Shown here: positions 1 to 64,000 of the stretch, one piece after another
How the letters are laid out: each line of letters starts with the position of its first letter
Position numbering within the stretch: position 1 is the stretch's first letter
Source of the DNA: an uncultured Mucilaginibacter sp.
GTDB taxonomy: Bacteria > Bacteroidota > Bacteroidia > Sphingobacteriales > Sphingobacteriaceae
Assembly (NCBI GenBank): GCA_964277815.1
Contig: CAXYKR010000343.1
Coordinates: 1,611-65,610 of the forward strand
Length of the DNA stretch: 64,000 nucleotides
Direction: 5' to 3'
Program-made: the position numbers and the translations under genes
Notes under the pieces: generated by a model
The model's database searches: none
What the model was told of the DNA's origin: nothing
What the model saw: the letters and a program-made list of their open reading frames with translations, nothing else

Positions 1-1242
<1,242 letters not shown>

Positions 1243-1752
1243 TTAAAAGTTTAAATCGTATGGATAAAACCATGAACTGATGCCGGAACAATGAGCAGGG
1301 AAGTGACCTGACTAGATGCGAGACGGGATAGAAAGGGATCTAAGTACCGCTAATCATTCGCCTACAATAATGTTCACGACAAGACCTGCAAGGTTTCATC
1401 TATGCTTTAATTGTAGGCGTCATCAGCACGAGGCGGTTATTTTGAACGGAAGACACCATTTCCGTTTTTACCTTTAACAAATAATAAGCTATTTGTTTTT
1501 AAAAAAATGTGACCATACAATAGACATGTTAGGAATGAGTTATTTTAGTGCTGGATAATTGGTCGATGTCAAATTGGACACAGTTTGTGTCCACTTTGCT
1601 GTTGATATGATAAGGTCTGGCCAGTTATCATTTTTGAATATAAACTTGGCTCAAAATAAAGCGCCCCCTGTTTTCACCAAAAATCATCATCGATACGAAA
1701 ACAGGGGGCGTCCTAAATGGGCGGGCGATAGCCCGCCGTCCGGCAATTTTAA

Positions 1753-1778
1753 AACAAGGGGGATTGCTCCCCCTTGTT
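1753..1778 (-). terminator. rho-independent terminator-like hairpin just downstream of the DUF932 gene
   Basis: aacaaggggg / cccccttgtt 10-bp stem with 6-nt loop. Followed on the minus strand by TTTTAAAATT. Lies 5 nt after the stop at 1783. Confidence 0.6.
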
Positions 1779-1782
1779 GGCT

Positions 1783-2850
1783 TTAGTTAAATATTAGTGC
1801 CTCAGTGCCTCGCGTAGCGAAATCCCGGCAAAGATTAAAGGCGGTTTGTGCCCGCTGTTTGGCGGTGCCGTCCATGATGGATTTAAACTTCGCTTCCTCG
1901 CTTTTGAAACTGCGTACATTCTGAAAATAACCGGTTACGGCATTATAAGCGCCAAATACCGTTCCTGCAGTCGTATCGACCTGTTGCGTCGGGCTGGCTA
2001 AAGCGTATTCATAAACGCTGTCAACAATGTTTGTATAATGCGTAGAAAGCTGTTCAAACTTGCTTTCGGCTAAATGTTCTAATACCTCTTTATTAGGTGC
2101 CATAGCAATCTGTATTAGCTTTTTCACTTCACGGTCTGTAATGCGGACTTTTGCCCACTGGTTAAACAAGGCTTCCATTTCCTGGCTTAACTCACGGCTG
2201 ATGCCCATGAGCGTATGCGCTTGTTTTAACCGCTCGGCAGCAGACGCGGTATGCCGTATCTTAATTGCTCCTGAATGATTACGCACGGCTGCATTAAGCG
2301 TGTTGTTACAAACTATTCGGACAGGTGTAAAAGCTGCGGTAATACTGCCTAAACCATCGTGCGAAGTGGTCAAAAACAAATATTGCTCTATCCAGTCCTT
2401 GACACCCACACGGATATAATCAGGCAGCTTGGCGGTAATAAATACCCGTTCACCGTTGCCTAATGCGCCTGCGGTCTCGTACAGGATACCTTCGCCACCG
2501 CCGACAACCGCGTCAAAAAATGAAAACGCATCACGGTTTTGCACGACTTCATAGTCATTGCCGACTACGCCTAAAACCTGCTCCGTGTCTGCCCTTACGG
2601 TGGCAAAGAAATTAGGTACTGCTATTTCAGGAATGACCATATCGTCGCTGCCTTCGCCCAGATGGTTGGCAGTATCATATGTAAACAAAGGACGTTTTTC
2701 TACGATATAGTCCAAACCTGCGTGCTGTATCGCTTCACTACTGGTCGGGTAGCGGTCAATGATCTGCCCTAAACCGTGCCAGGCTTTTTCCTTGACGCTC
2801 ATAAAGGAGTGTTTGCCTGTATTCTTATTGAAATTAATTTGATGTGCCAT
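1783..2850 (-). CDS. DUF932 family protein (phage/plasmid-like protein typical of conjugative elements)
   Basis: 355-aa ORF MAHQINFNKNTGKHSFMSVKEKAWHGLGQII... Resembles DUF932/TIGR03299-type proteins common on Bacteroidota ICEs. Family call from memory, not searched. Confidence 0.75.
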   Translation of the reverse strand: MAHQINFNKNTGKHSFMSVKEKAWHGLGQIIDRYPTSSEAIQHAGLDYIVEKRPLFTYDTANHLGEGSDDMVIPEIAVPNFFATVRADTEQVLGVVGNDYEVVQNRDAFSFFDAVVGGGEGILYETAGALGNGERVFITAKLPDYIRVGVKDWIEQYLFLTTSHDGLGSITAAFTPVRIVCNNTLNAAVRNHSGAIKIRHTASAAERLKQAHTLMGISRELSQEMEALFNQWAKVRITDREVKKLIQIAMAPNKEVLEHLAESKFEQLSTHYTNIVDSVYEYALASPTQQVDTTAGTVFGAYNAVTGYFQNVRSFKSEEAKFKSIMDGTAKQRAQTAFNLCRDFATRGTEALIFN

Positions 2851-2854
2851 TGCT

Positions 2855-3028
2855 TTAATTTTTAGCGTTTCGTGTATTCATGGGAATGATTTCAGTACGC
2901 AGCACTCGTACATTGTCAGTGCTCGTAATTTTCACGTCGCTGTTTTGCAGTTCTGCAATAGCGTCGTGTATGTTAGGGTGGGTGGTTTGGATGGCCACTT
3001 TCACCAGTAAAAAAATCTTGTCTTCCAT
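2855..3028 (-). CDS. small hypothetical protein (57 aa)
   Basis: Own translation MEDKIFLLVKVAIQTTHPNIHDAIAELQNSDVKITSTDNVRVLRTEIIPMNTRNAKN. Same strand as neighbours, stop 4 nt before the DUF932 start. Below the ORF-track size cutoff. Confidence 0.3.
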   Translation of the reverse strand: MEDKIFLLVKVAIQTTHPNIHDAIAELQNSDVKITSTDNVRVLRTEIIPMNTRNAKN

Positions 3029-3032
3029 TGCC

Positions 3033-3161
3033 TTAATATTGATAGGTGTTCAAAAAATCCCTGAATTCCATTTGAAACTGTGCGGGGTTCTCCTGCGCCA
3101 GTTGTTCGGCGTAACCTTCCCAAAATAACTGGTCGGTCAGTTCAATAAATTGCTCGTACAT
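3033..3161 (-). CDS. small hypothetical protein (42 aa)
   Basis: Own translation MYEQFIELTDQLFWEGYAEQLAQENPAQFQMEFRDFLNTYQY. Stop lies 4 nt upstream of the next small ORF start (3028). Confidence 0.2.
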   Translation of the reverse strand: MYEQFIELTDQLFWEGYAEQLAQENPAQFQMEFRDFLNTYQY

Positions 3162-3224
3162 GGGAGTTGCTGTTTTGATGAAACTTAAAATTGCCCCCGG
3201 CTAAATGCCGGGAGCAGTACCTGT

Positions 3225-3842
3225 TCAAGCGTTCGGAAAAACGATGTTGGCCTCGATGTCGGCCAGTTTTTCGTGGCAAGCATCAAAAATGAATTGCGCT
3301 ACCATGCGGATCAGGTTCGGCGTGTTGGTGACGAATTCGCGGCGTTTATCATCCTGAATAATGAGTTTGCAGCCTTGGTACGGGTTGCTTTCCAGTTCGT
3401 CGTTCTCTTCCTGTAATTGCACCTCAAAATCTTCTAAGGTCTGTATTCGCGCTATCAAGGCTAAACGCTGGATAGACAAGCGGTGCAGGTCGTTCACCGA
3501 TTTTAAGGTTTGCTCCAAGTTCAGCGCAAATTTTTTGGGCTCAAACTTTACCTCCACGGTTTTGGCTGGTTCGGCCTGTGCTTCGGCTTTCACTTCTTCG
3601 GTGGCTGGCTGGTTTGCAGGGTTAACGGGTTGGTTATCCACTGTAGCGGTGCCACTGGTCGCAGCCTGGGCAGGCGCAACTTCCGAAGTTTGTGGATTTT
3701 CGGCGGGCTTTTCATCGGTAGTGTTTGCATGTTCTTTTGCTTCTTTGCCTGTTAAACTTGGGCGGTTTGGAGTTCTGTTCGCTTCGTTTGCTTTAGCTGC
3801 TGCACCTTGTACACCGTTTGCATTTTTTTCTGCTGTTTTCAT
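3225..3842 (-). CDS. hypothetical ICE protein with a low-complexity N-terminal half
   Basis: 205-aa ORF. First ~100 aa are A/N/P/E/T-rich (AAAKANEANRTPNRPS...PAENPQTSEVAPAQAATSG). C-terminal half looks globular (LNLEQTLKSVNDLHRLSIQRLALIARIQTLEDFEVQLQEEND...). The opposite-strand ORFs 3361..3909 and 3510..3755 look like shadows. Confidence 0.6.
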   Translation of the reverse strand: MKTAEKNANGVQGAAAKANEANRTPNRPSLTGKEAKEHANTTDEKPAENPQTSEVAPAQAATSGTATVDNQPVNPANQPATEEVKAEAQAEPAKTVEVKFEPKKFALNLEQTLKSVNDLHRLSIQRLALIARIQTLEDFEVQLQEENDELESNPYQGCKLIIQDDKRREFVTNTPNLIRMVAQFIFDACHEKLADIEANIVFPNA

Positions 3843-4381
3843 CTTAAAAGATTGTAAAGGGTTAAAAAATTTGTTTTTCGTTTCCCTCTTTCCCGAAGAC
3901 TTCCCTTAAAAAGCTATTTTTCAAAAGAAAAAACGGTAAAAAAGAAAGTCAAAAAAGCGGTCGTAAGCCATAGCGGGAGAACTATAAGTCCCGGAGGGTG
4001 ACCGCAGCGAAGCGGAGGACATTATGCGTTCGTACGTGAAGGCTGACCGAGATTGACGCCGCTTTTGTCCGTTTTCGTTGGAAAATAGCAGCTAAAAGAA
4101 GTCCCTTAAATCGAATCAGCAAGGGCAGGAATGGAGGCAAGCGAAGCTTTTCCCGGCGAAGAGTAACGGAGCGGGTAAACGAGTGAAGTCCGGAATGATG
4201 CGCTTGCAGGACGTAGCCAGTCAAACGTTATAAGCTAATGCTTTTGCAGCGCAGCAAAAATGCAAGAGCGGAATTTTAAGCAATGGATATTGGAGAAGTA
4301 GCCTGTCAAGGATTGCAACGGCATCCTTTTCATGGAAAAGATATAGTGAAAAGCCTGGTCGAAGGGACAGCCAACAAGCTT

Positions 4382-5254
4382 TCAATTTATTCCGTTTTGA
4401 AGCAAGTGATAAGTAAAGCTGCCGTCCTCGGTTTTAGCTATCTCTATCTGATTTAGAAATTTCATCATCTCTAAATAGCCTTGATTGCAAAGCTCCAATT
4501 GTTCTTTTAGGTAAGGCAGCCAGTCTGTGCGTTCGCGATCTAACGCAACCATGGCCTGGTCATCCTCGCGATGCGCGTTTAAAAACTTCATGACATAATT
4601 ACTATCATAACCAGCATGGTGCACGAAAAACTTACGGTGTTTATTAAACTGGGGATATATGTTTTCCTGAAAATTCCATAGCCATTGATAATGCGCTGAA
4701 GCTTCCAACTGCGGAAAATGTGCATGTATATACTGTAATGGCGAATGAAAGTAAATCTGGCCGCGTTTCTCCATCAGCAGTTCTGGAAAAAAGCTACTAA
4801 TATAGTCAGCGATACGCTGCCAAAACTTATATAAGGATTCGAATGCAACCGGTAGCTCCCTGTTGAAACGGGCATCTTCCAGTTTCTGATTATAATGATA
4901 AAACTTCTTTCCATCTATATAACTATACGAGTGCTCAAATACGGTGATATATGGTGTATATAGATAAAGCGTTCCTAACCGGTATTTCAGATCAGCAGTT
5001 GCGGAATATAATTCCATTTGCATTTGATTCGGGTTTTTCACTTCACGGTCCAAATGCAAGTGGTCATAGACTTCAATTTGCCGGTCATACAAACCGGACT
5101 TTGCAGCCATCACTACAGCGTCGGTGTTGATAGCAATAACATTTTCGCCCAGATAGGTATAGTTATTATCTGTCAAGCACTGGAGATCATGCGCTCTGTA
5201 TAAACTAAATAATTCCTCATTATACGCTTGTATAATGTCTCGCTGTTTACTCAT
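4382..5254 (-). CDS. hypothetical protein with a HEPN-like Rx4H motif
   Basis: 290-aa ORF with ATG start. Contains FNKHRKFFVHHAGYD (R-x4-H). No other family recognised. Confidence 0.6.
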   Translation of the reverse strand: MSKQRDIIQAYNEELFSLYRAHDLQCLTDNNYTYLGENVIAINTDAVVMAAKSGLYDRQIEVYDHLHLDREVKNPNQMQMELYSATADLKYRLGTLYLYTPYITVFEHSYSYIDGKKFYHYNQKLEDARFNRELPVAFESLYKFWQRIADYISSFFPELLMEKRGQIYFHSPLQYIHAHFPQLEASAHYQWLWNFQENIYPQFNKHRKFFVHHAGYDSNYVMKFLNAHREDDQAMVALDRERTDWLPYLKEQLELCNQGYLEMMKFLNQIEIAKTEDGSFTYHLLQNGIN

Positions 5255-5273
5255 AAAAAATCATATACCAGGT

Positions 5274-5774
5274 TTACTCTGCAAACAGCGCAGCTATGGT
5301 CTGCATGGTCAGAAACATTTTGCCTGAGTCCAGTTTGACAAAATCATATTTTAAATAAAAGGCTTCCGCTTCTGCGTCAAGCGGATCAACGATCACAGCC
5401 ATTGCCCCGACGTGCGTTAAAGAGACATTATAGCATTTCTTCAACGCATCAATTAAAAGGTATTCACCAAGGCGTTGCCCTTTATAGTTTTGATCCAATG
5501 CCAGCCTTCCTAATAATATCGCGGGGAGGTTATGGTAAGCAGGCGGCATTTTCTTCTGCACTTGTTCCGGCACCAGCTCGTGTGGTATGCTCGTACTTGA
5601 TAGCGTATAGTAGCCGATGATGCGGTCGCCATCCAGCATGACAGACACGGTACTCAAACGTCGTTTGATATCCTGGCTTGCCTGTTTGTGCAGGTAATTA
5701 TCCAGCATTTCCTTGCCGCAGGTAAACTCTTTTTTATTAAGTCCTGAATGCAGCGGTTCAATAGGATAACTCAT
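5274..5774 (-). CDS. GNAT-family acetyltransferase toxin (TacT/KacT-like)
   Basis: 166 aa. IIGYYTLSSTSI...LLGRLALDQNYKGQRLGEYLLIDAL...AMAVIVDPLDAEAEAFYLKYDF is a GNAT fold pattern. The ATG shares 1 nt with the stop of the upstream DUF1778 gene (TAATG at 5772-5776). Confidence 0.75.
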   Translation of the reverse strand: MSYPIEPLHSGLNKKEFTCGKEMLDNYLHKQASQDIKRRLSTVSVMLDGDRIIGYYTLSSTSIPHELVPEQVQKKMPPAYHNLPAILLGRLALDQNYKGQRLGEYLLIDALKKCYNVSLTHVGAMAVIVDPLDAEAEAFYLKYDFVKLDSGKMFLTMQTIAALFAE

Positions 5775-6073
5775 TAAACTTCCGTTGACTGGTTACCAAA
5801 TTCACGGTAGCGCTCAGCAGCCTGTTGTAAGCGTTTGCCAGGCTTCGGCGGATTCATGATCGCCTCGAAAAAAACATTTCTGTCCCTTTCTGTAGCCAGA
5901 ACTGCTTCGTGCTGTTCCACAATGAATTTTGCTTTTTCCTGAACAGTAGACACCACAAAATCGGTAAGCGTACGGTAACCGCCCAATTTAGCTGCCCGTT
6001 CAAATAATGTTTTTTGATCTGTCGTCAGTTTGGTATCGAACCTTGTCTTCTCAGCTTTGATCACTCGTTCCAT
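5774..6073 (-). CDS. DUF1778 (TacA-like, RHH) antitoxin
   Basis: 99 aa. RFDTKLTTDQKTLFERAAKLGGYRTLTDFVVSTVQEKAKFIVEQHE is typical of DUF1778 antitoxins paired with GNAT toxins. Confidence 0.75.
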   Translation of the reverse strand: MERVIKAEKTRFDTKLTTDQKTLFERAAKLGGYRTLTDFVVSTVQEKAKFIVEQHEAVLATERDRNVFFEAIMNPPKPGKRLQQAAERYREFGNQSTEV

Positions 6074-6519
6074 AATTATTGCCTTTCAAAACAAATATAC
6101 GGAAAAATTCCGTACAAAATAGAAATTTGCAATAATCAATCCAGTTTCACTGTAGCGATAAAGCTATTTAACATTCTACGATTCAGCTGTTAACGAGAAG
6201 GTGGCTGCTTCTTTATTATAGCGGTACGGGTGCTTTCAAGTCGCAAGGCTTGTTTTCGCATATCTTCGAGAGAAAATTTAGGTCGACCGGTTCTAATCTT
6301 CATAGCTAACCGGTTCATCTCTGCAAATGACACGTTGTAATTCATTGTTACATTGATTATACCAAACAAGATAATTAATTAATAAATATTAGCTATCTAT
6401 TGATAGTGCAGTGATGTAAATTGATGAGGCAGCATCTTTTCCATCTGAGCTCAGGAAACGTCAATGCATATCATAGCAGCAAGCAGGGCGGCCTGAGAAA
6501 CTCAAGCCGCCTGCCGCTG

Positions 6520-7994
6520 CTACTGGCCGGTACTAAGTGGAGCGGATTTTTCTTTAATAAACTGCTGATAAATTTGCTCAATCTTAGCTATCAGCAGTTC
6601 AACTTTATCTTTTAAACGCTTTACAGATTCTTCATCGGGATTGAAGTGGCTTTTATAGCGTGCTTCCGAATATCCTGTTTGCAGCAAATTGAATAGCTGA
6701 ACGCCTTCCGTTGTGTCTAACTGCAAAACCCGCTTAATTTCTTCAGTAAATAAAAACGTAATTCGAATCTTTCTCGACAAATTATGCACCGATAAGCGGT
6801 AACCTAATACCGCGCGAATAATAGCAATCAAACTACTTTCAGCAGCCTGGTGAAGGGAGAAAAGAGCCAGTGAATAATTGTTATCTTCAATGTAGCGAAG
6901 AGCGCCTTTCATGAACGCTTTGCCTTGAACACCCCACCTGTTCCAGTCGTGTTTGGCTCTTTCCAGCCACACACTATTATCAATGGAATGCGCACCTGTT
7001 AGCTCAACATCAGGAGCTTTATAAACATTAATACTTTTGAAGAGTGTGTTGTGCCAAAAACGCTTATTGTTTGCCAACGCATCTTTGGCACTGGCCAGTT
7101 TATGTACAAAGGCGAATACTGATGCCAGGTAACGACAGTTATCCTCAATTTTGTTGGCAATCTCGTGTTCAGGCGTTTTTTCCTTGTCGTCTATCAGTAT
7201 CAATAAATAATACGTAAATGGGTTGGAGTGTGTACCCATCAGGTAAATCATACAAACAGATGGAATACGCTCAACAATCAGTTTCTTTACTTCGTCAATG
7301 CCTGACTTTTCAGCTTGATTTAATACCGGATCAAGGTCTTTTAGTGGTGCTAATTTATCATCAATGCTTTCTTTTTCCGACGCATTCCGGTTTCTGCCCC
7401 AACCTTTATGCGTGATCGTTTCTTCCGTCTCGCGCTGGTGAATGAGCCATGCTGCGGAATAAAGTTTACGGATGTTATCATACACGTCAATGATCTCGCC
7501 AGCGATCAGCGTTTCGTCAGCAGCACTGTTATACAAGGCGCTGTGCAGCCATTCGTGCAGATAGTCGCGGTAATCCTGCGGCGTTATTTTTTTGAAACAC
7601 TTCTTCACGGCTTTATATGGGTTAGCAAGTTCTTTTGCAGACAAATTTTTTGGAAAGTATACCCATTCCTTTTTTCCTGTTCGATCTGCTCTTCGGTCAC
7701 GTCCTGTAAGCGTGGCCACCTGTCGTAATTTTTCAGCAGTAATAAATGCAGAGCTTCGATCAACTGAAGGGTTTGATCATAAATGAATAACACGTGTCCA
7801 GGCCCGTGCCGGTCTTTATAAAACTTGTCATTTAATACATAAAAACGCCATTCCTTTAAATCCTCCCGGTGATCTTTGGGCCATCCAGAACTGAAAAAGT
7901 CGGTAATGACTTTTAAAGGATTCATAATCTCGCTAAAACGCAGATGTTTGGGGTACTGCTCCCACGGTGCTATGTTGCCTAAATACATCGTCAT
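6520..7994 (-). pseudogene. frameshift-split gene: repeat-containing N-terminal region + minimal nucleotidyltransferase-like segment + HEPN-like C-terminus
   Basis: ORFs 7605..7994 and 6520..7719 overlap in frames offset by 1. The downstream ORF has no ATG (the track start at 7719 is GTG). Adding one A to the A6 run (T6 on plus strand, 7670-7675) fuses them as ...EEQIEQEKKEWVYFPKNL... The C-terminus has LGYRLSVHNLSRK ... YSEARY (HEPN-like). Confidence 0.55.
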
Positions 7995-8145
7995 GGTCTT
8001 GATGCCGTCATTGTTGCCAGCAAGACAAATGACTGCATGTACTCATTTCTAACCTATTCTACAGCTTTCTATCGAAGTAGCAAACTCGTATAAATTATGC
8101 TCGTTTTAGGCCGATAAAACTGGTAACTTGAAACTTCAAATTTCA

Positions 8146-8153
8146 TACATTTG
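8146..8153 (+). promoter_or_regulatory. Bacteroidota-type -7 promoter box (TAnnTTTG)
   Basis: tacatttg at 8146-8153, 21 nt upstream of the ATG at 8174. Matches the TAnnTTTG consensus of Bacteroidota sigma-A promoters. Confidence 0.4.
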
Positions 8154-8173
8154 CTTAAACAACCATTTCCATC

Positions 8174-8596
8174 ATGAGCACAGCTACCGATTCGCCAAAA
8201 AATATTCACCAGGGACGCAATGTGAAGCGCTTTCGCGAGATGCTCGGGTTGAAGCAAGAAGCCTTGGCTTTGGCATTAGGAGATGATTGGAGCCAAAAAA
8301 GAGTATCGTTATTGGAGGGGAAAGAGCTTATTGAAGAAGATATTCTTGCTCAGGTCGCTGCTATACTTAAAGTTCCCGTTGAAGCCATCAAAAACTTTGA
8401 TGAGGAAAAGGCGGTGAATATCATCTCGAATACATTTAACGATACTTCGATGTTAAATGCCGTAAATTACAACCCTACATTCAATCCTATAGACAAGTTA
8501 ATTGAAGTCTACGAAGAAAACAAAAAGCTTTATGAGCAACTTCTCGCAAGCGAACGGGAAAAAGTAGAAATTCTTAAAGGTAAAGCCAATTCATAA
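8174..8596 (+). CDS. XRE-family helix-turn-helix transcriptional regulator
   Basis: NIHQGRNVKRFREMLGLKQEALALALGDDWSQKRVSLLEGKE is a Cro/C1-type HTH. The C-terminal part looks like a coiled coil. Confidence 0.75.
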   Translation: MSTATDSPKNIHQGRNVKRFREMLGLKQEALALALGDDWSQKRVSLLEGKELIEEDILAQVAAILKVPVEAIKNFDEEKAVNIISNTFNDTSMLNAVNYNPTFNPIDKLIEVYEENKKLYEQLLASEREKVEILKGKANS

Positions 8597-8600
8597 TATT

Positions 8601-8876
8601 ATGACAGTGGAGCAGCACGAAAAGCCATACAGAGAAAGGATGTTCAGTCTTGTTGCAGACCCCGAACTAAAAGCAATGGAAACCAGGTACGAGCCGTATC
8701 TTGACATTCATGCTATTGAGGACGTCTTAGAAGGCTGCGACATTATACAAGCCCATCCGGGTGAGGTGCCTACAGGCAAGCTAATATGGAAAGAGGGTTA
8801 TGATCTGCCGTTGGAACTCAAACGAGATATCATCAACTTATACAACAAGCACTTCATTGATCAGGAAGCGGGTTAA
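8601..8876 (+). CDS. hypothetical protein (91 aa)
   Basis: ATG 5 nt after the HTH gene stop. No family recognised. The 3' end overlaps the convergent ORF 8854..9339 by 23 nt. Confidence 0.45.
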   Translation: MTVEQHEKPYRERMFSLVADPELKAMETRYEPYLDIHAIEDVLEGCDIIQAHPGEVPTGKLIWKEGYDLPLELKRDIINLYNKHFIDQEAG

Positions 8877-9339
8877 GCTCAAACAACGTTCTCCAGGTAT
8901 CTTCTACAGGTTTTTCAACTTCTGCAAAAGGCACATCATCCCATAAATGCAGTTCCTCATTGATGAACCGATATAGCTTCCTTATACCAACTTCGTTACT
9001 GGCAAACACATGGGTGATACCTTCTTTTTCCAGATAGTCTTCCCAATAGCCGTCTGAACTAAGGGGTTCAATATATACGTCATCATCAATATCCTGGTCG
9101 AAGGCAAACCGGAATCCGGATACTTGTGGTAAAGTGTTACCATCAATCGGGTCATCTAAAATAGTCGTTAAGCGAAAATGCATTGCCGGATAATGGCCGA
9201 CACTATACATAATCTCTACTTTTGCCAACGTGCGGGCATTCAGCTCTAACACGCCATAGGTAAGCATCTCGACGAGTTTCAGCCATTGCTCGTCTGATAC
9301 GCTCAATAATACATTTTGTGCCTCATCTAATTTTTTCAT
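8854..9339 (-). CDS. strongly acidic hypothetical protein (161 aa)
   Basis: By hand count, about 32 D/E versus about 13 K/R. Acidic clusters DQDIDDDVYIEPLSSDGYWEDYLEKE and WDDVPFAEVEKPVED. Confidence 0.6.
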   Translation of the reverse strand: MKKLDEAQNVLLSVSDEQWLKLVEMLTYGVLELNARTLAKVEIMYSVGHYPAMHFRLTTILDDPIDGNTLPQVSGFRFAFDQDIDDDVYIEPLSSDGYWEDYLEKEGITHVFASNEVGIRKLYRFINEELHLWDDVPFAEVEKPVEDTWRTLFELNPLPDQ

Positions 9340-9395
9340 AGTAAAGTATTCAAGATAAATAGCAACAGGCCAATGATGACCTGTTGCCTAAAATG

Positions 9396-10163
9396 TTAAA
9401 CACTCATTTTGCTTTTACGCGACTGCTTTTTTTTTGGCAGCTCCTCCGAGGACTGCGGACGAGACTTTAAGTTTTTCGTTGCTTTGGCACTTGTACCTAA
9501 CAGTTCCTCCCGTTTGATCTTCTTCATCTGATGGTCGTAAAGATCGACGGTCTTAAACTGCGGGTTAGCTGCAATGAAATACTTTTTTTCGCCTTCACCG
9601 GTTGCAACGGTGATCTGCTGCGCATTGCCCTTTTTCAGAGAACGATATAAATCTTCTTTTGCTTTTGGATCTTCGAGTTCTTTAATACCTTTTCCGGCAA
9701 TTACCTTTTCAATATCATAACCGTAATTCTCGTGGTAATGCTTGATCTTCCTATTGCCACTTTCGGTCAGGTTCTGGTCGTCCAGCGTTAGCCAGGCCTG
9801 ATATTTTTGATTTTCCAGGTTCGTTAGCTGTTTATGAACAGAACGTCCCTCCATCAAGTTGAAGGCTTCTTTAGCTGTAACGCCATTTCCTTTATTAATA
9901 AAAAACGTTTGGCTGACCTCCTTTGCAGCGTCTTCGTGCCGGATATGCGCAGCGAACTTATTAAAAAAGTACATGTCCTGGTTGTCGCCTGCTTTAAAAT
10001 GAAGGGTGTAATCGACGGTCTTTTGATTGAACTCGTGGCTTAGGCCTAACCTGAATTCCGGCGTTTTCGCTTCCATTTCCTTGTCAAGTTCCGCATTTAC
10101 CTTTTCTCCAAAACCTAAATTCAAAAGGCTTTTCTTTAAAAATTCTGAATTTTGTGTGTTCAT
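9396..10163 (-). CDS. conserved-looking ICE hypothetical protein with a Lys-rich C-terminal tail
   Basis: 255-aa ORF following TraN on the same strand. Tail is ATKNLKSRPQSSEELPKKKQSRKSKMSV. No family confidently recognised. Confidence 0.6.
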   Translation of the reverse strand: MNTQNSEFLKKSLLNLGFGEKVNAELDKEMEAKTPEFRLGLSHEFNQKTVDYTLHFKAGDNQDMYFFNKFAAHIRHEDAAKEVSQTFFINKGNGVTAKEAFNLMEGRSVHKQLTNLENQKYQAWLTLDDQNLTESGNRKIKHYHENYGYDIEKVIAGKGIKELEDPKAKEDLYRSLKKGNAQQITVATGEGEKKYFIAANPQFKTVDLYDHQMKKIKREELLGTSAKATKNLKSRPQSSEELPKKKQSRKSKMSV

Positions 10164-10197
10164 AACTGTATGAATTAAATGGTTAATTAAATGATTT

Positions 10198-11016
10198 TTA
10201 ATTAGCGGCCAGCGTCAGCGCAGCCCGTGATGGTACAGGAAGGACTTTGATATCATCCAGATCATCCTGCCTGAGCTGTAAATAAAGGTGCCGGTTACCC
10301 GAACGCTCGTAAACCTCAATGAATAGCGCCTCGTCGTCCGATAGCGAAAACCGCTTAAAGGCAAATACTTTGGCAATTTCATGATCTTTGACCACGGCTG
10401 TACGGCTCCGTAAAGTGCTGTAAAGCGGGACGATCTCCTGTTCGTGGGTAGCCATCCGGTCCACAGTTTTGCGGTCACGGATATAGAAGCGGACAAAATC
10501 AATCCCGTATGGGAGGTTCGAGCGATTTCGCAGATCCAGCCGCAAATAGATCCGGTTACCTGCAAGGGAAACTTTATTGATCCAGGCTTTAACACCGCCC
10601 GTTTTTTCATGGGTTGCGACATCTGCACGTTTTCCCGATGCCAATTGCTGCGCAATAATCTCTTCGGTATTTTCCGGCCTGTTATTTACCAGGGTACGTA
10701 CAAGCGTACTACCATAACCAATCCGTCGCCCTGCTCGTCCATAAGAATAAGCTACCGGGATGCTGTAGACCTTTTTGGTACTTTGATCCTGAACACTGAG
10801 CGTAATATTTTTAAAATTCGACGCGACTGCTTTGATCGTTAACGCCCCATTGCCTTTGTCCGTAATTACGTACTTGCTGCTTTGGCTGCCGAGCACTTTA
10901 ACTGGCCCTTGAAAAAATAATGCGGTAGCTTTGTCTTGACTTACATAGGCAGTGTCCTGTGCAAACGCTATTTTTCCTATCAACGCAAGGAAAAATATAA
11001 CTGTTAATCTTTTCAT
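10198..11016 (-). CDS. traN: conjugative transposon protein TraN (DUF4138-like)
   Basis: Signal peptide MKRLTVIFFLALIGKIAFAQ. 272 aa. Sits immediately after TraM, as in CTnDOT-type T4SS operons. Confidence 0.8.
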   Translation of the reverse strand: MKRLTVIFFLALIGKIAFAQDTAYVSQDKATALFFQGPVKVLGSQSSKYVITDKGNGALTIKAVASNFKNITLSVQDQSTKKVYSIPVAYSYGRAGRRIGYGSTLVRTLVNNRPENTEEIIAQQLASGKRADVATHEKTGGVKAWINKVSLAGNRIYLRLDLRNRSNLPYGIDFVRFYIRDRKTVDRMATHEQEIVPLYSTLRSRTAVVKDHEIAKVFAFKRFSLSDDEALFIEVYERSGNRHLYLQLRQDDLDDIKVLPVPSRAALTLAAN

Positions 11017-11025
11017 ATTACCTCC

Positions 11026-12264
11026 TTAATTATCGCGGTCATTGTTGTCCTTAAGCAGAACTTCATATCCGGCTTTGACTTTGACCTTAATCTGTTTTAC
11101 CTTTTTGCCGAACAGCCCTTTAGCGGCTTCAATACCGGCCCCGGCTGCTTGTGCGCCTAAGGACTGATCCATGGTCATCAGTTGCATGGAGCTAACGGCG
11201 TTGCCCATTCCGTTCTTAGCAGCGTCGCGGCTGATGGAACCCGGTACATACAAGCCTTCGAGACCATCCAGGTCATACACGGTCAAGGCGACTGGTAAGA
11301 TGTTATTCAGGTAGCGTATACTTGCGATTTTAATGTCCAGGCGTTCGTTGTTCAGGGCACAAGTGCCGTAAACGAAGCTGCCTTTAGGAATCATTTTGCC
11401 TTTAACATAAATCCCGTCCACCAGCCGCAGTTTAACCACCGCACCGCTGACCAACGTTTGATCTTCGTGAATCACGGCCTGAATGGTATTCCCTTCCGCA
11501 TTTTCACCCTGAGCGGTTTTGTTGTTCGCATATCTAACGTTGGACCCTTCACCATATTCGTCGCTATCATCGCTTACGGCAGTTACAGCATAGACACGGT
11601 TACGATTTTTCAGGGAGCGGGCGCGAAGGACGTTATCGGAGTTGCCGGGATTTTGAATATCATTGATCTGCTGAAGCATGCGGCTGAGCTGCTTCATTTC
11701 CGGGTCTTCACCACTGCCGCTGTTCATGGAAGCCATCATCATTTGCAGTCGCTTAACCTCTGTACCGGAATTCGGCTGCGGCTCGTAACCGCCCGTTTGT
11801 ACCGGTGACGAAGACTGATTGAGCTGCGTATTGATCTGCGCAAGTTTCGCCTGAATTTTGGCTTCGTTAGGATCGTTCGCCGCCAGTTCGCCTGGTAACG
11901 AAGAGGTGTTTTGCAGTTCTCCTTGTGAAGCCTGCTGTTCAGCAAAACCCATCGAACTAACGAAGTTTTGGCTTACGCTGCCCGCGGCGGAACTGTCTGA
12001 GTTCTTCGCAGAGGTTTGATAGACACCCATTTTATCCTGATCACTACCATTTTTAAATTGAGCTTGAGGTAAAGTAGTGTTCAGCCCTTTGACCGCCGTC
12101 TGTTCGCCGGTCATATGGCTACTGTTCCGTCCGCCACCCAACGCCCAAAAGGCCATCGTCAGAAAAGGAAAGATCAATACTGGTATCATCATTAAGAATT
12201 TACGCTCTTTAAGAAATTCAGGAGCGTGTGCAGGCAAATTGCCTTGTTTGAGTGTTGCTTCCAT
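11026..12264 (-). CDS. traM: conjugative transposon protein TraM
   Basis: N-terminus KERKFLMMIPVLIFPFLTMAFWALGGG, a low-complexity linker, then a beta-rich C-terminal domain. 412 aa. Located between TraK/TraL-position genes and TraN. Confidence 0.8.
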   Translation of the reverse strand: MEATLKQGNLPAHAPEFLKERKFLMMIPVLIFPFLTMAFWALGGGRNSSHMTGEQTAVKGLNTTLPQAQFKNGSDQDKMGVYQTSAKNSDSSAAGSVSQNFVSSMGFAEQQASQGELQNTSSLPGELAANDPNEAKIQAKLAQINTQLNQSSSPVQTGGYEPQPNSGTEVKRLQMMMASMNSGSGEDPEMKQLSRMLQQINDIQNPGNSDNVLRARSLKNRNRVYAVTAVSDDSDEYGEGSNVRYANNKTAQGENAEGNTIQAVIHEDQTLVSGAVVKLRLVDGIYVKGKMIPKGSFVYGTCALNNERLDIKIASIRYLNNILPVALTVYDLDGLEGLYVPGSISRDAAKNGMGNAVSSMQLMTMDQSLGAQAAGAGIEAAKGLFGKKVKQIKVKVKAGYEVLLKDNNDRDN

Positions 12265-12271
12265 GATCTAA

Positions 12272-12607
12272 TCATTTTTTAGTTAGTGAATCTGTTAATT
12301 GTGCATCCCTTCTTCCAGAGAGATTGACGTCGGATGCCATGCCGATATGTGTTGCGGGTTTATAGGATTGATGAAGGGCCGGTATTGTATAGGAATTGGT
12401 AAAAAGTCCTGCTAACAATATGACCGTTATGATCGCCGCGACACTCACCAGCAGGACCTTTTGCTTACCGGCGCTATAAGCATTGAACCGTTGGCCGATT
12501 GACGCTGCTAACTTACCCTGAAAACTTACAATAAATTCCGAGACCACTTTCGCTATTCGGTCGTTCATCGGAGTGGATGAGCTATTATCATTACTTTGTG
12601 TTTTCAT
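12272..12607 (-). CDS. small membrane protein in the TraL position
   Basis: Preferred start is MKTQSNDN (cat at 12605-12607), 2 nt after the TraK stop. One TM segment (VLLVSVAAIITVILLAGLF). Confidence 0.5.
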   Translation of the reverse strand: MKTQSNDNSSSTPMNDRIAKVVSEFIVSFQGKLAASIGQRFNAYSAGKQKVLLVSVAAIITVILLAGLFTNSYTIPALHQSYKPATHIGMASDVNLSGRRDAQLTDSLTKK

Positions 12608-12609
12608 GG

Positions 12610-13227
12610 CTATTGATGTTGAAGGGTAGTATCCCTGTTGGCTAATGTTTCCCAATGCTGGATCAGGAATCCGTGCGGGTTGTTATCTGAACGCGCCACG
12701 TTTCGGAGATAACCCTGGGTAACCAGACTGCGATTAATGGTTGATGTTGCGCGGATCAACTTTTGCGTAGCAAAGCATTTAAAGTAATAAGGGTACTGAT
12801 CGATGTCGAGTTGAACACTGTCCACCACTACCTGCTGGCTGATGTTGCCTGAAATCAGGTTGTTGTAATAGCTTTTTTCCTTAAGATCGTTGTACTGATT
12901 TCTGGCGCTTTCATCGGCTAGGTACAATGCCTTTCCAATGTTGGCGTTGATCACTTTTTCATCAGGGTCAAGCGTGAAAAAGTAGTGATGAAACATTTTG
13001 ATGTGATCCCGAGCCTCAACCGGGATGTTATCTTTGCGGTCTGCGGCAAAGGCTTCTAAAGCTTTACCATTCGCTAATATGTAGATGTGCCTGCTGGCGA
13101 GGTCTGCTGCCTGGTAACTTTTATAAAGTGCAAAACAGGAGATAATCGTGCATGCGGCTATCAGGAGATAACTGAACAACTTCACATGCCGGAAGGCCGT
13201 TTCAATATTTTTGAGGTGTGTAAACAT
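12610..13227 (-). CDS. traK: conjugative transposon protein TraK
   Basis: 205 aa with an N-terminal TM (LFSYLLIAACTIISCFALY). Sequence ...ILANGKALEAFAADRKDNIPVEARDHIKMFHHYFFTLDPD... and position after TraJ fit TraK. Confidence 0.8.
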   Translation of the reverse strand: MFTHLKNIETAFRHVKLFSYLLIAACTIISCFALYKSYQAADLASRHIYILANGKALEAFAADRKDNIPVEARDHIKMFHHYFFTLDPDEKVINANIGKALYLADESARNQYNDLKEKSYYNNLISGNISQQVVVDSVQLDIDQYPYYFKCFATQKLIRATSTINRSLVTQGYLRNVARSDNNPHGFLIQHWETLANRDTTLQHQ

Positions 13228-13252
13228 GGCTACTAATTTTATGGTGAACTAC

Positions 13253-14455
13253 TTAATTTCCGTTGATGCGAGCCGCCTGATGGTTAGCGGGCTGTGACTT
13301 AGTTTCCTGACCCGCATTGTTCCAGCCGCTCATAAAGTCGCCTGGTGCATTGCTCAAATTGACTGCACCGTTGACCATTCGTTCGCCGGTTTGAGAACCA
13401 ACTGCCAGGGTGGTATTGGAGCTGCTGATGACCAATGCATTCACTTTCTGTAAAAGCCCGTGGCCGCTGCCTGCATTGACAATGTAATTGGCTACGCTCG
13501 GAACGATGAAGTAGCCGATGATCCCAATGATCAGGAAGATCAGGTATGCCGTGTCTGTTGAACTGAAAAAGGTATCACCCGCTGACTGTACTTGTGAAAT
13601 ATCCAACTTGAGCATATTTTCCTGCACTTTACCGATAATGGCACCGAATATATTGGCGACCGGCAACCATAGGAACACATTGATGTATTTAGCCAGCCAC
13701 ACCGTTAATGTGCTTTGAAAACCGTCAAATACCGCGAGCCCAAAAACTATCGGCCCTATGATAGCCAGAATGATCAGGTAAAACGTGCGAATAGTGTTGA
13801 TACCTAACGCTGCGGCCTCATAAAGTACCTGTAAGACTTCGCTCATCCACTGTTTAACTGTGTTTCGGAAGTTGTAGGATGCTTTAGCCATAGCGAATTT
13901 CATATCATTCCCGACGCTTGCTAATACACCTTCACCACTGCCATCTTTGTCTTCGGGATGGGTATACTTGTACCATTTATCCCGGTCACCATCACCGTCA
14001 GGCCCAACATACATTTGCCACGTATCTGTCTTCTCAACGGCTTCCTGTTTGGCTTTTAGTAAGGCTGCAATCGCTGCATCAGAGTTTTGCACCATACTGC
14101 CGGTCGCATTTACGGTCGGCTGCATGATGCCGTTGATGATCGCGATGACCGTGGGAAACAACAGGATCGCCAGCCCGAGAGCGAAGGGACGCATCAGCGG
14201 GTAAAAGTCTATAGGTTCTGCCGCCGCAATTTGCCGCCAAACGCGGCTGCCGATGTACCACAGAGCGCCGAATCCTGCGATGGCCCTGCCGACGCCGATC
14301 AAGCCGCTGCACATCGGCAGCATATCATTGTAAACAGTATTGAGCGTTCCCTGCAATCCCTGGATGTTATCTGAAAGCCCTGCTGCATTTGAAAATAAAG
14401 GGAAAAGAATCCCCGTTACCGCAATGATTGCGGTTAAAAAAGCTGTCTTTTTCAT
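13253..14455 (-). CDS. traJ: conjugative transposon protein TraJ (polytopic, VirB6-like)
   Basis: 400 aa, multi-TM. AIAGFGALWYIGSRVWRQIAAAEPIDFYPLMRPF block is typical of TraJ. Confidence 0.85.
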   Translation of the reverse strand: MKKTAFLTAIIAVTGILFPLFSNAAGLSDNIQGLQGTLNTVYNDMLPMCSGLIGVGRAIAGFGALWYIGSRVWRQIAAAEPIDFYPLMRPFALGLAILLFPTVIAIINGIMQPTVNATGSMVQNSDAAIAALLKAKQEAVEKTDTWQMYVGPDGDGDRDKWYKYTHPEDKDGSGEGVLASVGNDMKFAMAKASYNFRNTVKQWMSEVLQVLYEAAALGINTIRTFYLIILAIIGPIVFGLAVFDGFQSTLTVWLAKYINVFLWLPVANIFGAIIGKVQENMLKLDISQVQSAGDTFFSSTDTAYLIFLIIGIIGYFIVPSVANYIVNAGSGHGLLQKVNALVISSSNTTLAVGSQTGERMVNGAVNLSNAPGDFMSGWNNAGQETKSQPANHQAARINGN

Positions 14456-14465
14456 AATGTCTGAA

Positions 14466-15113
14466 TTAGTGGTTTATACCGTAGAGCTTCTTTAATGAGA
14501 GGGCATCGCCGGTTTCCTTCGTTCGCTGCAAACTGAGCATCACACCGTTGCGGTTGAAGTATCGCAAAAACTGAAGCTTATCAGTAGAGTTCGCATATAT
14601 CCTGTCTATCGCCCTGATCCTTTCATCATCGGTCATCCTCAATTTAGAAGCTGTCAGAACATTAGTTAGCTCATTGATATTGTCGAGGCTTTGCTTTACC
14701 AGACCGCTATACACCTTACCCATGTAGTCGAGTTCGCCAGCGGAAAACGATCCGCTTTGTTTAAAGCGGGAAAAAGCCTTTTTGTACTCACTTAGCAAAC
14801 TGGCCTGCTGGGAGATGATCTCGGCAATCCTGCCGTAGTTTTTGACAGCCGGACTGATCTGAAGCAAGCCGTTTAGATACACATCATGCAGATTGAAGTT
14901 TCCTTGGGATAGCGACGAAATCGTACTGTAGCCCCTTTGATAGATCTGGTAACCTGTCTTCATATTGGAAAGGATGCTCTTCAACTGAGTTAGCTTTTCA
15001 ATATTCAATAACAACTGCTGTAGTTCCTGGCCCTGAGCCTTACATACCTGGGTATGCGAGAGAGTCGCTACTGTAAATCCTGTCAGCAAAAATGCTTTGA
15101 TGTGCTTTTTCAT
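14466..15113 (-). CDS. secreted coiled-coil T4SS protein, paralog 3 (TraI/DUF4141-like, tentative)
   Basis: Signal peptide MKKHIKAFLLTGFTVATLSHTQVCKAQ. Shares MTDDERI and a C-terminal LYGIN-type ending with the two upstream paralogs. Confidence 0.6.
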   Translation of the reverse strand: MKKHIKAFLLTGFTVATLSHTQVCKAQGQELQQLLLNIEKLTQLKSILSNMKTGYQIYQRGYSTISSLSQGNFNLHDVYLNGLLQISPAVKNYGRIAEIISQQASLLSEYKKAFSRFKQSGSFSAGELDYMGKVYSGLVKQSLDNINELTNVLTASKLRMTDDERIRAIDRIYANSTDKLQFLRYFNRNGVMLSLQRTKETGDALSLKKLYGINH

Positions 15114-15125
15114 AATCCGTGAATA

Positions 15126-15818
15126 TTATCGAATACCGAATAGGTATTTGCTGGTTTCGAGGTTGGTATTTTCTTGCTGTTTCTGAAGGCCATAAACCTT
15201 TATCTTGCCTGCGAAGTCTGCGATAAACCGGTAATTGCTTTGCATCGCCAGGTGAATGCCGTTCAACCGCTTTAAGCGTTCATCGTCAGTCATGGTCAGT
15301 TTGCCGTTTGTAAGGAGAATTTGCAGCGTGGTGATCTGTTCATCGCAGTCTGCAAGCAGTGCTTGTTTGACTTTACCAACGTAAAGCTTTTCCTTCGTTG
15401 ACAGGTAAGTTGCCTGATCGAGACCGTTAACTGCTTGCAGAATATCCCTTTGCCATGTCAGAATATCATTGACCTGCGGGTTATTCTTGACTACCAGATT
15501 GACGGATCTTAACTTATTATAGTAGGTCGTATGCAAACTGAATTCGTCCTTTAATGAGCCGGTGATATAACCCAACCCCCCGTTAGCGATTTGGTAACCT
15601 TGCTTTAAATAACCGGAGTAAACCTGTAAAGCTGCTATTTGCTGAAGCAGGTATTTCTTCTGGGTTTTCTTTTGGGAAAACCATTCGGCAAAAGTTTGCG
15701 CCTGGGCTTGCGACACCCATAAAGAAGTAGCGGCAGTCACCAGCGCATAGGCTAATAGTGCCTTGCTCTTCCGGCCGATATCATCAGCCCGGCGCTTTAA
15801 CTGGTTAATTGATTCCAT
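15126..15818 (-). CDS. secreted coiled-coil T4SS protein, paralog 2
   Basis: Preferred start is MESINQLKRRADD (cat at 15816-15818). Signal-like ALLAYALVTAATSLWVSQAQAQ. Contains KLTMTDDERLKRL and ends ...YLFGIR. Confidence 0.55.
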   Translation of the reverse strand: MESINQLKRRADDIGRKSKALLAYALVTAATSLWVSQAQAQTFAEWFSQKKTQKKYLLQQIAALQVYSGYLKQGYQIANGGLGYITGSLKDEFSLHTTYYNKLRSVNLVVKNNPQVNDILTWQRDILQAVNGLDQATYLSTKEKLYVGKVKQALLADCDEQITTLQILLTNGKLTMTDDERLKRLNGIHLAMQSNYRFIADFAGKIKVYGLQKQQENTNLETSKYLFGIR

Positions 15819-16488
15819 ACAAGTCCTTAATTGATTTCGTATCTGCAAGGTCACGGCTTCGTTGTAAGCAGATCCGAATGTTTTGATTGTTGAACTGCTG
15901 CAAGTCGTTGTAATTGATATCCAACTGGTCACTTGCATGGTTAATCAGTTCGAGCCTTTCAGCATCGGACATTTGCGTCTTGAAGCTATTGATGACCAAT
16001 AAAATCTGATCAAGGTTCTGAACGCTGGCATCTAAGATGCCGGTGTAAACCTTTTGCATGTAATTGATCTCTTCCGGACGAAAGTGATTGTCTTTTTGAA
16101 ACAGCCCCCAGGCCCGCTTGTACTGACCCACTAAAGCGGCCTGCTTCAAGGTGACATCTTTGATTCGCTGGTAATAAGCAATGGTGGATTTGATCTTCCA
16201 TAACTCTGTATAATAGCCGCTGTACAATTGTTTTTGTTCTTCCGTCCAGCCGGATATCTCCGTAAGCTTAACCTTTGAAAGCTCATTCTCTAACACTTTC
16301 TGTGCGTTCTGCAACCAAATCGTCTTGTTCTGCATCCGCTGCACTTTAAGATCGATGGCCTTTATCATTTTTGTAACTGTGAGTTTAATCACTTCGGCTA
16401 CCACGAACTGCGCATTAGCTTTCGGTACAGTGAACAAAACCATAATTAGGGCAATCAATATCGCTGTTCGTACCTTAAATTTTTTCAT
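15805..16488 (-). CDS. secreted coiled-coil T4SS protein, paralog 1
   Basis: Signal peptide MKKFKVRTAILIALIMVLFTVPKANAQ. Contains QMSDAERLELI and ends ...KDLYGIN. Confidence 0.6.
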   Translation of the reverse strand: MKKFKVRTAILIALIMVLFTVPKANAQFVVAEVIKLTVTKMIKAIDLKVQRMQNKTIWLQNAQKVLENELSKVKLTEISGWTEEQKQLYSGYYTELWKIKSTIAYYQRIKDVTLKQAALVGQYKRAWGLFQKDNHFRPEEINYMQKVYTGILDASVQNLDQILLVINSFKTQMSDAERLELINHASDQLDINYNDLQQFNNQNIRICLQRSRDLADTKSIKDLYGIN

Positions 16489-16541
16489 AAGAAATCACTT
16501 TCCGATTATTTATCAGATTAAAAAAGGCAAGAAATGAAGTG

Positions 16542-16910
16542 CTATTTTATTTTCTTGTATTCGGAATCGCCAAGTTTAACGCCGTTATGGTCGGTAATGT
16601 AAACCTGCTTTCCAAGGTCAGTTTGCTGTAGTACTTTTGATTCTATATTGTAAGTGGCATCCCATTTGGCCGACTTAAATTCCTTGCTTTTTAAAACGCC
16701 GTTTCTAATTTTTTGAAAACCAGATTTTCGTTCAATGTTATATGCCTGGTTAGAAGAACTGATAGTTCTAATAATAAGTGTATCGTCTGTAAGCGAATAT
16801 TCATTCTTGAAATGGGTTACATAGGTTCCGGATGGGTCTGACTCTTTAGCGGTATCTGAGCATCCGTAGATGATAATCGATACAAACAATAGAATGATTA
16901 ATGCTTTCAT
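16542..16910 (-). CDS. small lipoprotein
   Basis: MKALIILLFVSIIIYGCSD, a lipobox-like Cys after a hydrophobic signal. 122 aa. Confidence 0.6.
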   Translation of the reverse strand: MKALIILLFVSIIIYGCSDTAKESDPSGTYVTHFKNEYSLTDDTLIIRTISSSNQAYNIERKSGFQKIRNGVLKSKEFKSAKWDATYNIESKVLQQTDLGKQVYITDHNGVKLGDSEYKKIK

Positions 16911-16925
16911 AATTATATAATTTAG

Positions 16926-19415
16926 TTAAGCTGCTTTTTCTAATTCTTCCTGAATAATAGCCGCAATGCCGCGCTGAATACTTCCATATTTTTTAGCATA
17001 TTCTTGAACGCGGGCTTTTTCCGCAGATTCTGTTGTGTAAGTCCAGTATTCCTCACGGCTAACCTCTGTCCGGTAAACTTTTGATAACTGCCCATTAAGG
17101 CTGATAAACACCTCTTTGTATTTCAGCTTTTCATCATTGTTCCGGTTCATGCTCATGATCAGTGCCGTTTCTTTATCCGTGATGCCCAACAACTGCTGGA
17201 TTTTCGGAAAGTCATTCTGATACTTGCGCTGGTCAAGCAGGATTTTGCAGTCGCTGTTGTTGATAATAGCTTGCTTGACCACCGGCGAACTGATGATATC
17301 TTCAATATCCTGGGTAACTACCAAAGCTTCACCAAAATATTTTCGAACCGTTTTAAATAAGTATTTGATGTATTCGGCCATGCCTTCACGCGCAATAGCT
17401 TTCCATGCTTCCTCGATTAAGATCATTTTGCGGGTGGCCTTACTGAGTTTGCGCATTTTGGATACAAAGGTTTCCATAATGATCAGTGTCACTACCGGGA
17501 AAAGAATGGGGTGATCTTTGATATTATCTAACTCAAAGACAATGAAGCGGCGATGCAATAAGTCGAGGTTTTCTCTTGCATTTAACAGGTAAGCGTACTC
17601 ACCACCTTTGTAATATGGTTTTAATACGAACAGCATGTTATCAATATCAAAACGCTCATCTTTTACTTTTGATTGTTTCATGGTCTCATAAAACTCTCCT
17701 GCAAGGAAATCATAGAAGCTATCGAAGCAAGGAAAAATATCAGAATTTACTTTAAGCTTTTCATAATAGTGGTACAAAGCATCGGAAATCGCAATGTATT
17801 CTGAACGTTGTACGCCTTCATCTTCTTTCTTCCACAATGCCAGGATCATGGCTTTAATACTTTCCTTCTTTTCCGTATCGAGGTAGTCGCCCTGAGCGAT
17901 ATAAAAGGGATTGAAGCTGATGGGGTTGTCTTCTGAATAAGTGAAGTAATAGCCTCCGACGAACTCACAAAGCCCCTGGTAACTGTGCCCTACATCGACC
18001 AATACGATGTGAGCACCCTGTTCAAAATAGCTTCGCAAAAGGTGGTTGGTAAAAAAAGACTTTCCACTGCCGGAAGGACCTAAAATAAACTTATTCCGGT
18101 TGGTCGTTATGCCTTTCTCCATCGGCTCATCACTGATGTCTACATGGACTGGTTTGCCTGACAAGCGATCGCCCAGCCTAAGCCCGCAGGCACTGATACT
18201 CGACTGGTAGTTTGTTTCCAGATTTAAAAAGCAGGTTGCCTGTTCAACAAAGGTATCAAAGGTATCATTCATCGGGAATGTAGCTTCGTTACCCGGTAAT
18301 CCTGACCACCATATTTGCGGCGCTCCGTCAGTTTCCTGTTTAGGCTGCGCATCCATTTGAGCTAAAGCCGAACTTACTTTATTTTTGAGGTCTTTGAGTT
18401 CGGCTCGGTCGCTTGTCCATGCCATAACATTAAAGTGTGCTTTAACCGGCAGCCGCTGCTGACTGATCGCTTCATTTAAAAATTCATGCGTTGCATCCCG
18501 GCTGATCGCATTTTCACGGGAATAAGCAGATAGCGACTGCAAGCGCAGCTTCTTTGCCTCCAGTTTCTTGATGGTTTGCTGGCTGTCTTCAATAAAGATG
18601 TACTGATTATAGACATGATTGCATCTCAACAAAGTGCCAAGAGGTGAGGCAAAACCTGTGCTGAACTTAGTTTTGTCCGTGCTGTACTTGTCAAATGTAA
18701 TCCTCGGGCCACAAAGCGGCGGTAGGTCTTCCGCATCGCTTAACGTAAAAAGCTGACAATGATCATTACCAATGCGGATCTCTTCCTGAATGTGAATATC
18801 CTTCAATAAATTGTTGCTGTTTTTGTTGAGCAGAAAGCAATACTGTTCCAGTATTCCGGCTGTCTTAGGCGTACCGGCCAGTCCGTCGTCATTGATACGC
18901 CTCAAAGCAATCAGTCCGCTATCTTCCAAAACTTTGACGAACTGCCCGGCATTATCTAAAAAGTCACGAAACAGCTCCTCTGATGTGGTTTGAGAAGGGA
19001 CAATGCGTTTGCGCATCAATGTGCTTACTGCGCTCGTATACTGTTTGAATTTTTCCGGCTTCTTAGTCAGGAAAATATGGCAATGATGATGCAGGTATGG
19101 ACGCTCATTGAAATGCTTTTCACTGGAATGTGACAGAAATGTTTTTACCTGCATTTCGCCGTTATCCTGAAACCTGGCCTTATACTGCTCGCTTATAAAC
19201 CAGTCCTGTTTATGGAAGATGGTATTTTTGGGCAAAAGCTTTATTGCTTTGATCCAGGCCTCGTGAAAGCTGTGATACTCGTCATTGGACATGGTAAAAA
19301 TTTCCGGGAGGTCAACTTCATAACCAATGGTCAGGTCGCCTTGCGCTGAAAGCATACAATCGTGCTCCACCTTATAAACAGGAAATACCTGTTCCGCTTT
19401 GCTGTGTGATTTCAT
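16926..19415 (-). CDS. traG: TraG-family conjugative ATPase (VirB4-like)
   Basis: 829 aa. Walker A LGPSGSGKSFFTNHL. Size and position after the DUF4134/DUF4133-like genes fit. Confidence 0.9.
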   Translation of the reverse strand: MKSHSKAEQVFPVYKVEHDCMLSAQGDLTIGYEVDLPEIFTMSNDEYHSFHEAWIKAIKLLPKNTIFHKQDWFISEQYKARFQDNGEMQVKTFLSHSSEKHFNERPYLHHHCHIFLTKKPEKFKQYTSAVSTLMRKRIVPSQTTSEELFRDFLDNAGQFVKVLEDSGLIALRRINDDGLAGTPKTAGILEQYCFLLNKNSNNLLKDIHIQEEIRIGNDHCQLFTLSDAEDLPPLCGPRITFDKYSTDKTKFSTGFASPLGTLLRCNHVYNQYIFIEDSQQTIKKLEAKKLRLQSLSAYSRENAISRDATHEFLNEAISQQRLPVKAHFNVMAWTSDRAELKDLKNKVSSALAQMDAQPKQETDGAPQIWWSGLPGNEATFPMNDTFDTFVEQATCFLNLETNYQSSISACGLRLGDRLSGKPVHVDISDEPMEKGITTNRNKFILGPSGSGKSFFTNHLLRSYFEQGAHIVLVDVGHSYQGLCEFVGGYYFTYSEDNPISFNPFYIAQGDYLDTEKKESIKAMILALWKKEDEGVQRSEYIAISDALYHYYEKLKVNSDIFPCFDSFYDFLAGEFYETMKQSKVKDERFDIDNMLFVLKPYYKGGEYAYLLNARENLDLLHRRFIVFELDNIKDHPILFPVVTLIIMETFVSKMRKLSKATRKMILIEEAWKAIAREGMAEYIKYLFKTVRKYFGEALVVTQDIEDIISSPVVKQAIINNSDCKILLDQRKYQNDFPKIQQLLGITDKETALIMSMNRNNDEKLKYKEVFISLNGQLSKVYRTEVSREEYWTYTTESAEKARVQEYAKKYGSIQRGIAAIIQEELEKAA

Positions 19416-19753
19416 GATCTTCTTTTTAATTGCAGAAATACGTTTCGTGTTGTGAATTGCAGGTAACGCGGTAGGTATCGCTTAGCTGATCTCTTCATCA
19501 GCCCATACTGACCGTACTTGTGACTGAGCTTAAAAACTTGATAAAAAAGCAAGCTCCCCAATGCGCCTATGATGATCAGGCACATGGTCACCGGTACGCT
19601 AAACAGGTACATAACAGCAAAGCCGATGAGCAAAATAACGAGGCCTGCTGCTAGATAGCCAATGTACTGGGCCTTCAGCCCTTTAAATTCGATGGGCTTA
19701 TTGATACCCTTGTTGATGTGATACAGTGCCATAAACATGCTATTAAACGCCAA
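19412..19753 (-). CDS. traF: DUF4133-like small membrane protein (TraF position)
   Basis: 113 aa, two TM segments. 4-nt overlap with the traG start. Motif INKGINKPIEFKGLKAQYI. Confidence 0.65.
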   Translation of the reverse strand: MAFNSMFMALYHINKGINKPIEFKGLKAQYIGYLAAGLVILLIGFAVMYLFSVPVTMCLIIIGALGSLLFYQVFKLSHKYGQYGLMKRSAKRYLPRYLQFTTRNVFLQLKRRS

Positions 19754-20081
19754 AGAATGATTTGAGCACCGTAGCTACCACTACTAAGAAGATACAGCTT
19801 CCGAACCAGCTGGATGCCACCTTACCGGTATCATGCTCGCCATCATTCCACTTCTTGTAAACCTTAATAGCACCTACCAGGCCGACTAAAGCCCCAATGG
19901 CATACATTAAAGTGGTACCAGTGGTAAAGTAGCTTTTGACCTGCGTAGTTGCCTCCTGAATACCGGCATTACCGTCCTGTGCATACAAGGTGAAGGCGAA
20001 AAGGATAAATGCCAATGTGCCAAAGCATTTCTTCAACAGATGCCTCAGATCGTTATTTCTTTTTACTTGCTGTGTTTTCAT
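19743..20081 (-). CDS. traE: DUF4134-like small membrane protein (TraE position)
   Basis: 112 aa. Signal/TM, then ...GTTLMYAIGALVGLVGAIKVYKKWNDGEHDTGK..., typical of the TraE-like pilin-candidate family. Confidence 0.65.
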   Translation of the reverse strand: MKTQQVKRNNDLRHLLKKCFGTLAFILFAFTLYAQDGNAGIQEATTQVKSYFTTGTTLMYAIGALVGLVGAIKVYKKWNDGEHDTGKVASSWFGSCIFLVVVATVLKSFFGV

Positions 20082-20112
20082 GATTATTTATTTTAAAGGG
20101 TTTAAAAAAATG

Positions 20113-20646
20113 TTACTCGTTCAAGGCAGGCAGGTCATTGCTTATCAAGTCGAAAGGCAACTTTCCGTGCGATTCGTTCAAGATATGCTCAGTTACCTGT
20201 AGATAGTTTATTTGCGACTCGTATGGTTTATAAGAGGTAAGCAGAATGTTCAGCAATGAAATAAATTCTGATTTACTGTCAACGTCTGCGAAAGCATCAA
20301 TGAGTTTGTCCGTCTCATTAAGCAGTTGTGTTTGTGGCAAAAACTCAACGGGCTTTGCTGCTGTTGATTCAGCAACTGGTTCGTTTAAGTCTTCGTCGAT
20401 GTCGGCTTCCGCAAATTGTAACTCTTCGTCGGCTACGACGGTAATGCTTTGATCTTGCTTAGCTTGACCCATCACCGCAAAAGATGAAAGGGTGCTGGTT
20501 GGGGCAAGTAGCTGACCTGATTGCTTAGCTATAAAAAGATTGGTAATCTCGCGTTGATAGTAGCGAAGGATCACATACAGGTAGTAAGATGCGCTTATGA
20601 TAGCGATGGCTGCAAAATACTGCTGCCAGGAGATGGATGACAACAT
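20113..20646 (-). CDS. hypothetical protein with N-terminal TM and an acidic C-terminal region
   Basis: 177-aa ORF, first gene downstream of conserved motif copy A. TM segment FAAIAIISASYYLYVIL. Confidence 0.55.
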   Translation of the reverse strand: MLSSISWQQYFAAIAIISASYYLYVILRYYQREITNLFIAKQSGQLLAPTSTLSSFAVMGQAKQDQSITVVADEELQFAEADIDEDLNEPVAESTAAKPVEFLPQTQLLNETDKLIDAFADVDSKSEFISLLNILLTSYKPYESQINYLQVTEHILNESHGKLPFDLISNDLPALNE

Positions 20647-20720
20647 AACACTTTGATTTTAAAGACCATCTGCACCATGCAGCGATCTCGAAAGCAAAGG
20701 TTGGCCTATCCAAAAAACTT

Positions 20721-20746
20721 TTATCACACCTCATGTACAAGGTAGG
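20721..20746 (-). promoter_or_regulatory. conserved ICE motif, copy A (hairpin-containing, upstream of the tra operon)
   Basis: ttatcacacctcatgtacaaggtagg. 25 of 26 nt match copy B (26232-26257). It is outside the duplicated segment that explains copies B and C. Confidence 0.45.
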
Positions 20747-20790
20747 ATAAATTTTTTATAACATATTGAAAAACAAGTAGTTGAAAATGG

Positions 20791-21657
20791 CTATAATTTT
20801 AGCTTTTGCTGAATTGAGCCATCTTCATCCAATTTTTGATCCATTTTACGGAGTAAGGCAAGCTTTAACTTATCAAGTAATATGGTGCGATCCTTTTTTC
20901 GCCGCGTCATATCGGTGTATTTGTGATAGTACTGGCCAAGTTCGATATGAAAAACCGTTTGAAAAAAGCTAACAACCGTTTTGATCTCCGCATTGCCATT
21001 ATTAAATACGCCGGCAGCAACCAGCGCATAAATCAGTTCGATCAGATCGGTCTTTGAAAATGTCCAGGTGAGCGGAAGTTCGAGGCTCATCTCTGGCGGG
21101 CGCTCATCATGATTATTGAGCTTTTGAAGTTCAATATTTAAAAAGTCCTGGTATTTTTCGTTCGCGATAATATTCGAAAGCTTGTAGTCGTGGCTGGTTG
21201 AGTATACCTCATCCTCTTCAAATTTTTCCAGTTCCACATGTACATCAAACCCACCACGAGTAAAATACACCTCATCCATTTGGGTGGAACCTGAGCGGTA
21301 GTATTGATAAAAAGCGGCGTTATGATCGAAATAACGTTTAAGATCGGCCAGTTCAGAGTTGATATATTCTTTTAAATGATCATCGGCTCCTGTCGGCCTT
21401 TTCATTAGGTAATTATAGACGCTGATGAAGTAAATGTATTTACTGTAGAATTGAGGTTTTACTTCCTTAAAGAAATGGATCTCGTCTTCGACACTTTCAA
21501 AAGAATAGCTGGAGATGTAGCTTTTCAGCTTGGCCATTGCTTTTTTGCAAAGGATGATAGAAGCTTTGTATTGTTCGGCTAAAGGTTCGCCGTTTGTGGA
21601 AATTTCGTTTAATTGATTTTCTAAAGCGCTGTAGTAACGCTCGGTGATGGTACGCAT
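20791..21657 (-). CDS. RteC-like regulatory protein (tentative)
   Basis: 288 aa. Size, helical N-terminus and position between the coupling protein and the tra operon resemble RteC-domain proteins of Bacteroidota ICEs. Call from memory. Confidence 0.45.
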   Translation of the reverse strand: MRTITERYYSALENQLNEISTNGEPLAEQYKASIILCKKAMAKLKSYISSYSFESVEDEIHFFKEVKPQFYSKYIYFISVYNYLMKRPTGADDHLKEYINSELADLKRYFDHNAAFYQYYRSGSTQMDEVYFTRGGFDVHVELEKFEEDEVYSTSHDYKLSNIIANEKYQDFLNIELQKLNNHDERPPEMSLELPLTWTFSKTDLIELIYALVAAGVFNNGNAEIKTVVSFFQTVFHIELGQYYHKYTDMTRRKKDRTILLDKLKLALLRKMDQKLDEDGSIQQKLKL

Positions 21658-21785
21658 ATGGATTTGGATTAGGTAATTAGGATTATTGCTTAATACGCAA
21701 AATAAGAATAACGTGTTACGACAAGCTATTCGTTTAACTTCACCTTAAATCAATATTACGTTAATATGACGATCACCATTATTAC

Positions 21786-23720
21786 TTAAGAGTTAACTAC
21801 GACGTCTTGAACAATAGCCTTTATGTCATTTTTGATCTGCTGGTAATTACGCAGGACTTCCGCCTGATCAATATCTCGAACGGTGGGGATAGGTTGATAA
21901 TTCAACTCCTCGTTGCGAATACTGTCGTGGTCATTTTGAATCTCATTATGGAATACTTTTAAGCTGATCTTATTGGTAGGGTCGTCGGCTACCATGCCCA
22001 CAAATTCACCCGAAGATAGTCCTGCAATTTTGGAAGCGGGTATCGCAAAGTCCAGTTGAGTAGAGCGGCTCACCGAGGTATCCTGGCTGTTGATGGATAC
22101 ACTTTCTTTTTGTTGGTTAATTTTTCCGAAGCGTTCTGACAACTGTTTGGCTGTATCGCCTGTTACCTGCCCGCAAATAATATTACCTACGATATTCATA
22201 ATAACCTCTGCCTGATCACGACCATAATCCTTTTTAAGCTGGCTATAGTCCTGAACCGCCAATGTCACCGCTACCTTATTTGACCTTGCTGTAGCGATAA
22301 GGTTGTCTATGCCATTGAAGTAAATAGTTGGGAACTCATCGAAGATCATGCTGCATTTCTGGCGGTTCTTTTGGTTGACCAGCTTGTTAATGCGGTTGAT
22401 ATACAAGGACAGCACAGCACCGTTCACCTGTGATTTTTGCGGATTGTTGGCAAGGCAGACGATCTTCGGTTCATCAGGATTATTTATGTCTAGAGAGAAA
22501 TCATTGCCACTTAACACATAATAAAGCTGCGGTGATGATAGCCGCGCCAAACTGATTTTAGCGCTTGCCACCTGACCTTCTAACTGTTCATAGGCTTCAT
22601 TCTGCCAGGCAGAAATAAAAGGATTGATCAATACCTCGATTTCAGATTCCTGTAGCAATACTTCAAACAATTCCTTGTAATCCACCTGAGCTAACTCAAT
22701 AACATGCGGTAAAGTACAAAAGCGGCCATCTTGGTACTTTCGCAGAAACCACATGATCGCTGTGATAAAGTTGATCGGTGATTCCACAAAAAAGTCTCCC
22801 TGCTTTTTGATCCATTCCCGATTTAAACCCAACATAATCGTTCGGCTGGCGTCAATAGCATCTGTTATATCCAGCATGGTTTCTGGCTCCAGTGGATTCG
22901 CGCGGTGCATGATCTGTTCGAGGTTAATCACATACTGGGTCGGTTTGACCTTGTACAAGTGACCATGTTGAAGCAAGGCGTTATAGGCGATCTTGGTTAG
23001 GTCATCATACTTAAAATCATAGATCAGCATGGAAAAACCTTTTTGAATATGTTGGGTGATAATGTGGCGGATAACAAAGTAAGATTTACCTGAACCCGGA
23101 CTGCCACCTATCAATGTGCCACGGAAAGGGTTGATGATATTGATCCAGCTTTTACGCGCTTTACCTTTTAGGTGGTAGATAGCAGGCAAGTTAATCGAAT
23201 ACTCATTTTCAAGGTACCGCTCTTCCTGTGGAAATGATTCGTTGGCCTTGTTAAAAATGTCATCAGCCAGCTTCAATTTGAGCATTCTGAACAGGGCACT
23301 TAGTCCTGACAAGATCAGTAGATACCCTAACGAGGTTATGCCGATATAAAGTGATGCCCTGATTGATACCGGATAGTTGACGTGGAGGAATACTGCACTG
23401 ATAAAGTATAACAGCAAGCCAGTCAAGGCATAGGTAGTGATTGTTTTAAAATTAATCTTCTCATCTTTCTTTCCCTTGCTGCCTAACAAGGAAATCATCA
23501 AAGCGCACAGTGCTGCAAGTTTTGCATATAGTACACTTTTGAAGACTGTCATTTTTGAGACAGACAGTAGAATACTGTTAATAACCGGCTTTGCCAATCC
23601 CCAATTCTGAAATGCGGCATAGCAGGAGATATAAAAATGAAGGATAAGAATTGCCAGGCTGATAAACCGGGTAAAATCAATGATCCTTCTTAAAGCTTGT
23701 TCGTTTTCACCTGTTTGCAT
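21786..23720 (-). CDS. type IV coupling protein (TraD/TraG/VirD4 family)
   Basis: 644 aa. N-terminal TM helices, Walker A LIGGSPGSGKSYFV, Walker B-like MIFDEFP. Confidence 0.85.
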   Translation of the reverse strand: MQTGENEQALRRIIDFTRFISLAILILHFYISCYAAFQNWGLAKPVINSILLSVSKMTVFKSVLYAKLAALCALMISLLGSKGKKDEKINFKTITTYALTGLLLYFISAVFLHVNYPVSIRASLYIGITSLGYLLILSGLSALFRMLKLKLADDIFNKANESFPQEERYLENEYSINLPAIYHLKGKARKSWINIINPFRGTLIGGSPGSGKSYFVIRHIITQHIQKGFSMLIYDFKYDDLTKIAYNALLQHGHLYKVKPTQYVINLEQIMHRANPLEPETMLDITDAIDASRTIMLGLNREWIKKQGDFFVESPINFITAIMWFLRKYQDGRFCTLPHVIELAQVDYKELFEVLLQESEIEVLINPFISAWQNEAYEQLEGQVASAKISLARLSSPQLYYVLSGNDFSLDINNPDEPKIVCLANNPQKSQVNGAVLSLYINRINKLVNQKNRQKCSMIFDEFPTIYFNGIDNLIATARSNKVAVTLAVQDYSQLKKDYGRDQAEVIMNIVGNIICGQVTGDTAKQLSERFGKINQQKESVSINSQDTSVSRSTQLDFAIPASKIAGLSSGEFVGMVADDPTNKISLKVFHNEIQNDHDSIRNEELNYQPIPTVRDIDQAEVLRNYQQIKNDIKAIVQDVVVNS

Positions 23721-23731
23721 AACCGTAAAAT

Positions 23732-24985
23732 TTAAAGTGAATGTCCTCTGCGTTTTTTCTTGCGCTTTCTTTGCTGTAGCCTGCCGATGGCTGCCATATC
23801 TTGTTTTTCCTCCTGGTATAAGGCTTCTAGGAATGCACTGCCACCGTTGAAGTTGTTATTACCGTTTATTCCTGTGTTATCAGGCAAATGTTTATTGCCG
23901 TATAGATCAACGTTATGGCTTGGTCTAATGCCTCCTTCTGATCGTGCAAAGAATTGTGAAAGGCTGTTTGCGCTATAGATTTTGCCTAAATCACTGCCGT
24001 TGAACACAGCTTTAGTTTTATGATCGACAAAGGTCACCCCATATAACCGGCCATCCTCACTGTGCCTAAAAATGGCTTCAATATTCTGTTCCTTAACCTT
24101 TAACTGAAACTCGGTTTTACCAATCGGTTTGTTCAGCAGATCTTCAATCGCCTGCTTTACCTGCTCTTTTAGTGATTTCCGTAGCACCTCATTTAAAGCA
24201 AAGCGTCCTTCCAACGTTTTTAACGTTGGTTTACCGTAGATACTGCTGGCCTTGATAGGAACGCCGATCTTGCCACCTTTACCATCCAGTGCCCAGTATA
24301 CCAACCCGTTTTTCTCATACATTCTGGATTCTTTTGAACCCCGGTCAGCCGTCACGTTAAAGCCGTTCAGAACCGCGTTGAATTCCGGGATACTGGTAAA
24401 CTTGTATGTTCGCAATACCTCACTTACGACATTAGTGATGGCACGTTTGGTTTCGGATTTCCCGTAAGCTACTTGTTCCAGGGAAAGTGATTTTACATTA
24501 TACTGTGCTTTACCCTGATCCTCTGCCTTGACTAACCCGTGGTTTAGTTCTACTTGTTTTCTCGACTGCTCTGACGCTTTATTGGCCAGCAAATGAAAAC
24601 TGATCCGTTCACCATCCGGCTTGATGTTGGTGGACACCAAATGCAGGTGTGGATGGCCAGCATCGTAATGCTGGTAGACAAGGTAAGGCTGCTTACCAAA
24701 CCCTAAGCCTTCCATATAGTCATCCGCAATTTGCTGAAGTGTCCATTTGTCCAAATTTTCACCAACTGCAAAGTTTAACGACACGTGCAAGGCATTGACC
24801 TGCGTGCGTTCATTCCGTTTAGTCAGGTCAGATAACCGGTTCACCTTATCGCTGAATGAGAGGTCAAACGGCTCCTTTAAATAACCCTGTGCCAGGATCA
24901 ATTCGGCCTTCCCTAAGCGCACCTTATGCTCGTTATAATTTATTGCTCCTAGGACGCTTCGTCCGGTTTTAATTTTTGCGACCAT
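23732..24985 (-). CDS. relaxase / mobilisation nuclease
   Basis: MVAKIKTGRSVLGAINYNEHKV... with His cluster YQHYDAGHPHLHLVSTNI, typical of the relaxase/mobilisation nuclease domain. Confidence 0.85.
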   Translation of the reverse strand: MVAKIKTGRSVLGAINYNEHKVRLGKAELILAQGYLKEPFDLSFSDKVNRLSDLTKRNERTQVNALHVSLNFAVGENLDKWTLQQIADDYMEGLGFGKQPYLVYQHYDAGHPHLHLVSTNIKPDGERISFHLLANKASEQSRKQVELNHGLVKAEDQGKAQYNVKSLSLEQVAYGKSETKRAITNVVSEVLRTYKFTSIPEFNAVLNGFNVTADRGSKESRMYEKNGLVYWALDGKGGKIGVPIKASSIYGKPTLKTLEGRFALNEVLRKSLKEQVKQAIEDLLNKPIGKTEFQLKVKEQNIEAIFRHSEDGRLYGVTFVDHKTKAVFNGSDLGKIYSANSLSQFFARSEGGIRPSHNVDLYGNKHLPDNTGINGNNNFNGGSAFLEALYQEEKQDMAAIGRLQQRKRKKKRRGHSL

Positions 24986-25362
24986 AGTTCTGAAAAGTTT
25001 TGCATGCAGTCTTTGATCTGGACGATGGCCGGGTCAACCTTGGTGCCGATGATCGACATAAGCGACAGCCATAAACGGTTATCTGCGGAACCATGCGCTG
25101 CGTTGATTTGACGGACTGCCTGGTTCAAATTGTTACCAATGGCGTTGAGTTCCCGGCGCAGCAAAGACAGCTCTTCAAGCATCTCATCCATGGACTTGTC
25201 CCGGTAATTTACGGTGATCGGTTTCTCCAGCAAGACGCATCTGATGTACTCGCTCATCTTGCGGAAGCGAGTCTTTTTAAACCGCCTGTCGATCAGTAAA
25301 TATTCACCGGGTTTAAACCTCGTGGTAATCTTTCGTAACCTGTTTTCTTCTTCATTTTCCAT
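24949..25362 (-). CDS. MobC/BfmA-type relaxosome accessory protein
   Basis: 137 aa. ITTRFKPGEYLLIDRRF (RHH-like) and LNAIGNNLNQAVRQIN motifs. Overlaps the relaxase start by 37 nt. Confidence 0.7.
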   Translation of the reverse strand: MENEEENRLRKITTRFKPGEYLLIDRRFKKTRFRKMSEYIRCVLLEKPITVNYRDKSMDEMLEELSLLRRELNAIGNNLNQAVRQINAAHGSADNRLWLSLMSIIGTKVDPAIVQIKDCMQNFSELWSQKLKPDEAS

Positions 25363-25376
25363 AACTCACATCTTCT

Positions 25377-25458
25377 AAAAATCCGACTTCGGAGGATTTT
25401 TGAAATGCCCCCGGACTGACTTCGGAAGGGAGGGCAGGATTCCGTTGTCCGACAACGG
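25377..25458. other. candidate oriT region
   Basis: Intergenic region directly upstream of the mob genes. Imperfect IR aaaaatccgacttcggaggattttt (25377-25401). gacttcgga is repeated at 25385 and 25418. Perfect 7-bp IR ccgttgt-ccg-acaacgg (25442-25458). Confidence 0.4.
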
Positions 25459-25529
25459 TTTATCTTGCTGATTGCTCAAAAATGCTATCTCATCCTTTTG
25501 CAAAGTCTTCGATTTGGATTTGTTCAACA

Positions 25530-25859
25530 TCAATCACTCATTAACGACTCACTGTAAAATGGAGACAGCCTAAGCCTGCGTTTCACGTCCTGCTGATGGT
25601 TGTAAATCCACTCGGCTGCGCATACTTTCCAGTTATAAATCGTACCGCCAGTCGGCGTCTTCCACCCACGAGCAGCATGCTCGTTGAAGAACTCGTCAGC
25701 CATTTCGGCTTCGCCCTTTTGGTCAAAGTAGATCAGCAAAACGTCCTTATCGGGTGGCATAGTTGTCCCCAGGCCGTCATGAATTTGCAAAGTGTTTTTG
25801 CTGCTTTTGCTGACCTCCTTTGGCTGTCTCGGTATAGTCCGTTTGGCCTTGCGTTTCAT
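25530..25859 (-). CDS. hypothetical protein (109 aa)
   Basis: ATGA overlap with the upstream HTH gene (tcat at 25856-25859). Basic N-terminus. No family recognised. Confidence 0.55.
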   Translation of the reverse strand: MKRKAKRTIPRQPKEVSKSSKNTLQIHDGLGTTMPPDKDVLLIYFDQKGEAEMADEFFNEHAARGWKTPTGGTIYNWKVCAAEWIYNHQQDVKRRLRLSPFYSESLMSD

Positions 25860-26185
25860 GCCATTTTCATCTGATCGTTCAACTTGCCGGAAGCCATCAG
25901 CTTTTCAATTTCCTCGGAATTGTAGTAGGTTATACCACCTAATTTTTTGAAAGGGATCAAGCCTTTATCCCGAAGGTATTGCAGTTTGCTTTCAGAAAGC
26001 CGGAGCATTTTTTTGATCTCAAAAGCTTTCAACCATTGGTGGCCTGGCTGGCCGGATTGTTCCTTGAGCAACTTCTTAATATCTACGATTAGTTGTTGCT
26101 TAAAGTCTAGCAGGTCCTGAACGGTAATCAGCTGATCACGGTTTACTTTAGGAAAGTCATGTTGGATTTCATTATGATTTGCCAT
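25856..26185 (-). CDS. excisionase-like / MerR-type HTH DNA-binding protein
   Basis: LKAFEIKKMLRLSESKLQYLRDKGLIPFKKLGGITYYNSEEIEKL is an HTH_17-type motif. First gene of the mob-proximal operon. Confidence 0.7.
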   Translation of the reverse strand: MANHNEIQHDFPKVNRDQLITVQDLLDFKQQLIVDIKKLLKEQSGQPGHQWLKAFEIKKMLRLSESKLQYLRDKGLIPFKKLGGITYYNSEEIEKLMASGKLNDQMKMA

Positions 26186-26231
26186 AGCTTAAAATTTAGC
26201 AACAGCAAATGTGAAGAACTGCAAAATAAAT

Positions 26232-26260
26232 TTATCACACCTCATGTACGAGGTAGGGTA
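26232..26260 (-). promoter_or_regulatory. conserved ICE motif, copy B (upstream of the HTH/mob operon)
   Basis: ttatcacacctcatgtacgaggtagggta containing the IR acctc-atgtac-gaggt. 47 nt upstream of the ATG at 26185. Confidence 0.45.
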
Positions 26261-26403
26261 TTTTATAGCTGAAGTTTTGATTTATTTCTTATTAAACGAT
26301 AGAGAATGTTCAGTTATCCTGTGTTGGCCTAGGATAATCAACACTTCATTATGTCATGAGTGCTTTTTTACGATTTAGCTTGGTTTTAGACAAGTAGGAG
26401 ATT

Positions 26404-28371
26404 TTAAAACAGACTGGCTTGTTCGCCCGATCCTGTTTGAAGATTTTGATAGTTCTTAATTAATTTCAGAATAGTTTGTCCGTAGTTGTTCGCTTTTACT
26501 GACCCGACGCCTTTGATCGCACCAAGTGCTTTCAGAGTAGACGGCAATTTTGAGGCAATGGTGTTTATGGTTTGATCACTTAGGATCATAGAAGGCATAA
26601 CTTTTTCGGAAATAGCAACATCCTTACGCCAAATAATCAAGTTTTTAACCAACGGCTCATTTGGATGGGCGCTGACGGCATTGCTGAATTCTTTAAAGGA
26701 ACCCCTCTCTTTCCGCTTTTGAGATAGATAGTCATTCGTGGAAAATTCATGCTTTGCGAAAAATGCCATGTGTTCCGATTTTTGGATCAATTTATCCATG
26801 ATACCGTCGGCTTTCAAGGCTTGTGCTTTCGATTCGGTCGTTTTTTGCAGGATGGCTTGTATGCCTGGCACTGCTTTTATTAAATGCTCATGAAAATAGC
26901 TGGCGGCTTTTTGTATTCGGTCTGAGGAGTAATTCGGTAACTCGGAGCGCATTTTTTCCGCCACTTCAAAAATACTATTGTTGATAAGTAACAAGGCATC
27001 TGAGTATTTTTCTAATTGAGCGTTAAAAGCAGAAAAACTATATAGTTCTTGTAAAAGAAACTTTCGATAGACTTCTTGATCAGTTTTTAGAGTTTGGTCG
27101 CTGGGTGTAAGCTTTGCTGCTTTGCTATCAAAATCTTTGACATAAGGGTCAGCAATGATGTTTGCTTTTGTAACGACATTTTTAAGTACTAAACCTTCCA
27201 ATGTGCGGCAGCGGCTTAGTGCAACGTAGGCTTGGCCTGGTGCAAATGCTTCGCTGACATCGATGATGGCTTTGTCGAACGTCAGCCCTTGACTTTTATG
27301 AACAGTTATCGCCCATGCCAGTTTGAGTGGAATTTGTGTAAAACTTCCCGCGGTGGTTTCGCCGATTTGGTTATCCTCCAAGCTATATTTAACGTTTGAC
27401 CATTCTATCGCCTGCACTTCGATTTCTCGATCATCGCATCGTACACGCACGGAATCCTTAGTTAGAGCTACGACTTGGCCAATCTTGCCATTAAAATAGA
27501 GTTTTGAAGCGGAGGTATCGTTTTTAAGAAACATAACCTGCGCGCCAGGTTTGAGTTGCAGTTTTATATCTGCCGGGTGCGCATCAGGCGGGAACTCTCC
27601 CCGTATCGTTGCATGATATTCAGTTAGTTCGCCACTCAGTGCATTCAACTTGTTTTCATTGATCCCTTGTACAATCCGGTTGTGAGTAGTTAGGACGATA
27701 TGATCCGATAATTGTGTCGTTTCTGGTTGATAGCGCCGATTGAGTATTGACAGAGTTTCATCGTTGATTTGCTGTGTTCTAACTTGATTAAGTATTTCGA
27801 TAAATAGGGGATCGTTTTGGCGAAACACTTCGGTTAATTCGATACGGACGAACCCCGCTTTTTGTAAAGCTTTCGCGCTAAAAAAATAAGGAGTATTATA
27901 ATAGTTGCGGAGTACGGACCATTCTTCATCACGTATGATAGGACTTAATTGAGAGAGATCGCCGATAAGCAAGAGCTGAACGCCGCCAAATGGATGATCG
28001 TTTTGTTTGATGTTCCTTAAGATTAAATCAACGCGATCAATAACATCGGGCCGCACCATACTGATCTCGTCGATTATCAATAGCTCCAAAGCCAGAAAGA
28101 GGTCACGCTTTTCAGGGGCAAAATGGATATCTGGGCGCTCGTTTGTATTCGGCAACAAAGGCCCAAAGGATAATTGGAATAATGAATGAATAGTCATACC
28201 ACCAGCATTGATCGCCGCAACCCCGGTTGGTGCTACGACAGCCAGTTTTTTTGGCGAACTTTGCCGTACCTTACGTAAGAAAGTGGTTTTTCCGGTGCCT
28301 GCTTTACCCGTTAAAAATAAGATACGGTTGGTATCGTGGATATAATTATCGGCAAGTTGCAGTAAGTTCAT
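26404..28371 (-). CDS. Pif1/RecD-type SF1B helicase with a C-terminal HRDC-like domain
   Basis: Preferred start MNLLQLADNY (ATGA overlap with the upstream stop, 28368-28371). Walker A LTGKAGTGKTTFL, motif II LLIIDEISMV, HKSQGLTFD, ALSRCRTLEGL. C-terminus LSDQTINTIASKLPSTLKALGAIKGVGSVKANNYGQ is HRDC-like. Confidence 0.8.
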   Translation of the reverse strand: MNLLQLADNYIHDTNRILFLTGKAGTGKTTFLRKVRQSSPKKLAVVAPTGVAAINAGGMTIHSLFQLSFGPLLPNTNERPDIHFAPEKRDLFLALELLIIDEISMVRPDVIDRVDLILRNIKQNDHPFGGVQLLLIGDLSQLSPIIRDEEWSVLRNYYNTPYFFSAKALQKAGFVRIELTEVFRQNDPLFIEILNQVRTQQINDETLSILNRRYQPETTQLSDHIVLTTHNRIVQGINENKLNALSGELTEYHATIRGEFPPDAHPADIKLQLKPGAQVMFLKNDTSASKLYFNGKIGQVVALTKDSVRVRCDDREIEVQAIEWSNVKYSLEDNQIGETTAGSFTQIPLKLAWAITVHKSQGLTFDKAIIDVSEAFAPGQAYVALSRCRTLEGLVLKNVVTKANIIADPYVKDFDSKAAKLTPSDQTLKTDQEVYRKFLLQELYSFSAFNAQLEKYSDALLLINNSIFEVAEKMRSELPNYSSDRIQKAASYFHEHLIKAVPGIQAILQKTTESKAQALKADGIMDKLIQKSEHMAFFAKHEFSTNDYLSQKRKERGSFKEFSNAVSAHPNEPLVKNLIIWRKDVAISEKVMPSMILSDQTINTIASKLPSTLKALGAIKGVGSVKANNYGQTILKLIKNYQNLQTGSGEQASLF

Positions 28372-29492
28372 GTTAATGGAGAAAGGATATGACTCACGGC
28401 TTGTTTTTCCCAATTTTTGTAGTTGGCTGGGTCTCGTTCAAATTGTTGCCATGCTGTATGCATTAAACTGATCCAACTGGAGGGGTCGCCAACGTAATCA
28501 GAGAATTTGATCGGATTGGCTTCTGTTAACATATCATCCAGAGCCTGGGTTACGTCCGAAGCCCATTTGTTCTCATAAAAACCATAGTAATCTGCGGGTG
28601 CTGCCAAAGCTTTTGCGATGGTTTGCCATTCCTTTTCGAGTTTATCAGCTTCCTGGTGCAAGCCTAACTGTCGACACCTGCTTGCGATAAAAGTAATACG
28701 TAAATAGGTGACCGGATGACTGCTATTAAACAGGTCTTTCTCGGTACGGTAAAATGCGGAGCGTCCTTGCATACGTAGGTAAAAGCTAAAAGCACGGACA
28801 TAAGTTGAGCCACCGATCTCTACGCCTACAGCATCACAAAACAGTTCCTGAAGCCAGTCATACCAAGTTTCAACCATTTGGCGGGCTCTTTCCGTGTCGG
28901 CTTCGGAATCTGCGTCATTTTTGCGAACTGCTGGCATCAGGTAGCCGTTCAGCTTTTTCTGAAATTCCCGCACAAGGTCATCCATTTCAGCGCGGTGATG
29001 CTGGTATAAGTAATGACCGAGCTCGTGAAAGAATAACGGCATGTACAATAAACTTTGCTGAGCCGCTATCGGTAGATAATAGCTAACTGGAAAATCAACG
29101 GTCGGGTAGATCGCAAAGTCACCGTCTAATACCAAAAATGGTTTTTGTATAGTTTGCGAATGAGCACCATGGAGCCAGTGCAGCAGTTTCAAGGTGATGG
29201 CATCATTACGATGCGTTCTGTACAAACCTGGCAGGTATCTGCCATCCAGTACTCGGAATGTCTGTTGCAGGCTCGAAAACTCGTTGAAGATATCGACGTA
29301 GATACTTTCCTCCCCTAAATCTGTCAAGAATGCCAGGCGCTGTAAGGTAGTGCGAATATCCGTATAAAAAGAGGATAACCAAGCCTGGAAAAGTCCAAGT
29401 TCAGCGGGAACGCTTTTTGCAGACACAATACCAATAGTGGCATCAAGTTCTCGCACAAAGTCGTTGATGGAATCGGTTAATATTTTTTTCAT
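28368..29492 (-). CDS. zincin-like protein with a HELGH motif (possibly ImmA/IrrE M78-like)
   Basis: 374 aa. Single HExxH at LFFHELGHYLYQHH. The start codon shares 1 nt with the upstream stop (29492) and the stop overlaps the helicase ATG. The rest is unrecognised. Confidence 0.55.
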   Translation of the reverse strand: MKKILTDSINDFVRELDATIGIVSAKSVPAELGLFQAWLSSFYTDIRTTLQRLAFLTDLGEESIYVDIFNEFSSLQQTFRVLDGRYLPGLYRTHRNDAITLKLLHWLHGAHSQTIQKPFLVLDGDFAIYPTVDFPVSYYLPIAAQQSLLYMPLFFHELGHYLYQHHRAEMDDLVREFQKKLNGYLMPAVRKNDADSEADTERARQMVETWYDWLQELFCDAVGVEIGGSTYVRAFSFYLRMQGRSAFYRTEKDLFNSSHPVTYLRITFIASRCRQLGLHQEADKLEKEWQTIAKALAAPADYYGFYENKWASDVTQALDDMLTEANPIKFSDYVGDPSSWISLMHTAWQQFERDPANYKNWEKQAVSHILSPLT

Positions 29493-29941
29493 TAAAGTTC
29501 GCCAAGAAGTTCGCGGGTGTCAGAAGATAAGTGATCTTCAAGCAGCGCCCTAAATTCCGTTAATGAGTCAATTAATTTAGGCATGTCTTCGCTGCTTGGC
29601 GCGTCTATCATGAGCAACACCGTATTTGGTTCTTTTCTAAACAAGGCAGACTTATAGCGGCTGCTGCGACTTTTAGCTTCCGCAAATTTACGCACCAAAT
29701 TGCGGTACCGACCGTCTACGCCAGTCAAAGCGCTGCCGTCCTGATCGGCGGTACCGACCAGGGTGCTTAATTTGCTTAAAAAAGCTTTGACGATTTGCTT
29801 AGCTTTTTGGATATCTTCTATAGGCTGCTGATCGTTGATGCCTTTTTGGGCAAGTTTCAAATGAATTAATAATTTATTAAGCCTTTCCAGGATGCTTTGT
29901 CCTCGTTCAAAACTTTGAATGGCCAGTTGCTTCGTTTCCAT
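29492..29941 (-). CDS. hypothetical helical protein (149 aa)
   Basis: ATG 8 nt after the pAgo stop. No family recognised. Composition looks predominantly helical. Confidence 0.55.
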   Translation of the reverse strand: METKQLAIQSFERGQSILERLNKLLIHLKLAQKGINDQQPIEDIQKAKQIVKAFLSKLSTLVGTADQDGSALTGVDGRYRNLVRKFAEAKSRSSRYKSALFRKEPNTVLLMIDAPSSEDMPKLIDSLTEFRALLEDHLSSDTRELLGEL

Positions 29942-29949
29942 GATTGATA

Positions 29950-32259
29950 TTATTTGATGCGTTGAACTTCTTGACCCGCTTTATCTTGTAACTCGTCATC
30001 AGCCCGTTTAGCACAATAGGTGAGCCTTTGCGCTACAGACGGGCTGGCAAAGTTCATTTGGGTGGTGACGAATATGTCTTGTAATACGTTCTTTAAATTC
30101 GCCTGCGTGTATTTGTTTTTAATCAATAATGGCGACGCGGTGCCTTGATGCAAGGTTCCCTGTCCGGTGGCCGCCAGTACTACGGTACTGCTGTCAATCA
30201 TAAGCCAACTACCTTCCAGGGCATTATGGACCGTGTTGTTTTCCCGTTCCCATATCCTGACTTCTTTTAAAGTAGATTTACGGTATTCAACAAAATCGAA
30301 AGTTAAGTCGGTGGGGAACACGCCTTCGGCTTTAAGTTCCGCAATAGCTTCCTGTATAGCTTTAAACTCTTGATCGCAATCTTTACCATCCCGAAGCACT
30401 AACAATGATTTTAAACCATTATCCTTCACCGTGTCTTTATGCAGTTGAAAAAGCTCTTTAAAATGTTTTTTCAAAAAGACGGGATTTATCGTTTCGAGCG
30501 CCTTTGGGTCCGTTTTTCTTTTGACTTTTACATCCGAATTGGGAACATCCATCTGCTGACCATAAACCAACAATGATAGGGCCAAATGGGTGTGTCGGCT
30601 GCTAACGTCAATCATCAAGTGCATATCGTAATTCAGTTTGGTATCCGGTACAAAGAGCAGGCACCCTAATTGCTCCAGAACATCGTAAGTAATCAGATCA
30701 ACATAAGCGTTCCAGTTACGTTCACCGTTGGGATTCCGGCCGTCCTTGAAATTACTGTAACCGCGATATTTGCGTCGTAATTCCTGTTCGGTTAATCTTT
30801 TGACTTTCCAATCGGGTAAATTATGACGGATTAAATAATAGTTGGCAGATTCGTTATTATCAAAAGTAAAAACCACCATTCCGGCTTTGCGATAATTCTT
30901 TTTCAGGTCTATGGTAGCTTGTTCCTGACTCGCGAAGCCATCGACGACCGCCTGCACATTAATGCTGGTTAGTTTGGTGATTTTTTCGCAAACATCATTG
31001 GAAAGTTTTTCTTGTATTTTGGTGTCTATGCTTTGTGGGAACTGAAAGTGAATATCCCTGGTCATACCCGGCGGTACATAGAAACAGCCACATTCATCCA
31101 GCATTTTTTTTCGGTTGCGAAAATGCTCCTTGTAAAGCCGGGTGGTTTGTGCCACAGGTTTCGGCAATAAAAGGTTCCCCCCAAAGCGGAGGCCAGTCAT
31201 TTGCAACGTACCACAACGACCAGGACCAGGCGCAAAAAAACCATTTTTTATACCTGCAAAATGAACACCAAATGGTTTTTGGCCAAATTCAGCCCAAAGC
31301 TTTGTTAACAATTCTTCGCGCAGTGGCGGTTCGATTTTATCCACCTGACTCATCTCATGATCCAACGCTTCGTTAGTTACACGCAAATACAGCCGGTTGG
31401 CGGGTACCGGTACCGGTGCATTGTCTTCCGTTCCCGGAAAAGAAACCATGGCAACGCGATCATTGGCATTAACTCCAAAATTCGGGTAGCTTTTTTGGTA
31501 ATAGTCCCAAGTGTTTTGATAGGTGACCCCATTGATCTTTAACCTACGCGTCGTTGCTAAAGTAGTATCATCCAGATATTTGGTGAAATAACATTTTACA
31601 CGACCGTTCGGGCCATCGTAATATAAGGTGCCTTTGTTTTCACCGTAACGGCCCGAGAGGGTATAAAAGCGTTTTCTCAGATTCATCGAAAAGTAATCGT
31701 CGACGGACATACCTGTAAAGAAAGCAGTACCGACATTGATCGCCAAGCCCAAACCTTCTTTTTCCAGTATCACCTCTGCTACCTCATATTTTCGGTAAGC
31801 TTCAATATCGGCCACGTGTTCCGAACCATTCAAAAAATCGTTTTTAAGGAAGGGTACTTGGGCGTAAAATATGCGAGGGCTATCCAATCGCCAATAGTCC
31901 GGTTTAGCTGCAAATTTCAAAAGCAATGCTTTTTTGTAAAGATCGGCGAGTAATTGAGCTTGATTCGGATCACTCAGCGTCAGGGCAAAATTCCCTTCGA
32001 TAGGTTTTAATTCGATCAGCCAGTTATCCACTTCAAAGTCCTTACGCGGAATCCGGTCATGACATTCGATCAGGATACCTCTAACCTGGTTGTTTTGCAT
32101 ATAAGGCACAGCTGGAATACCAAAGCTTTTGCCAATATACGTACACAGCCGCTGGGCTTTTTCTTTAACTAATTCGTCGGTGTCCAGTTCGTAGCGGCGC
32201 ACAAATAGTTTAAGCTGCGTTCCGTGCAATACTAATTTGATGTTCGTTTCTTTACTCAT
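29950..32259 (-). CDS. long prokaryotic Argonaute (PIWI-domain protein), probably catalytically inactive
   Basis: Preferred start MSKETNIKL (cat at 32257-32259), 769 aa. PIWI-like blocks HLMIDVSS, ALET, LLVLRDGKD, QGTASPLLI, RLTYCAKRADD. Ala sits at the position of the 4th catalytic D/H when aligned to the HYADK / YAHL blocks. Confidence 0.7.
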   Translation of the reverse strand: MSKETNIKLVLHGTQLKLFVRRYELDTDELVKEKAQRLCTYIGKSFGIPAVPYMQNNQVRGILIECHDRIPRKDFEVDNWLIELKPIEGNFALTLSDPNQAQLLADLYKKALLLKFAAKPDYWRLDSPRIFYAQVPFLKNDFLNGSEHVADIEAYRKYEVAEVILEKEGLGLAINVGTAFFTGMSVDDYFSMNLRKRFYTLSGRYGENKGTLYYDGPNGRVKCYFTKYLDDTTLATTRRLKINGVTYQNTWDYYQKSYPNFGVNANDRVAMVSFPGTEDNAPVPVPANRLYLRVTNEALDHEMSQVDKIEPPLREELLTKLWAEFGQKPFGVHFAGIKNGFFAPGPGRCGTLQMTGLRFGGNLLLPKPVAQTTRLYKEHFRNRKKMLDECGCFYVPPGMTRDIHFQFPQSIDTKIQEKLSNDVCEKITKLTSINVQAVVDGFASQEQATIDLKKNYRKAGMVVFTFDNNESANYYLIRHNLPDWKVKRLTEQELRRKYRGYSNFKDGRNPNGERNWNAYVDLITYDVLEQLGCLLFVPDTKLNYDMHLMIDVSSRHTHLALSLLVYGQQMDVPNSDVKVKRKTDPKALETINPVFLKKHFKELFQLHKDTVKDNGLKSLLVLRDGKDCDQEFKAIQEAIAELKAEGVFPTDLTFDFVEYRKSTLKEVRIWERENNTVHNALEGSWLMIDSSTVVLAATGQGTLHQGTASPLLIKNKYTQANLKNVLQDIFVTTQMNFASPSVAQRLTYCAKRADDELQDKAGQEVQRIK

Positions 32260-32263
32260 CGAT

Positions 32264-33226
32264 TTACGCTTTAGTACATATTTCCAGGAATGCGCATTGT
32301 GCGCAAACCTTTGCTTGATTACAGGCGGTAAAGGCTTCCACCAGGCCATCAGCACCAAATTCTTCCATTTCTGTTAATAGCTCGATATCCTGTAAGATAC
32401 GGGCCTTTGCTCTTTTCAGTTCCTGGCCTGAAAAAAGTAAAGGCTCTAATATGCCATCCTGCAAAAACGCCTTATACAACCTGATCGAAGCTAAGGGTAT
32501 CTCCATTTGCTCGTGTGCCCATAAGGCGTAAGTCAACAATTGCAAACTACTCTCTTCCGAGTCATTTTGGCCGGTCTTCCAGTCCGCGATCACCCAACCC
32601 TCAGCATCCGGGAACATTAAGTCGATCGCACCATCAATCATGGCGCCCTCGTAATTAAGTAAAATCTTCTTCTCGATCAGGCTTTCCAACCGCAAGGCCC
32701 CTTCGCGTAGTTTAGCAAATTCGCAGCTCAGATAAAACTGCTCCAAGCTTAGCCGCATTTTATCCCGCAGATTATTGCGCAGCAGTTCCGTTTCAACAGT
32801 GCCATAAAATAACTCCTGGATGATCGCCGGTGCTCGGTATTCATATTCCCTTATAGCACCGGCAACAACTTCAGTTGAATGCTTGAAAGCATCGTCCAAT
32901 AATTTATTGGCAAAACTGATCATATGCGGGAGCGTCCAAACGACCTCTTTTTTAGCATTATTGAAGTAGGCACTGATCACCCGGTGAACAACTTCTCCAG
33001 CCACCAATACACCGGTCGATAAGTGTTTTAAGAACTGTATCCGGTCTTTGTGCAATTCTACATCCGCTTTGCGTTTACTGCCGCCAAAATATTGGTAATA
33101 TCCCATCCGCGGGCAAGTGCCAAAAGTATTCAAGCGTGAAAACGACCAACGCAACTTAGTCACTTTCACGACGGCTTTACCCGTGGCCGCTACTATTGAA
33201 TTACCAAAAAGATCGGTTTGTTCCAT
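32264..33226 (-). CDS. Cas4/RecB-like PD-(D/E)xK nuclease with a 4-Cys cluster
   Basis: FGTCPRMGYY (N-terminal Cys), IDGAIDLMF, VIADWKTG (D-x-K), QLLTYALW (QxxxY), C-terminal CNQAKVCAQCAFLEIC. Start at MEQTDLF (33226), or at the alternative ATG 33271. Confidence 0.75.
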   Translation of the reverse strand: MEQTDLFGNSIVAATGKAVVKVTKLRWSFSRLNTFGTCPRMGYYQYFGGSKRKADVELHKDRIQFLKHLSTGVLVAGEVVHRVISAYFNNAKKEVVWTLPHMISFANKLLDDAFKHSTEVVAGAIREYEYRAPAIIQELFYGTVETELLRNNLRDKMRLSLEQFYLSCEFAKLREGALRLESLIEKKILLNYEGAMIDGAIDLMFPDAEGWVIADWKTGQNDSEESSLQLLTYALWAHEQMEIPLASIRLYKAFLQDGILEPLLFSGQELKRAKARILQDIELLTEMEEFGADGLVEAFTACNQAKVCAQCAFLEICTKA

Positions 33227-33231
33227 CTTTA

Positions 33232-33573
33232 TTACCTCAATCGTTTTAAGTTCGTCATTAAACGATCCCATTCATGATCAGTCAGCCGCATATTAGCGAC
33301 CTCATTCATAAATTTGATCGCAGATGGACTGGATGCAATGGCACCACTCATTTCTCCCGTGATCTTTCCTGACTTGGAGAGCAAAACCTCGGTTGAAACC
33401 CCTAATACATCGCAAATCTTCTGGATGGTTTCCGCAGCTGGCGGTGCCATCCGGTCATTCTCGACTTTGCTGATATAAGAAAAATCAATACCAACCTGAT
33501 CAGCCAAATCTCTTTGGCTGATCCCCTTTTCGCGCCTGATAGCTTTTAATGTTTGTCCAAAAGTCTGATCCAT
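33232..33573 (-). CDS. XRE-family HTH regulator heading the pAgo operon
   Basis: MDQTFGQTLKAIRREKGISQRDLADQVGIDFSYISKVENDRMAPP. The track start 33612 is TTG. The ATG at 33573 gives a typical XRE N-terminus. Confidence 0.75.
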   Translation of the reverse strand: MDQTFGQTLKAIRREKGISQRDLADQVGIDFSYISKVENDRMAPPAAETIQKICDVLGVSTEVLLSKSGKITGEMSGAIASSPSAIKFMNEVANMRLTDHEWDRLMTNLKRLR

Positions 33574-33576
33574 ATA

Positions 33577-33607
33577 CAAATATAAGAATGTTGAGTTGAA
33601 TCTCAAC
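33577..33607 (-). promoter_or_regulatory. -7 promoter box plus inverted-repeat operator candidate for the pAgo operon
   Basis: Minus-strand TATATTTG (plus caaatata, 33577-33584) is a perfect TAnnTTTG only 4 nt from the ATG. IR gttgag-ttgaat-ctcaac lies at 33590-33607. Confidence 0.4.
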
Positions 33608-33773
33608 ACCAACTTTGGAAAATTATTTCAATAAATTTTATGGTAAAATATTTCAAAGAATTGCTAATTGCTTTCAAGGTCAGCGGTTTAAAGAGGTGAA
33701 TGAATTAGAGTCAAAACTTATAAGCTGAATAATATTTACTATAATTGAACACATAAACCTTATTTAATTAACT

Positions 33774-34895
33774 ATGGAAGAGCTTATTGCAAGTATCGCA
33801 ACAACGCTGAAAGATTACCGAGAAGATGAAGATAACACTTCAGTTCAAGTAAGCGAAGATCACATTACGGAATGGATAGCGCAATTTGAAGAAGAACTAC
33901 AAGTTCCTATTCTGACGGAGTTGAACAATATCTTCAAAAAACGATACTGTTCTAAGAAGAATTTGCGGCGATTTTTAGAATTACTCATTGAGGCCCTTAC
34001 TAAAGATTCTGGTTTGTCTTCCGAGGTAGATTTTTTAAAAAATGCTCAATTTCTAAGCCTGCAAGGACATGGGAAAAGTCAAACTATCATTCTTGAAATA
34101 CTGAAGGAAGTAATTTTTGATAAATATGATTTTTCATTTGACAAATGTGGTGCCTCATCACGTAAATATTCGATTTATATAGATGACGTACTTTGTTCGG
34201 GGCTTACCTTAATTTCAAATATCCAAGAATGGTCAAAATCTGAATTTGAAAATGGCAAAACAAATAAGCAGGCTGTGGAAGACGGATCAACAAAACTTTT
34301 CCTGAATTATATTTTTGTACATGAAAAGAACTTCGATAAGAAATTATATGAGATGGAAAAAAGAATTTCAGCCAAATTTTCCGCAAAAATCAAATCCTAT
34401 CATATGCATGAGATTCAGAATACGCTGATACCAACTTCAAAAGTTGATCTTATATTTCCTAACAGTGTGGAACAACCTGAGAATGTCGAGCAGTACCGGG
34501 CGGAAATAATAGAAACGGTTGATGCTTACAGTAAAGAGAAAGGTTATAAAACTAGCGCCGAAGAATTTTTTCGTCCAAATAAATTGCCGAAAGACGAAAA
34601 ATTCTTTACCAGTCCTGAGAATAGAAAGCTCGTCGAGGATGCTTTTTTGCAAAAGGGAATAGAGATACTTGGAAAGGCAAATGTTAACAATAAAAACATG
34701 CGGGCATTGGGTTATTCAATGCCATCGGTAAAAAGCTTCGGTTTCGGAGCGCTTTGTTTTACCTGGCGGAATGTGCCGAACAATACTCCGCTTGTATTTT
34801 GGTACGCTGGTGGTGGTTTTACGCCGTTATTTAAAGTGTCAAGGGGAAATAATTCAGCGTTTAATTTTACATTTGATTTTAGTGCGGAAGAATAG
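33774..34895 (+). CDS. phosphoribosyltransferase (PRTase)-like protein
   Basis: 373 aa. RKYSIYIDDVLCSGLTLISNI matches the PRPP-binding loop of type I PRTases (hydrophobic run-DD-hh-x-SG-x-T). The N- and C-terminal regions are unrecognised. Confidence 0.6.
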   Translation: MEELIASIATTLKDYREDEDNTSVQVSEDHITEWIAQFEEELQVPILTELNNIFKKRYCSKKNLRRFLELLIEALTKDSGLSSEVDFLKNAQFLSLQGHGKSQTIILEILKEVIFDKYDFSFDKCGASSRKYSIYIDDVLCSGLTLISNIQEWSKSEFENGKTNKQAVEDGSTKLFLNYIFVHEKNFDKKLYEMEKRISAKFSAKIKSYHMHEIQNTLIPTSKVDLIFPNSVEQPENVEQYRAEIIETVDAYSKEKGYKTSAEEFFRPNKLPKDEKFFTSPENRKLVEDAFLQKGIEILGKANVNNKNMRALGYSMPSVKSFGFGALCFTWRNVPNNTPLVFWYAGGGFTPLFKVSRGNNSAFNFTFDFSAEE

Positions 34896-34907
34896 TATGC
34901 TCAAGTG

Positions 34908-35693
34908 ATGGTGCCTACAAAAAAATACGAAAGTAAAATTTACAAAGCGTCGGAATGCTGTGTTTTCAGGAAGACGAAGGAAGGTTATGGCGCGCTTTCT
35001 AATATGGCGGCGGGCTTTCCATTGCGTATTAATGGAATCTCTGTAAAATCCACGGAGGCATTGTACCAGGTATGTCGATTTCCACATATGCCGGAAGTTC
35101 AGGAAAGGATACTATATGAAAAGAGTCCAATGACGGCAAAAATGGTGGGGAAACCTTTCCGGGAAATGACCAGGCCAGATTGGGAGGAAGAAAGGGTAAA
35201 AATTATGCGGTGGTGCCTTCGTGTCAAACTCGCTCAAAATTTTTGGTCTTTTGGGAAAGTACTGGAATGTACATTTAATAAGCAAATCGTTGAGGAAAGT
35301 AGTAAGGACCCTTTTTGGGGTGCTATACCTGACAAATATGAAAAGGACTGCCTAAAAGGCGTGAATGCTCTTGGAAGATTACTGATGGAACTGCGGCAGA
35401 CCTATAATGAAAAGCGTTATCTTGCTGATCTTTTTTACATTGAACCATTAAAAATACCTGATTTTAAGTTGTTGGGGAGCGAAATTAGTGTGGTTGATGA
35501 ACGTGCAAATTTTGTGAGTTATATCCAACACTCTCTTGGAATAAACAGCCCAACGCTGCTAAACGAACAGAAATCCGAAGTTGAGATTACAAAATCTTCG
35601 ACGACAACACCAGCCAAGCCGCAAAAGAAAAGCGGACTTACGAAAACGGCACGTAGCAAATCCAACGGTGAACAGAGTAGTTTATCATTATAA
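34908..35693 (+). CDS. NADAR (YbiA/DUF1768) family protein with a C-terminal extension
   Basis: ATG at 34908 (the track start 34905 is GTG). Blocks GALSNMAAGFPLRINGISVKSTEALYQVCRF, WEEERVKIMRWCLRVKLAQN, DPFWGA, GVNALGRLLMELR. An extra tail of about 90 aa follows. Confidence 0.75.
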   Translation: MVPTKKYESKIYKASECCVFRKTKEGYGALSNMAAGFPLRINGISVKSTEALYQVCRFPHMPEVQERILYEKSPMTAKMVGKPFREMTRPDWEEERVKIMRWCLRVKLAQNFWSFGKVLECTFNKQIVEESSKDPFWGAIPDKYEKDCLKGVNALGRLLMELRQTYNEKRYLADLFYIEPLKIPDFKLLGSEISVVDERANFVSYIQHSLGINSPTLLNEQKSEVEITKSSTTTPAKPQKKSGLTKTARSKSNGEQSSLSL

Positions 35694-36139
35694 GTTATTT
35701 ATCCACCCACTGAACATAGAAAAAATGGGTATACCGCCGATCTTAAAACTTATGTAGAATTTTGTCGCATTTTTTCTAAGATCAGTCCTTAGTTTTCTTT
35801 TAAAGTAAGCTATTCGCAATAATACAAAAATAGGCAATAGGTCAATAAACGTTTACTATATACTATCAATTAGAGTAGCATATCATCTGCTTTGGATAGA
35901 TAGTACGGATTGCTTATTTAATAGACATTATTACTGCCCAGATTACAATCTCAATAATAGATAACTATTTATTATCTGTGCAAATTGACTAGGAACTAAC
36001 GTCTTCCAACTGCGATGCTGATGTCCAGTGAAGAACCGATCAGCCAAATAAGAGGCTACTTTTTCATTAAGCAAATTAACAAAACGTCTTGGGCGGAAGG
36101 CATATTAACTCCCATACTGTCGTGACTCTCATTGCGAAT

Positions 36140-36379
36140 TCTGCAATTTTTCTTCACTTCATTTGTGCTTTTGTGGAGTTTACTTTGAGAGAGCCGCAGC
36201 ATCTTTTTGATCTCGAAAATTTTCAGTCAGTGATGGCCCGGCGGGCTGGATTATTCTTTGAGCAGCTTCTTAATATCAACAATAAGCTGCTGCTTAAATC
36301 TATTAAGTCTTGAACCGTGATAAATTGATCACGGTTCACTTAGGAAAGTCGTGTTCGATTTCACTCCGATTTGCGATAG
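36140..36379 (-). pseudogene. degenerate copy of the excisionase-like HTH gene 25856..26185
   Basis: About 200 nt align by eye at roughly 75-80 percent to the 5' part of the intact gene. ATG is mutated to ATC (36375-36377). There is a 1-nt deletion (CCTAAGTGAAC vs CCTAAAGTAAAC) and in-frame stops. The upstream promoter segment is also duplicated. Confidence 0.6.
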
Positions 36380-36424
36380 TTAAAAATTTAGCAACAGCAA
36401 ATGTAAAAAAGGGAAGAAACAAAA

Positions 36425-36453
36425 ATATCACGCCTCATGGACGAGGTAGGGTA
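36425..36453 (-). promoter_or_regulatory. conserved ICE motif, copy C (upstream of the HTH pseudogene)
   Basis: atatcacgcctcatggacgaggtagggta. It is preceded, as in copy B, by aaaatttagcaacagcaaatgt. Confidence 0.45.
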
Positions 36454-36538
36454 TTATATATATAATTTAAAAAATTAACAATGCGACTCGGCAAATAAGC
36501 CGTCACTCGCGAAAATATGAGCTTGCATTTATTGATGT

Positions 36539-39500
36539 TTGCTTATATTACTCCAATTAAACTTTATTCACTTGAAACTTATAAATAATCAGGAGGTTAG
36601 GCTCTTCGACGAAATTGAAAAATACTTAAAAGCTGGCTCAGAGGTATTTGTTAGTGTAGCCTATTTCAGCCTCAACGCAATTTTTGAGCTATCTGAGCAG
36701 TTAACTAACGCCTCCAAAATCAATATATTAATTGACACTGATCCCCACCAAGATTTAAGATTCGCTTATGACCAAAGTGAGTGGAGCCGGTATCTTGATT
36801 TAAAAGGTAAGTTTAAAGCTGAAAGTGCCTTTGCCTTAGTTAAAGATAAATGCGATATACGCTATGCAAACATGGGTGGGCAAAAGTTCTTTTTAGTGAA
36901 AAATGGCTCTAATACCCATTGTTTTGCCATTGCACCACATGATTTAAATCTTACAAGCTTCGGTCTTATTCCATCTTCTAATCCTGTCATTACTACGTCT
37001 TTTGAAGATATTGGGGATCAGTACTTAAAATTATTTCAGCAGTTTTGGAGCAATAGTACAAAAGATGTAAAAGAAAGCATTCTTGCTATTATTAAAAAAG
37101 CTTGTTCGGAACACAAGCCTGAAGATATTTATAAATTTAATTTATATCACATCTTTCACAATGCAACAATTAACGAAGCATCAGAGCAACGAATTAAAAA
37201 GATTGGCTTTAAAGATACCTTGATATGGGGTATGTTGTTCAATTTCCAACAAGATGCAGTACTGGGCGCTATTGATAAAATTGAAACTTATGGAGGTTGT
37301 ATAATAGCAGATAGTGTAGGATTGGGAAAAACTTTCGAAGCCCTCGCGGTAATGAAATACTACCAGATGCGAAATGATCGGGTACTAGTGCTTTGCCCCA
37401 AAAAGCTTAGGGATAATTGGATAATATATGCCCAAAATGATGTTAGAAATATATTAGCTAAGGATCGATTCAATTTTGATGTTTTAAATCACACAGATCT
37501 TTCCCGCGAAAACGGTTTTTCTGGTGATATCAATCTCGAAACCATAAATTGGGGTAATTATGACCTCATTGTTATTGATGAATCGCACAACTTCCGTAAC
37601 AATCCCCCTAAGCGTGATGGAATAACCCGCTATCAAAGGTTAATGACTGATATCATAAAATCAGGAGTAAAGACTAAAGTACTAATGCTTTCAGCAACTC
37701 CGGTGAATACGAGGATGAATGACATCAAAAACCAGATAGCATTTATAACTGAACAAAATGATAATGCGCTGGCATCCTTTGGCATAAATAGTATTGATAT
37801 CACCTTAAGAAAAGCACAGCAACGTTTTAATACCTGGCTAAAAGGAAGAACAGGAGACGATTTTAACCGCGATTCATTAATCGAAAGCTTGGACGGTTCG
37901 TATTTTAGGATACTCGATCTCTTAACGATAGCCCGATCACGCAAGCATATTCAAAAATATTACGATGTTAAAGATATTGGTAAATTTCCTGAGCGATTAG
38001 CACCCGATACAAAAACCTCTGATTTTGATATTAATGGTAAGTTCCCGGCTATAGATATCGTTAATAATGAACTAAATGCCCTTAATTTAAAATTCTACTC
38101 CCCGTTATCTTACGTTAGAGCTGATAGAAGAGAATCCTACGAGGCTAAATATGACATTACCACATCAACTGGTAGCATATTTCGACAGGTAGAACGGGAA
38201 AATAGCTTAATACACTTAATGAGGGTGAATTTATTGAAGCGTCTTGAAAGCTCAATTCACTCGTTTCATTTGACTTTACAATCCTTATTACGCCAGATCG
38301 ATTCTCTGTTGGAAAAGGTAGATCATGCGCAAAGTAATTCCATGTTCGATGCTAACCTCGACATTAATGATGTTGATTTTGACGACGAATTATTAGAGGA
38401 TTTGTTAGTTGGTGGCAAGGTTAAAGTGTTATTACAGGATATTGACCTAATTCGGTGCCGTGAAGATTTAACGGATGATCGAAAACGTATAATGGATCTT
38501 ATATCAATGACAAAAGTTATCGATGTAACCCGTGACGCCAAATTAAACGACCTTAAAAAATTAATTGAAAATAAAATTGCGAACCCCATAAATCCGGGCA
38601 ATAACAAGATCATTATATTCTCAGCATTTGCTGATACAATTGTGTACTTGTACGATAATTTACACCAATGGATAAAAGATGATCTAAACTTATATTCGGC
38701 GCAGGTAACCGGCGGCGATAGTAATAAAACCAATTTAGCCAATTGCCGAATCGATCTTAGCTCAATACTCACAAACTTTTCTCCTCTATCAAAAAAAAGA
38801 GATCAGATATTTCCGGATAGTAAAACTGATATTGATATTCTTTTTTGTACAGATTGCATATCAGAAGGTCAAAACCTACAGGATTGTGATTACCTGGTAA
38901 ATTATGATATTCACTGGAACCCGGTTCGGATTATTCAGCGATTCGGTCGTATAGACCGTATTGGTTCAAAAAATCAAAAAATAAAGCTGGTCAACTTCTT
39001 TCCTAACCTTGATCTGGATAACTATATTGACTTGATAGGCCGTGTTCAGGGCCGAATGCAAATATTAGATGTATCGGCTACCGGCGATGACAATATCATA
39101 GACGAAACTTCTGGACAAAGGCAAGACTTAGAGTATAGAAGGCGACAGCTTAAACAACTTCAGGACAAAGTTTTGGATTTAGAGGATATTGAAGGCGGGA
39201 TTAGCATAACCGATCTAACTTTCAATGATTTTAAAATTGACGCGGATAGGCTGACGATTGAAGAAAAAGAAGCATTTGACTTGATGCCCAAAAGCATTTA
39301 TGCTATAACCAGCTCCAATTTGATTGATGCACCTAAAGGAGTTATTTTCTGCTTTAAAAATTCAAATGGTGAAATTGAAGACGCTTATACGAATAACGCG
39401 ATATATCCTTACCATTTATGTTATATCAACATTGATGGAGGTGTTTTCATACCTGGAAGTAATCCTAAAAAGTGCCTGGACTATTTTAAAAAGTTATGCC

Positions 39501-39730
39501 TTGGCCATAACGAGGTGTTGAACAATCTGATAACAGAATTTGGGAAAGAAACCAAAGGTGGAAAAATGATGGACACCTACGTTAAACTCTTACAAATTGC
39601 CGTAACTAACTTAAATGGCGTAGAGGAAGAACTTGGTTTAGACACTTTAGCATTACCTGGCGGAACAAGAATTTTCAAAAATGATATTGGGAACAATTAC
39701 GAATTGATTTCCTTTTTAATCATTAAATAA
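36539..39730 (+). CDS. SNF2-family helicase with an N-terminal PLD-like domain
   Basis: DSVGLGKTFEALAV (motif I), LIVIDESHNFRN (motif II), SEGQNLQDCDYLVNYDIHWNPVRIIQRFGRIDRIGS (motifs V-VI). The N-terminal ~170 aa (EVFVSVAYFSLNAIFEL...GGQKFFLV) resemble a PLD-like domain lacking the HKD His. The track start is TTG, so the true start is uncertain (another TTG at 36572). Confidence 0.8.
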   Translation: MLILLQLNFIHLKLINNQEVRLFDEIEKYLKAGSEVFVSVAYFSLNAIFELSEQLTNASKINILIDTDPHQDLRFAYDQSEWSRYLDLKGKFKAESAFALVKDKCDIRYANMGGQKFFLVKNGSNTHCFAIAPHDLNLTSFGLIPSSNPVITTSFEDIGDQYLKLFQQFWSNSTKDVKESILAIIKKACSEHKPEDIYKFNLYHIFHNATINEASEQRIKKIGFKDTLIWGMLFNFQQDAVLGAIDKIETYGGCIIADSVGLGKTFEALAVMKYYQMRNDRVLVLCPKKLRDNWIIYAQNDVRNILAKDRFNFDVLNHTDLSRENGFSGDINLETINWGNYDLIVIDESHNFRNNPPKRDGITRYQRLMTDIIKSGVKTKVLMLSATPVNTRMNDIKNQIAFITEQNDNALASFGINSIDITLRKAQQRFNTWLKGRTGDDFNRDSLIESLDGSYFRILDLLTIARSRKHIQKYYDVKDIGKFPERLAPDTKTSDFDINGKFPAIDIVNNELNALNLKFYSPLSYVRADRRESYEAKYDITTSTGSIFRQVERENSLIHLMRVNLLKRLESSIHSFHLTLQSLLRQIDSLLEKVDHAQSNSMFDANLDINDVDFDDELLEDLLVGGKVKVLLQDIDLIRCREDLTDDRKRIMDLISMTKVIDVTRDAKLNDLKKLIENKIANPINPGNNKIIIFSAFADTIVYLYDNLHQWIKDDLNLYSAQVTGGDSNKTNLANCRIDLSSILTNFSPLSKKRDQIFPDSKTDIDILFCTDCISEGQNLQDCDYLVNYDIHWNPVRIIQRFGRIDRIGSKNQKIKLVNFFPNLDLDNYIDLIGRVQGRMQILDVSATGDDNIIDETSGQRQDLEYRRRQLKQLQDKVLDLEDIEGGISITDLTFNDFKIDADRLTIEEKEAFDLMPKSIYAITSSNLIDAPKGVIFCFKNSNGEIEDAYTNNAIYPYHLCYINIDGGVFIPGSNPKKCLDYFKKLCLGHNEVLNNLITEFGKETKGGKMMDTYVKLLQIAVTNLNGVEEELGLDTLALPGGTRIFKNDIGNNYELISFLIIK

Positions 39731-39731
39731 T

Positions 39732-40499
39732 ATGGATGGCTTAAATTCCATATTACAATTGCCAGACCGGTGTATTATCAATAAAAAGATAACCAAAGCC
39801 TTTTTTAAACGAAATTTTGATCTCACTTCAGCAGATAAAATATTGATTGATGATAGGCATATCATCAGTGAAATTAACTGGATAGCAAGTGTTAGCCCAA
39901 CTACCTCGAATATCGTTACATATAAAGATGGGCAGTATTTATTTGAGGAAATGCAGATTATCAGCGTGTTGATTAACATGGAGTTCGAACGTAATTACGA
40001 AAAGATTGCTGAATTAATACAAAAGTACATTCCTTATCCAATTTTACTCATCATGTATGATAGCGATAGGTTTGTGCTTAACACCTGTGATAAAAAGGTT
40101 AATCAAAACGATAGCAGCAGGCGAACTATTGAAAAAAGATATTTTAGCAATGCAATTATTAAAGGTAATGCAAGTGAAATTCAAAACAGCTTTTTAGAAA
40201 GCCTTAAATTTGCCAACTTAGATAAAACTAATTTGCAAACATATTATCAGGCCTACACGCAACGTATCATATCTTTGCAGGTCTCTAATTTAAACGGAAC
40301 ATTTCAACCACGTACGCAAAGTCGCACACAGCAGGATATGTACCGTTTGGAAAAAATAGAGCAACTAAATAGTGAAATAAACAGCCTGGAAATTCAGGCT
40401 AAAAAAGAAACGCAGTTGAACCAGCGCGTGCAGCTTAACTTAACAATCAATCAAAAACGGCAGGAAATAAGAAATCTAACCGCACTACTATCCTTATAA
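39732..40499 (+). CDS. DUF4391-like protein
   Basis: 255 aa. ATG 1 nt after the SNF2 stop. The IQKYIPYPILLIMY block and the position between SNF2 helicase and methyltransferase are typical of DUF4391. Call from memory. Confidence 0.55.
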   Translation: MDGLNSILQLPDRCIINKKITKAFFKRNFDLTSADKILIDDRHIISEINWIASVSPTTSNIVTYKDGQYLFEEMQIISVLINMEFERNYEKIAELIQKYIPYPILLIMYDSDRFVLNTCDKKVNQNDSSRRTIEKRYFSNAIIKGNASEIQNSFLESLKFANLDKTNLQTYYQAYTQRIISLQVSNLNGTFQPRTQSRTQQDMYRLEKIEQLNSEINSLEIQAKKETQLNQRVQLNLTINQKRQEIRNLTALLSL

Positions 40500-40502
40500 T
40501 AA

Positions 40503-42446
40503 ATGGAAAAAATTACAGCAGGACACCCACTTAGCCAAAGCGAAGACATTGTAAAACAGAACATCGATACATTAAAGGCCCTTTTCCCAACTATAGTTAA
40601 GGAAGGGAAAATTGATATTGGTGAACTAAAGGCGCTATTGGGTGAAGATGTTGAAGAAAACGAGGAATACTACCGGTTTACCTGGGCCGGCAAAAGCCAG
40701 GCACGGCAGGAAGCAAATAAACCAAGCACCGGCACGTTACGCCCTAACAAAGCTGATAGTAAAGATTGGGACATCACACAAAACATTTTTATTGAAGGTG
40801 ATAATTTAGAAGTGCTTAAGCTTTTGCAAAAAAGTTACGCTGGGGCTATAAAAATGATTTACATCGATCCGCCCTATAACACAGGTAAAGACTTTGTATA
40901 TAAAGATAATTATAAAGATAATCTGAGTAATTATTTAGAGCTTACTGGCCAGATTGATGAAGAGGGCAAGAAACTCGGGACAAATATTGAAAGTGATGGC
41001 CGTTTTCATAGTAATTGGCTAAATATGATGTACCCGCGTTTGAAGCTTGCGCGAAATTTATTGAAAGATGATGGTGTTCTTTTTATTAGTATTGATGATA
41101 ATGAAGTACATAATCTTCGTAAAATATGCGACGAAATATATGGTGAAGATAATTTTATTGCTCAGTTGGCAGTACAATTAAATCCAAGAGGACGGAACTT
41201 AGATCAGTTTGTGGCGAAGACTCACGAGTCAATATTGATCATTTGTAAAAATTATTCATTGAACACAACCATGTTCGGTGTAGAAAAAGAGGGCAGAATG
41301 GTCGATGACTACAATCGAACAGACAACAGAGGAGCGCATAGATTACTTGGACTTAGAAATAGAAATCAGGCGTTCAACCCAATCACACGTCCAACCCTTT
41401 ATTATCCCTTGTACATAAATCCTGATAATGGCGAAGTATCTATATCCAAAAGTGACGGATATAGCGAAGAGGTTTGGCCAGATGCGCCGGACGGCATCAA
41501 AACATGTTGGACTTGGAGTAAGGACAAGGTTATTTCGGATAACAAACTTTTGATAGCAGAAAAAACATCTGACGGATGGCGGGTATTTCGAAAGGATTAT
41601 TTAGTTGGTGATGATGGTGAAACCGCTAAAACGTTAATCAAATCTGTATGGACTGAAAAGGAGATTAGTAATGACTATGGACGTGCAGCTATAAAAAATC
41701 TTTTTGGCAAATCCTTAATGGATTTCCCGAAATCACCGGAGCTTCTAAAAATTATTATAAACACTTCGGTAAAATCTAATGACATTGTTTTAGATTTTTT
41801 TGCAGGCTCTGCTACTACTGCCGACGCTTTAATGCAACTTAACGCAAACGATGGCGGTAACAGAAGATGCATTTCAATTCAACTGCCAGAGCCAATTACC
41901 GAAGACAATGAGGCCTTCAGTGAGGGCTATAAGAATATTGCGGATTTATCAAAAGAAAGAATTCGCCGTGCAGGTATAAGAATTAAAACTGAGGTAAAGG
42001 ATCAATTATTTGATCTTAAAAAGGATTTGGATTTAGGATTTAAGGCATTTAGGTTAGACACCTCGAATATCAATGCGTGGGAAGGTAATATAGAAAATTT
42101 TGAGCAAAACCTGTTTAATTCTGCCAATAACATCAAAGAAGGCCGTAGTGAGGAAGATGTACTTTACGAGATACTACTAAAAAGTGGTTTGGATTTAAGT
42201 GAGAGAATTGAGGAAAAAGAAATTGGCGATAAAAAGGTGTACAACATTGGTTTGGGTGCCTTATTCATTTGCCTTTCAGATAACATTAGCACGGCAGTTG
42301 CCGAAGGCATAGGGCAATGGAAAGTGGAGCTTAACCCAGCAACCTGCACCGTAATTTTTAAAGACGCAGGTTTGACAGACGTAGAGAAAGCTAACTCTAT
42401 TCAAATTTTAAAACGCTACGGTATAACCGAAGTAAATTCCATTTAA
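40503..42446 (+). CDS. mod: site-specific DNA methyltransferase (type III Mod-like, N6A/N4C)
   Basis: IYIDPPYNTGKDFVY (motif IV, DPPY) precedes VLDFFAGSATTADA (motif I). This is beta-class order, as in type III Mod. 647 aa. Confidence 0.85.
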   Translation: MEKITAGHPLSQSEDIVKQNIDTLKALFPTIVKEGKIDIGELKALLGEDVEENEEYYRFTWAGKSQARQEANKPSTGTLRPNKADSKDWDITQNIFIEGDNLEVLKLLQKSYAGAIKMIYIDPPYNTGKDFVYKDNYKDNLSNYLELTGQIDEEGKKLGTNIESDGRFHSNWLNMMYPRLKLARNLLKDDGVLFISIDDNEVHNLRKICDEIYGEDNFIAQLAVQLNPRGRNLDQFVAKTHESILIICKNYSLNTTMFGVEKEGRMVDDYNRTDNRGAHRLLGLRNRNQAFNPITRPTLYYPLYINPDNGEVSISKSDGYSEEVWPDAPDGIKTCWTWSKDKVISDNKLLIAEKTSDGWRVFRKDYLVGDDGETAKTLIKSVWTEKEISNDYGRAAIKNLFGKSLMDFPKSPELLKIIINTSVKSNDIVLDFFAGSATTADALMQLNANDGGNRRCISIQLPEPITEDNEAFSEGYKNIADLSKERIRRAGIRIKTEVKDQLFDLKKDLDLGFKAFRLDTSNINAWEGNIENFEQNLFNSANNIKEGRSEEDVLYEILLKSGLDLSERIEEKEIGDKKVYNIGLGALFICLSDNISTAVAEGIGQWKVELNPATCTVIFKDAGLTDVEKANSIQILKRYGITEVNSI

Positions 42447-42462
42447 CCGCAGGGCTCAATCT

Positions 42463-45400
42463 ATGCATATAAAATTTGAAAGCGGACTTGATTATCAGCA
42501 TGATGCCATACATGCCATAGTCGATATCTTTAAAGGACAGGAAACCTGTACCAGTAATTTCACGGTTTACTCACCGGCATACTTAGCCACTCAAAAAAAC
42601 CTGGAGTACAACCAAATTGGCTACGCTAATAAACTGCAACTAACTGAAGGGCAAATATTAGATAATGTTCAAAAAATACAACTGCGGAATGGCTTAAAGC
42701 CATCTGTAAAGCAGGATGTAGAGATCAAGCATCTTGATTTCTCTATCGAAATGGAAACAGGAACAGGTAAAACCTACGTGTACCTGCGCACAATTATGGA
42801 AATGAATCGCCAATACGGGTTTACAAAATTCATTATCGTTGTGCCATCTATCCCCATTAAAGAAGGCGTTTATAAAAGTTTACAGATAACAGAAAGCCAC
42901 TTTAAAGAGCATTACAATAACACCCCATATAAATATTTTATTTACGATAGTTCGCGATTAAATGATGTTCGGGATTTTGCTACTAACGATCAATTGCAGA
43001 TCATGGTCATCAACATTGATGCCTTTAGCAAAAGCTTTGAAGATGAGAAAAATGAAAAAAAGACAGCGAACATCATTCATAGATATAATGACAAATTAGG
43101 CTATAAACCACTTCAACTTATACAAGATACCCGTCCTATTGTAATTATTGATGAGCCACAAACAACCTTAAGTACTCCCATACGAAAAAAGTCAGTGAAG
43201 GGCCTTAATCCTATGGCTGTATTGCGTTACTCTGCAACACATAAGGAGAAGGTAAACCAAATGTATAAGCTGGATGCCATTGATGCCTACAGCAAACAAT
43301 TGGTTAAGCAGATAGAGGTTGCATCTGTTAAGGTTGACGGTGCTGCAAGCAACGGTGCCTATGTAAAATTGATTTCTGTCCAAAACAAAAAAGGCATTAT
43401 TGCTAAGGTTGAAGTTGATGTTTTGAAAGATGGTGCCAGGAAAAGAAAAATTGTAGAAATTAAAAAACCGCAAGACCTTTTAGAGATTACGCATATTCAG
43501 GAATACGACGGTTTTCAGGTTAATGATATTTACACAGAAACGGGCAATGAATATATTGAGTTTATAAATGGTGAAGTTTTAAGGCTGGGCGAAACCCTGG
43601 GTACGATTGATGATACGCTGATTAAGCGGATGATGATCCGTAAAACTATCCAGGAGCATTTGGATAAAGAATTGAGGTTAAATCCTAAAGGAATAAAAGT
43701 ATTAAGTCTTTTCTTCATCGACGCTGTTAAGCATTACAGGATATATGACGAGGATGGCAATGCACAGAATGGAGATTATGTATCTATTTTTGAGGAAGAG
43801 TATAAAAAACTAATCAAACTTCCCAAGTACAATTCATTATTTGCCGGGATTAATGACCTGGAAACAGAGGCCAATGCGGTGCATAACGGTTATTTTTCCA
43901 TAGATAGAAAAGCTAAAACAAGTAACAAAAAAGAAAAATTTGAATATTATAAGGATACGAATGGTACAGTAGCTGCTGACGAAGATACTTACAACCTTAT
44001 TATGAGAGATAAGGAATTACTGCTTAGTTTCGATTCAAAATTACGTTTCATTTTCTCACACTCAGCTTTAAAAGAAGGTTGGGATAACCCAAACGTATTT
44101 CAAATTTGTACACTTAAAGAAGCTGGTGCTTCTGAAGTGCGTCGCCGTCAGGAAATTGGCCGGGGACTACGTTTGGCGGTAAATCAGGATGGAGAACGTG
44201 TTAAAGGGTTTGAGATTAATACGCTCACCGTAATGGCGAGTGAGTCGTATGAAAACTTTGTTGAAAATTTGCAAAAAGAAATCGAAAAAGAAACAGGCAT
44301 CGTATTCGGTCTTTTACAACCTCATAGCTTTAACAATATAACTATAGCAATGAATGGCACTGATCCTGTGTTTTTCGGACAGGAAAACTCTGCAAGTCTG
44401 TTTGATTATCTTATGTTGAAAGGTTATATCAACAATCAAGGCAAAGCTCAGGATTTGCTTAAAGAAGATTTAAGAACTGGCAACTTAGCATTGCCCGAAG
44501 ATTTAGAAGATCATGTAAAAGCACAAATCACAGACCTTCTTAAACAAACCGCAGGCAGGCTGGAAGTCAAACGTAACGAGGACAAGCAAACCGTCAAAGT
44601 TAACAAACAAGTGCTACTTAGTCCTGAATTTAAAGAACTTTGGGATAAGATCAAATATAAAACTACCTACGCTGTAAATTTTAATTCAACTAAATTAGTA
44701 CAAGCCTGCCAGGAACAAATAAGTAACCGTGTAATTGTAAGCCGCGGAAAATTGATCTATGAAAAGGCGAGTTTAAGTATCAACAAAGGCGGCATAAACA
44801 TAGTTAATGAGCCAGAAACAGAGTATGGCATCATTAACCAAGAAGTTAAAGTTTTGCCGGACATTGTAACTTACTTGCAGAACGAAACTCAATTAACCCG
44901 AAAGTCTATAGTTGAGATATTGAAAGGCTGTACAAACCTCAAATATTTCAAATTAAATCCTCAGAAGTTTATCGAAGGATGCATTGAAATAATCAATGAG
45001 CAAATGCGCCTTCATATTGTTGATGGCATAGTTTATACCAAAACTGGCAATCACGATGTATACAGCCAAGAGCTTTTTGAAAACGAACAACTAACCGGCT
45101 ATTTAAAAAGCAACATGTTAGCTTCTACAAGATCGCCTTATGAATATGTAATATATGATAGCGGTGTAGAATCCGAGCTTGCTAAAGAGTTTGAACGCAA
45201 CAAGAACGTGAGAGTTTATGCCAAACTCCCTGGTTGGTTTAAAATTGACACACCTTTAGGAACATACAACCCTGATTGGGCCGTTCTTTTTGAATTAGAA
45301 GGGGTAGAAAAGTTATTCTTCATTGTCGAAAGTAAAGGTTCAATGGGTTATGAATTTTTGAGGCCCGCAGAAAAAGGTAAAATTGACTGTGGCAAAAAGC

Positions 45401-45501
45401 ACTTTCAAGAGCTGGCATCCAAAACAGGAAGTAATATTGCATTGGAACATGTATCAAACATTGATGATTTTGTAAACTTTGCGATGGCGAAAACCATATA
45501 A
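42463..45501 (+). CDS. res: type III restriction enzyme Res-like helicase-nuclease
   Basis: METGTGKTYVYL (Walker A), VIIDEPQ (motif II), ALKEGWDNPNVF. C-terminal YNPDWAVLF...LFFIVESKG is a PD-ExK motif. 1012 aa. Confidence 0.85.
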   Translation: MHIKFESGLDYQHDAIHAIVDIFKGQETCTSNFTVYSPAYLATQKNLEYNQIGYANKLQLTEGQILDNVQKIQLRNGLKPSVKQDVEIKHLDFSIEMETGTGKTYVYLRTIMEMNRQYGFTKFIIVVPSIPIKEGVYKSLQITESHFKEHYNNTPYKYFIYDSSRLNDVRDFATNDQLQIMVINIDAFSKSFEDEKNEKKTANIIHRYNDKLGYKPLQLIQDTRPIVIIDEPQTTLSTPIRKKSVKGLNPMAVLRYSATHKEKVNQMYKLDAIDAYSKQLVKQIEVASVKVDGAASNGAYVKLISVQNKKGIIAKVEVDVLKDGARKRKIVEIKKPQDLLEITHIQEYDGFQVNDIYTETGNEYIEFINGEVLRLGETLGTIDDTLIKRMMIRKTIQEHLDKELRLNPKGIKVLSLFFIDAVKHYRIYDEDGNAQNGDYVSIFEEEYKKLIKLPKYNSLFAGINDLETEANAVHNGYFSIDRKAKTSNKKEKFEYYKDTNGTVAADEDTYNLIMRDKELLLSFDSKLRFIFSHSALKEGWDNPNVFQICTLKEAGASEVRRRQEIGRGLRLAVNQDGERVKGFEINTLTVMASESYENFVENLQKEIEKETGIVFGLLQPHSFNNITIAMNGTDPVFFGQENSASLFDYLMLKGYINNQGKAQDLLKEDLRTGNLALPEDLEDHVKAQITDLLKQTAGRLEVKRNEDKQTVKVNKQVLLSPEFKELWDKIKYKTTYAVNFNSTKLVQACQEQISNRVIVSRGKLIYEKASLSINKGGINIVNEPETEYGIINQEVKVLPDIVTYLQNETQLTRKSIVEILKGCTNLKYFKLNPQKFIEGCIEIINEQMRLHIVDGIVYTKTGNHDVYSQELFENEQLTGYLKSNMLASTRSPYEYVIYDSGVESELAKEFERNKNVRVYAKLPGWFKIDTPLGTYNPDWAVLFELEGVEKLFFIVESKGSMGYEFLRPAEKGKIDCGKKHFQELASKTGSNIALEHVSNIDDFVNFAMAKTI

Positions 45502-45654
45502 TGAACCGCAGAGCAGTAGTAAATGCTGATGGTTTTGCGGTGTATAAAAACGCAAGGTATGGTGCTGCAAGAGGGAATTTGTGTTTTGCGTATTCGAAAT
45601 ATGCGACAGCGATTTACTTAGAATTGATAAAACGAAATATAATAAGAATATTGT

Positions 45655-46221
45655 GTGATATTTTCAATAGCCTTATTATCAATGTATTCGCGGTTAATTA
45701 AATACTTGATTTCTATTTCAAGCTTTTTTCCCATCTTTTTGGTGTTTTGGCTGGTTAACGTTCTTAGCCATTTCAAAGAATTACATTTTTATCTCAACAT
45801 TAATGCCAGCGCCGAGTTCAAAACCGGGCTCCGCATATTTTTTACGCAGCATGGCTTGCTTTTCATTTTTCTTGGTCTGATGCTGGTCTGCCGCTGGATA
45901 CTACGTTTCGCCCAAACACATTTGAGTCCGCGTTCGATCGAAATCAAGGCAATCAAACCAGCGGACGTCAACTTTGTATCCGCTATCATCAGTTATGTTG
46001 CGCCTTTTTTTAAATTTTTCCTGGAGACGAGTCATGACTATATTTATGCAGGCGGCTATTTTTTATTAGCTGTAATTATTGCTTCCGTTACCTCAAGGGC
46101 TTATCATTATAACCTTACATTCAGCATATTTTTCCGTTACCGGCACTTTGAGGTTAGTACCACCAAGGATGTTACTTATTTAGTCCTCTCAAAAAAACAA
46201 TTGGTAAATAAAAATAATTGA
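45655..46221 (+). CDS. four-TM membrane protein (Kiwa KwaA-like, tentative)
   Basis: 188 aa with about four hydrophobic helices: ISISSFFPIFLVFWLVNVL, GLLFIFLGLMLVCRWIL, VNFVSAIISYVAPFF, YAGGYFLLAVIIASV. No soluble domain recognised. Confidence 0.5.
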   Translation: MIFSIALLSMYSRLIKYLISISSFFPIFLVFWLVNVLSHFKELHFYLNINASAEFKTGLRIFFTQHGLLFIFLGLMLVCRWILRFAQTHLSPRSIEIKAIKPADVNFVSAIISYVAPFFKFFLETSHDYIYAGGYFLLAVIIASVTSRAYHYNLTFSIFFRYRHFEVSTTKDVTYLVLSKKQLVNKNN

Positions 46222-46278
46222 CAACGATCGTTCATCTGACGGATTATATGCTGATAGAAACTCAAACAACCTAAAGCC

Positions 46279-47103
46279 ATGCCCAACAACTTTTACGCGA
46301 TATTAAATGATGATACGGTCAGGAATATTAATTTGACGCAACAGGTCATTCCGGCAATCGAACAAATTTTTACCACTTCAGGAGCAGATATATTGGACAA
46401 AGACCCGGTACTGTTTACGGGCAATTACAAGGTAGAGGAAGATGAGGTTTTGTATGTCACAATGCAATTGCCGGACAATGTTGCTGAAGTTGCAAACAAT
46501 GCAATGGGGATACCGATCCTGGACCTCAACCAGGATACAATTCGGGTACTTTTTTGGTATGAAAACGGCACATATTATTTCCAAAATTTTGATAATCGTC
46601 GTTTGCTTCGCAACCGCAATGTGTTGATTTACAGTAATAATACCTATTCAAGGTTGGAGGATAACGCTTTTGTTGTTGAACCAACCATAAATGCCGTTTA
46701 CCGGAACGGTCAATTTTACTTTCCAAACTATTTTAATGCCAATAAAATATTCAGTCTGGCTGATTATTATCATGAGGCCACAGACGACGAGATCCGCGAT
46801 TTCGCCGCTGGCCCAAACGTGTCGCTGGATCAGGATTGGTTCCTCAAGTCTAACACTGTGATCCGAAAAAATATTACCCTTTTACAAAAAAGCAATGTGT
46901 TGGCTACTGCCGATACCAAGAAGATCAAGAGAAGTGCCTCCCGGCTGTTTAAGTTAATTATCGATCTTGATGCGACGGGCAAGATCATCTTTCCTAATGA
47001 CCATAAAGCCACCAAAGATATCCTGACCTTTCTGAACGAACAATTTTTCAGAGGAGTAATCACGGGCAAACCATATCGGACCAGTAGTAAACGAGATATA
47101 TAG
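46279..47103 (+). CDS. DUF4868/KwaB-like protein (tentative)
   Basis: 274 aa, 57 nt downstream of the membrane ORF. The C-terminal block GKIIFPNDHKATKDILTFLNEQFFRGVITGKPYRTSSKRD resembles my recollection of KwaB C-termini. Confidence 0.45.
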   Translation: MPNNFYAILNDDTVRNINLTQQVIPAIEQIFTTSGADILDKDPVLFTGNYKVEEDEVLYVTMQLPDNVAEVANNAMGIPILDLNQDTIRVLFWYENGTYYFQNFDNRRLLRNRNVLIYSNNTYSRLEDNAFVVEPTINAVYRNGQFYFPNYFNANKIFSLADYYHEATDDEIRDFAAGPNVSLDQDWFLKSNTVIRKNITLLQKSNVLATADTKKIKRSASRLFKLIIDLDATGKIIFPNDHKATKDILTFLNEQFFRGVITGKPYRTSSKRDI

Positions 47104-47153
47104 AACCATGACAATTTCAAATTGCTGGCGGTCTGCCTTTAAAAGGCTCCGTT

Positions 47154-49067
47154 TTATATCGCTAATCGCTTTTGTTGTTGAAATAACTCAACCCCTGTAA
47201 CGTTCGCGTAACGCTCGTTCAATCGATCACGTAGATTAAACAATCTTCGTTCTGATGAATCAACAATTTGTGAAAACAGACAAATTTGCACCTTGCCTAT
47301 TTCAACCTTATTTTCATTCTCTATAGCTTGTATTGGTTGAACCTTTTCACTAAACGACTCACCAACAACAAAAGCATTGATGTAAGGTGAACCAATAAGC
47401 GTTCCGCAATTCACGAAATCCTCTACGTACCCTACTGCTTGGTTTCTTTCCTCTCGACCTAGCTTAAAACCGCCGCGTTTGAGTTCTATAATCAGTATTT
47501 TTTTTATAGAGCTTAATCCATTTTCATGGTCAAAATCAGTGGTGCCAGTAATTGAAAATGTAGAATTGCTCATAACTACGATATCCGGCCGCTTTCTATT
47601 ATTGTTGAAAAAACTAACATCAAGCTTTTTGCCAAACACTTTTTCAACAGTTGTTTGAAGTTGTGAGTTAGATGAAAATTCCGGTGAATCGTATTCTGGT
47701 CCGAAGATCCATCTAGCACTTGCTACAAGTGGATGAAGCACATGTAATTCGTCGACATTAGGATCACCTGCTAATTTGCGGATGGCTTCAATCACTGAAA
47801 TTCTTTTATCTATTTCATCCAATACTGTGAGCGCATCTTTGATACTCCAATTCTCAAGTAATTTATTTAATCCTTCTAAATCCTCACTTGACAGATTTGA
47901 CAATTTTACCAATAGCTCATGACCACTTCTCGTCTTTTCCAAGTTGAGAACTGTTTCTATCGCAAGTGATATGGATTCTTCTTTGGCGGTTGGATTTGTC
48001 AAGGAAATATGTTTTAAGGCTTCATTGAACTCATATTTGCCAAGGGGGCTTAAGTCATTATATTCTTTTTTGTAAACGGATTTTAAGTTTTTCGTTGTCT
48101 CTTCGATGTTTTCCGCAGCAATTTTTGCAAAAAGATTGTGGACCACATCATTTATGGCAGTATATACATCATCAAGTTTTTTATGCTTTTTAAATCCTGT
48201 CCAATCCCCTTTAATGTAGTCAGCAAGATCCGTAGTTTCCACAACAACCGAATACCGTTTTGCCTCCTTTGATCTTCCGTCGAGAATCATCGTATTTCCT
48301 AATATCCATGAAGGTTCTCCTACCAAACGTCCGCCTTGCCAAATGGCAATACCTTGATAAAGCGTAGACCTTCTTGATTTTTTTGAATCTATCAAATTTA
48401 CTTTTAAATTGATGTCATCTAAGTTAACTGGCACAGTTTCAATTAAACCTTGATGTTCCTCCAACTGAATTGTTTGTCGATTGATCGAAACAACAAATTT
48501 GGGATCATGTAAAAACCTTGCAGAAATTACTTCAAGTATATTATTTACATTAGGTAGATTTTTGGCGACTATAACTTCTAATTTTGTGCCAGCCCTTTTT
48601 GTTTTCTTAAATGTCTGTGATTTAATGATAAATGGTTGTTCCTCACTCTTAGTTGTTAGGACAAAAGTTGACTGAATTCCTTTTTTGTTGGTAACTACTT
48701 TGTATTCACTATTAAAGCAAAGTAAACCATGTCTGCCAATACCATTCCGTCCGTAAGCATATCTTTTTAAATCGATTCCTGAAGGGAATTCTACCATCTT
48801 TCCTTGGTGTTTAAGACGGTTGTAGCTTAATTTCATCCATCGGTTGTAGAACTCTTCTTTAGTCAAGCCAGCGCCATTATCTTCAATAGTCAACTTACCG
48901 CCTTTCTCAGACGGAATAAAGATTTTCACTTCCGTAGCGCCAGCGTCCCAAGCATTAGCGACAAGTTCTGTCAATGCAACATCTGGTTGGTTTACCAAAT
49001 TGCCTAATGTTCTAACTAAATAATCTTCTTCGAAGAGTGATCCTTGTATAAAGCCGACGTCTGACAT
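47154..49067 (-). CDS. GHKL (Bergerat-fold) ATPase fused to a PD-ExK nuclease-like C-terminal domain
   Basis: N-box LTELVANAWDAGA, G1 IEDNGAGL, G2 YGRNGIGRHG. C-terminus RPDIVVMSN...KILIIELKRGGFKLGREERNQAVGYVEDF follows a D...ExK pattern. 637 aa. Confidence 0.7.
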   Translation of the reverse strand: MSDVGFIQGSLFEEDYLVRTLGNLVNQPDVALTELVANAWDAGATEVKIFIPSEKGGKLTIEDNGAGLTKEEFYNRWMKLSYNRLKHQGKMVEFPSGIDLKRYAYGRNGIGRHGLLCFNSEYKVVTNKKGIQSTFVLTTKSEEQPFIIKSQTFKKTKRAGTKLEVIVAKNLPNVNNILEVISARFLHDPKFVVSINRQTIQLEEHQGLIETVPVNLDDINLKVNLIDSKKSRRSTLYQGIAIWQGGRLVGEPSWILGNTMILDGRSKEAKRYSVVVETTDLADYIKGDWTGFKKHKKLDDVYTAINDVVHNLFAKIAAENIEETTKNLKSVYKKEYNDLSPLGKYEFNEALKHISLTNPTAKEESISLAIETVLNLEKTRSGHELLVKLSNLSSEDLEGLNKLLENWSIKDALTVLDEIDKRISVIEAIRKLAGDPNVDELHVLHPLVASARWIFGPEYDSPEFSSNSQLQTTVEKVFGKKLDVSFFNNNRKRPDIVVMSNSTFSITGTTDFDHENGLSSIKKILIIELKRGGFKLGREERNQAVGYVEDFVNCGTLIGSPYINAFVVGESFSEKVQPIQAIENENKVEIGKVQICLFSQIVDSSERRLFNLRDRLNERYANVTGVELFQQQKRLAI

Positions 49068-49234
49068 ATCAAAAAAAAATCAATATAATAAGTTGAGCGG
49101 TTGTTGTCAACCTTCATTTTGATAAAAGCTAATTCAAAGAGGTTAATAAGTTAACTATTCACTGTGAAATCAATAGCGAATAGTTAGCTTTAAAATTCCT
49201 ACTATAAAACTGCAACCAGACTTTAAAAATTTTA

Positions 49235-50455
49235 TCATCTCATGCGGTTTTTCAAAGCGTCCATATCTTCTTTTAGTTTTCGCTCTACAACCTTTGCATA
49301 TATCTGAGTAGTAGTAATTTTGGTATGCCCTAATATTTTACTTACTGTTTCAATCGGCACACCATTAGAAAGCGTAACGGTCGTAGCAAAAGTATGCCTG
49401 GCGATATGGAATGTGACATTTTTTGTTATGTCACAACGATCAGCAATTTCCTTAAGATAACTGTTTACTTTCTGATTAGATATTTTGGGGAATACGCGGC
49501 CATCATACAATGCGCGTTCATTGTCTCTATAATTATCCAAGATGGCTAAAGCCTTCGGTAATAATGGTACGATTACAGGTATAAGCGTCTTTTCTCTGCA
49601 TGTCCTAATCCAGCGGTCGCCATCCGCACCAGTCACAATATGTTCCGGCTCAAGATTACTTACATCAACATAAGATAGGCCAGTATAACAGCAGAAGACG
49701 AACATATCCCTAACCATTTCGAGGCGCTCAATTCCAAACTTCTTTTCTTCAATAGCTTTTAGCTCAACCTCGGATAATTGCTCTCGGTTCACCTTTTGAA
49801 TTTTGAGTTTATAAGTAGCGAATGGATCTGAATCTATCCAGTGGAGATTTACTGCCAAGTTGGTCATCTTTTTTAACCGGATGATGTGTTTCATCACGCC
49901 GTTGTTATTAAGCGGCTTTTGATGATCTTTCGGTTTGTGGTTACGCAAGAAAACTTCGAAGTCTTTTACGAACTTATAATTAAGCTCCCGCAGGTAAATG
50001 TCAGTAGCCTTATAATGCTCTTCAAGGAACTTCTTTAAATACCGCTGAGTAACGTAATAATGCTTAAGCGTACTCCATTTCAAATCAGAGGTAGCCGTTT
50101 CATTATGGTAGCTCATTAGGCTGCTGAGCGTGAAGGCTTCTTCCTTTTCTCCAAGAAAAAGGCTTTTGATCGATTTTGTGTCGATGAATTTTCCTTTCAA
50201 TTGTAGTTCCTTATAGCAATTACCCAATTTCAGACGCACCTCTTCAAGAAATGCAGAAAGCTTCTTGACCTGCTCTCTTGTTCCTTTAGGGTACCCTTTG
50301 TCAACATCCCACATTTCTAAAGGAACATTTTCTTTCAATCCAATAAGGCATTTTTCCTTATTTACTGTTACTGCCGCGTATAGCGGAGCTTTACCATATT
50401 TCGCTTTGTAGGCCCTTACTACAAAATGAACTCTGAATGATTGTGTCGTTTTCAT
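49235..50455 (-). CDS. tyrosine-type site-specific integrase
   Basis: 406 aa. C-terminal NVTFHIARHTFATTVTLSNGVPIETVSKILGHTKITTTQIYAKV carries the HxxR, LGH and catalytic Y motifs. Adjacent to the tRNA 3' end. Confidence 0.9.
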   Translation of the reverse strand: MKTTQSFRVHFVVRAYKAKYGKAPLYAAVTVNKEKCLIGLKENVPLEMWDVDKGYPKGTREQVKKLSAFLEEVRLKLGNCYKELQLKGKFIDTKSIKSLFLGEKEEAFTLSSLMSYHNETATSDLKWSTLKHYYVTQRYLKKFLEEHYKATDIYLRELNYKFVKDFEVFLRNHKPKDHQKPLNNNGVMKHIIRLKKMTNLAVNLHWIDSDPFATYKLKIQKVNREQLSEVELKAIEEKKFGIERLEMVRDMFVFCCYTGLSYVDVSNLEPEHIVTGADGDRWIRTCREKTLIPVIVPLLPKALAILDNYRDNERALYDGRVFPKISNQKVNSYLKEIADRCDITKNVTFHIARHTFATTVTLSNGVPIETVSKILGHTKITTTQIYAKVVERKLKEDMDALKNRMR

Positions 50456-50674
50456 TGTTTTTCCTCTTTTTTAATGTCAACTGATGTAGCCAGCTACATA
50501 TTTTGTGCATTTAAAGTGGTCGGTGAAACCTAATAACACCTCCGTAATCAACTGCTTTTCAACAGGTTGAACCAAAACTGAGCACCTAATTTAAAAACTT
50601 AAAAAAGGTGCTCAGTTAGGTGCTCAGAAGTTTGGCTTTCTTTGGGGTTAGGAAGGGTATAATTAATGAAAAAA

Positions 50675-50699
50675 CCCTCTAAATAAGCTATTTAGAGGG
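50675..50699 (-). terminator. rho-independent terminator of the tRNA gene
   Basis: ccctctaaata-agc-tatttagaggg, an 11-bp stem flanked by an A6 run (left) and a T5 run (right). On the minus strand the hairpin is followed by TTTTTT. Confidence 0.75.
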
Positions 50700-50727
50700 T
50701 TTTTAGGTGTAGAACAAGTCTACTTTG

Positions 50728-50801
50728 TGCGCCCACCTGGGCTCGAACCAGGGACCAAAAGATTATGAGTCTTCTACTCTAACCGACTGAGCTATAGGCG
50801 C
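50728..50801 (-). tRNA. tRNA with CAT anticodon (elongator Met or lysidine-modified Ile2)
   Basis: Hand-folded cloverleaf of the reverse complement GCGCCTA-TA-GCTC-AGTCGGTTA-GAGT-A-GAAGA-CTCATAA-TCTTT-TGGTC-CCTGG-TTCGAGC-CCAGG-TGGGCGC-A. 74 nt. CCA is not encoded. Confidence 0.9.
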
Positions 50802-50875
50802 AGCTCTTGGGGTGACGGAAATTTTGTTTCCGGGTGCAAATTTAGATATTTGCGGCAATTACCCAAACACTATTT

Positions 50876-51508
50876 ATGCAAAATATTAAAAACATCATAT
50901 TCGATTACGGCAATGTTATCTTTAGTATTGATTTTGCCAGGGTGCAGCAGTCGTTCAAGGCGTTGGGCATCAGTAATGTAGATGAGTTTTTTGGTCACTT
51001 ACAGCAAGACCCCATTTTCGACGCTTTCGACCGCGGACAAATCAATGCAGCCCAATTTCGCGAGCGTATCCGCGAAAAAGCCAACAACCCTGATTTAACC
51101 GATGATGAAATTGATGCCGCCTGGAATAGTATTTTAGTAGGCATTGCCGAAGGTAACCACGATTTGCTGCTGAAACTGAAAGACAAATACCGCACCTTTT
51201 TGCTCAGCAACATCAACGAAATACATTACGATTTCATCCTGAAATACCTGAAGAAGGATTTCGGCTTTGAAAATAACGACCACCTTTTCGAGAAAATTTA
51301 CTACTCGCATTTTACTGGCAAGCGCAAACCCGAGATTGCCATATTTGAACAGGTACTGCACGAAAACAACCTGAACCCGACCGAAACTTTATTCATCGAC
51401 GATAGTCCGCAACACTTAGCTGCTGCGCAAACCCTGGGCATTCAAACTTTTTTGATGAAAGCACCCGACACCATACAGGTCTTTGCCCAACGCGAACATT
51501 TGTTATAG
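50876..51508 (+). CDS. HAD-family hydrolase
   Basis: IIFDYGNVIF (motif I DxG), LLSNINE, GKRKPE, FIDDSPQHL. 210 aa. Confidence 0.75.
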   Translation: MQNIKNIIFDYGNVIFSIDFARVQQSFKALGISNVDEFFGHLQQDPIFDAFDRGQINAAQFRERIREKANNPDLTDDEIDAAWNSILVGIAEGNHDLLLKLKDKYRTFLLSNINEIHYDFILKYLKKDFGFENNDHLFEKIYYSHFTGKRKPEIAIFEQVLHENNLNPTETLFIDDSPQHLAAAQTLGIQTFLMKAPDTIQVFAQREHLL

Positions 51509-51571
51509 CCCGCCAACAAAAAACGCCGGTTAAGCTGTTGCTCAACGGCGTTTCTGTTATGATAAAGACGA

Positions 51572-52777
51572 TTAAATCTTTCTGCGCTTTTTCTCTTTAA
51601 TAATCAGACCCAACTCGCGGCTCATCTGGCCGGCAATGGCGGTGTTTTCCTGAGCGCGTCTAAACAGGTAAGGCAATACGGCTTTAACCGGTCCGTAGGG
51701 TACGTATTTTACCACATTATAACCGGCGTCGGCCAGGTTAAAGCTCAGGTTATCGCTCATGCCCAGCAATTGCGAAAAATAAACATGCGGATGGTTATGC
51801 GGAATGTGGTGCTGGTTCAGCAAATCGGCCAGCAAACGGCAACTATCTTCATTGTGCGTACCGGCTACCAAGGCAATGCGGTCAATATGCTCTACGCAAA
51901 AACGGATGGCCTCGTCGTAATCGCGGTCGCTCGATGCTTTGTCGGGTTGGATGGGCGATGGGTAGCCCATTTCCTGCGCACGCTTGCGTTCTTTCTCCAT
52001 ATAAGCGCCGCGTACAATTTTGACGCCTAATAAAAACTCCTCGGTACGGGCCACATCAAAATCAACTTTTAACGAGGCCAGCTTGTCGTGGCGGTAAATC
52101 TGGTAAGTGTTATATATAATGGTTTTGTCGCGGTTAAAGCGGCGCATCATATTCAGCGCTAATTTATCCAGCGTTTTTTGTATCCAGCTTTCCTCGGCAT
52201 CAATCATTACGGGTATGCTTGCCTGGTGCGCCTTTTGGCAAATGGCCAGTACCCGGTTTTGTACTTTTTGCCATTCTGCTTCTTCGGCTGCGGTTAGGGG
52301 AGTGCCGGCATCCAGCTTTTCTAACAAACCAAAGCGGCCCACGCCGGTTACTTTAAATACAGTGATGGGAATAGCAGGGTCGCCGGTGGCACGCTCGATG
52401 GTACGGATGATTTCGTCGCGGGTTTCGTCAAAAACGTGTTCTTCCTCTTCGCCCTCAACTGAGTAGTCAAGGATGGTGCCTACGCCGCCCGATTGCAGGT
52501 TTTTAATGGTAGCATTACACTCGGCAATAGTTTCGCCGCCGCAAAATTGTTTAAATATGGTGGCTTTAATAATACCCTTTATCGGCAAACCAATGTTCAT
52601 GGCAAAGTTGGTTATGCCGGGGCCAATTTTTACTAACAAATTATTGTTGATAGCCGTAAAAAGCCAGTATGCACGTTTTAAATCGTTATTAGAGGCATGT
52701 TTAAAGGCAATCTCTGTATTTTCAAAAGATAGCGTTCCCCTTTCGGGTTGCGGTAAATCGGTACGTTGAGCAAGCAT
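51572..52777 (-). CDS. proline dehydrogenase family protein
   Basis: 401 aa. ...GVGTILDYSVEGEE..., IPVMIDAEESWIQ, VKIVRGAYMEKER, YVPYGPVKAVLPYLFRRAQEN are typical monofunctional ProDH blocks. Confidence 0.8.
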   Translation of the reverse strand: MLAQRTDLPQPERGTLSFENTEIAFKHASNNDLKRAYWLFTAINNNLLVKIGPGITNFAMNIGLPIKGIIKATIFKQFCGGETIAECNATIKNLQSGGVGTILDYSVEGEEEEHVFDETRDEIIRTIERATGDPAIPITVFKVTGVGRFGLLEKLDAGTPLTAAEEAEWQKVQNRVLAICQKAHQASIPVMIDAEESWIQKTLDKLALNMMRRFNRDKTIIYNTYQIYRHDKLASLKVDFDVARTEEFLLGVKIVRGAYMEKERKRAQEMGYPSPIQPDKASSDRDYDEAIRFCVEHIDRIALVAGTHNEDSCRLLADLLNQHHIPHNHPHVYFSQLLGMSDNLSFNLADAGYNVVKYVPYGPVKAVLPYLFRRAQENTAIAGQMSRELGLIIKEKKRRKI

Positions 52778-52845
52778 CGTGCAAAATTAGAAAATCAATC
52801 TATATAACTCATTTTCTACACTAATAGTTTATTTTTGCCGCCACC

Positions 52846-53052
52846 ATGATTGAATTTAAACTAAACGGCGATTTTATCCCTCTAATACAATTATTAAAGG
52901 CCACCGGATTAGTGTATACCGGCGGTGAAGCACAAATAGTGGTTACCGAAGGCGAAGTGAAGTATAACGGCCAGGTTGATTATCGCAAACGCTTAAAAGT
53001 TAAAAAAGGCGATGTGATTGAATTCAGGTCAAAAAAAATTGTGGTGATATAA
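52846..53052 (+). CDS. S4-domain RNA-binding protein (YbcJ-like)
   Basis: 68 aa. IPLIQLLKATGLVYTGGEAQIVVTEGEVKYNGQVDYRKRLKVKKGDVIEF. Confidence 0.7.
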   Translation: MIEFKLNGDFIPLIQLLKATGLVYTGGEAQIVVTEGEVKYNGQVDYRKRLKVKKGDVIEFRSKKIVVI

Positions 53053-53054
53053 TT

Positions 53055-54143
53055 ATGGATACAATTGAAAGTATAGACTACCCTGTTGTTTTTAATGAAA
53101 CTCTTACCCAACTGGTAAATTTTATTGAACAGGGTAACTACACGCGTTTTTTTATTTTAACAGACGAACATACTGGCGAGCATTGCCTGCCCCTGCTGCA
53201 AAGCCGTTTAGAGCATTTAAACGACCGGTATGATGTGATAGAGGTTAGTGCGGGAGAAGAAAGCAAGAACATTGATTTTTGCTCGGGCATTTGGAAAATG
53301 CTGATTGATTTTGGTGCCGACCGTCATAGCCTGATGATAAACCTGGGCGGCGGCGTGATAGGAGATATGGGCGGTTTTGCCGCTTCGACTTACAAGCGCG
53401 GTATTGATTTCGTGCAGGTGCCAACTACCCTATTATCGCAGGTGGATGCCTCGGTAGGGGGTAAAACAGGTATCGACTTTGATAATCTGAAAAACATCAT
53501 TGGTACGTTTACCTCACCCAAGGCAGTTTTTATTGAGCATGCGTTTTTAGAAACCCTGCCATCACGCCAGATTTTATCCGGCTATGCCGAGATGCTGAAA
53601 CACGGCCTGATACAGGATGCTAATTATTGGAACCAACTGAAAGCTTTAGGTTCGCCGCTGCAATTGCCAACAGCCGAGTTAGTATATCAATCGGTTGCCA
53701 TCAAAAACAAGGTGGTAGTGGCCGACCCGTTTGAAAAAGGTTTCCGTAAGTGTTTAAACTTTGGCCATACCATCGGCCATGCGGTTGAAACTTATTCGCT
53801 TCAGAACGACGAAAATCACCTTACCCATGGTGAGGCTGTAGCTATCGGCATGATTTGCGAAGCCTGGCTGTCTCACAAAAAAGCCGGCTTAAGTTTGGAT
53901 GAACTGAACGAGATTACCGAGGTTTTAAACAGTCTTTATCCTAAATATGAACTGGACAATTCGTGCCACTCGGTGCTGCACGCCCTCATGAAAAAGGATA
54001 AGAAAAACCAGGGCGACGACATTAACTGCACTTTATTGCACCGAATAGGTGAGTGCAGCATTGACCATATCTGCAGCGAAGAAGAATTGTGCGACAGTTT
54101 GAGTTATTATAGCAAGCTGAATAAGCACGTAGCTGAAGTGTAA
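53055..54143 (+). CDS. aroB: 3-dehydroquinate synthase
   Basis: LGGGVIGDMGGFAASTYKRGIDFVQVPTTLLSQVDASVGGKTGID and NFGHTIGHAVE motifs. 362 aa. Confidence 0.9.
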   Translation: MDTIESIDYPVVFNETLTQLVNFIEQGNYTRFFILTDEHTGEHCLPLLQSRLEHLNDRYDVIEVSAGEESKNIDFCSGIWKMLIDFGADRHSLMINLGGGVIGDMGGFAASTYKRGIDFVQVPTTLLSQVDASVGGKTGIDFDNLKNIIGTFTSPKAVFIEHAFLETLPSRQILSGYAEMLKHGLIQDANYWNQLKALGSPLQLPTAELVYQSVAIKNKVVVADPFEKGFRKCLNFGHTIGHAVETYSLQNDENHLTHGEAVAIGMICEAWLSHKKAGLSLDELNEITEVLNSLYPKYELDNSCHSVLHALMKKDKKNQGDDINCTLLHRIGECSIDHICSEEELCDSLSYYSKLNKHVAEV

Positions 54144-54205
54144 GGTTAACTTTATGGGTTTCGGCCCGCACTGTTTGCCGAAGCATGATTTTGCAGCGGG
54201 CAATA

Positions 54206-54249
54206 AAATACAAATCCCCGAACGTTCAGGCGTTCGGGGATTTGTATTT
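54206..54249. terminator. bidirectional terminator between convergent aroB and the lectin-protease gene
   Basis: Perfect 19-bp stem aaatacaaatccccgaacg / cgttcggggatttgtattt with loop ttcagg. A/T runs on both sides. Confidence 0.8.
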
Positions 54250-54266
54250 TATACAGTGTAGTGCAA

Positions 54267-55343
54267 TTAGTAAACACCGTCCAGATCCATAGAACGCACA
54301 ATTTTTACATGCCTAAAGGCGCCCGCTTCCGACCATTCATTATCGTAATTTAATCCATACGGCCAAAAGTGGCCTCCACCACCGCTAATTTTACTGTTTT
54401 GAGTTTCGAAGGCTTTAATGGCAGCAATACCGTTTGCTCCACTATAAGTACCGCCATCAGTCAAGTTCGACCAGTTACCGGTTTGGCCCACGCCATAACA
54501 ATGCCCCATCTCGTGCATAGCGGTGCGGGTACTTTGAAAGCTCGGGTTGGCACCAAAGCGGATGTTACCAATCACATTGGCATCTGCAGTAGGCACGCCC
54601 GGATTATAGCTTACGTTAAGCATGCGGGCTTCCCAATCGGCTCCGGCATTGTAGCGGGCACAGGCATCATTCATGGCATTTGTAATACGCGTAACAGCAT
54701 CGGCAGGCACGCCCTCGGTTGATGTCCAATGCCATGTTACTTGTCCGTTATATTTAGTTTTGGCTAAAATCCATTGCTGATTTTCACCGCTGCCGCTGGT
54801 TTGCAAGCTTACCTCGCTGCCATCATTTAATGCCGACTGCGGTACCTCAAGTGCTTTGCCATTGGCTCTGTTTACAATAAGATAATGCCCGCTGCCCGAT
54901 GTTGTAAATTTCCATTGCTGGTTAGTGGCGCCGGTGTAGTCACTAGCAGTTACGGTGTTTGCATCGGCACCTTTAGTGGCTGTAAGGGCACGGTTGTTTT
55001 GACTATTAATAATGCTGTAATAATTGCCCTTCAACAAATGTAAAATCCACTGCTGATTAGCTGCACCGGTACCTCCGCTCTGCGTTATTTTATTTTGGTC
55101 AGTACCCTCCAGACTTTTGGCGCTATTGCAGTTCATAATATAAAAAGTACCGTTAGTTACCGTTTGAGGAGGTTCGATAGCCAATATGGTTTTCGACTGT
55201 TTGGACGAAAGGTTTGCGGAATGCAAAACGGGGATTTGGTCATGTACTGCAATCCGGTTGTCGTTATTGGCAAATTGCCCCATGTTTAATGCCGTAAAGA
55301 ACATTAAACCGGTGTACTTTGAGTTTAAAACAGGAAATCTCAT
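54267..55343 (-). CDS. secreted ricin-type lectin domain + zinc metalloprotease-like protein, paralog 1
   Basis: Signal-like MRFPVLNSKYTGLMFFTAL. Repeated QxW motifs (NQQWIL, NQQWKF, NQQWIL) indicate a ricin B beta-trefoil. C-terminal TAMHEMGHCYG is an HExxH zincin motif. Confidence 0.7.
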   Translation of the reverse strand: MRFPVLNSKYTGLMFFTALNMGQFANNDNRIAVHDQIPVLHSANLSSKQSKTILAIEPPQTVTNGTFYIMNCNSAKSLEGTDQNKITQSGGTGAANQQWILHLLKGNYYSIINSQNNRALTATKGADANTVTASDYTGATNQQWKFTTSGSGHYLIVNRANGKALEVPQSALNDGSEVSLQTSGSGENQQWILAKTKYNGQVTWHWTSTEGVPADAVTRITNAMNDACARYNAGADWEARMLNVSYNPGVPTADANVIGNIRFGANPSFQSTRTAMHEMGHCYGVGQTGNWSNLTDGGTYSGANGIAAIKAFETQNSKISGGGGHFWPYGLNYDNEWSEAGAFRHVKIVRSMDLDGVY

Positions 55344-55828
55344 TTCAAAATAATTAGTTTGGTTAAGTTGTTATCATGTGATTGACGGTCGATTCAAGTG
55401 TTCTGAAGCTACTTTGTTGTGCTGTCTTGTACCTGCTTTTATTTATGCTCGTAACCAAAGCTGGCTCAATAGTGAGCAGCAAAGACTATCAATGCATGCA
55501 TTTTTAGCCAATCGGACAGCCATTATTGCCACAGGAAGAAGATATGAAGAAGCACTTGTCTTAAAAAGACCGTTTACAATTGTTTACGATTCCAAATTTA
55601 AAGGCACTGATGAAATGGTGCAAAGCATTTTATAACCAGTTTGTGTCTTATTTTAACCTTTGCGGAAAATAATATTTCGTCATGTTTTGTATTGAGGTGG
55701 ATTACAATGTAGCGTTTGGATCAAGTTTAACTAAACTTAGCCTACTTTAAACCGCTAATAATTACTTTTTGATCTTTAGCAATTTGCGGTTTGTATCGGA
55801 AATTCGGTAACATTGAGTGAGGGCCATA

Positions 55829-55871
55829 AACCACGAATCCCCAAATGAATAATATTCGGGGACTCGTGGTT
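55829..55871 (-). terminator. terminator hairpin downstream of lectin-protease paralog 2
   Basis: aaccacgaatcccc ... ggggactcgtggtt (one mismatch), 17 nt past the stop at 55888. Confidence 0.6.
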
Positions 55872-55887
55872 ATATAAAAAACTCTGA

Positions 55888-56979
55888 TTAATAAACGCCG
55901 TCTAAATCCATTGAACGTACAATTTTAACGTGGCGGAACGCATTAGTTTCAGACCATTCCGAATTTTGATTCATGCCGTAAGGCCAGAAATGGCCGCCAC
56001 CCGAGTTTAAATTACTGGTTGGTGTTTCAAAGGCCCTAATGGCTGCCGTGCCATTGGTGCCTGAATAGCCGCCACCGTTAGTTAAGCTGTACCAGGTGCC
56101 CGACTGTCCGACACCATAGCAATGCCCCATCTCGTGCATCGCAGTACGCACATTCTGAAAACCCTCACTTGCACCAAACCGCATGTCGCCATTTATATTG
56201 GCTTCGGCAGTTGGAACTCCGGCATTGTAGCTTACATTGATTGTGCGTGCGTCCCAATCTGCACCGGCGTTATATCTTGCGCAGCAGTCATTCATGGCAT
56301 TGGTAATACGGGTAACAGCATCGGCCGGAACGCCGTCGGTTGAGGTCCATCTCCAGCCCAGTTGGCCATTGTATTTAATTTTTACCAGAACCCATTGCTG
56401 GTTTTCGCCACCATAGTAGCCGTATTGGTTAACATCTCCGCCGTCGTCAAGCGAAGATCCCCATAAATCAAGCGCCTTGCCGCTCGCACGGTTTACAATA
56501 CTATAGTTACCACTGCCTACACTGGTAAACTGCCATTGCTGATTGGTAGCACCGGTGTAGTCATTAATTTGAATGTTGCCGCCGTTGTTATTGTCTGCAG
56601 CAGTGAGTGCCCGATTGCTCTCCACACCTATAATACTGTAATAGCCACCTGTCAACGCGGTTAATTTCCATTGTTGGTTGGTACCGCCGGTACCGCCCCA
56701 CTGCCATACGCTGGTATTGTTCCCATTCTGGCCGCCGGGTACATCTATCACTTTAGCGCTTTTTTTACTCATTAAATAGAAAGTGCCATTGGCTGCAGTT
56801 TGCGGCGTTTCGACAGCCAGAATAGCTTGTACACCTTTTTTAGCTGCACTTACCTGGTTTTCGGCAGCGCCTTCGCTGCTGTCTGCAATTTGGTTGTAGT
56901 CTTTTTTGCAACTGGCGCAGCTTAGGGCGGCAAGCAACATTAAACCTGCATACTTCAAGTTTAGAATAGAAATTCTCAT
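55888..56979 (-). CDS. ricin-type lectin + zinc metalloprotease-like lipoprotein, paralog 2
   Basis: Preferred start MRISILNLKYAGLMLLAALSCASC (cat at 56977-56979) parallels the paralog 1 N-terminus. NQQW repeats. TAMHEMGHCYG. The C-terminal ~150 aa are highly similar to paralog 1. Confidence 0.7.
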   Translation of the reverse strand: MRISILNLKYAGLMLLAALSCASCKKDYNQIADSSEGAAENQVSAAKKGVQAILAVETPQTAANGTFYLMSKKSAKVIDVPGGQNGNNTSVWQWGGTGGTNQQWKLTALTGGYYSIIGVESNRALTAADNNNGGNIQINDYTGATNQQWQFTSVGSGNYSIVNRASGKALDLWGSSLDDGGDVNQYGYYGGENQQWVLVKIKYNGQLGWRWTSTDGVPADAVTRITNAMNDCCARYNAGADWDARTINVSYNAGVPTAEANINGDMRFGASEGFQNVRTAMHEMGHCYGVGQSGTWYSLTNGGGYSGTNGTAAIRAFETPTSNLNSGGGHFWPYGMNQNSEWSETNAFRHVKIVRSMDLDGVY

Positions 56980-57469
56980 AAAATAGAAATTGGTTTGGTT
57001 AAGTTGGCATTTTATGCGACTGCCAGTATTGTTGGTTGTCCCAAAGGCATAAAATTTTTGGTAAGCCAAAAATCTTTGGGTTTATTTTCGTGTAGCCTCA
57101 CGGGTTAGGATGAGCTACTCAGAACAAATTATTAAGCATTACAATTCACTGGGCAGTACAAATGCGTACTGTCATGTGATGAATGTTTGAGAATAAAATA
57201 TATTATATGAGAGTTGGTTTAACTCTGTTGTATTAGATCAGCGGTTTATAATTGAGCCTTGGTTTACACCAAAGTTAGTGGGTGGTTATTTTATAATTAA
57301 ATCATATTTTAGCCACTACTAGTCTTATTTTAACCTATGGGATATTTGTATTTTCTCATAGATTAATCTTACTAGCTGTCAGATTTTACGGTGCTAAACT
57401 TTATCAGCATGCTGAAATATTATTTCTGATATGTGTTGGGGTATTTATATTTGCTTAACCTAAAATATT

Positions 57470-57946
57470 ATGCAACCCATCAGTACATGTATATGGTTTA
57501 ATAACCAGGCCGAAGAAGCAGCGGCGTTTTATACCGACATATTCCCTCAAACTAAAGTGAGCAATGTAATGCGTTATGGCCATGGGATGCCCGGCGAACC
57601 GGGTACGGTGATGGCCATGACCGTAGAGTTGAACGACCGGGATTTTATATTACTGAACGGTAATTCGGGTTTTACTGCGCCCGGGCCTGCTATTTCATTT
57701 TTTATCAAGTGCGATACCCAGGAAGAGGTTGATCATTATTGGGATAAACTAGTAGCGGGTGGTACGCCAATCCGTTGCGGTTGGTTAACCGATAAATATG
57801 GCATTACCTGGCAGGTGGTGCCCGTAAAGATGTCGCAGCTGATGCAAAGCGGTAATGCGCAAAAATCGCAAAAGGTAGCGCAGGCGATGATGAAGATGGT
57901 AAAGTTAGACATCAACGAATTACAGCGCGTTTTTGACGAGGCGTAA
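57470..57946 (+). CDS. VOC-family protein (PhnB / 3-demethylubiquinone methyltransferase-like domain)
   Basis: MQPISTCIWFNNQAEEAAAFYTDIFP... and GWLTDKYGITWQVVP blocks. 158 aa. Confidence 0.7.
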   Translation: MQPISTCIWFNNQAEEAAAFYTDIFPQTKVSNVMRYGHGMPGEPGTVMAMTVELNDRDFILLNGNSGFTAPGPAISFFIKCDTQEEVDHYWDKLVAGGTPIRCGWLTDKYGITWQVVPVKMSQLMQSGNAQKSQKVAQAMMKMVKLDINELQRVFDEA

Positions 57947-58044
57947 ATAAGTAATTATAACAAAATACGCACTGCTATATATTTTTTACTTTTTCTATTG
58001 ACAATTAAATTTTATCTCGTAGTTTTACCGCCAGCAATACAACA

Positions 58045-58113
58045 ATGAAGTTAAACAACGCATTCGGTTTTGGTTTCTATTACTTTTACTTTAGCAGTAA
58101 GAGCCGGGACTGA
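58045..58113 (+). CDS. Phe/Tyr-rich leader peptide (22 aa) of the pheA operon
   Basis: Own translation MKLNNAFGFGFYYFYFSSKSRD*. 5 Phe + 3 Tyr within 10 consecutive codons. Its last codons overlap the antiterminator arm. Confidence 0.7.
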   Translation: MKLNNAFGFGFYYFYFSSKSRD

Positions 58114-58146
58114 TATGCTTAACAAAGACATATAAACAAACTAAAA

Positions 58147-58175
58147 AGTCCCGGCCCAACAGCCGGGACTTTTTT
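58147..58175 (+). terminator. attenuator terminator upstream of pheA
   Basis: agtcccggc-ccaaca-gccgggact followed by TTTTT. The 3' arm sequence gccgggact also occurs at 58103-58111, giving an alternative antiterminator pairing. Confidence 0.75.
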
Positions 58176-58189
58176 GCTTTAACAGGGTT

Positions 58190-59032
58190 ATGGAAAGTAA
58201 AATGCCACGAGTGGCCATACAGGGTATCCGCGCCTCGTTTCATGAAGAAGCGGCTTTTAAGTACTTCGGTACTAACATCCAAACGGTGGAATGCAATTCG
58301 TTTAAGCAAACCTTCGAGGCGCTTAAAAATAACGAAGCCGACTACCTGGTGATGGCTATCGAAAATAATATTGCCGGTAGCATCTTGCCCAATTACTCGC
58401 TGCTCATGAGCTACAACTTTCCTATTGTGGGCGAGGTGTATCTGCCTATACAGCTTCATTTTTTAACCTTGCCCGGTGTAAAGTTTGAGGATATCAAAAC
58501 GGTAATTTCACACCCTATTGCCCTGCGCCAGTGCGTTGATTTTATTGATGAGTACCCGCAGCTTAAAGTGGTTGAAAGTAATGATACTGCTGCTTGTGCT
58601 AAACGGGTGCACGACCAGCAACTTACTGATACCGCGGCTATTGCCAATAGCCTGGCCGCCAAGCTGTACAACCTGGAAATTATGGAGCGCCGCATCGAAA
58701 GCAACAAAAAGAACTTTACCCGTTTCCTGATTTTTACCAGTCATGAAAATGCCGGTAAGGTTAAAGCTAACAAAGCATCTTTATGCTTCCAGGTAGCTAA
58801 CCAAGCCGGGGCTTTAGCCAAGGTGCTTAACATTTTGGCCGAGCAAAATATCAACATGAGCAAAGTACAAAGCATGCCCATATTAGGCAGGCGTAACGAG
58901 TACAATTTTTATGTAGATATTGAATGGAACGAAACCAGCAATTATGATACTGCCATTCGCCAGATACTCAAATACACACAAAACTTTAACATTTTAGGTG
59001 AGTACGAGCGGTACGAGGAGCCTGTTCATTAA
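58190..59032 (+). CDS. pheA: prephenate dehydratase
   Basis: VAIQGIRASFHEEAA..., TRFLIF, and a C-terminal ACT-like region (SLCFQVANQAGALAKVLNILAEQNINMSKVQSMP). 280 aa. Confidence 0.9.
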   Translation: MESKMPRVAIQGIRASFHEEAAFKYFGTNIQTVECNSFKQTFEALKNNEADYLVMAIENNIAGSILPNYSLLMSYNFPIVGEVYLPIQLHFLTLPGVKFEDIKTVISHPIALRQCVDFIDEYPQLKVVESNDTAACAKRVHDQQLTDTAAIANSLAAKLYNLEIMERRIESNKKNFTRFLIFTSHENAGKVKANKASLCFQVANQAGALAKVLNILAEQNINMSKVQSMPILGRRNEYNFYVDIEWNETSNYDTAIRQILKYTQNFNILGEYERYEEPVH

Positions 59033-59151
59033 AGTCGGTAAGACCGTTAGTGGGACAGAGACAAGAAAAAGCAATCAAAAATAAAATAACCCCATAAAAT
59101 AATTTACTACCGGACGCTGTAGCAACAAACGCCCGGACAAACCCCAACACT

Positions 59152-60279
59152 ATGAAACTTGATTTGAAAGTAGAGCCGCTTAACAACTGGATTTCGGCTA
59201 AAAAAGAACCTTTATTAATTGCCGGTCCATGTAGCGCCGAAACTGAAGAACAATTAGTAGCAACGGCTCATTTACTGGCCAACACTGGCAAAGTAACTGC
59301 CCTGCGTGCAGGTATCTGGAAACCGCGTACCCGTCCGGGAGAGTTTGAAGGTATTGGCAGCATTGGCTTGGAGTGGTTAAAGCGCGCTAAAGCCGAAACC
59401 GGTTTACCTACTGCCGTTGAGGTGGCTAACGGTAAACACGTTGAAGAAGCTTTAAAAGCCGGTGTTGATATTTTTTGGGTAGGTGCCCGCTCAACTGTCA
59501 ACCCTTTTACCGTGCAGGAAATTGCTGACGCCCTGCAAGGTGTTGATATTCCGGTAATGGTTAAAAATCCGGTTAATCCCGATTTATCATTATGGATTGG
59601 TGCTTTAGAGCGTATCAACCGTGCTGGTGTAACTAAACTGGCGGCTATTCACCGTGGTTTTTCATCGTTCGAAAAAACTGCTTTTCGTAACGAACCGATG
59701 TGGGATTTAGCCATCAACTTAAAGACCCATGCGCCTGAGTTGCCTATCATTTGCGACCCAAGCCATATTTCGGGTAATCGCGAACTAATCCCTTACGTGT
59801 CGCAAAAAGCACTGGATTTAGATATGCAAGGCTTGATGATTGAGTCGCACATTGACCCGTCTGTTGCCTGGACTGATGCCAAACAACAATTGACTCCAGC
59901 TGCTTTAAGCGATTTGATGGACCGCCTTACTTTACGTAAACCTGAAGTAGCCAGCACCGAGGTAAAAGATAAGTTAGCCGAACTGCGCGACAAGATTGAT
60001 AAGATTGACGACCTGGTAATTCAAAAGATGGCCGAGCGTATGAAAATTGTAGAACAGATTGGTAACTACAAAAAAGATAACAGCATCACCATTTTGCAAG
60101 TAAACCGTTGGGACGAAATTTTGCAAAAACGTACTAACTATGCAAAAGCTTTGAATTTAAACCCGGAGTTCACCGAGAAAATGCTGGAGTTGATTCACGG
60201 CGAATCTATCCGTAAGCAAACCGAAATCATGAACAAAGGCCAGGGTACTACGCCAGTTCATGAGCAATTAACGCATTAA
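59152..60279 (+). CDS. bifunctional 3-deoxy-7-phosphoheptulonate synthase / chorismate mutase type II
   Basis: LIAGPCSAETEEQ, GIWKPRTRPGEFEGIG, ICDPSHISGNRE (DAHPS I-beta). The C-terminal LAELRDKIDKIDDLVIQKMAERMKIVEQIG segment is CM type II. Confidence 0.85.
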   Translation: MKLDLKVEPLNNWISAKKEPLLIAGPCSAETEEQLVATAHLLANTGKVTALRAGIWKPRTRPGEFEGIGSIGLEWLKRAKAETGLPTAVEVANGKHVEEALKAGVDIFWVGARSTVNPFTVQEIADALQGVDIPVMVKNPVNPDLSLWIGALERINRAGVTKLAAIHRGFSSFEKTAFRNEPMWDLAINLKTHAPELPIICDPSHISGNRELIPYVSQKALDLDMQGLMIESHIDPSVAWTDAKQQLTPAALSDLMDRLTLRKPEVASTEVKDKLAELRDKIDKIDDLVIQKMAERMKIVEQIGNYKKDNSITILQVNRWDEILQKRTNYAKALNLNPEFTEKMLELIHGESIRKQTEIMNKGQGTTPVHEQLTH

Positions 60280-60385
60280 TAGCCCTTAGGCTTGATTGGT
60301 TTTGGTAAGCAGTGGCTTAAGCTAAATTATGCTTCATGTACTGCTTGCCATAACTTTTATTTTACCTAACAGCTTTTAATCAATT

Positions 60386-61663
60386 ATGTCTAAAAATATT
60401 ATTGTTAGCCGCAGTCACAAATCGGTTAACACCACTATACAACTTACCGGGTCTAAAAGCGAGTGCAACCGTGCATTGGTTATTGAAGCGTTGAGCAAAG
60501 GTAAAGTGCAGGTGACTAACGTATCGGATGCCGCGGACGCCGTAACACTTTCCGGCATTTTACGTGAGCCTGCCAATGCAGGTTCGGGTAATGAAACAGC
60601 CCCGGCTGCTTCGGAAGTTACCGTAGTAAACATTGGTCCTGCCGGCACGGCCATGCGCTTTTTAACTGCCTTTTTTACCTTAAAGGAAGGCGAAGTGCTG
60701 CTTACGGGTACCGAGCGGATGAAGCAGCGCCCGATTGGTATTTTAGTAAATGCGCTGCGCCAATTAGGTGCCGACATTATTTATGCCGAGCAGGACGGCT
60801 TCCCGCCATTGCATATCAAAGGCGGTTTTGAGCAAAAAACAAATCAAATTACCATTAAAGGCGACATCAGCAGCCAGTATATTACCGCGTTGCTGCTCAT
60901 CGCTCCCAACCTGCCGCAAGGGCTGGAGTTGCACATCGACGGTGAGCTAACATCCCGCCCATATGTAGAAATGACTTTGAGCATGCTGCAACAAGCGGGC
61001 ATACAGCACACCTGGACTGATAACGTGATTGGCATTGCCCCTCAGGAGTATCGTGAAACCAGCATTTGGGTAGAACCTGATTGGAGCGCGGCATCATACT
61101 GGTATTCTGTTGCTGCCTTAGCTGACGAGGCAGAACTGTTTTTGCCCGGGTTAACGTCTTACAGCTTACAGGGCGATAGCGTAATTACCGAACTGATGGC
61201 TAACTTCGGCATCACGTCTCAATTTAAGGATGGCGGCGTTTACCTGCGTAAAGACCCCAAACCGGTCGTGCGCAAGATATTCGACCTGAAATCGTGCCCC
61301 GACCTGGCGCAGACGTTAATAGTGGTGTGTGCAGCCTTAAATCACGAGGCCACCTTTACCGGTTTGGAAACTTTAAAAATTAAGGAAACCGACCGTGTTG
61401 CCGCTCTGCAAAACGAACTGGGCAAAATGGGTGTTAAACTGATTGAAAAAGGGCTGGTGTACAAACTGGATTGCAGCGAACGCTTCATTCCTGAGCGCAT
61501 CACCATCAAAACTTACGAAGACCACCGCATGGCGATGGCCTTTGCACCACTGACCCTCATCATCCCCGAAGTAGAAATTGAAGATCCGCAGGTAGTCGAA
61601 AAATCTTACCCCGCCTTTTGGCAGGACTTCGAAAAAGCAGGGTTCTCGGTTAAGTCTGTTTAG
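60386..61663 (+). CDS. aroA: 3-phosphoshikimate 1-carboxyvinyltransferase (EPSP synthase)
   Basis: LTGSKSECNRALV, GPAGTAMRFLTAF, RMKQRPIG, KIKETDRVAALQNEL, DHRMAMAFAP blocks. 425 aa. Confidence 0.9.
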   Translation: MSKNIIVSRSHKSVNTTIQLTGSKSECNRALVIEALSKGKVQVTNVSDAADAVTLSGILREPANAGSGNETAPAASEVTVVNIGPAGTAMRFLTAFFTLKEGEVLLTGTERMKQRPIGILVNALRQLGADIIYAEQDGFPPLHIKGGFEQKTNQITIKGDISSQYITALLLIAPNLPQGLELHIDGELTSRPYVEMTLSMLQQAGIQHTWTDNVIGIAPQEYRETSIWVEPDWSAASYWYSVAALADEAELFLPGLTSYSLQGDSVITELMANFGITSQFKDGGVYLRKDPKPVVRKIFDLKSCPDLAQTLIVVCAALNHEATFTGLETLKIKETDRVAALQNELGKMGVKLIEKGLVYKLDCSERFIPERITIKTYEDHRMAMAFAPLTLIIPEVEIEDPQVVEKSYPAFWQDFEKAGFSVKSV

Positions 61664-61743
61664 AATCAAGAATACAGAGTCAGGAATCCAGATAAACGAA
61701 AGTGAACTTTAATGTCTTGATTCTTGACTCTATATTCTAAAAT

Positions 61744-63300
61744 CTAATATTCCAGTCTATTCTCTTTCCGGTGTTGCTGGTAAATAGTTTCCAGGCCCGG
61801 TTTTACATGCTTAATCAGGAATATCCCTGTACCGTGCTCGCGTGCTAAAGGGTTTTCTACGATGCCTACGGGGCGGTAGCTTTTTGCTACAGGCTGCAGG
61901 TCGCTTACATCATTATCGTCACTTACATAAATCATGTAGTCGGCGTTGAGTTTTTCGGGAGCCCATAAGGCAAAGCTGCTGTTGAGGCATACCACTTCGG
62001 GTAGTTGGTATCGGTTTCGATATACATGTAAAGCGCCTGCCTCGCCGTAATTATCTGCAAAAATAACAGTGCGTTGTTGTTGTGCCGGTGTCAGTTGATG
62101 GTATATGGTATCCGTTTTTCGGGCCATTTCATCCCATCCAAGCATGTCGGCATAGTCTTGGGTTGTGCGGTGCTTTTTGTGGTCTCCCCAAGTGATGGCA
62201 AAATTCATAAACTTCAGATGCTGACGATAGTAATCAAAAAAGGCGAGAGCCTGGTTAATGGATAAAACCGGAAGCACGACTGGCAGAAGTAACAGGTTAG
62301 GCGCTATCATCAAGATGGTAGCAACAATTCGTAAAGCGATATTTTTAAGCCAGTGTTCAATGCCTGCGCCACCGGCTGCAAACAGCATCGGGTAGGCGGC
62401 CAGCAGGTAGTAGGCTTTGCCGTTCATCTTTAACAAAAAGGCAAAAACCAGTAAGTAAGCTATACCCACAAAGCGGTATTTGGTAAACTTTGGATGAAAG
62501 AGCAATACCAGTAAACCTACTATCCACACAATTACTGCCGTGCCGTGCAATAGGACTTGCGGTATTATAAAATCGGCAGGTTTGACATATTTTAATTGTT
62601 CTTGATTCAGCTTAGTCATGTGAACAACCACCGGCCAATGATGGGCGTATTGCCACCATAGGTTGGGCAAAAACAACAGGATGGCTATTGCTACAGCTAT
62701 GGCGGTTTCTTTGCGCCATAATAACCGGCGCTGTGGCGTAAGTAATAAGGCTAATAATAATGCACCGGTAAAAAAGGCCATAGTGTATTTGGTGAGTAAG
62801 CCTAAGCCAATGACCAGACCCAAAAGGTATAAATACTTACTGTTCTCGCTGTTTACATATTTTACGCACAAATACGCGGCTAACAACCACCACAATTGGT
62901 CGAAAACCACCGGCTGGAACAAATATCCGCTGGCAGCCATGCCCAGCGAAAACAGGATACATAAACAGGCCAGCGTGATGGCAAAGCGTTTACCGCCCAG
63001 TTCAATGGTCAGTAGGCCGGTAAACCAGATGATGAGCAGGCTGGCCATAGCCGGAAATATTCGCGCGGCCATTACGCTGCTGCCCAAAAGGGCGGTACTT
63101 ATTTTCGCCAGCAAAGCAATCAGCGGGGGCACTTCCATATAGCCCCAGTCTAGGTGGTCGCCCAGTGTAAGGTGCAGTAATTCGTCGCGATGAAAGCCGT
63201 AATGGTTGCCGGTTAATATCACCAGTAATACTTTCAGCGCAACAAATATCAATACAAAAGCTTTTAATGGCTGAACGGGTTGTGGTTGAGTGCTTTGCAT
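61744..63300 (-). CDS. glycosyltransferase family 39 (ArnT/PMT-like) membrane protein
   Basis: 518 aa, polytopic. The N-terminal YGFHRDELLHLTLGDHLDWGYMEVPPL loop is typical of GT39/GT83-type lipid-linked sugar transferases. Confidence 0.7.
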   Translation of the reverse strand: MQSTQPQPVQPLKAFVLIFVALKVLLVILTGNHYGFHRDELLHLTLGDHLDWGYMEVPPLIALLAKISTALLGSSVMAARIFPAMASLLIIWFTGLLTIELGGKRFAITLACLCILFSLGMAASGYLFQPVVFDQLWWLLAAYLCVKYVNSENSKYLYLLGLVIGLGLLTKYTMAFFTGALLLALLLTPQRRLLWRKETAIAVAIAILLFLPNLWWQYAHHWPVVVHMTKLNQEQLKYVKPADFIIPQVLLHGTAVIVWIVGLLVLLFHPKFTKYRFVGIAYLLVFAFLLKMNGKAYYLLAAYPMLFAAGGAGIEHWLKNIALRIVATILMIAPNLLLLPVVLPVLSINQALAFFDYYRQHLKFMNFAITWGDHKKHRTTQDYADMLGWDEMARKTDTIYHQLTPAQQQRTVIFADNYGEAGALHVYRNRYQLPEVVCLNSSFALWAPEKLNADYMIYVSDDNDVSDLQPVAKSYRPVGIVENPLAREHGTGIFLIKHVKPGLETIYQQHRKENRLEY

Positions 63301-63369
63301 AAATGGTTCGGGCTTATAAGCTAAAAGTAATCAACAAAAAGTAATTTGCCGTATTAATGAATAGAGACT

Positions 63370-63930
63370 ATGAAAGTTCATGTCAAAAATATGGTATGCC
63401 ATCGTTGTAAACTGGCTGTTGAACAGGTGTTGACCAGCAGCGGCTACCATGTGCAGCAGGTAGAGCTGGGCGAAGCGACCATTAACGAAGATTTAAACAC
63501 TGAGCAGCTAAAAGCTTTGGATGCACAATTAAAACATTTAGGTTTTGAGCTGATAGACGACCGCAAGGCCAAACTGGTGGAGCGGATTAAAAATCTGATT
63601 ATTGACCGCGTGCACCACCACCAGGATATATTGAGCATCAATTTATCCGATTACTTAGCGGAAAAGCTTCATTACGAATATAATTACCTGAGCAATTTGT
63701 TTTCAGAGGCGGAGGGCACTACGATTGAGAAATATTACATCAGTCAAAAAATAGAAAAAGTAAAAGAGTTGCTGATTTATGACGAATTAACGCTAAGCGA
63801 AATAGCTTACCGTATGGGTTACAGCAGCGTGGCTTATTTATCTAACCAGTTTAAAAAAGAAACCGGTTTTACGCCGAGCTATTTTAAAGCCATCAAGGAA
63901 AACAAACGCCGCAATATAGAAGAACTGTAA
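63370..63930 (+). CDS. AraC-family transcriptional regulator with an HMA-like N-terminal domain
   Basis: N-terminus MKVHVKNMVCHRCKLAVEQVL (MxCxxC). C-terminus LTLSEIAYRMGYSSVAYLSNQFKKETGFTPSYF is an AraC HTH. Confidence 0.75.
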   Translation: MKVHVKNMVCHRCKLAVEQVLTSSGYHVQQVELGEATINEDLNTEQLKALDAQLKHLGFELIDDRKAKLVERIKNLIIDRVHHHQDILSINLSDYLAEKLHYEYNYLSNLFSEAEGTTIEKYYISQKIEKVKELLIYDELTLSEIAYRMGYSSVAYLSNQFKKETGFTPSYFKAIKENKRRNIEEL

Positions 63931-64000
63931 ATTTTATAAATCAATCCGGTAATTGTGTAAAGCGGCGGCCTGGCGTAGCCGTACCTTTGTAGAGTAAATA

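Follow-up and report, generated by a model that had tools for sequence, protein, structure and literature searches.

A zincin-like protein and a small helical partner conserved in Argonaute–Cas4-like nuclease operons of many phyla

Layout of the locus

The window, a 64,000-nucleotide stretch of contig CAXYKR010000343.1 from an uncultured Mucilaginibacter sp., carries six closely spaced genes on its minus strand. The first encodes an XRE-family HTH regulator of 113 amino acids (33232..33573; Pfam HTH_3 2.5e-16). The list of open reading frames gives it a TTG start at 33612, while the homologues, with 113 amino acids, match an ATG at 33573. It resembles the PADLOC models HTH_VI (4e-15) and capH (9e-12, HTH part only), and its C-terminal region is conserved across 68 sequences. 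Then follow a Cas4-family PD-(D/E)XK nuclease of about 320 amino acids (32264..33226), with its ATG at 33226, 5 nt past the regulator stop, and a long Argonaute (pAgo) of 769 amino acids (29950..32259), with its ATG at 32259, 4 nt past the nuclease stop. The three genes behind the Argonaute are closely packed as well: P149 (29492..29941), an orphan helical-bundle protein of 149 amino acids, ZIN (28368..29492), an orphan gluzincin-like protein of 374 amino acids, and a Pif1/SF1B helicase of 655 amino acids with a C-terminal HRDC (26404..28371). Between the end of the pAgo stop codon at 29950 and the P149 ATG at 29941 there is an 8-nt gap, P149 and ZIN overlap by one nucleotide at 29492 in the sequence TAATG, and ZIN and the helicase are joined by an ATGA overlap (28368-28371). 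These positions agree with the original prediction, which had put the three genes directly 3' of pAgo and had read all six genes as one operon. The junctions from XRE to pAgo are likewise tight with starts supported by homology, terminator and promoter signals inside the operon do not exceed shuffle expectation, Bacteroidetes-type -7 boxes are not enriched there, and the six genes from XRE through the helicase do look like one operon. Dozens of unrelated genomes show this order of genes as well, so the arrangement is more than chance.

The sole intergenic -7 promoter box of the Bacteroidetes type in the operon region, TATATTTG (33577..33584, minus strand), lies 3 nt 5' of the XRE ATG, and its pattern TAnnTTTG is kept in most of 11 aligned Bacteroidota loci. 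A palindrome which also scored as a 9-bp stem, TGTTGAGATTCAACTCAACA (33589..33608, minus strand), is found between the expected -33 position and this box and is a candidate XRE operator. A set of 11 Bacteroidota cassettes, unrelated in their DNA further upstream, share the element TGTTGA-N-TCAAC-TCAACA. XRE would repress the operon via this palindromic operator, which overlaps the promoter. At the other end a palindromic hairpin (26239..26254), about 150 nt past the helicase stop and followed by a T-rich stretch on the minus strand, is a candidate terminator by consensus match only.

The Argonaute and its nuclease

The pAgo (PADLOC pAgo_II 5e-29) has an intact DEDD tetrad. Its residues D584, E622, D657, and D787 align to D550, E584, D617, and D756 in the validated tetrad of VbAgo and are retained by 50-52 of 52 homologues. 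The protein thus looks catalytically active, which contradicts the original prediction of an inactive pAgo. Among solved structures it is closest to VbAgo (4e-19), MbpAgo (9wmd), and PliAgo (7r8f), and the nearest solved relatives are all DNA-guided and RNA-cleaving. Extrapolated from relatives at about 20-30% identity, the pAgo of the window would be of the DNA-guided RNA-targeting (D-R) type. RslAgo is a distant relative with 28% identity over the PIWI end, and VbAgo is distant too. Sequence conservation in the MID region picks out Y507, K520, R521, and W549; the simple Y-x3-K motif is not matched.

The nuclease is recognised by Pfam PDDEXK_1 (1.8e-18) and by PADLOC Aga_Cas4-like_Nuc (1.4e-16). 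Together with its homologues it ranges from 312 to 321 amino acids, and 49-50 of 50 homologues share its C53, C323, C326, C332, D217, D230-W-K232, and Q244..Y248. By its D-DxK triad, one N-terminal and three C-terminal cysteines, and a length close to the ACE2 average of 313 amino acids it resembles the published description of ACE2. APACE systems combine a long-A pAgo with an Argonaute-associated Cas4-family enzyme, ACE1 or ACE2, and share with the window the Cas4-family partner nuclease and the retained pAgo tetrad (PMC12094033). The ACE1 systems are two-gene, cyanobacterial, and DNA-targeting, unlike the window, and the ACE2 systems have yet to be characterised; the description of APACE mentions neither a protease nor a small helical protein, an XRE, or a helicase (PMC12094033). 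The Long-B systems BPAN, BPAS, and BPAM (Song et al. 2023, PMC10620215) also include a pAgo encoded with a PD-(D/E)XK nuclease, with an HTH gene drawn nearby. Long-B pAgos, however, have no catalytic tetrad and switch on a toxic effector (PMC10620215), whereas the nuclease of the window is of the Cas4 type with the Fe-S cysteine set. A Long-B or BPAN identity was rejected for the pAgo of the window, as its tetrad is intact and conserved, not lost.

Operons of a regulator, a PD-(D/E)XK nuclease, and a pAgo have been published for DNA-guided RNA-targeting pAgos (Lisitskaya 2022, PMC9360449). According to the available part of that paper, the pAgos within each D-R group have operons of one gene composition, with an HTH regulator for PliAgo and RslAgo and a sigma-70 factor for PnyAgo and MbpAgo. 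The window fits this scheme, its pAgo following a Cas4-like PD-(D/E)XK nuclease with an HTH regulator heading the operon. It differs in the Pif1-HRDC helicase, which is absent from the published operons as far as that part of the paper describes them; only nuclease, regulator, and sigma factor are named there, and the two genes downstream of pAgo are left undescribed. The natural function of DNA-guided RNA-cleaving pAgos is presented there as an open question (PMC9360449). The extended system had originally been read as possibly undescribed. This is not the case for its regulator-nuclease-pAgo core, and it stands for the P149–ZIN pair, for which no description was found in the searchable literature.

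P149 and ZIN

The AlphaFold2 model of P149 (pLDDT 85.7) is all-helical, as had been predicted, and a Foldseek search with it returned generic helical bundles only. P149 matches no Pfam, NCBIfam, PADLOC, or PHROGs family, and ZIN could not be placed in a family by these four libraries either.

The ZIN model (pLDDT 93.3) consists of an N-terminal four-helix bundle followed by an HExxH...W..ELFCD core. The zincin motif noticed in the original prediction, FFHELGHYLYQHH, spans residues 154-166; all of 31 homologues have H156, E157, and H160, and E216, C219, D220, and H259 are invariant as well within ZIN-A. HExxH is kept in 70 of 70 ZIN sequences, and W..E[LFI]xCD lies 43-64 residues past it in all seven sister-group ZIN-like proteins examined. 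The family comprises 1724 representatives at E<=1e-3. With Pfam M48 (PF01435) ZIN scores 20.1 bits at a cut-off of 20.3, and four of 31 family members match. Foldseek yielded no fold match in the PDB and weak zincin matches in BFVD, to the AR9 zincin (probability 0.84) and to a Pithovirus M48 protein. M78 was found neither by Pfam in 31 family members nor by PADLOC nor as a PDB fold match, and a relationship of ZIN to the M78 proteins CapP, ImmA, and IrrE was rejected, no relation in sequence or fold being detectable.

Distribution of the cassette

Genome loci with a ZIN homologue were evaluable in 77 cases from more than ten phyla. In 60 of them a pAgo lies directly upstream, chiefly in the order XRE–Cas4-like nuclease–pAgo–P149–ZIN, and these pAgo-linked loci span Bacteroidota, Planctomycetota, Chloroflexota, Acidobacteriota, Poribacteria, and others. 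About 56 genome loci have the nuclease ahead of pAgo and an HTH regulator in the operon. P149 adjoins ZIN in 77 of 78 evaluable loci with a spacing of -4 to +3 nt wherever the ZIN start is defined, and is the obligate upstream partner of ZIN. The layout is retained in sister groups at about 20% ZIN identity, including the ZIN-B subfamily (L087, L171, L172; about 21-25%). P149 and ZIN are thus real, conserved partners of an Argonaute–nuclease operon in many bacterial phyla and some archaea, and the original proposal that they are linked to the pAgo-nuclease pair is borne out.

The remaining loci contain XRE, P149, and ZIN alone (13 of 77) or P149 and ZIN alone without XRE (4 of 77). HExxH is intact in these triads and pairs, which come from several clades; the triad loci show no obvious regulated cargo 3' of ZIN. 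That XRE is retained with P149 and ZIN in the absence of nuclease and pAgo favours a role of the pair in proteolytic control. The same loci could be explained by an autonomous toxin-antitoxin or abortive infection module made of a protease toxin, a helical inhibitor, and a repressor, which merely shares a promoter with nuclease and pAgo, so that two defence modules would be stacked in one operon. Such a module would outlive the loss of nuclease and pAgo, as seen in several lineages, and would account for P149 and ZIN being the most invariant and a translationally coupled pair; Makarova and colleagues reportedly predicted, in 2009, three-component modules of XRE, zincin, and toxin. Every ZIN superfamily context sampled is, however, either a pAgo cassette or its form without nuclease and pAgo (XRE-P149-ZIN or P149-ZIN), with no other type of cargo seen among them, ZIN keeps its fixed place after pAgo even where groups share about 20% identity, and PADLOC has no model for P149 or ZIN. 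An autonomous module is accordingly considered quite unlikely.

The head of the operon is less constant than its remainder. An XRE-type HTH is found in ZIN-A and ZIN-B and a sigma-70 gene in the single PnyAgo-type locus examined (L176). On the Runella plasmid pRUNSL03 the biochemically characterised RslAgo is part of the five-gene layout, ending in a ZIN-like gene, a Spirosoma operon repeats the layout with a sigma-70 gene at its head, and on a cyanobacterial plasmid it recurs with the regulator absent. On haloarchaeal plasmids a pair of a small protein and a ZIN-like protein follows an AddAB-like helicase-nuclease and is convergent with pAgo; no regulator is among the annotated features of these loci. 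As the regulator varies or is missing among sister groups, ZIN is tied more closely to nuclease and pAgo than to XRE. PliAgo, RslAgo, MbpAgo, and VbAgo are under development as RNA tools, and two further conserved genes, one of them protease-like with an invariant HExxH…ELFCD site, are now seen in the D-R pAgo operons and in their relatives from many phyla and from haloarchaea.

A block of nuclease, pAgo, small protein, and ZIN that is conserved under XRE, sigma-70, or no regulator may also mean that P149 and ZIN are a direct accessory of the nucleic acid pathway and not a regulator. The protease could clear proteins which obstruct invader DNA ends or the system itself, such as end-protecting, terminal, or anti-defence proteins, or it could act on the nuclease or the pAgo in maturation or recycling; in either case guide generation by the nuclease, alone or aided by a helicase, could follow. 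The haloarchaeal pairs behind a helicase-nuclease fit this view, as does a helicase that has joined the cassette of Bacteroidota repeatedly. The 13 triads and four pairs with intact HExxH are unexpected if P149 and ZIN served the pAgo pathway only, and ZIN has no recognisable DNA-binding domain. The accessory role is on balance doubtful, less so than the autonomous module.

The helicase

The last gene of the window encodes a Pif1-type helicase (Pfam PIF1 5e-28) with the HRDC-like tail originally noted (HRDC 1e-15); it resembles the Dda-like helicase PHROG (2e-72) and, below cut-off, NCBIfam RecD2 (5e-21). Among 80 species-level genome loci only two, L001 and L004, carry it, and in all loci sampled cassette-linked helicases were found in L001, L004, and L082-L087. 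In L001 it stands where it does in the window, in L083-L086 it likewise follows ZIN and overlaps the ZIN stop in the same way, and in L004, L082, and L087 it lies 5' of XRE; in the cassette of M. celer only a remnant of it is left. Among its 80 closest relatives in metagenomes, not one is found close to a cassette gene. The family is overwhelmingly stand-alone, and the helicase is a local, lineage-specific sixth gene, limited to some Bacteroidota cassettes, which it joined more than once. Its homologues occur mostly without pAgo neighbours, which the original prediction had itself named as counting against membership, and the helicase therefore fails as a general component. Of the three extra genes assigned to the pAgo system, P149 and ZIN (60 of 77 loci) have kept their place and the helicase (0 of 80 relatives) has not.

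This leaves the six-gene system first envisaged, in which helicase and nuclease process invader DNA for an inactive pAgo and all extra genes are integral, as a very improbable explanation. In its favour, all six genes are closely joined in the window and also in five close relatives whose flanks differ, and a helicase working together with a Cas4-like nuclease makes mechanistic sense; the conserved, intact tetrad of pAgo, the two carriers among 80 loci, the variable position, and the lack of cassettes near the relatives all stand against it. That helicases have been recruited repeatedly, of the Pif1-HRDC type in Bacteroidota and of the AddA-like type in haloarchaea, is relevant to the way in which DNA guides arise.

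A possible role in proteolytic control

The reading preferred here, with a probability of roughly 0.4, is that of a widespread operon of XRE, Cas4-family nuclease, pAgo, P149, and ZIN which works with proteolytic control or signalling and to which a helicase has been added in some Bacteroidota. Judging from published work on ACE1 and D-R pAgos, the Cas4-like nuclease would make small DNA guides from invader DNA, and the pAgo would cut complementary invader transcripts. Where present, the SF1B helicase might unwind DNA ends to supply single-stranded DNA to the nuclease; ACE1 threads single-stranded DNA and has no helicase (PMC12094033). P149 and ZIN would act as a two-protein metalloprotease module which passes on a signal by proteolysis, the weakest step of the scheme. 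Its likeliest substrate would be the operon's own transcription factor or P149, leading to de-repression or a downstream response. Proteolytic control or signalling appears to be the most likely function of P149 and ZIN, and the sensor or regulator role suggested for them in the original prediction is plausible.

Besides the 13 triads, this preferred reading is favoured by the fixed layout across phyla, by the tight P149–ZIN junction, by the retained active site of ZIN, by the intact tetrad of pAgo and the conserved Cas4-family residues of the nuclease, by the XRE or sigma-70 gene heading the operons, by the conserved operator and promoter preceding XRE, and by the precedent of CapH/CapP, where an XRE repressor is cleaved by its cognate zincin and an immune operon is switched on. 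ImmA/ImmR, IrrE/DdrO, and BlaR1/BlaI are further cases of a zincin cleaving its cognate repressor, and the first two share with CapH/CapP the switching on of an immune or mobile-element operon. Like CapH/CapP, the defence operon of the window combines an XRE-family repressor with an HExxH protein, the HTH of its regulator matches capH, and the conserved candidate operator overlaps the promoter. In contrast to CapH/CapP, one to three genes separate XRE and ZIN, there is an obligate extra partner, P149, and sister operons use a sigma factor or no regulator. Proteolytic control is weakened by this variable or missing regulator, by the lack of a detectable relation of ZIN to CapP, ImmA, and IrrE, by the four loci which keep P149 and ZIN without XRE, and by the absence of obvious regulated cargo after ZIN in the triads.

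A more specific form of proteolytic control would couple the protease to the Argonaute: ZIN would be activated once pAgo recognises invader RNA through its guide or the nuclease processes DNA, and would then cleave P149 or the transcription factor and elicit a transcriptional or abortive response. The target of ZIN would be XRE in the window and an anti-sigma/sigma pair in the sister group. So detailed a scheme is improbable as it stands. If true, it would be the Argonaute counterpart, built from unrelated proteins, of the type III-E CRISPR 'Craspase', in which an RNA-guided RNA-targeting effector is combined with a protease, a small substrate, and a sigma factor. The likeness is a functional analogy only, in that the genes for a protease, a small protein, and a transcription factor would accompany that of an RNA-targeting guided nuclease. 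The two sets of proteins are not homologous; the window has a zincin-like protease as opposed to the caspase-like TPR-CHAT, and its guides would be DNA. The full cassette occurs in the cultured strains Runella slithyformis DSM 19594 (pRUNSL03), Mucilaginibacter celer, and Dehalococcoides mccartyi, which makes the in vivo role of this class of pAgo, and of proteolysis in Argonaute immunity, directly testable.

Layout of the Operon

The three open reading frames predicted to follow the Argonaute (pAgo) gene on the minus strand at 26404-29941 are present as described, as judged from their coordinates and from the DNA of their junctions. P149, a small helical protein of 149 amino acids, is encoded from 29941 to 29492, ZIN, a zincin-like protein of 374 amino acids with an HExxH motif, from 29492 to 28368, and a helicase of 655 amino acids from an internal ATG at 28371 to 26404. 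In the window DNA a gap of 8 nt separates the pAgo stop from P149, P149 and ZIN share one nucleotide in a TAATG junction, and ZIN and the helicase overlap in ATGA. For the upstream genes the starts were chosen by homology support. This places the start of the XRE regulator, a product of 113 amino acids, at ATG 33573, that of the Cas4-family nuclease at ATG 33226, 5 nt past the XRE stop, and that of pAgo at ATG 32259, 4 nt past the nuclease stop, and with these starts the upstream genes are as tightly packed as the downstream three.

An internal terminator or promoter splitting these genes, named in the original prediction as evidence that would speak against it, was not found: consensus scans of the operon gave no such signal above shuffle expectation. 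The first promoter scan used a sigma-70 model and remained at or near shuffle expectation; as this is the wrong model for Bacteroidota, the Bacteroidetes -7 motif TAnnTTTG was scanned instead. It showed no enrichment within the operon, and its sole intergenic copy in the operon region lies immediately before XRE. A candidate terminator is a hairpin about 150 nt beyond the helicase stop.

In 11 Bacteroidota cassettes the 60 nt 5' of the XRE start are strongly conserved and the DNA further upstream is unrelated. The conserved order is TGTTGA-N-TCAAC-TCAACA, then the TAnnTTTG box, then the ATG, the palindrome and box occupying 33577-33608 on the minus strand of the window. This element resembles an operator that overlaps the promoter, and the XRE-headed transcript would have little or no leader. 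XRE itself is an HTH_3 protein whose HTH part matches the PADLOC models HTH_VI and capH, and whose C-terminal region is conserved as well (K83, A98, F101, L110, E114-W115).

Conservation of the Cassette

A profile scan with one genome per species yielded 80 ZIN loci from more than 10 phyla, and the six window proteins were searched against all open reading frames of these loci, 77 of which were evaluable since three are cut by contig ends. A pAgo gene or its remnant was located directly upstream of P149-ZIN in 60 of the 77, and about 56 of these 60 have the full order XRE, nuclease, pAgo, P149, and ZIN, here called the cassette. Chance adjacency of P149, ZIN, and helicase is ruled out because of conservation across phyla. 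P149 adjoins ZIN in 77 of 78 evaluable cases, and wherever the ZIN start is defined in the sampled loci the P149 stop lies -4 to +3 nt from it. The cassette normally ends with ZIN, the downstream genes being variable and often on the opposite strand. Among cultured bacteria, Mucilaginibacter celer and Dehalococcoides mccartyi carry the complete five-gene form. It is also found in L006, a sampled contig binned as a Nitrososphaeraceae archaeon, where it groups with Bacteroidota and Ignavibacteriales in the ZIN tree; this is either horizontal transfer or a mis-binned contig.

XRE-P149-ZIN alone, the triad, occurs in 13 of the 77 loci and P149-ZIN alone in four. In a neighbour-joining ZIN tree without support values the triads are scattered at several places among the five-gene forms. 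In some cassettes pAgo is fragmented or has been split by an insertion while ZIN is intact (loci L030, 5575-9492; L046, 9259-9411; L058, 7114-9533), and these may be stages toward triads without pAgo. That XRE-P149-ZIN is an autonomous toxin-antitoxin-like module, a reading for which the solitary pairs and triads speak and against which the frequent presence of pAgo speaks, appears improbable. In five Blastocatellia-type loci (L027, L028, L029, L032, L035) the triad is divergent from a fusion of an N6-methylase with an SNF2/ResIII helicase (1224 amino acids; 3952-7626 on the minus strand of L028), which may serve the triad as an alternative partner or be cargo that it regulates.

P149 and the Zincin-Like Protein

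Neither P149 nor ZIN could be assigned to a family in Pfam, NCBIfam, PADLOC, or PHROGs, apart from a match of ZIN to Pfam M48 which scored 0.2 bits under threshold. The prediction for P149 is a helical bundle (pLDDT 85.7), for which Foldseek returned generic helical bundles and designed proteins and nothing specific. The AlphaFold2 model of ZIN is confident (pLDDT 93.3) and consists of an N-terminal bundle of four helices and, after it, the HExxH core. A profile search with ZIN against PDB sequences gave nothing meaningful, Foldseek of the model found nothing in the PDB at E<=0.001, and in BFVD only weak zincin-like matches were obtained. H156, E157, H160, E216, C219, D220, and H259 are invariant in the homologue alignment, and HExxH is retained in all 70 full-length ZINs, in every cassette type. 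Membership of ZIN in the CapP/ImmA group was rejected because an M78 signal is entirely absent. Profile comparison detected no homology of P149 to the N-terminal bundle of ZIN (probability 1.7%), nor a significant one to the small proteins encoded in sister cassettes (4.8%), which are treated here as positional analogues of P149 only.

An exhaustive ZIN profile search collected 1724 representatives at E<=1e-3, which divide into two subfamilies: ZIN-A, which is window-like, and ZIN-B, which is P0108-like and about 21-25% identical to the window ZIN. As far as contigs permit, the gene order in the sampled ZIN-B loci is HTH, PDDEXK, pAgo of about 790-806 amino acids, a protein of 119-125 amino acids, and ZIN. 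This order is complete in L087, L171, and L174, and the genes present in L172, L088, and L089, which are cut by contig ends, agree with it. L174 is the Runella slithyformis plasmid pRUNSL03, and its pAgo WP_013921749.1 is the published RslAgo. A Spirosoma plasmid encodes sigma-70, a 181-amino acid protein, the nuclease, an 829-amino acid pAgo, a 132-amino acid protein, and a ZIN-like protein, matching the published sigma-70-associated PnyAgo-type operon, and a cyanobacterial plasmid has nuclease, pAgo, a 145-amino acid protein, and a ZIN-like gene. Two haloarchaeal plasmid loci (L175, 1-8870; L177, 1-9828) contain an AddB-like nuclease and an AddA-like UvrD helicase-nuclease, followed by a small protein and then a ZIN-like gene, with a convergent pAgo of 731-737 amino acids annotated as hypothetical; they are an archaeal helicase-nuclease version of the cassette theme. 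All seven sister-group ZIN-like proteins examined have HExxH and, 43-64 residues downstream, W..E[LFI]xCD.

Cas4-like nucleases and an HTH regulator or sigma-70 factor have been named in pAgo operons by Lisitskaya et al. 2022 (PMC9360449), who proposed that the nuclease produces guides or degrades targets. HTH genes near pAgos are mentioned in Ryazansky 2018 and Song 2023 (PMC10620215), and the paper defining the pAgo-associated Cas4 enzymes ACE1 and ACE2 left the ACE2 systems uncharacterised (PMC12094033). A literature search of article text found no paper describing a protease-like, small helical, or Pif1 helicase component in pAgo operons. Fig. 1b of Lisitskaya et al. may show the P149 and ZIN genes without naming them.

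Nuclease, Argonaute, and Helicase

The nuclease matches PDDEXK_1 and the PADLOC model Aga_Cas4-like_Nuc. C53, C323, C326, C332, D217, D230-W-K232, and QxxxY are kept in 49-50 of 50 homologues and by sequence represent the Cas4-family signature. The pAgo (29950-32259, minus strand) matches PADLOC pAgo models, and its best solved relatives VbAgo, MbpAgo (9WMD), and PliAgo (7R8F) are all DNA-guided RNA-cleaving enzymes; a tblastn search against plasmids gave no matches at 1e-8. Its tetrad is complete as DEDD, with D584, E622, D657, and D787 (numbering of the 802-amino acid reading frame) aligning to D550, E584, D617, and D756 of VbAgo, which have been validated by mutation. Because of this alignment and because the residues are kept in 50-52 of 52 cassette pAgos, the earlier designation of this pAgo as inactive is very probably wrong. 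With the tetrad intact, membership in the Long-B/BPAN systems was rejected as well.

The helicase belongs to the Pif1/SF1B type and carries an HRDC domain. It directly follows ZIN in the window and in loci L001, L083/L084, L085, and L086, loci that have a ZIN identity of 76-79% and unrelated flanks; in L083-L086 its overlap with the stop codon of ZIN is directly seen. Its position is upstream of XRE, outside operator and promoter, in L004, in L082, and in L087, a ZIN-B locus, and it is absent from the remaining Bacteroidota loci and from all other phyla in the sample. In M. celer (CP032869; L081, 11236-11436) a 62-amino acid reading frame lies past ZIN and corresponds to the C terminus of the window helicase (1e-14), a deletion remnant which shows that the helicase was lost from an otherwise intact cassette. 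On metagenome contigs, none of the 80 closest relatives (37-55% identity) lies close to a cassette gene. The neighbourhood survey thus bore out the proposed association with pAgo for P149 and ZIN but not for the helicase. Since its relatives lack cassette genes, and two stand-alone ones are nearer to the window helicase than those of L004, L082, and L087, the family appears from these comparisons to be mostly stand-alone, with local and perhaps repeated recruitment to the cassette. Such recruitment suggests a functional fit with the cassette. Cas4 nucleases of the ACE1 type, which lack a helicase, thread ssDNA (PMC12094033), and the haloarchaeal versions employ an AddAB-like helicase-nuclease, where Bacteroidota have Pif1-HRDC.

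Proposed Function

What the data establish is how the genes are linked and ordered, and that catalytic-type residues and the operator are conserved. In the mechanism we propose, XRE would repress the operon, the nuclease, together with the helicase where present, would produce DNA guides, and pAgo would cleave invader RNA. For P149-ZIN we weakly favour a putative role in proteolytic control or signalling, the target being the operon transcription factor or P149 itself. This is favoured because most examined operon types begin with a transcription factor gene (XRE for ZIN-A and ZIN-B, sigma-70 in L176, the single PnyAgo-type locus examined), because XRE-P149-ZIN persists alone, and because zincins cleaving a cognate repressor recur. 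It is weakened as ZIN is not an M78 enzyme, as the regulator varies between groups or is missing, and as ZIN is tied to nuclease and pAgo at least as tightly as to XRE. Its main rivals are the autonomous module mentioned above and a direct action of P149-ZIN in the DNA or guide pathway, which is rather unlikely and against which the triads persisting without nuclease and pAgo speak. That ZIN is a Craspase-like protease activated by pAgo we regard as quite doubtful.

Genomic Surroundings

In the window a CTnDOT-like conjugative element carries the cassette in its cargo region, together with other defence genes, a position which fits a defence role and horizontal spread. The conjugative backbone (TraM, TraJ, TraG, RteC, a YWFCY-type coupling protein, a relaxase, and a MobC/NikA-like protein) is encoded at 11026-25362 on the minus strand, and a HEPN-domain protein at 6520-7719. 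A defence island of low GC content (about 0.36) at 36539-50455 contains an HKD-SNF2 helicase, DUF4391, Mod and Res of a type III restriction-modification system, a Kiwa pair (a KwaA-like membrane protein at 45655-46221 and KwaB at 46279-47103), a GHKL ATPase, and a tyrosine integrase. Divergent from XRE, a PRTase-CE protein (Pfam 6e-44) is followed by a NADAR-domain protein (1e-23) at 33774-35693 on the plus strand; these two, which have weak PADLOC matches to PRTase_III-A and PDC-M42C, look like another candidate defence pair.

Follow-up and report, generated by a model that had tools for sequence, protein, structure and literature searches.

Two adjacent genes in a defence island, one coding for a phosphoribosyltransferase (PRTase)-like protein and the other for a NADAR protein, raise the question of which system they form and which chemistry the two proteins share. 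They lie in the window, i.e. the whole stretch of 64,000 nucleotides that was analysed, and a first-pass annotation of this DNA had proposed them as a conflict or phage-defence module that does not correspond to a named system.

Assignment to DS-32

The first half of this proposal stands, since both proteins match an established defence system at equivalog level, and the second half has to be withdrawn. DS-32 is an anti-phage system of a PRTase and a NADAR protein that was described and validated against phages in E. coli in 2025-26 (DefensePredictor, bioRxiv 2025, Science 2026), and NCBIfam holds curated equivalog HMMs for both of its genes (NF053875 for DS32_1 and NF053876 for DS32_2). Both proteins of the window pass the equivalog cut-offs, both have their homologues in the pair validated in E. 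coli, and gene order and tight spacing agree as well; on sequence grounds, the pair is thus almost certainly a Bacteroidota-type member of DS-32. With DS-32 already named and phage-validated in E. coli, it is not a new system.

DS-32A, the PRTase-like protein, reaches 285.3 bits against NF053875 DS32_1_antiphage (cut-off 250; residues 4-354, covering positions 1-321 of the 322 in the profile), and DS-32B, the NADAR protein, 264.8 bits against NF053876 DS32_2_antiphage (cut-off 240; residues 11-194, covering all profile positions, 1-181). By BLASTP, DS-32A shares 25 % identity over nearly its full length with the validated E. coli protein WP_000097610.1 (E 4e-22), and DS-32B 43 % with WP_032260665.1 (E 5e-51). 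The E. coli locus (NZ_QOXQ01000027.1 48629-50261) agrees with that of the window in its two families, their order and their strand; also shared are the PRPP loop, the catalytic residues of the NADAR protein and the RN.PNN.P block. The E. coli genes overlap by 11 nt, whereas those of the window are 9 nt apart, and a disordered tail adds 59 aa to the NADAR protein of the window; the C-terminal peptides are nevertheless alike (GQSLSLF in E. coli, EQSSLSL in the window). Phage protection was demonstrated for the E. coli representative only, whereas the host of the window pair is Bacteroidota-like. The DS-32 paper gives no mechanism, its authors hinting at ‘TA partner swapping’. In the searchable literature we found no mechanistic study joining NADAR with PRPP or phosphoribosylation with anti-phage defence, and no paper on ‘PRTase-CE’.

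Gene layout

The open reading frames of the window give two plus-strand genes (Table 1), joined by GAA GAA TAG tatgctcaa GTG ATG, in which the stop codon is followed after 9 nt by the GTG and after 12 nt by the ATG of the second gene. The two-gene layout described earlier is thereby borne out by direct reading, as is the position of the pair inside defence cargo: the genes upstream, all on the minus strand, code for an HTH protein, a Cas4-like PD-(D/E)XK nuclease and a pAgo, and the pair is divergent from this pAgo operon, within a defence island adjoining an integrase. As the HTH gene overlaps that of the Cas4-like nuclease, it belongs to the pAgo operon. The divergent HTH was also considered as a conserved third gene of DS-32 and rejected, as none of the flanking families recurs outside closely related contigs.

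Table 1. Positions of the features of the DS-32 locus within the window.
Feature	Position	Strand	Basis
AT-rich intergenic region between the divergent HTH/pAgo and DS-32 operons	33613..33773	.	direct reading
DS-32A, PRTase-CE family phosphoribosyltransferase-like protein, 373 aa, ATG start	33774..34895	+	NCBIfam, Pfam, BLASTP, AF2
PRPP-binding loop IYIDDVLCSGLT, residues 134-145	34173..34208	+	family conservation
Family signature block GFGALCFTWRNVPNNTP, residues 323-339	34740..34790	+	family conservation
DS-32B, predicted YbiA-type NADAR N-glycosidase, 262 aa (GTG 34905) or 261 aa (ATG 34908)	34905..35693	+	NCBIfam, Pfam, BLASTP, model
Disordered Ser/Thr/Lys-rich C-terminal tail of DS-32B	35553..35690	+	pLDDT about 32, residues 216-261 (261-aa form)
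Tail-end peptide EQSSLSL of DS-32B	35670-35690	+	sequence
Inverted repeat, 19-nt arms, 89 % complementary, 40-nt spacer	35709..35786	.	starts 16 nt after the NADAR stop

The DS-32 promoter presumably lies within the AT-rich intergenic region, which is edged by an inverted repeat at 33587-33610. A scan for sigma-70 promoters and terminators, with a tool that does not cover Bacteroidota-type promoters, returned no more sites than in shuffled sequences, and Rfam yielded over 33000-36700 only sub-threshold chance matches, none of them significant. The inverted repeat downstream of the NADAR gene is a possible end of the operon.

The PRTase-like protein

The PRPP loop had been regarded as the only recognisable feature of the 373-aa protein. 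This view was too narrow: Pfam PF24390 PRTase-CE (6e-44, residues 31-354) and NF053875 both recognise the protein as a whole. With its AF2 model (pLDDT 84.9) as a Foldseek query against the PDB, UPRT, APRT, XGPRT and OPRT structures make up the 11 best matches and the majority of the top 20, at a probability of 0.9-1.0; the same type I PRTase matches are weak by the other measures (E 4.5e-3 to 0.1, TM ≤0.44, 85-225 aligned columns). The loop IYIDDVLCSGLT fits the type I PRTase pattern of a hydrophobic run, two acidic residues and x-x-x-[ST]-G-x-T. Among 79 members of the family, E. coli DS-32A being one of them, Y135, D137 and D138 are found in all, G143 in 78 and T145 in 76. The signature block GFGALCFTWRNVPNNTP is conserved to a similar degree, with G323, G325, R332 and P339 in 79/79 and T330, N336 and N337 in 78/79; its counterpart is the ‘G...PNNxP’ motif, which was reported as specific to retron-associated PRTases. 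Altogether the acidic pair and the Gly of the PRPP loop, together with about 35 further polar residues, are invariant at 25-84 % identity.

A search of Pfam and NCBIfam gave neither a Pribosyltran nor a salvage-enzyme equivalog match at E ≤ 0.1, and among PDB sequences no PRTase was found at E ≤ 1, nor anything else of relevance. We propose to regard DS-32A as a type I phosphoribosyltransferase that has diverged strongly. The missing Pribosyltran match and the weak structural likeness to type I PRTases support that it is not a conventional salvage enzyme, the outcome which the first-pass annotation had set against its own proposal.

A different role for this protein would be that of a sensor or regulator, binding PRPP or a nucleotide without transfer and leaving the effector function to the NADAR protein, which could for example deglycosylate nucleotides or take off an ADP-ribose or ribosyl mark made by the phage. 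Regulators do exist among proteins with type I PRTase fold (also stated in the literature), and PRTases of the family carry variable N-terminal add-ons (FGE-sulfatase-like, TPR, a roughly 110-aa beta domain) of a kind typical of sensor modules; in addition, an acceptor has been found for no defence PRTase. The invariance of the acidic pair, the Gly and the other polar residues argues against such a role, as does the loss of defence or toxicity upon PRPP-loop mutation in the related retron and ShosT systems. Moreover, toxicity has been demonstrated for no NADAR, and we consider this explanation very improbable.

The NADAR protein

The description of the second protein as a NADAR/YbiA family member with an extra C-terminal tail was confirmed by Pfam PF08719 NADAR (84.4 bits, cut-off 35.1, 1.4e-23, residues 21-165), by the alignment with E. 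coli YbiA (E 8e-14) and by the disorder predicted for the tail. Its model is similar to YbiA (2b3w, TM 0.72) and to an ADPr-bound NADAR (8bau, TM 0.63). Against TIGR02464, the riboflavin-intermediate N-glycosidase, the protein scores 71.6 bits and stays under the cut-off of 73.7, so that this equivalog cannot be assigned.

Seven residues, E51, Y54, Q55, K79, E130, D135 and W138, are invariant in all 76 family members, with either R or K at position 58. E51, R58, D135 and E130 align with E48, K55, D130 and E125 of YbiA, respectively, and the protein has the catalytic pattern of the YbiA subfamily, namely the Glu of xE..YQ, a Lys/Arg seven positions further on, the Asp of D..WG and a late beta-strand Glu in place of Asp or His. 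From the alignment and the model strand 126-130, E130 would be the subfamily-defining Glu. In the E. coli C7 NADAR E88, K95 and D171 were demonstrated to be catalytic, as was the YbiA-type Glu, and E51, R/K58, K79, E130 and D135 of the DS-32 NADAR proteins align with them. Judging from its sequence, we propose DS-32B as a NADAR N-glycosidase of the YbiA type that is competent for catalysis.

Linkage, distribution and variants

Co-occurrence of the two families had been suggested as a check on the pair, and it turned out to lie far beyond chance. In 80 testable, related metagenome loci, a NADAR gene is found directly downstream of the PRTase-like gene and on the same strand in all but one (79/80), and the reverse test recovered the pairing in 3 of 3 cases. 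The PRTase to NADAR arrangement also occurs in Bacillus, Methylobacterium and Vibrio plasmids. Both proteins co-diversify with a Mantel r of 0.876, a value reached in none of 2000 permutations. Neither a third conserved gene nor conserved riboflavin or salvage genes were found near DS-32; elsewhere the pair adjoins other defence, toxin-antitoxin or integrase genes. The family is rare, with about 1,070 clusters among 1.84 billion representatives, and patchy across phyla. As a scan of viral contigs found no relatives, there is no sign of DS-32 being phage-borne.

Some variants depart from the two-gene form. One locus (L041) holds an intact PRTase-CE gene without NADAR. In a fusion variant found at a single locus, PRTase-CE is joined to a nucleoside-deoxyribosyltransferase-like (NDT-like) domain and has no NADAR neighbour; the domain call is a weak Pfam match under the gathering cut-off. 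PRTase-PRTase-NADAR arrangements occur as well. A fused PRTase-NADAR protein was sought among the longer homologues and rejected, their extensions being other domains. Pfam recognised no domain in the N-terminal extension of the long forms (about 110 aa), in the C-terminal extension of homologue P0116 or in the upstream ORF of L041.

These data also bear on an ordinary metabolic role, in which a salvage PRTase would be accompanied by a YbiA-like detoxifier of riboflavin intermediates and defence would play no part. The TIGR02464 score just under its cut-off is in line with such a role, and several database copies of the NADAR protein were automatically named ‘ribA/ribD-fused uncharacterized protein’ or ‘N-glycosidase YbiA’. 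It is effectively refuted, however, by the phage protection conferred by the E. coli orthologues, by a PRTase that matches neither Pribosyltran nor a salvage equivalog, by the defence-island setting beside an integrase with comparable neighbours elsewhere, and by the lack of riboflavin or salvage genes kept nearby. A rare and phylum-patchy distribution is likewise unlike that of housekeeping genes.

Possible mechanisms

Our best guess, a tentative one that follows the first-pass annotation, is that DS-32 combines a PRPP-dependent writer (DS-32A) with a NADAR eraser (DS-32B) in a toxin/antitoxin-like manner. DS-32A would transfer ribose-5-phosphate from PRPP to its target through an N-glycosidic bond, the target most likely being a nucleobase in DNA or RNA, or a nucleotide, and the adduct would harm replication. 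DS-32B would hydrolyse this N-glycosidic adduct, so that the host stays unmodified until infection tips the balance. Such a system would behave like DarT1-NADAR and YarT-YbiA, with a writer depending on PRPP instead of NAD. Clade-specific appendages may additionally site the substrate or the infection signal at replicating DNA.

The idea is coherent as chemistry, the hint of the DS-32 authors at ‘TA partner swapping’ goes the same way, and several observations point in this direction. YbiA natively acts on 5-phosphoribosylamino pyrimidines, and every NADAR tested strips ADP-ribose from guanine in DNA; a phosphoribosyl-N adduct would for this reason be a natural NADAR substrate. NADAR/YbiA proteins are known as antitoxins to transferase toxins, and the toxic effectors of retron III-A and ShosTA are PRTase domains. 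The enzymatic roles are in accordance with the residues kept in both families, i.e. those of the PRPP loop and E51, R/K58, K79, E130 and D135 of the NADAR protein, such conservation indicating selection. On the other hand, the Retron-Eco11 PRTase alone is not toxic and its activation is tied to PRPP depletion, not to a modified macromolecule, and ShosT binds PRPP but an acceptor was not found. We also count the NADAR-less locus L041 and the weak type I PRTase match of the model (E 4.5e-3, TM ≤0.44) against a writer and eraser.

The main rival is a cooperative effector. Here, the PRTase would load a small acceptor and the NADAR protein unload it, the net reaction after activation by infection being PRPP + H2O to ribose-5-phosphate + PPi. 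Collapse of the PRPP pool would let nucleotide and NAD synthesis fail and starve the phage, and the NADAR protein would be a co-effector, not an antitoxin. In the related Retron-Eco11, PRPP was the sole metabolite changed significantly (about 50 % lower) on activating the PRTase. ShosT is a PRTase fused to a second hydrolytic domain, and mutants of both active sites were tested to confirm that the domains cooperate in toxicity. The NDT-like fusion without NADAR neighbour looks as if a hydrolase in cis stood in for the NADAR protein in trans, an argument that comes from one locus. Strict invariance of both active sites is expected if defence needs both activities, and small phosphoribosylamino compounds are substrates of YbiA-type NADARs. 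Joint PRPP hydrolysis thus fits the data about as well as the writer and eraser. Nevertheless, the characterised two-gene NADAR/YbiA operons are all antagonistic toxin/antitoxin pairs, a separate switch would be required to silence both enzymes before infection, and the HRDC domain and the SSB-like and clamp-binding-like tails described below have no obvious use in pool depletion. Altogether we regard the cooperative effector as possible but rather unlikely.

The appendages in question are found on both proteins. One PRTase-CE protein with an HRDC fusion keeps its NADAR partner. About ten PRTases and one inserted LRR protein end in DDDLPF, the C-terminal motif of SSB; the PRTase of the window ends in FDFSAEE, not in DDDLPF. 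A terminal Q-x-x-L-x-[LFIM] peptide occurs in 77 of 112 long-tailed NADAR homologues compared to about 0.1 expected from shuffled tails, and just 1 of 34 short-form NADARs ends in Q-x-x-L-x-[LF]. This tail-end peptide is clamp-binding-like, and in combination with the HRDC fusion and the SSB-tail-like ends it suggests a connection to DNA or the replisome. The replisome-like peptides are clade-specific and therefore no part of any universal mechanism; they might instead be degrons or sensor modules.

With the writer and eraser as a starting point, a more detailed, improbable version can be formulated. By means of PRPP, DS-32 would write, and also erase, a nucleic-acid modification that is new, namely a phosphoribosylated base, for example at the exocyclic amine of guanine in ssDNA. 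In the clade of the window, Q-x-x-L-x-[LF] at the C-terminus would tether the eraser to the sliding clamp of the host, and some writers would be tethered to the SSB interactome by DDDLPF or to DNA by HRDC. Host DNA at host replisomes would be kept clean, and phage DNA made by a foreign replisome would stay modified and blocked. If true, this would be a self/non-self rule set by replisome identity.

The discovery value of the pair itself is small: it is listed as DS-32, has been validated in E. coli and is contained in NCBI models. The acceptor substrate is, however, known for no defence PRTase, be it from DS-32, retron III-A, ShosT or Ophion, and the near-obligate YbiA-type N-glycosidase partner is the sharpest available hint at the product of these enzymes. 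The comparative data on active sites, co-diversification, fusions, termini and variants turn this hint into specific experiments. Should the product be a phosphoribosylated DNA or RNA base, it would represent a nucleic-acid modification of a new kind, and the system a counterpart of DarT/NADAR that runs on PRPP.

Comparison with known systems

DarT1-NADAR (DarTG1) and YarT-YbiA are likewise two-gene operons in which a ribosyl-type transferase is combined with a NADAR protein reversing the N-linked adduct, a reversal that is proposed for DS-32. The partner of YarT belongs to the YbiA subfamily, as does DS-32B, whereas DS-32B has neither the N-terminal extension nor the Asp-type active site of the DarT1-linked (BC4488) NADARs. 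DS-32A differs from DarT in having a PRPP loop instead of an ART fold that binds NAD, and the authors of the DS-32 paper saw no structural or sequence similarity between the two. No ART domain was found in either neighbour of the window NADAR, the partner being PRTase-CE.

Outside DS-32, the nearest relatives of DS-32A are the PRTases of type III-A retrons, e.g. Retron-Eco11. DS-32A matches PADLOC PRTase_III-A (1.2e-8, residues 4-354), and HHblits places E. coli DS-32A beside ‘Retron_III PRTase’. The PNNxP signature (WRNVPNNTP in the window) and a functionally important C-terminal peptide are common to both; in the DS-32 locus a NADAR gene takes the place of the RT-msDNA partner. A cryptic retron was considered and rejected, with no RT among the neighbours, no msr/msd RNA and no significant Rfam match over the region searched.

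The motif equivalent to the PRPP loop is essential in Retron-Eco11 and in ShosT. ShosTA and OpnC of Ophion contain a PRPP-binding defence PRTase domain that is toxic or essential, as proposed for DS-32A. The window locus gave no ShosT or ShosA match in PADLOC at E ≤ 0.1, and DS-32 has neither a DprA-like ShosA nor radical-SAM or PHP partners, its hydrolase being a separate NADAR protein instead of a fused domain.

In E. coli K-12 a comparable neighbourhood is found at ybiA-ybiB, in the LexA-controlled, DNA-damage-inducible dinG-ybiB operon, where the NADAR protein YbiA is encoded beside a DNA-binding protein with predicted phosphoribosyltransferase activity. YbiB has the TrpD2 (anthranilate-PRTase-like) fold and not that of type I PRTases, and it is not known to have a role in phage defence. 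The ybiA-ybiB pair is an independent adjacency of a NADAR protein and a PRTase-like protein with a connection to DNA.

Identity of the gene pair

The PRTase-like protein encoded by the first gene scores 285.3 bits against NCBIfam NF053875 ('DS32_1_antiphage, phosphoribosyltransferase-like anti-phage protein', curated cut-off 250), and the NADAR protein encoded by the second scores 264.8 bits against NF053876 ('DS32_2_antiphage, NADAR family anti-phage protein', curated cut-off 240), both at the equivalog level. Compared with the reference proteins of DS-32, an anti-phage system of two genes, window DS-32A is 25 % identical to WP_000097610.1 (E 4e-22) and DS-32B 43 % identical to WP_032260665.1 (E 5e-51), both over nearly the full length. 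On the basis of these equivalogs and the alignments to validated proteins, the window pair is a divergent member of a named, experimentally supported system. By all membership features that can be read from sequence it is DS-32, and as a system the finding is already known. The first-pass annotation had correctly taken the two genes for a defence pair, but had not recognised them as a named system. That the pair belongs to ordinary metabolism is hardly credible.

DS-32 is among the DefensePredictor candidates whose activity against phages was validated in E. coli (bioRxiv 10.1101/2025.01.08.631726; Science 2026, PMC13092281). The paper finds DS-32A to be without similarity to DarT, and the authors suggest 'TA partner swapping' (PMC13092281). 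In the supplement, the cloned locus is given as NZ_QOXQ01000027.1 48629-50261, marked validated and with both sequences; the gene order is WP_000097610.1 (343 aa), then WP_032260665.1 (203 aa), with an 11-nt overlap. In the accessible text of the paper we found no mention of quantified obligate linkage or co-diversification, of conserved terminal peptides or two-PRTase variants, or of HRDC, FGE or NDT fusions. The present work adds concrete, testable leads on the mechanism of this known system.

Coordinates and features of the pair were given correctly in the first-pass annotation, including both ORFs and the junction GAA GAA TAG tatgctcaa GTG ATG, with 9 nt from the stop codon to GTG and 12 nt to ATG. 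The NADAR identity of the second protein was confirmed by Pfam PF08719 (84.4 bits, cut-off 35.1) and by alignment with E. coli YbiA (E 8e-14). The PRPP loop had been considered the sole recognisable feature of the first protein, but residues 31-354 match Pfam PF24390 'PRTase-CE' (6e-44); the loop itself, IYIDDVLCSGLT, occupies residues 134-145. A 19-nt inverted repeat follows 3' of the DS-32B stop codon. The two ORFs share a reading frame (window 34893-34910) with only TAG and 9 nt between them, and read-through of the stop codon would yield a DS-32A-DS-32B fusion protein; the shared frame is probably coincidence, with a chance of 1 in 3.

Features of the DS-32 pair and its surroundings in the window
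Feature	Position	Strand	Remarks
PIF1/RecD-like helicase with C-terminal HRDC domain	26404-28413	-	
M48-like peptidase	28368-29492	-	weak match
pAgo	29950-32358	-	PADLOC pAgo_II, 5e-29; no Pfam match
Cas4-like PD-(D/E)XK nuclease	32264-33271	-	PADLOC Aga_Cas4-like_Nuc, 1.4e-16
HTH regulator	33232-33612	-	likely true start an internal ATG, giving ~113 aa
DS-32A ORF	33774..34895	+	373 aa
DS-32B ORF	34905..35693	+	262 aa from GTG; ATG one codon further on
HKD+Snf2 helicase, DUF4391, type III methyltransferase, type III restriction enzyme	36539-45501	+	four-gene block; HKD+Snf2 PADLOC C3a139, 3e-115; methyltransferase 1e-202; restriction enzyme E = 0
Kiwa: KwaA + KwaB	45655-47103	+	PADLOC; KwaA 9e-21, KwaB 4.5e-88
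GHKL-type ATPase (HATPase_c_3), then tyrosine integrase	47154-50455	-	integrase at 49235-50455, with Arm-DNA-binding domain

Linkage and co-diversification

We gathered 84 loci with relatives of DS-32A (31-84 % identity) 1 of them from a genome, 3 from encoding-contig look-ups and 80 from metagenomes. In 79 of the 84, the PRTase gene is followed on its own strand by a NADAR ORF; in four of the other five the contig stops at most 108 bp from the PRTase gene, and locus L041 alone has space for a NADAR gene yet is without one. Mapping of the two families bears out the proposed pairing, with NADAR 3' of the PRTase-like gene in 79/80 testable loci, separated by less than 100 nt in 76 of the 79. In the reverse test, NADAR homologues were picked from contigs whose sizes matched no listed PRTase match, and PRTase-CE was found directly upstream in all three cases. 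The arrangement 'hypothetical protein then NADAR family protein' also occurs on annotated plasmids of Bacillus cereus, Methylobacterium aquaticum and Vibrio algicola, in copies 27-30 % identical. No conserved third gene was found across the loci.

Pairwise distances of DS-32A and DS-32B are strongly correlated over 61 non-redundant loci (Mantel r = 0.876, 0/2000 permutations as high), from which it follows that both are inherited and diversify as one unit. The two DS-32 genes are a co-evolving unit. The family is small, with 1,073 clusters (50 % identity, E <= 1e-3) among 1.84 billion representatives, and no relatives were found in the viral contig collection.

Active sites and folds

Conservation of DS-32A was analyzed in 79 PRTase-CE sequences, E. 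coli DS-32A among them. Y135, D137 and D138 are kept in all 79 and G143 in 78. Another 35 or so positions reach at least 95 % conservation, among them the C-terminal block G323-x-G325...R332-N333-x-x-N336-N337-x-P339, which corresponds to a signature reported for retron-associated PRTases. PADLOC matches DS-32A to one profile only, that of the retron type III-A PRTase effector (1.2e-8). The best PDB matches of the AlphaFold2 model (pLDDT 84.9, pTM 0.84) are the type I PRTases UPRT, APRT, XGPRT and OPRT, but these are weak (E at least 4.5e-3, TM at most 0.44), so that the predicted core is a very diverged PRTase fold inside family-specific helical additions.

In DS-32B, E51, Y54, Q55, K79, E130, D135 and W138 are invariant among 76 NADAR partners, with R or K at position 58. 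By alignment, the YbiA counterparts of E51, position 58, E130 and D135 are E48, K55, E125 and D130. Published mutagenesis of the E. coli C7 NADAR assigned catalytic roles to the corresponding residues E88 (Glu), K95 (Lys) and D171 (Asp), with Arg at position 95 keeping activity in vitro. The YbiA subfamily is defined by a Glu in a late strand, which is presumably E130 in DS-32B. The DS-32B model (pLDDT 81.7, confident stretch residues 10-212) superimposes on YbiA with TM 0.72 and on the ADP-ribose-bound Phytophthora NADAR with TM 0.63. The active sites of both proteins are under strict purifying selection. That the PRTase-like protein acts as a non-catalytic sensor is regarded as improbable.

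Terminal peptides and domain variants

In the NADAR proteins of the window clade, the core runs into a Lys/Ser/Thr-rich linker that lacks conservation and is predicted to be disordered, and then into a conserved terminal peptide, most commonly GQATLPF (EQSSLSL in window DS-32B, GQSLSLF in E. coli DS-32B). A C-terminal Q-x-x-L-x-[LFIM] ends 77 of 112 non-redundant long-tailed NADAR homologues and 19 of 36 from the loci, with ~0.1 expected from shuffled tails, but only 1 of 34 short-form NADARs; since the long-tailed sequences are related, the counts show selection on the peptide and not independent recurrence. This terminal pattern looks like the sliding-clamp-binding motifs of bacteria (QLSLF, QLSLPL) and may be one of them. 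Within the window's subclade, some ten PRTases terminate in DDDLPF, DDDLSF or NDDLFF, whereas window DS-32A ends in FDFSAEE. Bacterial SSBs carry the conserved C-terminal tails DDDIPF and DDDLPF; another described role of DDDLPF is that of a ClpXP degradation motif. In locus L002 of Adhaeribacter sp. BT258, an LRR protein (7391-8011) is encoded between the PRTase-CE and NADAR genes and ends in DYNDDLPF, the SSB-tail-like peptide found at the end of the PRTases of ~10 other loci; the L002 PRTase itself is without the tail.

Several homologues carry additional domains. PRTase-CE is joined to a C-terminal HRDC nucleic-acid-binding domain in P0250 (L094 3377-4774) and to an N-terminal FGE-sulfatase-like domain in P0336 (L097 3501-5384), both with NADAR next downstream. 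In P0328 (L096 3501-5051) it is fused to a nucleoside-2-deoxyribosyltransferase (NDT)-like domain, a weak Pfam match under its cut-off, and no NADAR neighbour is present. Further proteins have a TPR domain or an N-terminal domain of ~110 aa. The latter is found in many close homologues of 470-490 aa (P0005, P0016, P0103 and others) with the consensus IIGTKW..TQ...NGYA.L.GQI...GTASNK.G..WTFKGELI and gave no match in Pfam; window DS-32A is the short form without it, and P0044 instead carries a transmembrane and coiled-coil N-terminal extension. The HRDC domain and the termini resembling SSB tails and clamp motifs suggest DNA or the replisome as substrate or trigger.

Two tandem PRTase-CE paralogues precede a single NADAR gene in L028 (5655-6764) and L066 (4812-5918). 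L049 and L072 are two-PRTase loci as well. In these tandem pairs, the PRPP loop and RN.PNN.P block are intact in one paralogue as in the other. In the NADAR-less L041 (53-1533), the PRTase-CE is intact, and a 130-aa ORF of no assigned family is tightly coupled 5 nt upstream; this might be an alternative partner. Downstream lies a GmrSD-like (DUF262-type) gene.

Genomic neighbourhood

The pair starts a low-GC block (~33-51 kb, GC 0.36-0.39 compared to ~0.44 in the flanks) that is dense in defence genes. The four genes after DS-32B make up a type III R-M system plus a Snf2/DUF4391 pair accessory to it. Judged by GC content and the integrase, the stretch from DS-32 to Kiwa looks like an acquired island bounded by the integrase, with a composition unlike the pAgo side. 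The HTH, nuclease and pAgo genes lie upstream on the opposite strand; they overlap mutually and form one operon (29950-33612), to which the HTH gene belongs, and not to DS-32, because of its 40-nt overlap with the nuclease gene. The genes directly downstream of pAgo (26404-29941, - strand), where a 149-aa ORF without family match joins the helicase and peptidase, could be accessory to the pAgo system. A short palindrome, GGTGTTGAGATTCAACTCAACATT, lies at the 5' end of the HTH gene (33587-33610), and a 14-nt inverted repeat of perfect spacing, TGAACCGTGATAAA/TTGATCACGGTTCA, in the 846-bp gap that precedes the Snf2 gene (36311-36338). Both could be operator sites.

Mechanism and comparison with known systems

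Enzymes of the NADAR/YbiA type cleave N-glycosidic bonds at exocyclic amines. Their substrates include 5-phosphoribosylamino pyrimidines for YbiA and, for every NADAR tested, ADP-ribosyl-guanine in DNA, and they act as antitoxins against DarT1 and YarT. The PRTase domains of retron III-A, ShosTA and Ophion are toxic or essential effectors, for none of which an acceptor is known. ShosT binds PRPP but none of four common purines tested, and activation of Retron-Eco11 lowers PRPP by about half. DS-32A would convert PRPP into an N-linked ribose-5-phosphate adduct, which DS-32B would hydrolyse. The best-supported reading, which we hold tentatively, is an antagonistic one with DS-32A as a toxic writer restrained by the eraser DS-32B. 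In the main rival reading, a cooperative one that we consider less likely, the adduct is transient and both proteins jointly hydrolyse PRPP catalytically. This agrees with PRPP depletion by the retron PRTase, with the two-domain ShosT toxin and with the NADAR-less variant bearing the fused NDT-like domain.

ShosTA was rejected as the identity of the window pair. The effectors of retron III-A are related to DS-32A, but neither a reverse transcriptase nor a known ncRNA was found near the window pair, and a cryptic retron was rejected on this ground. The DarT1-NADAR and YarT-YbiA pairs both have an ART; DS-32 has none and was not assigned to either, although in its proposed working, with a toxic writer and a NADAR eraser, it may be likened to both.
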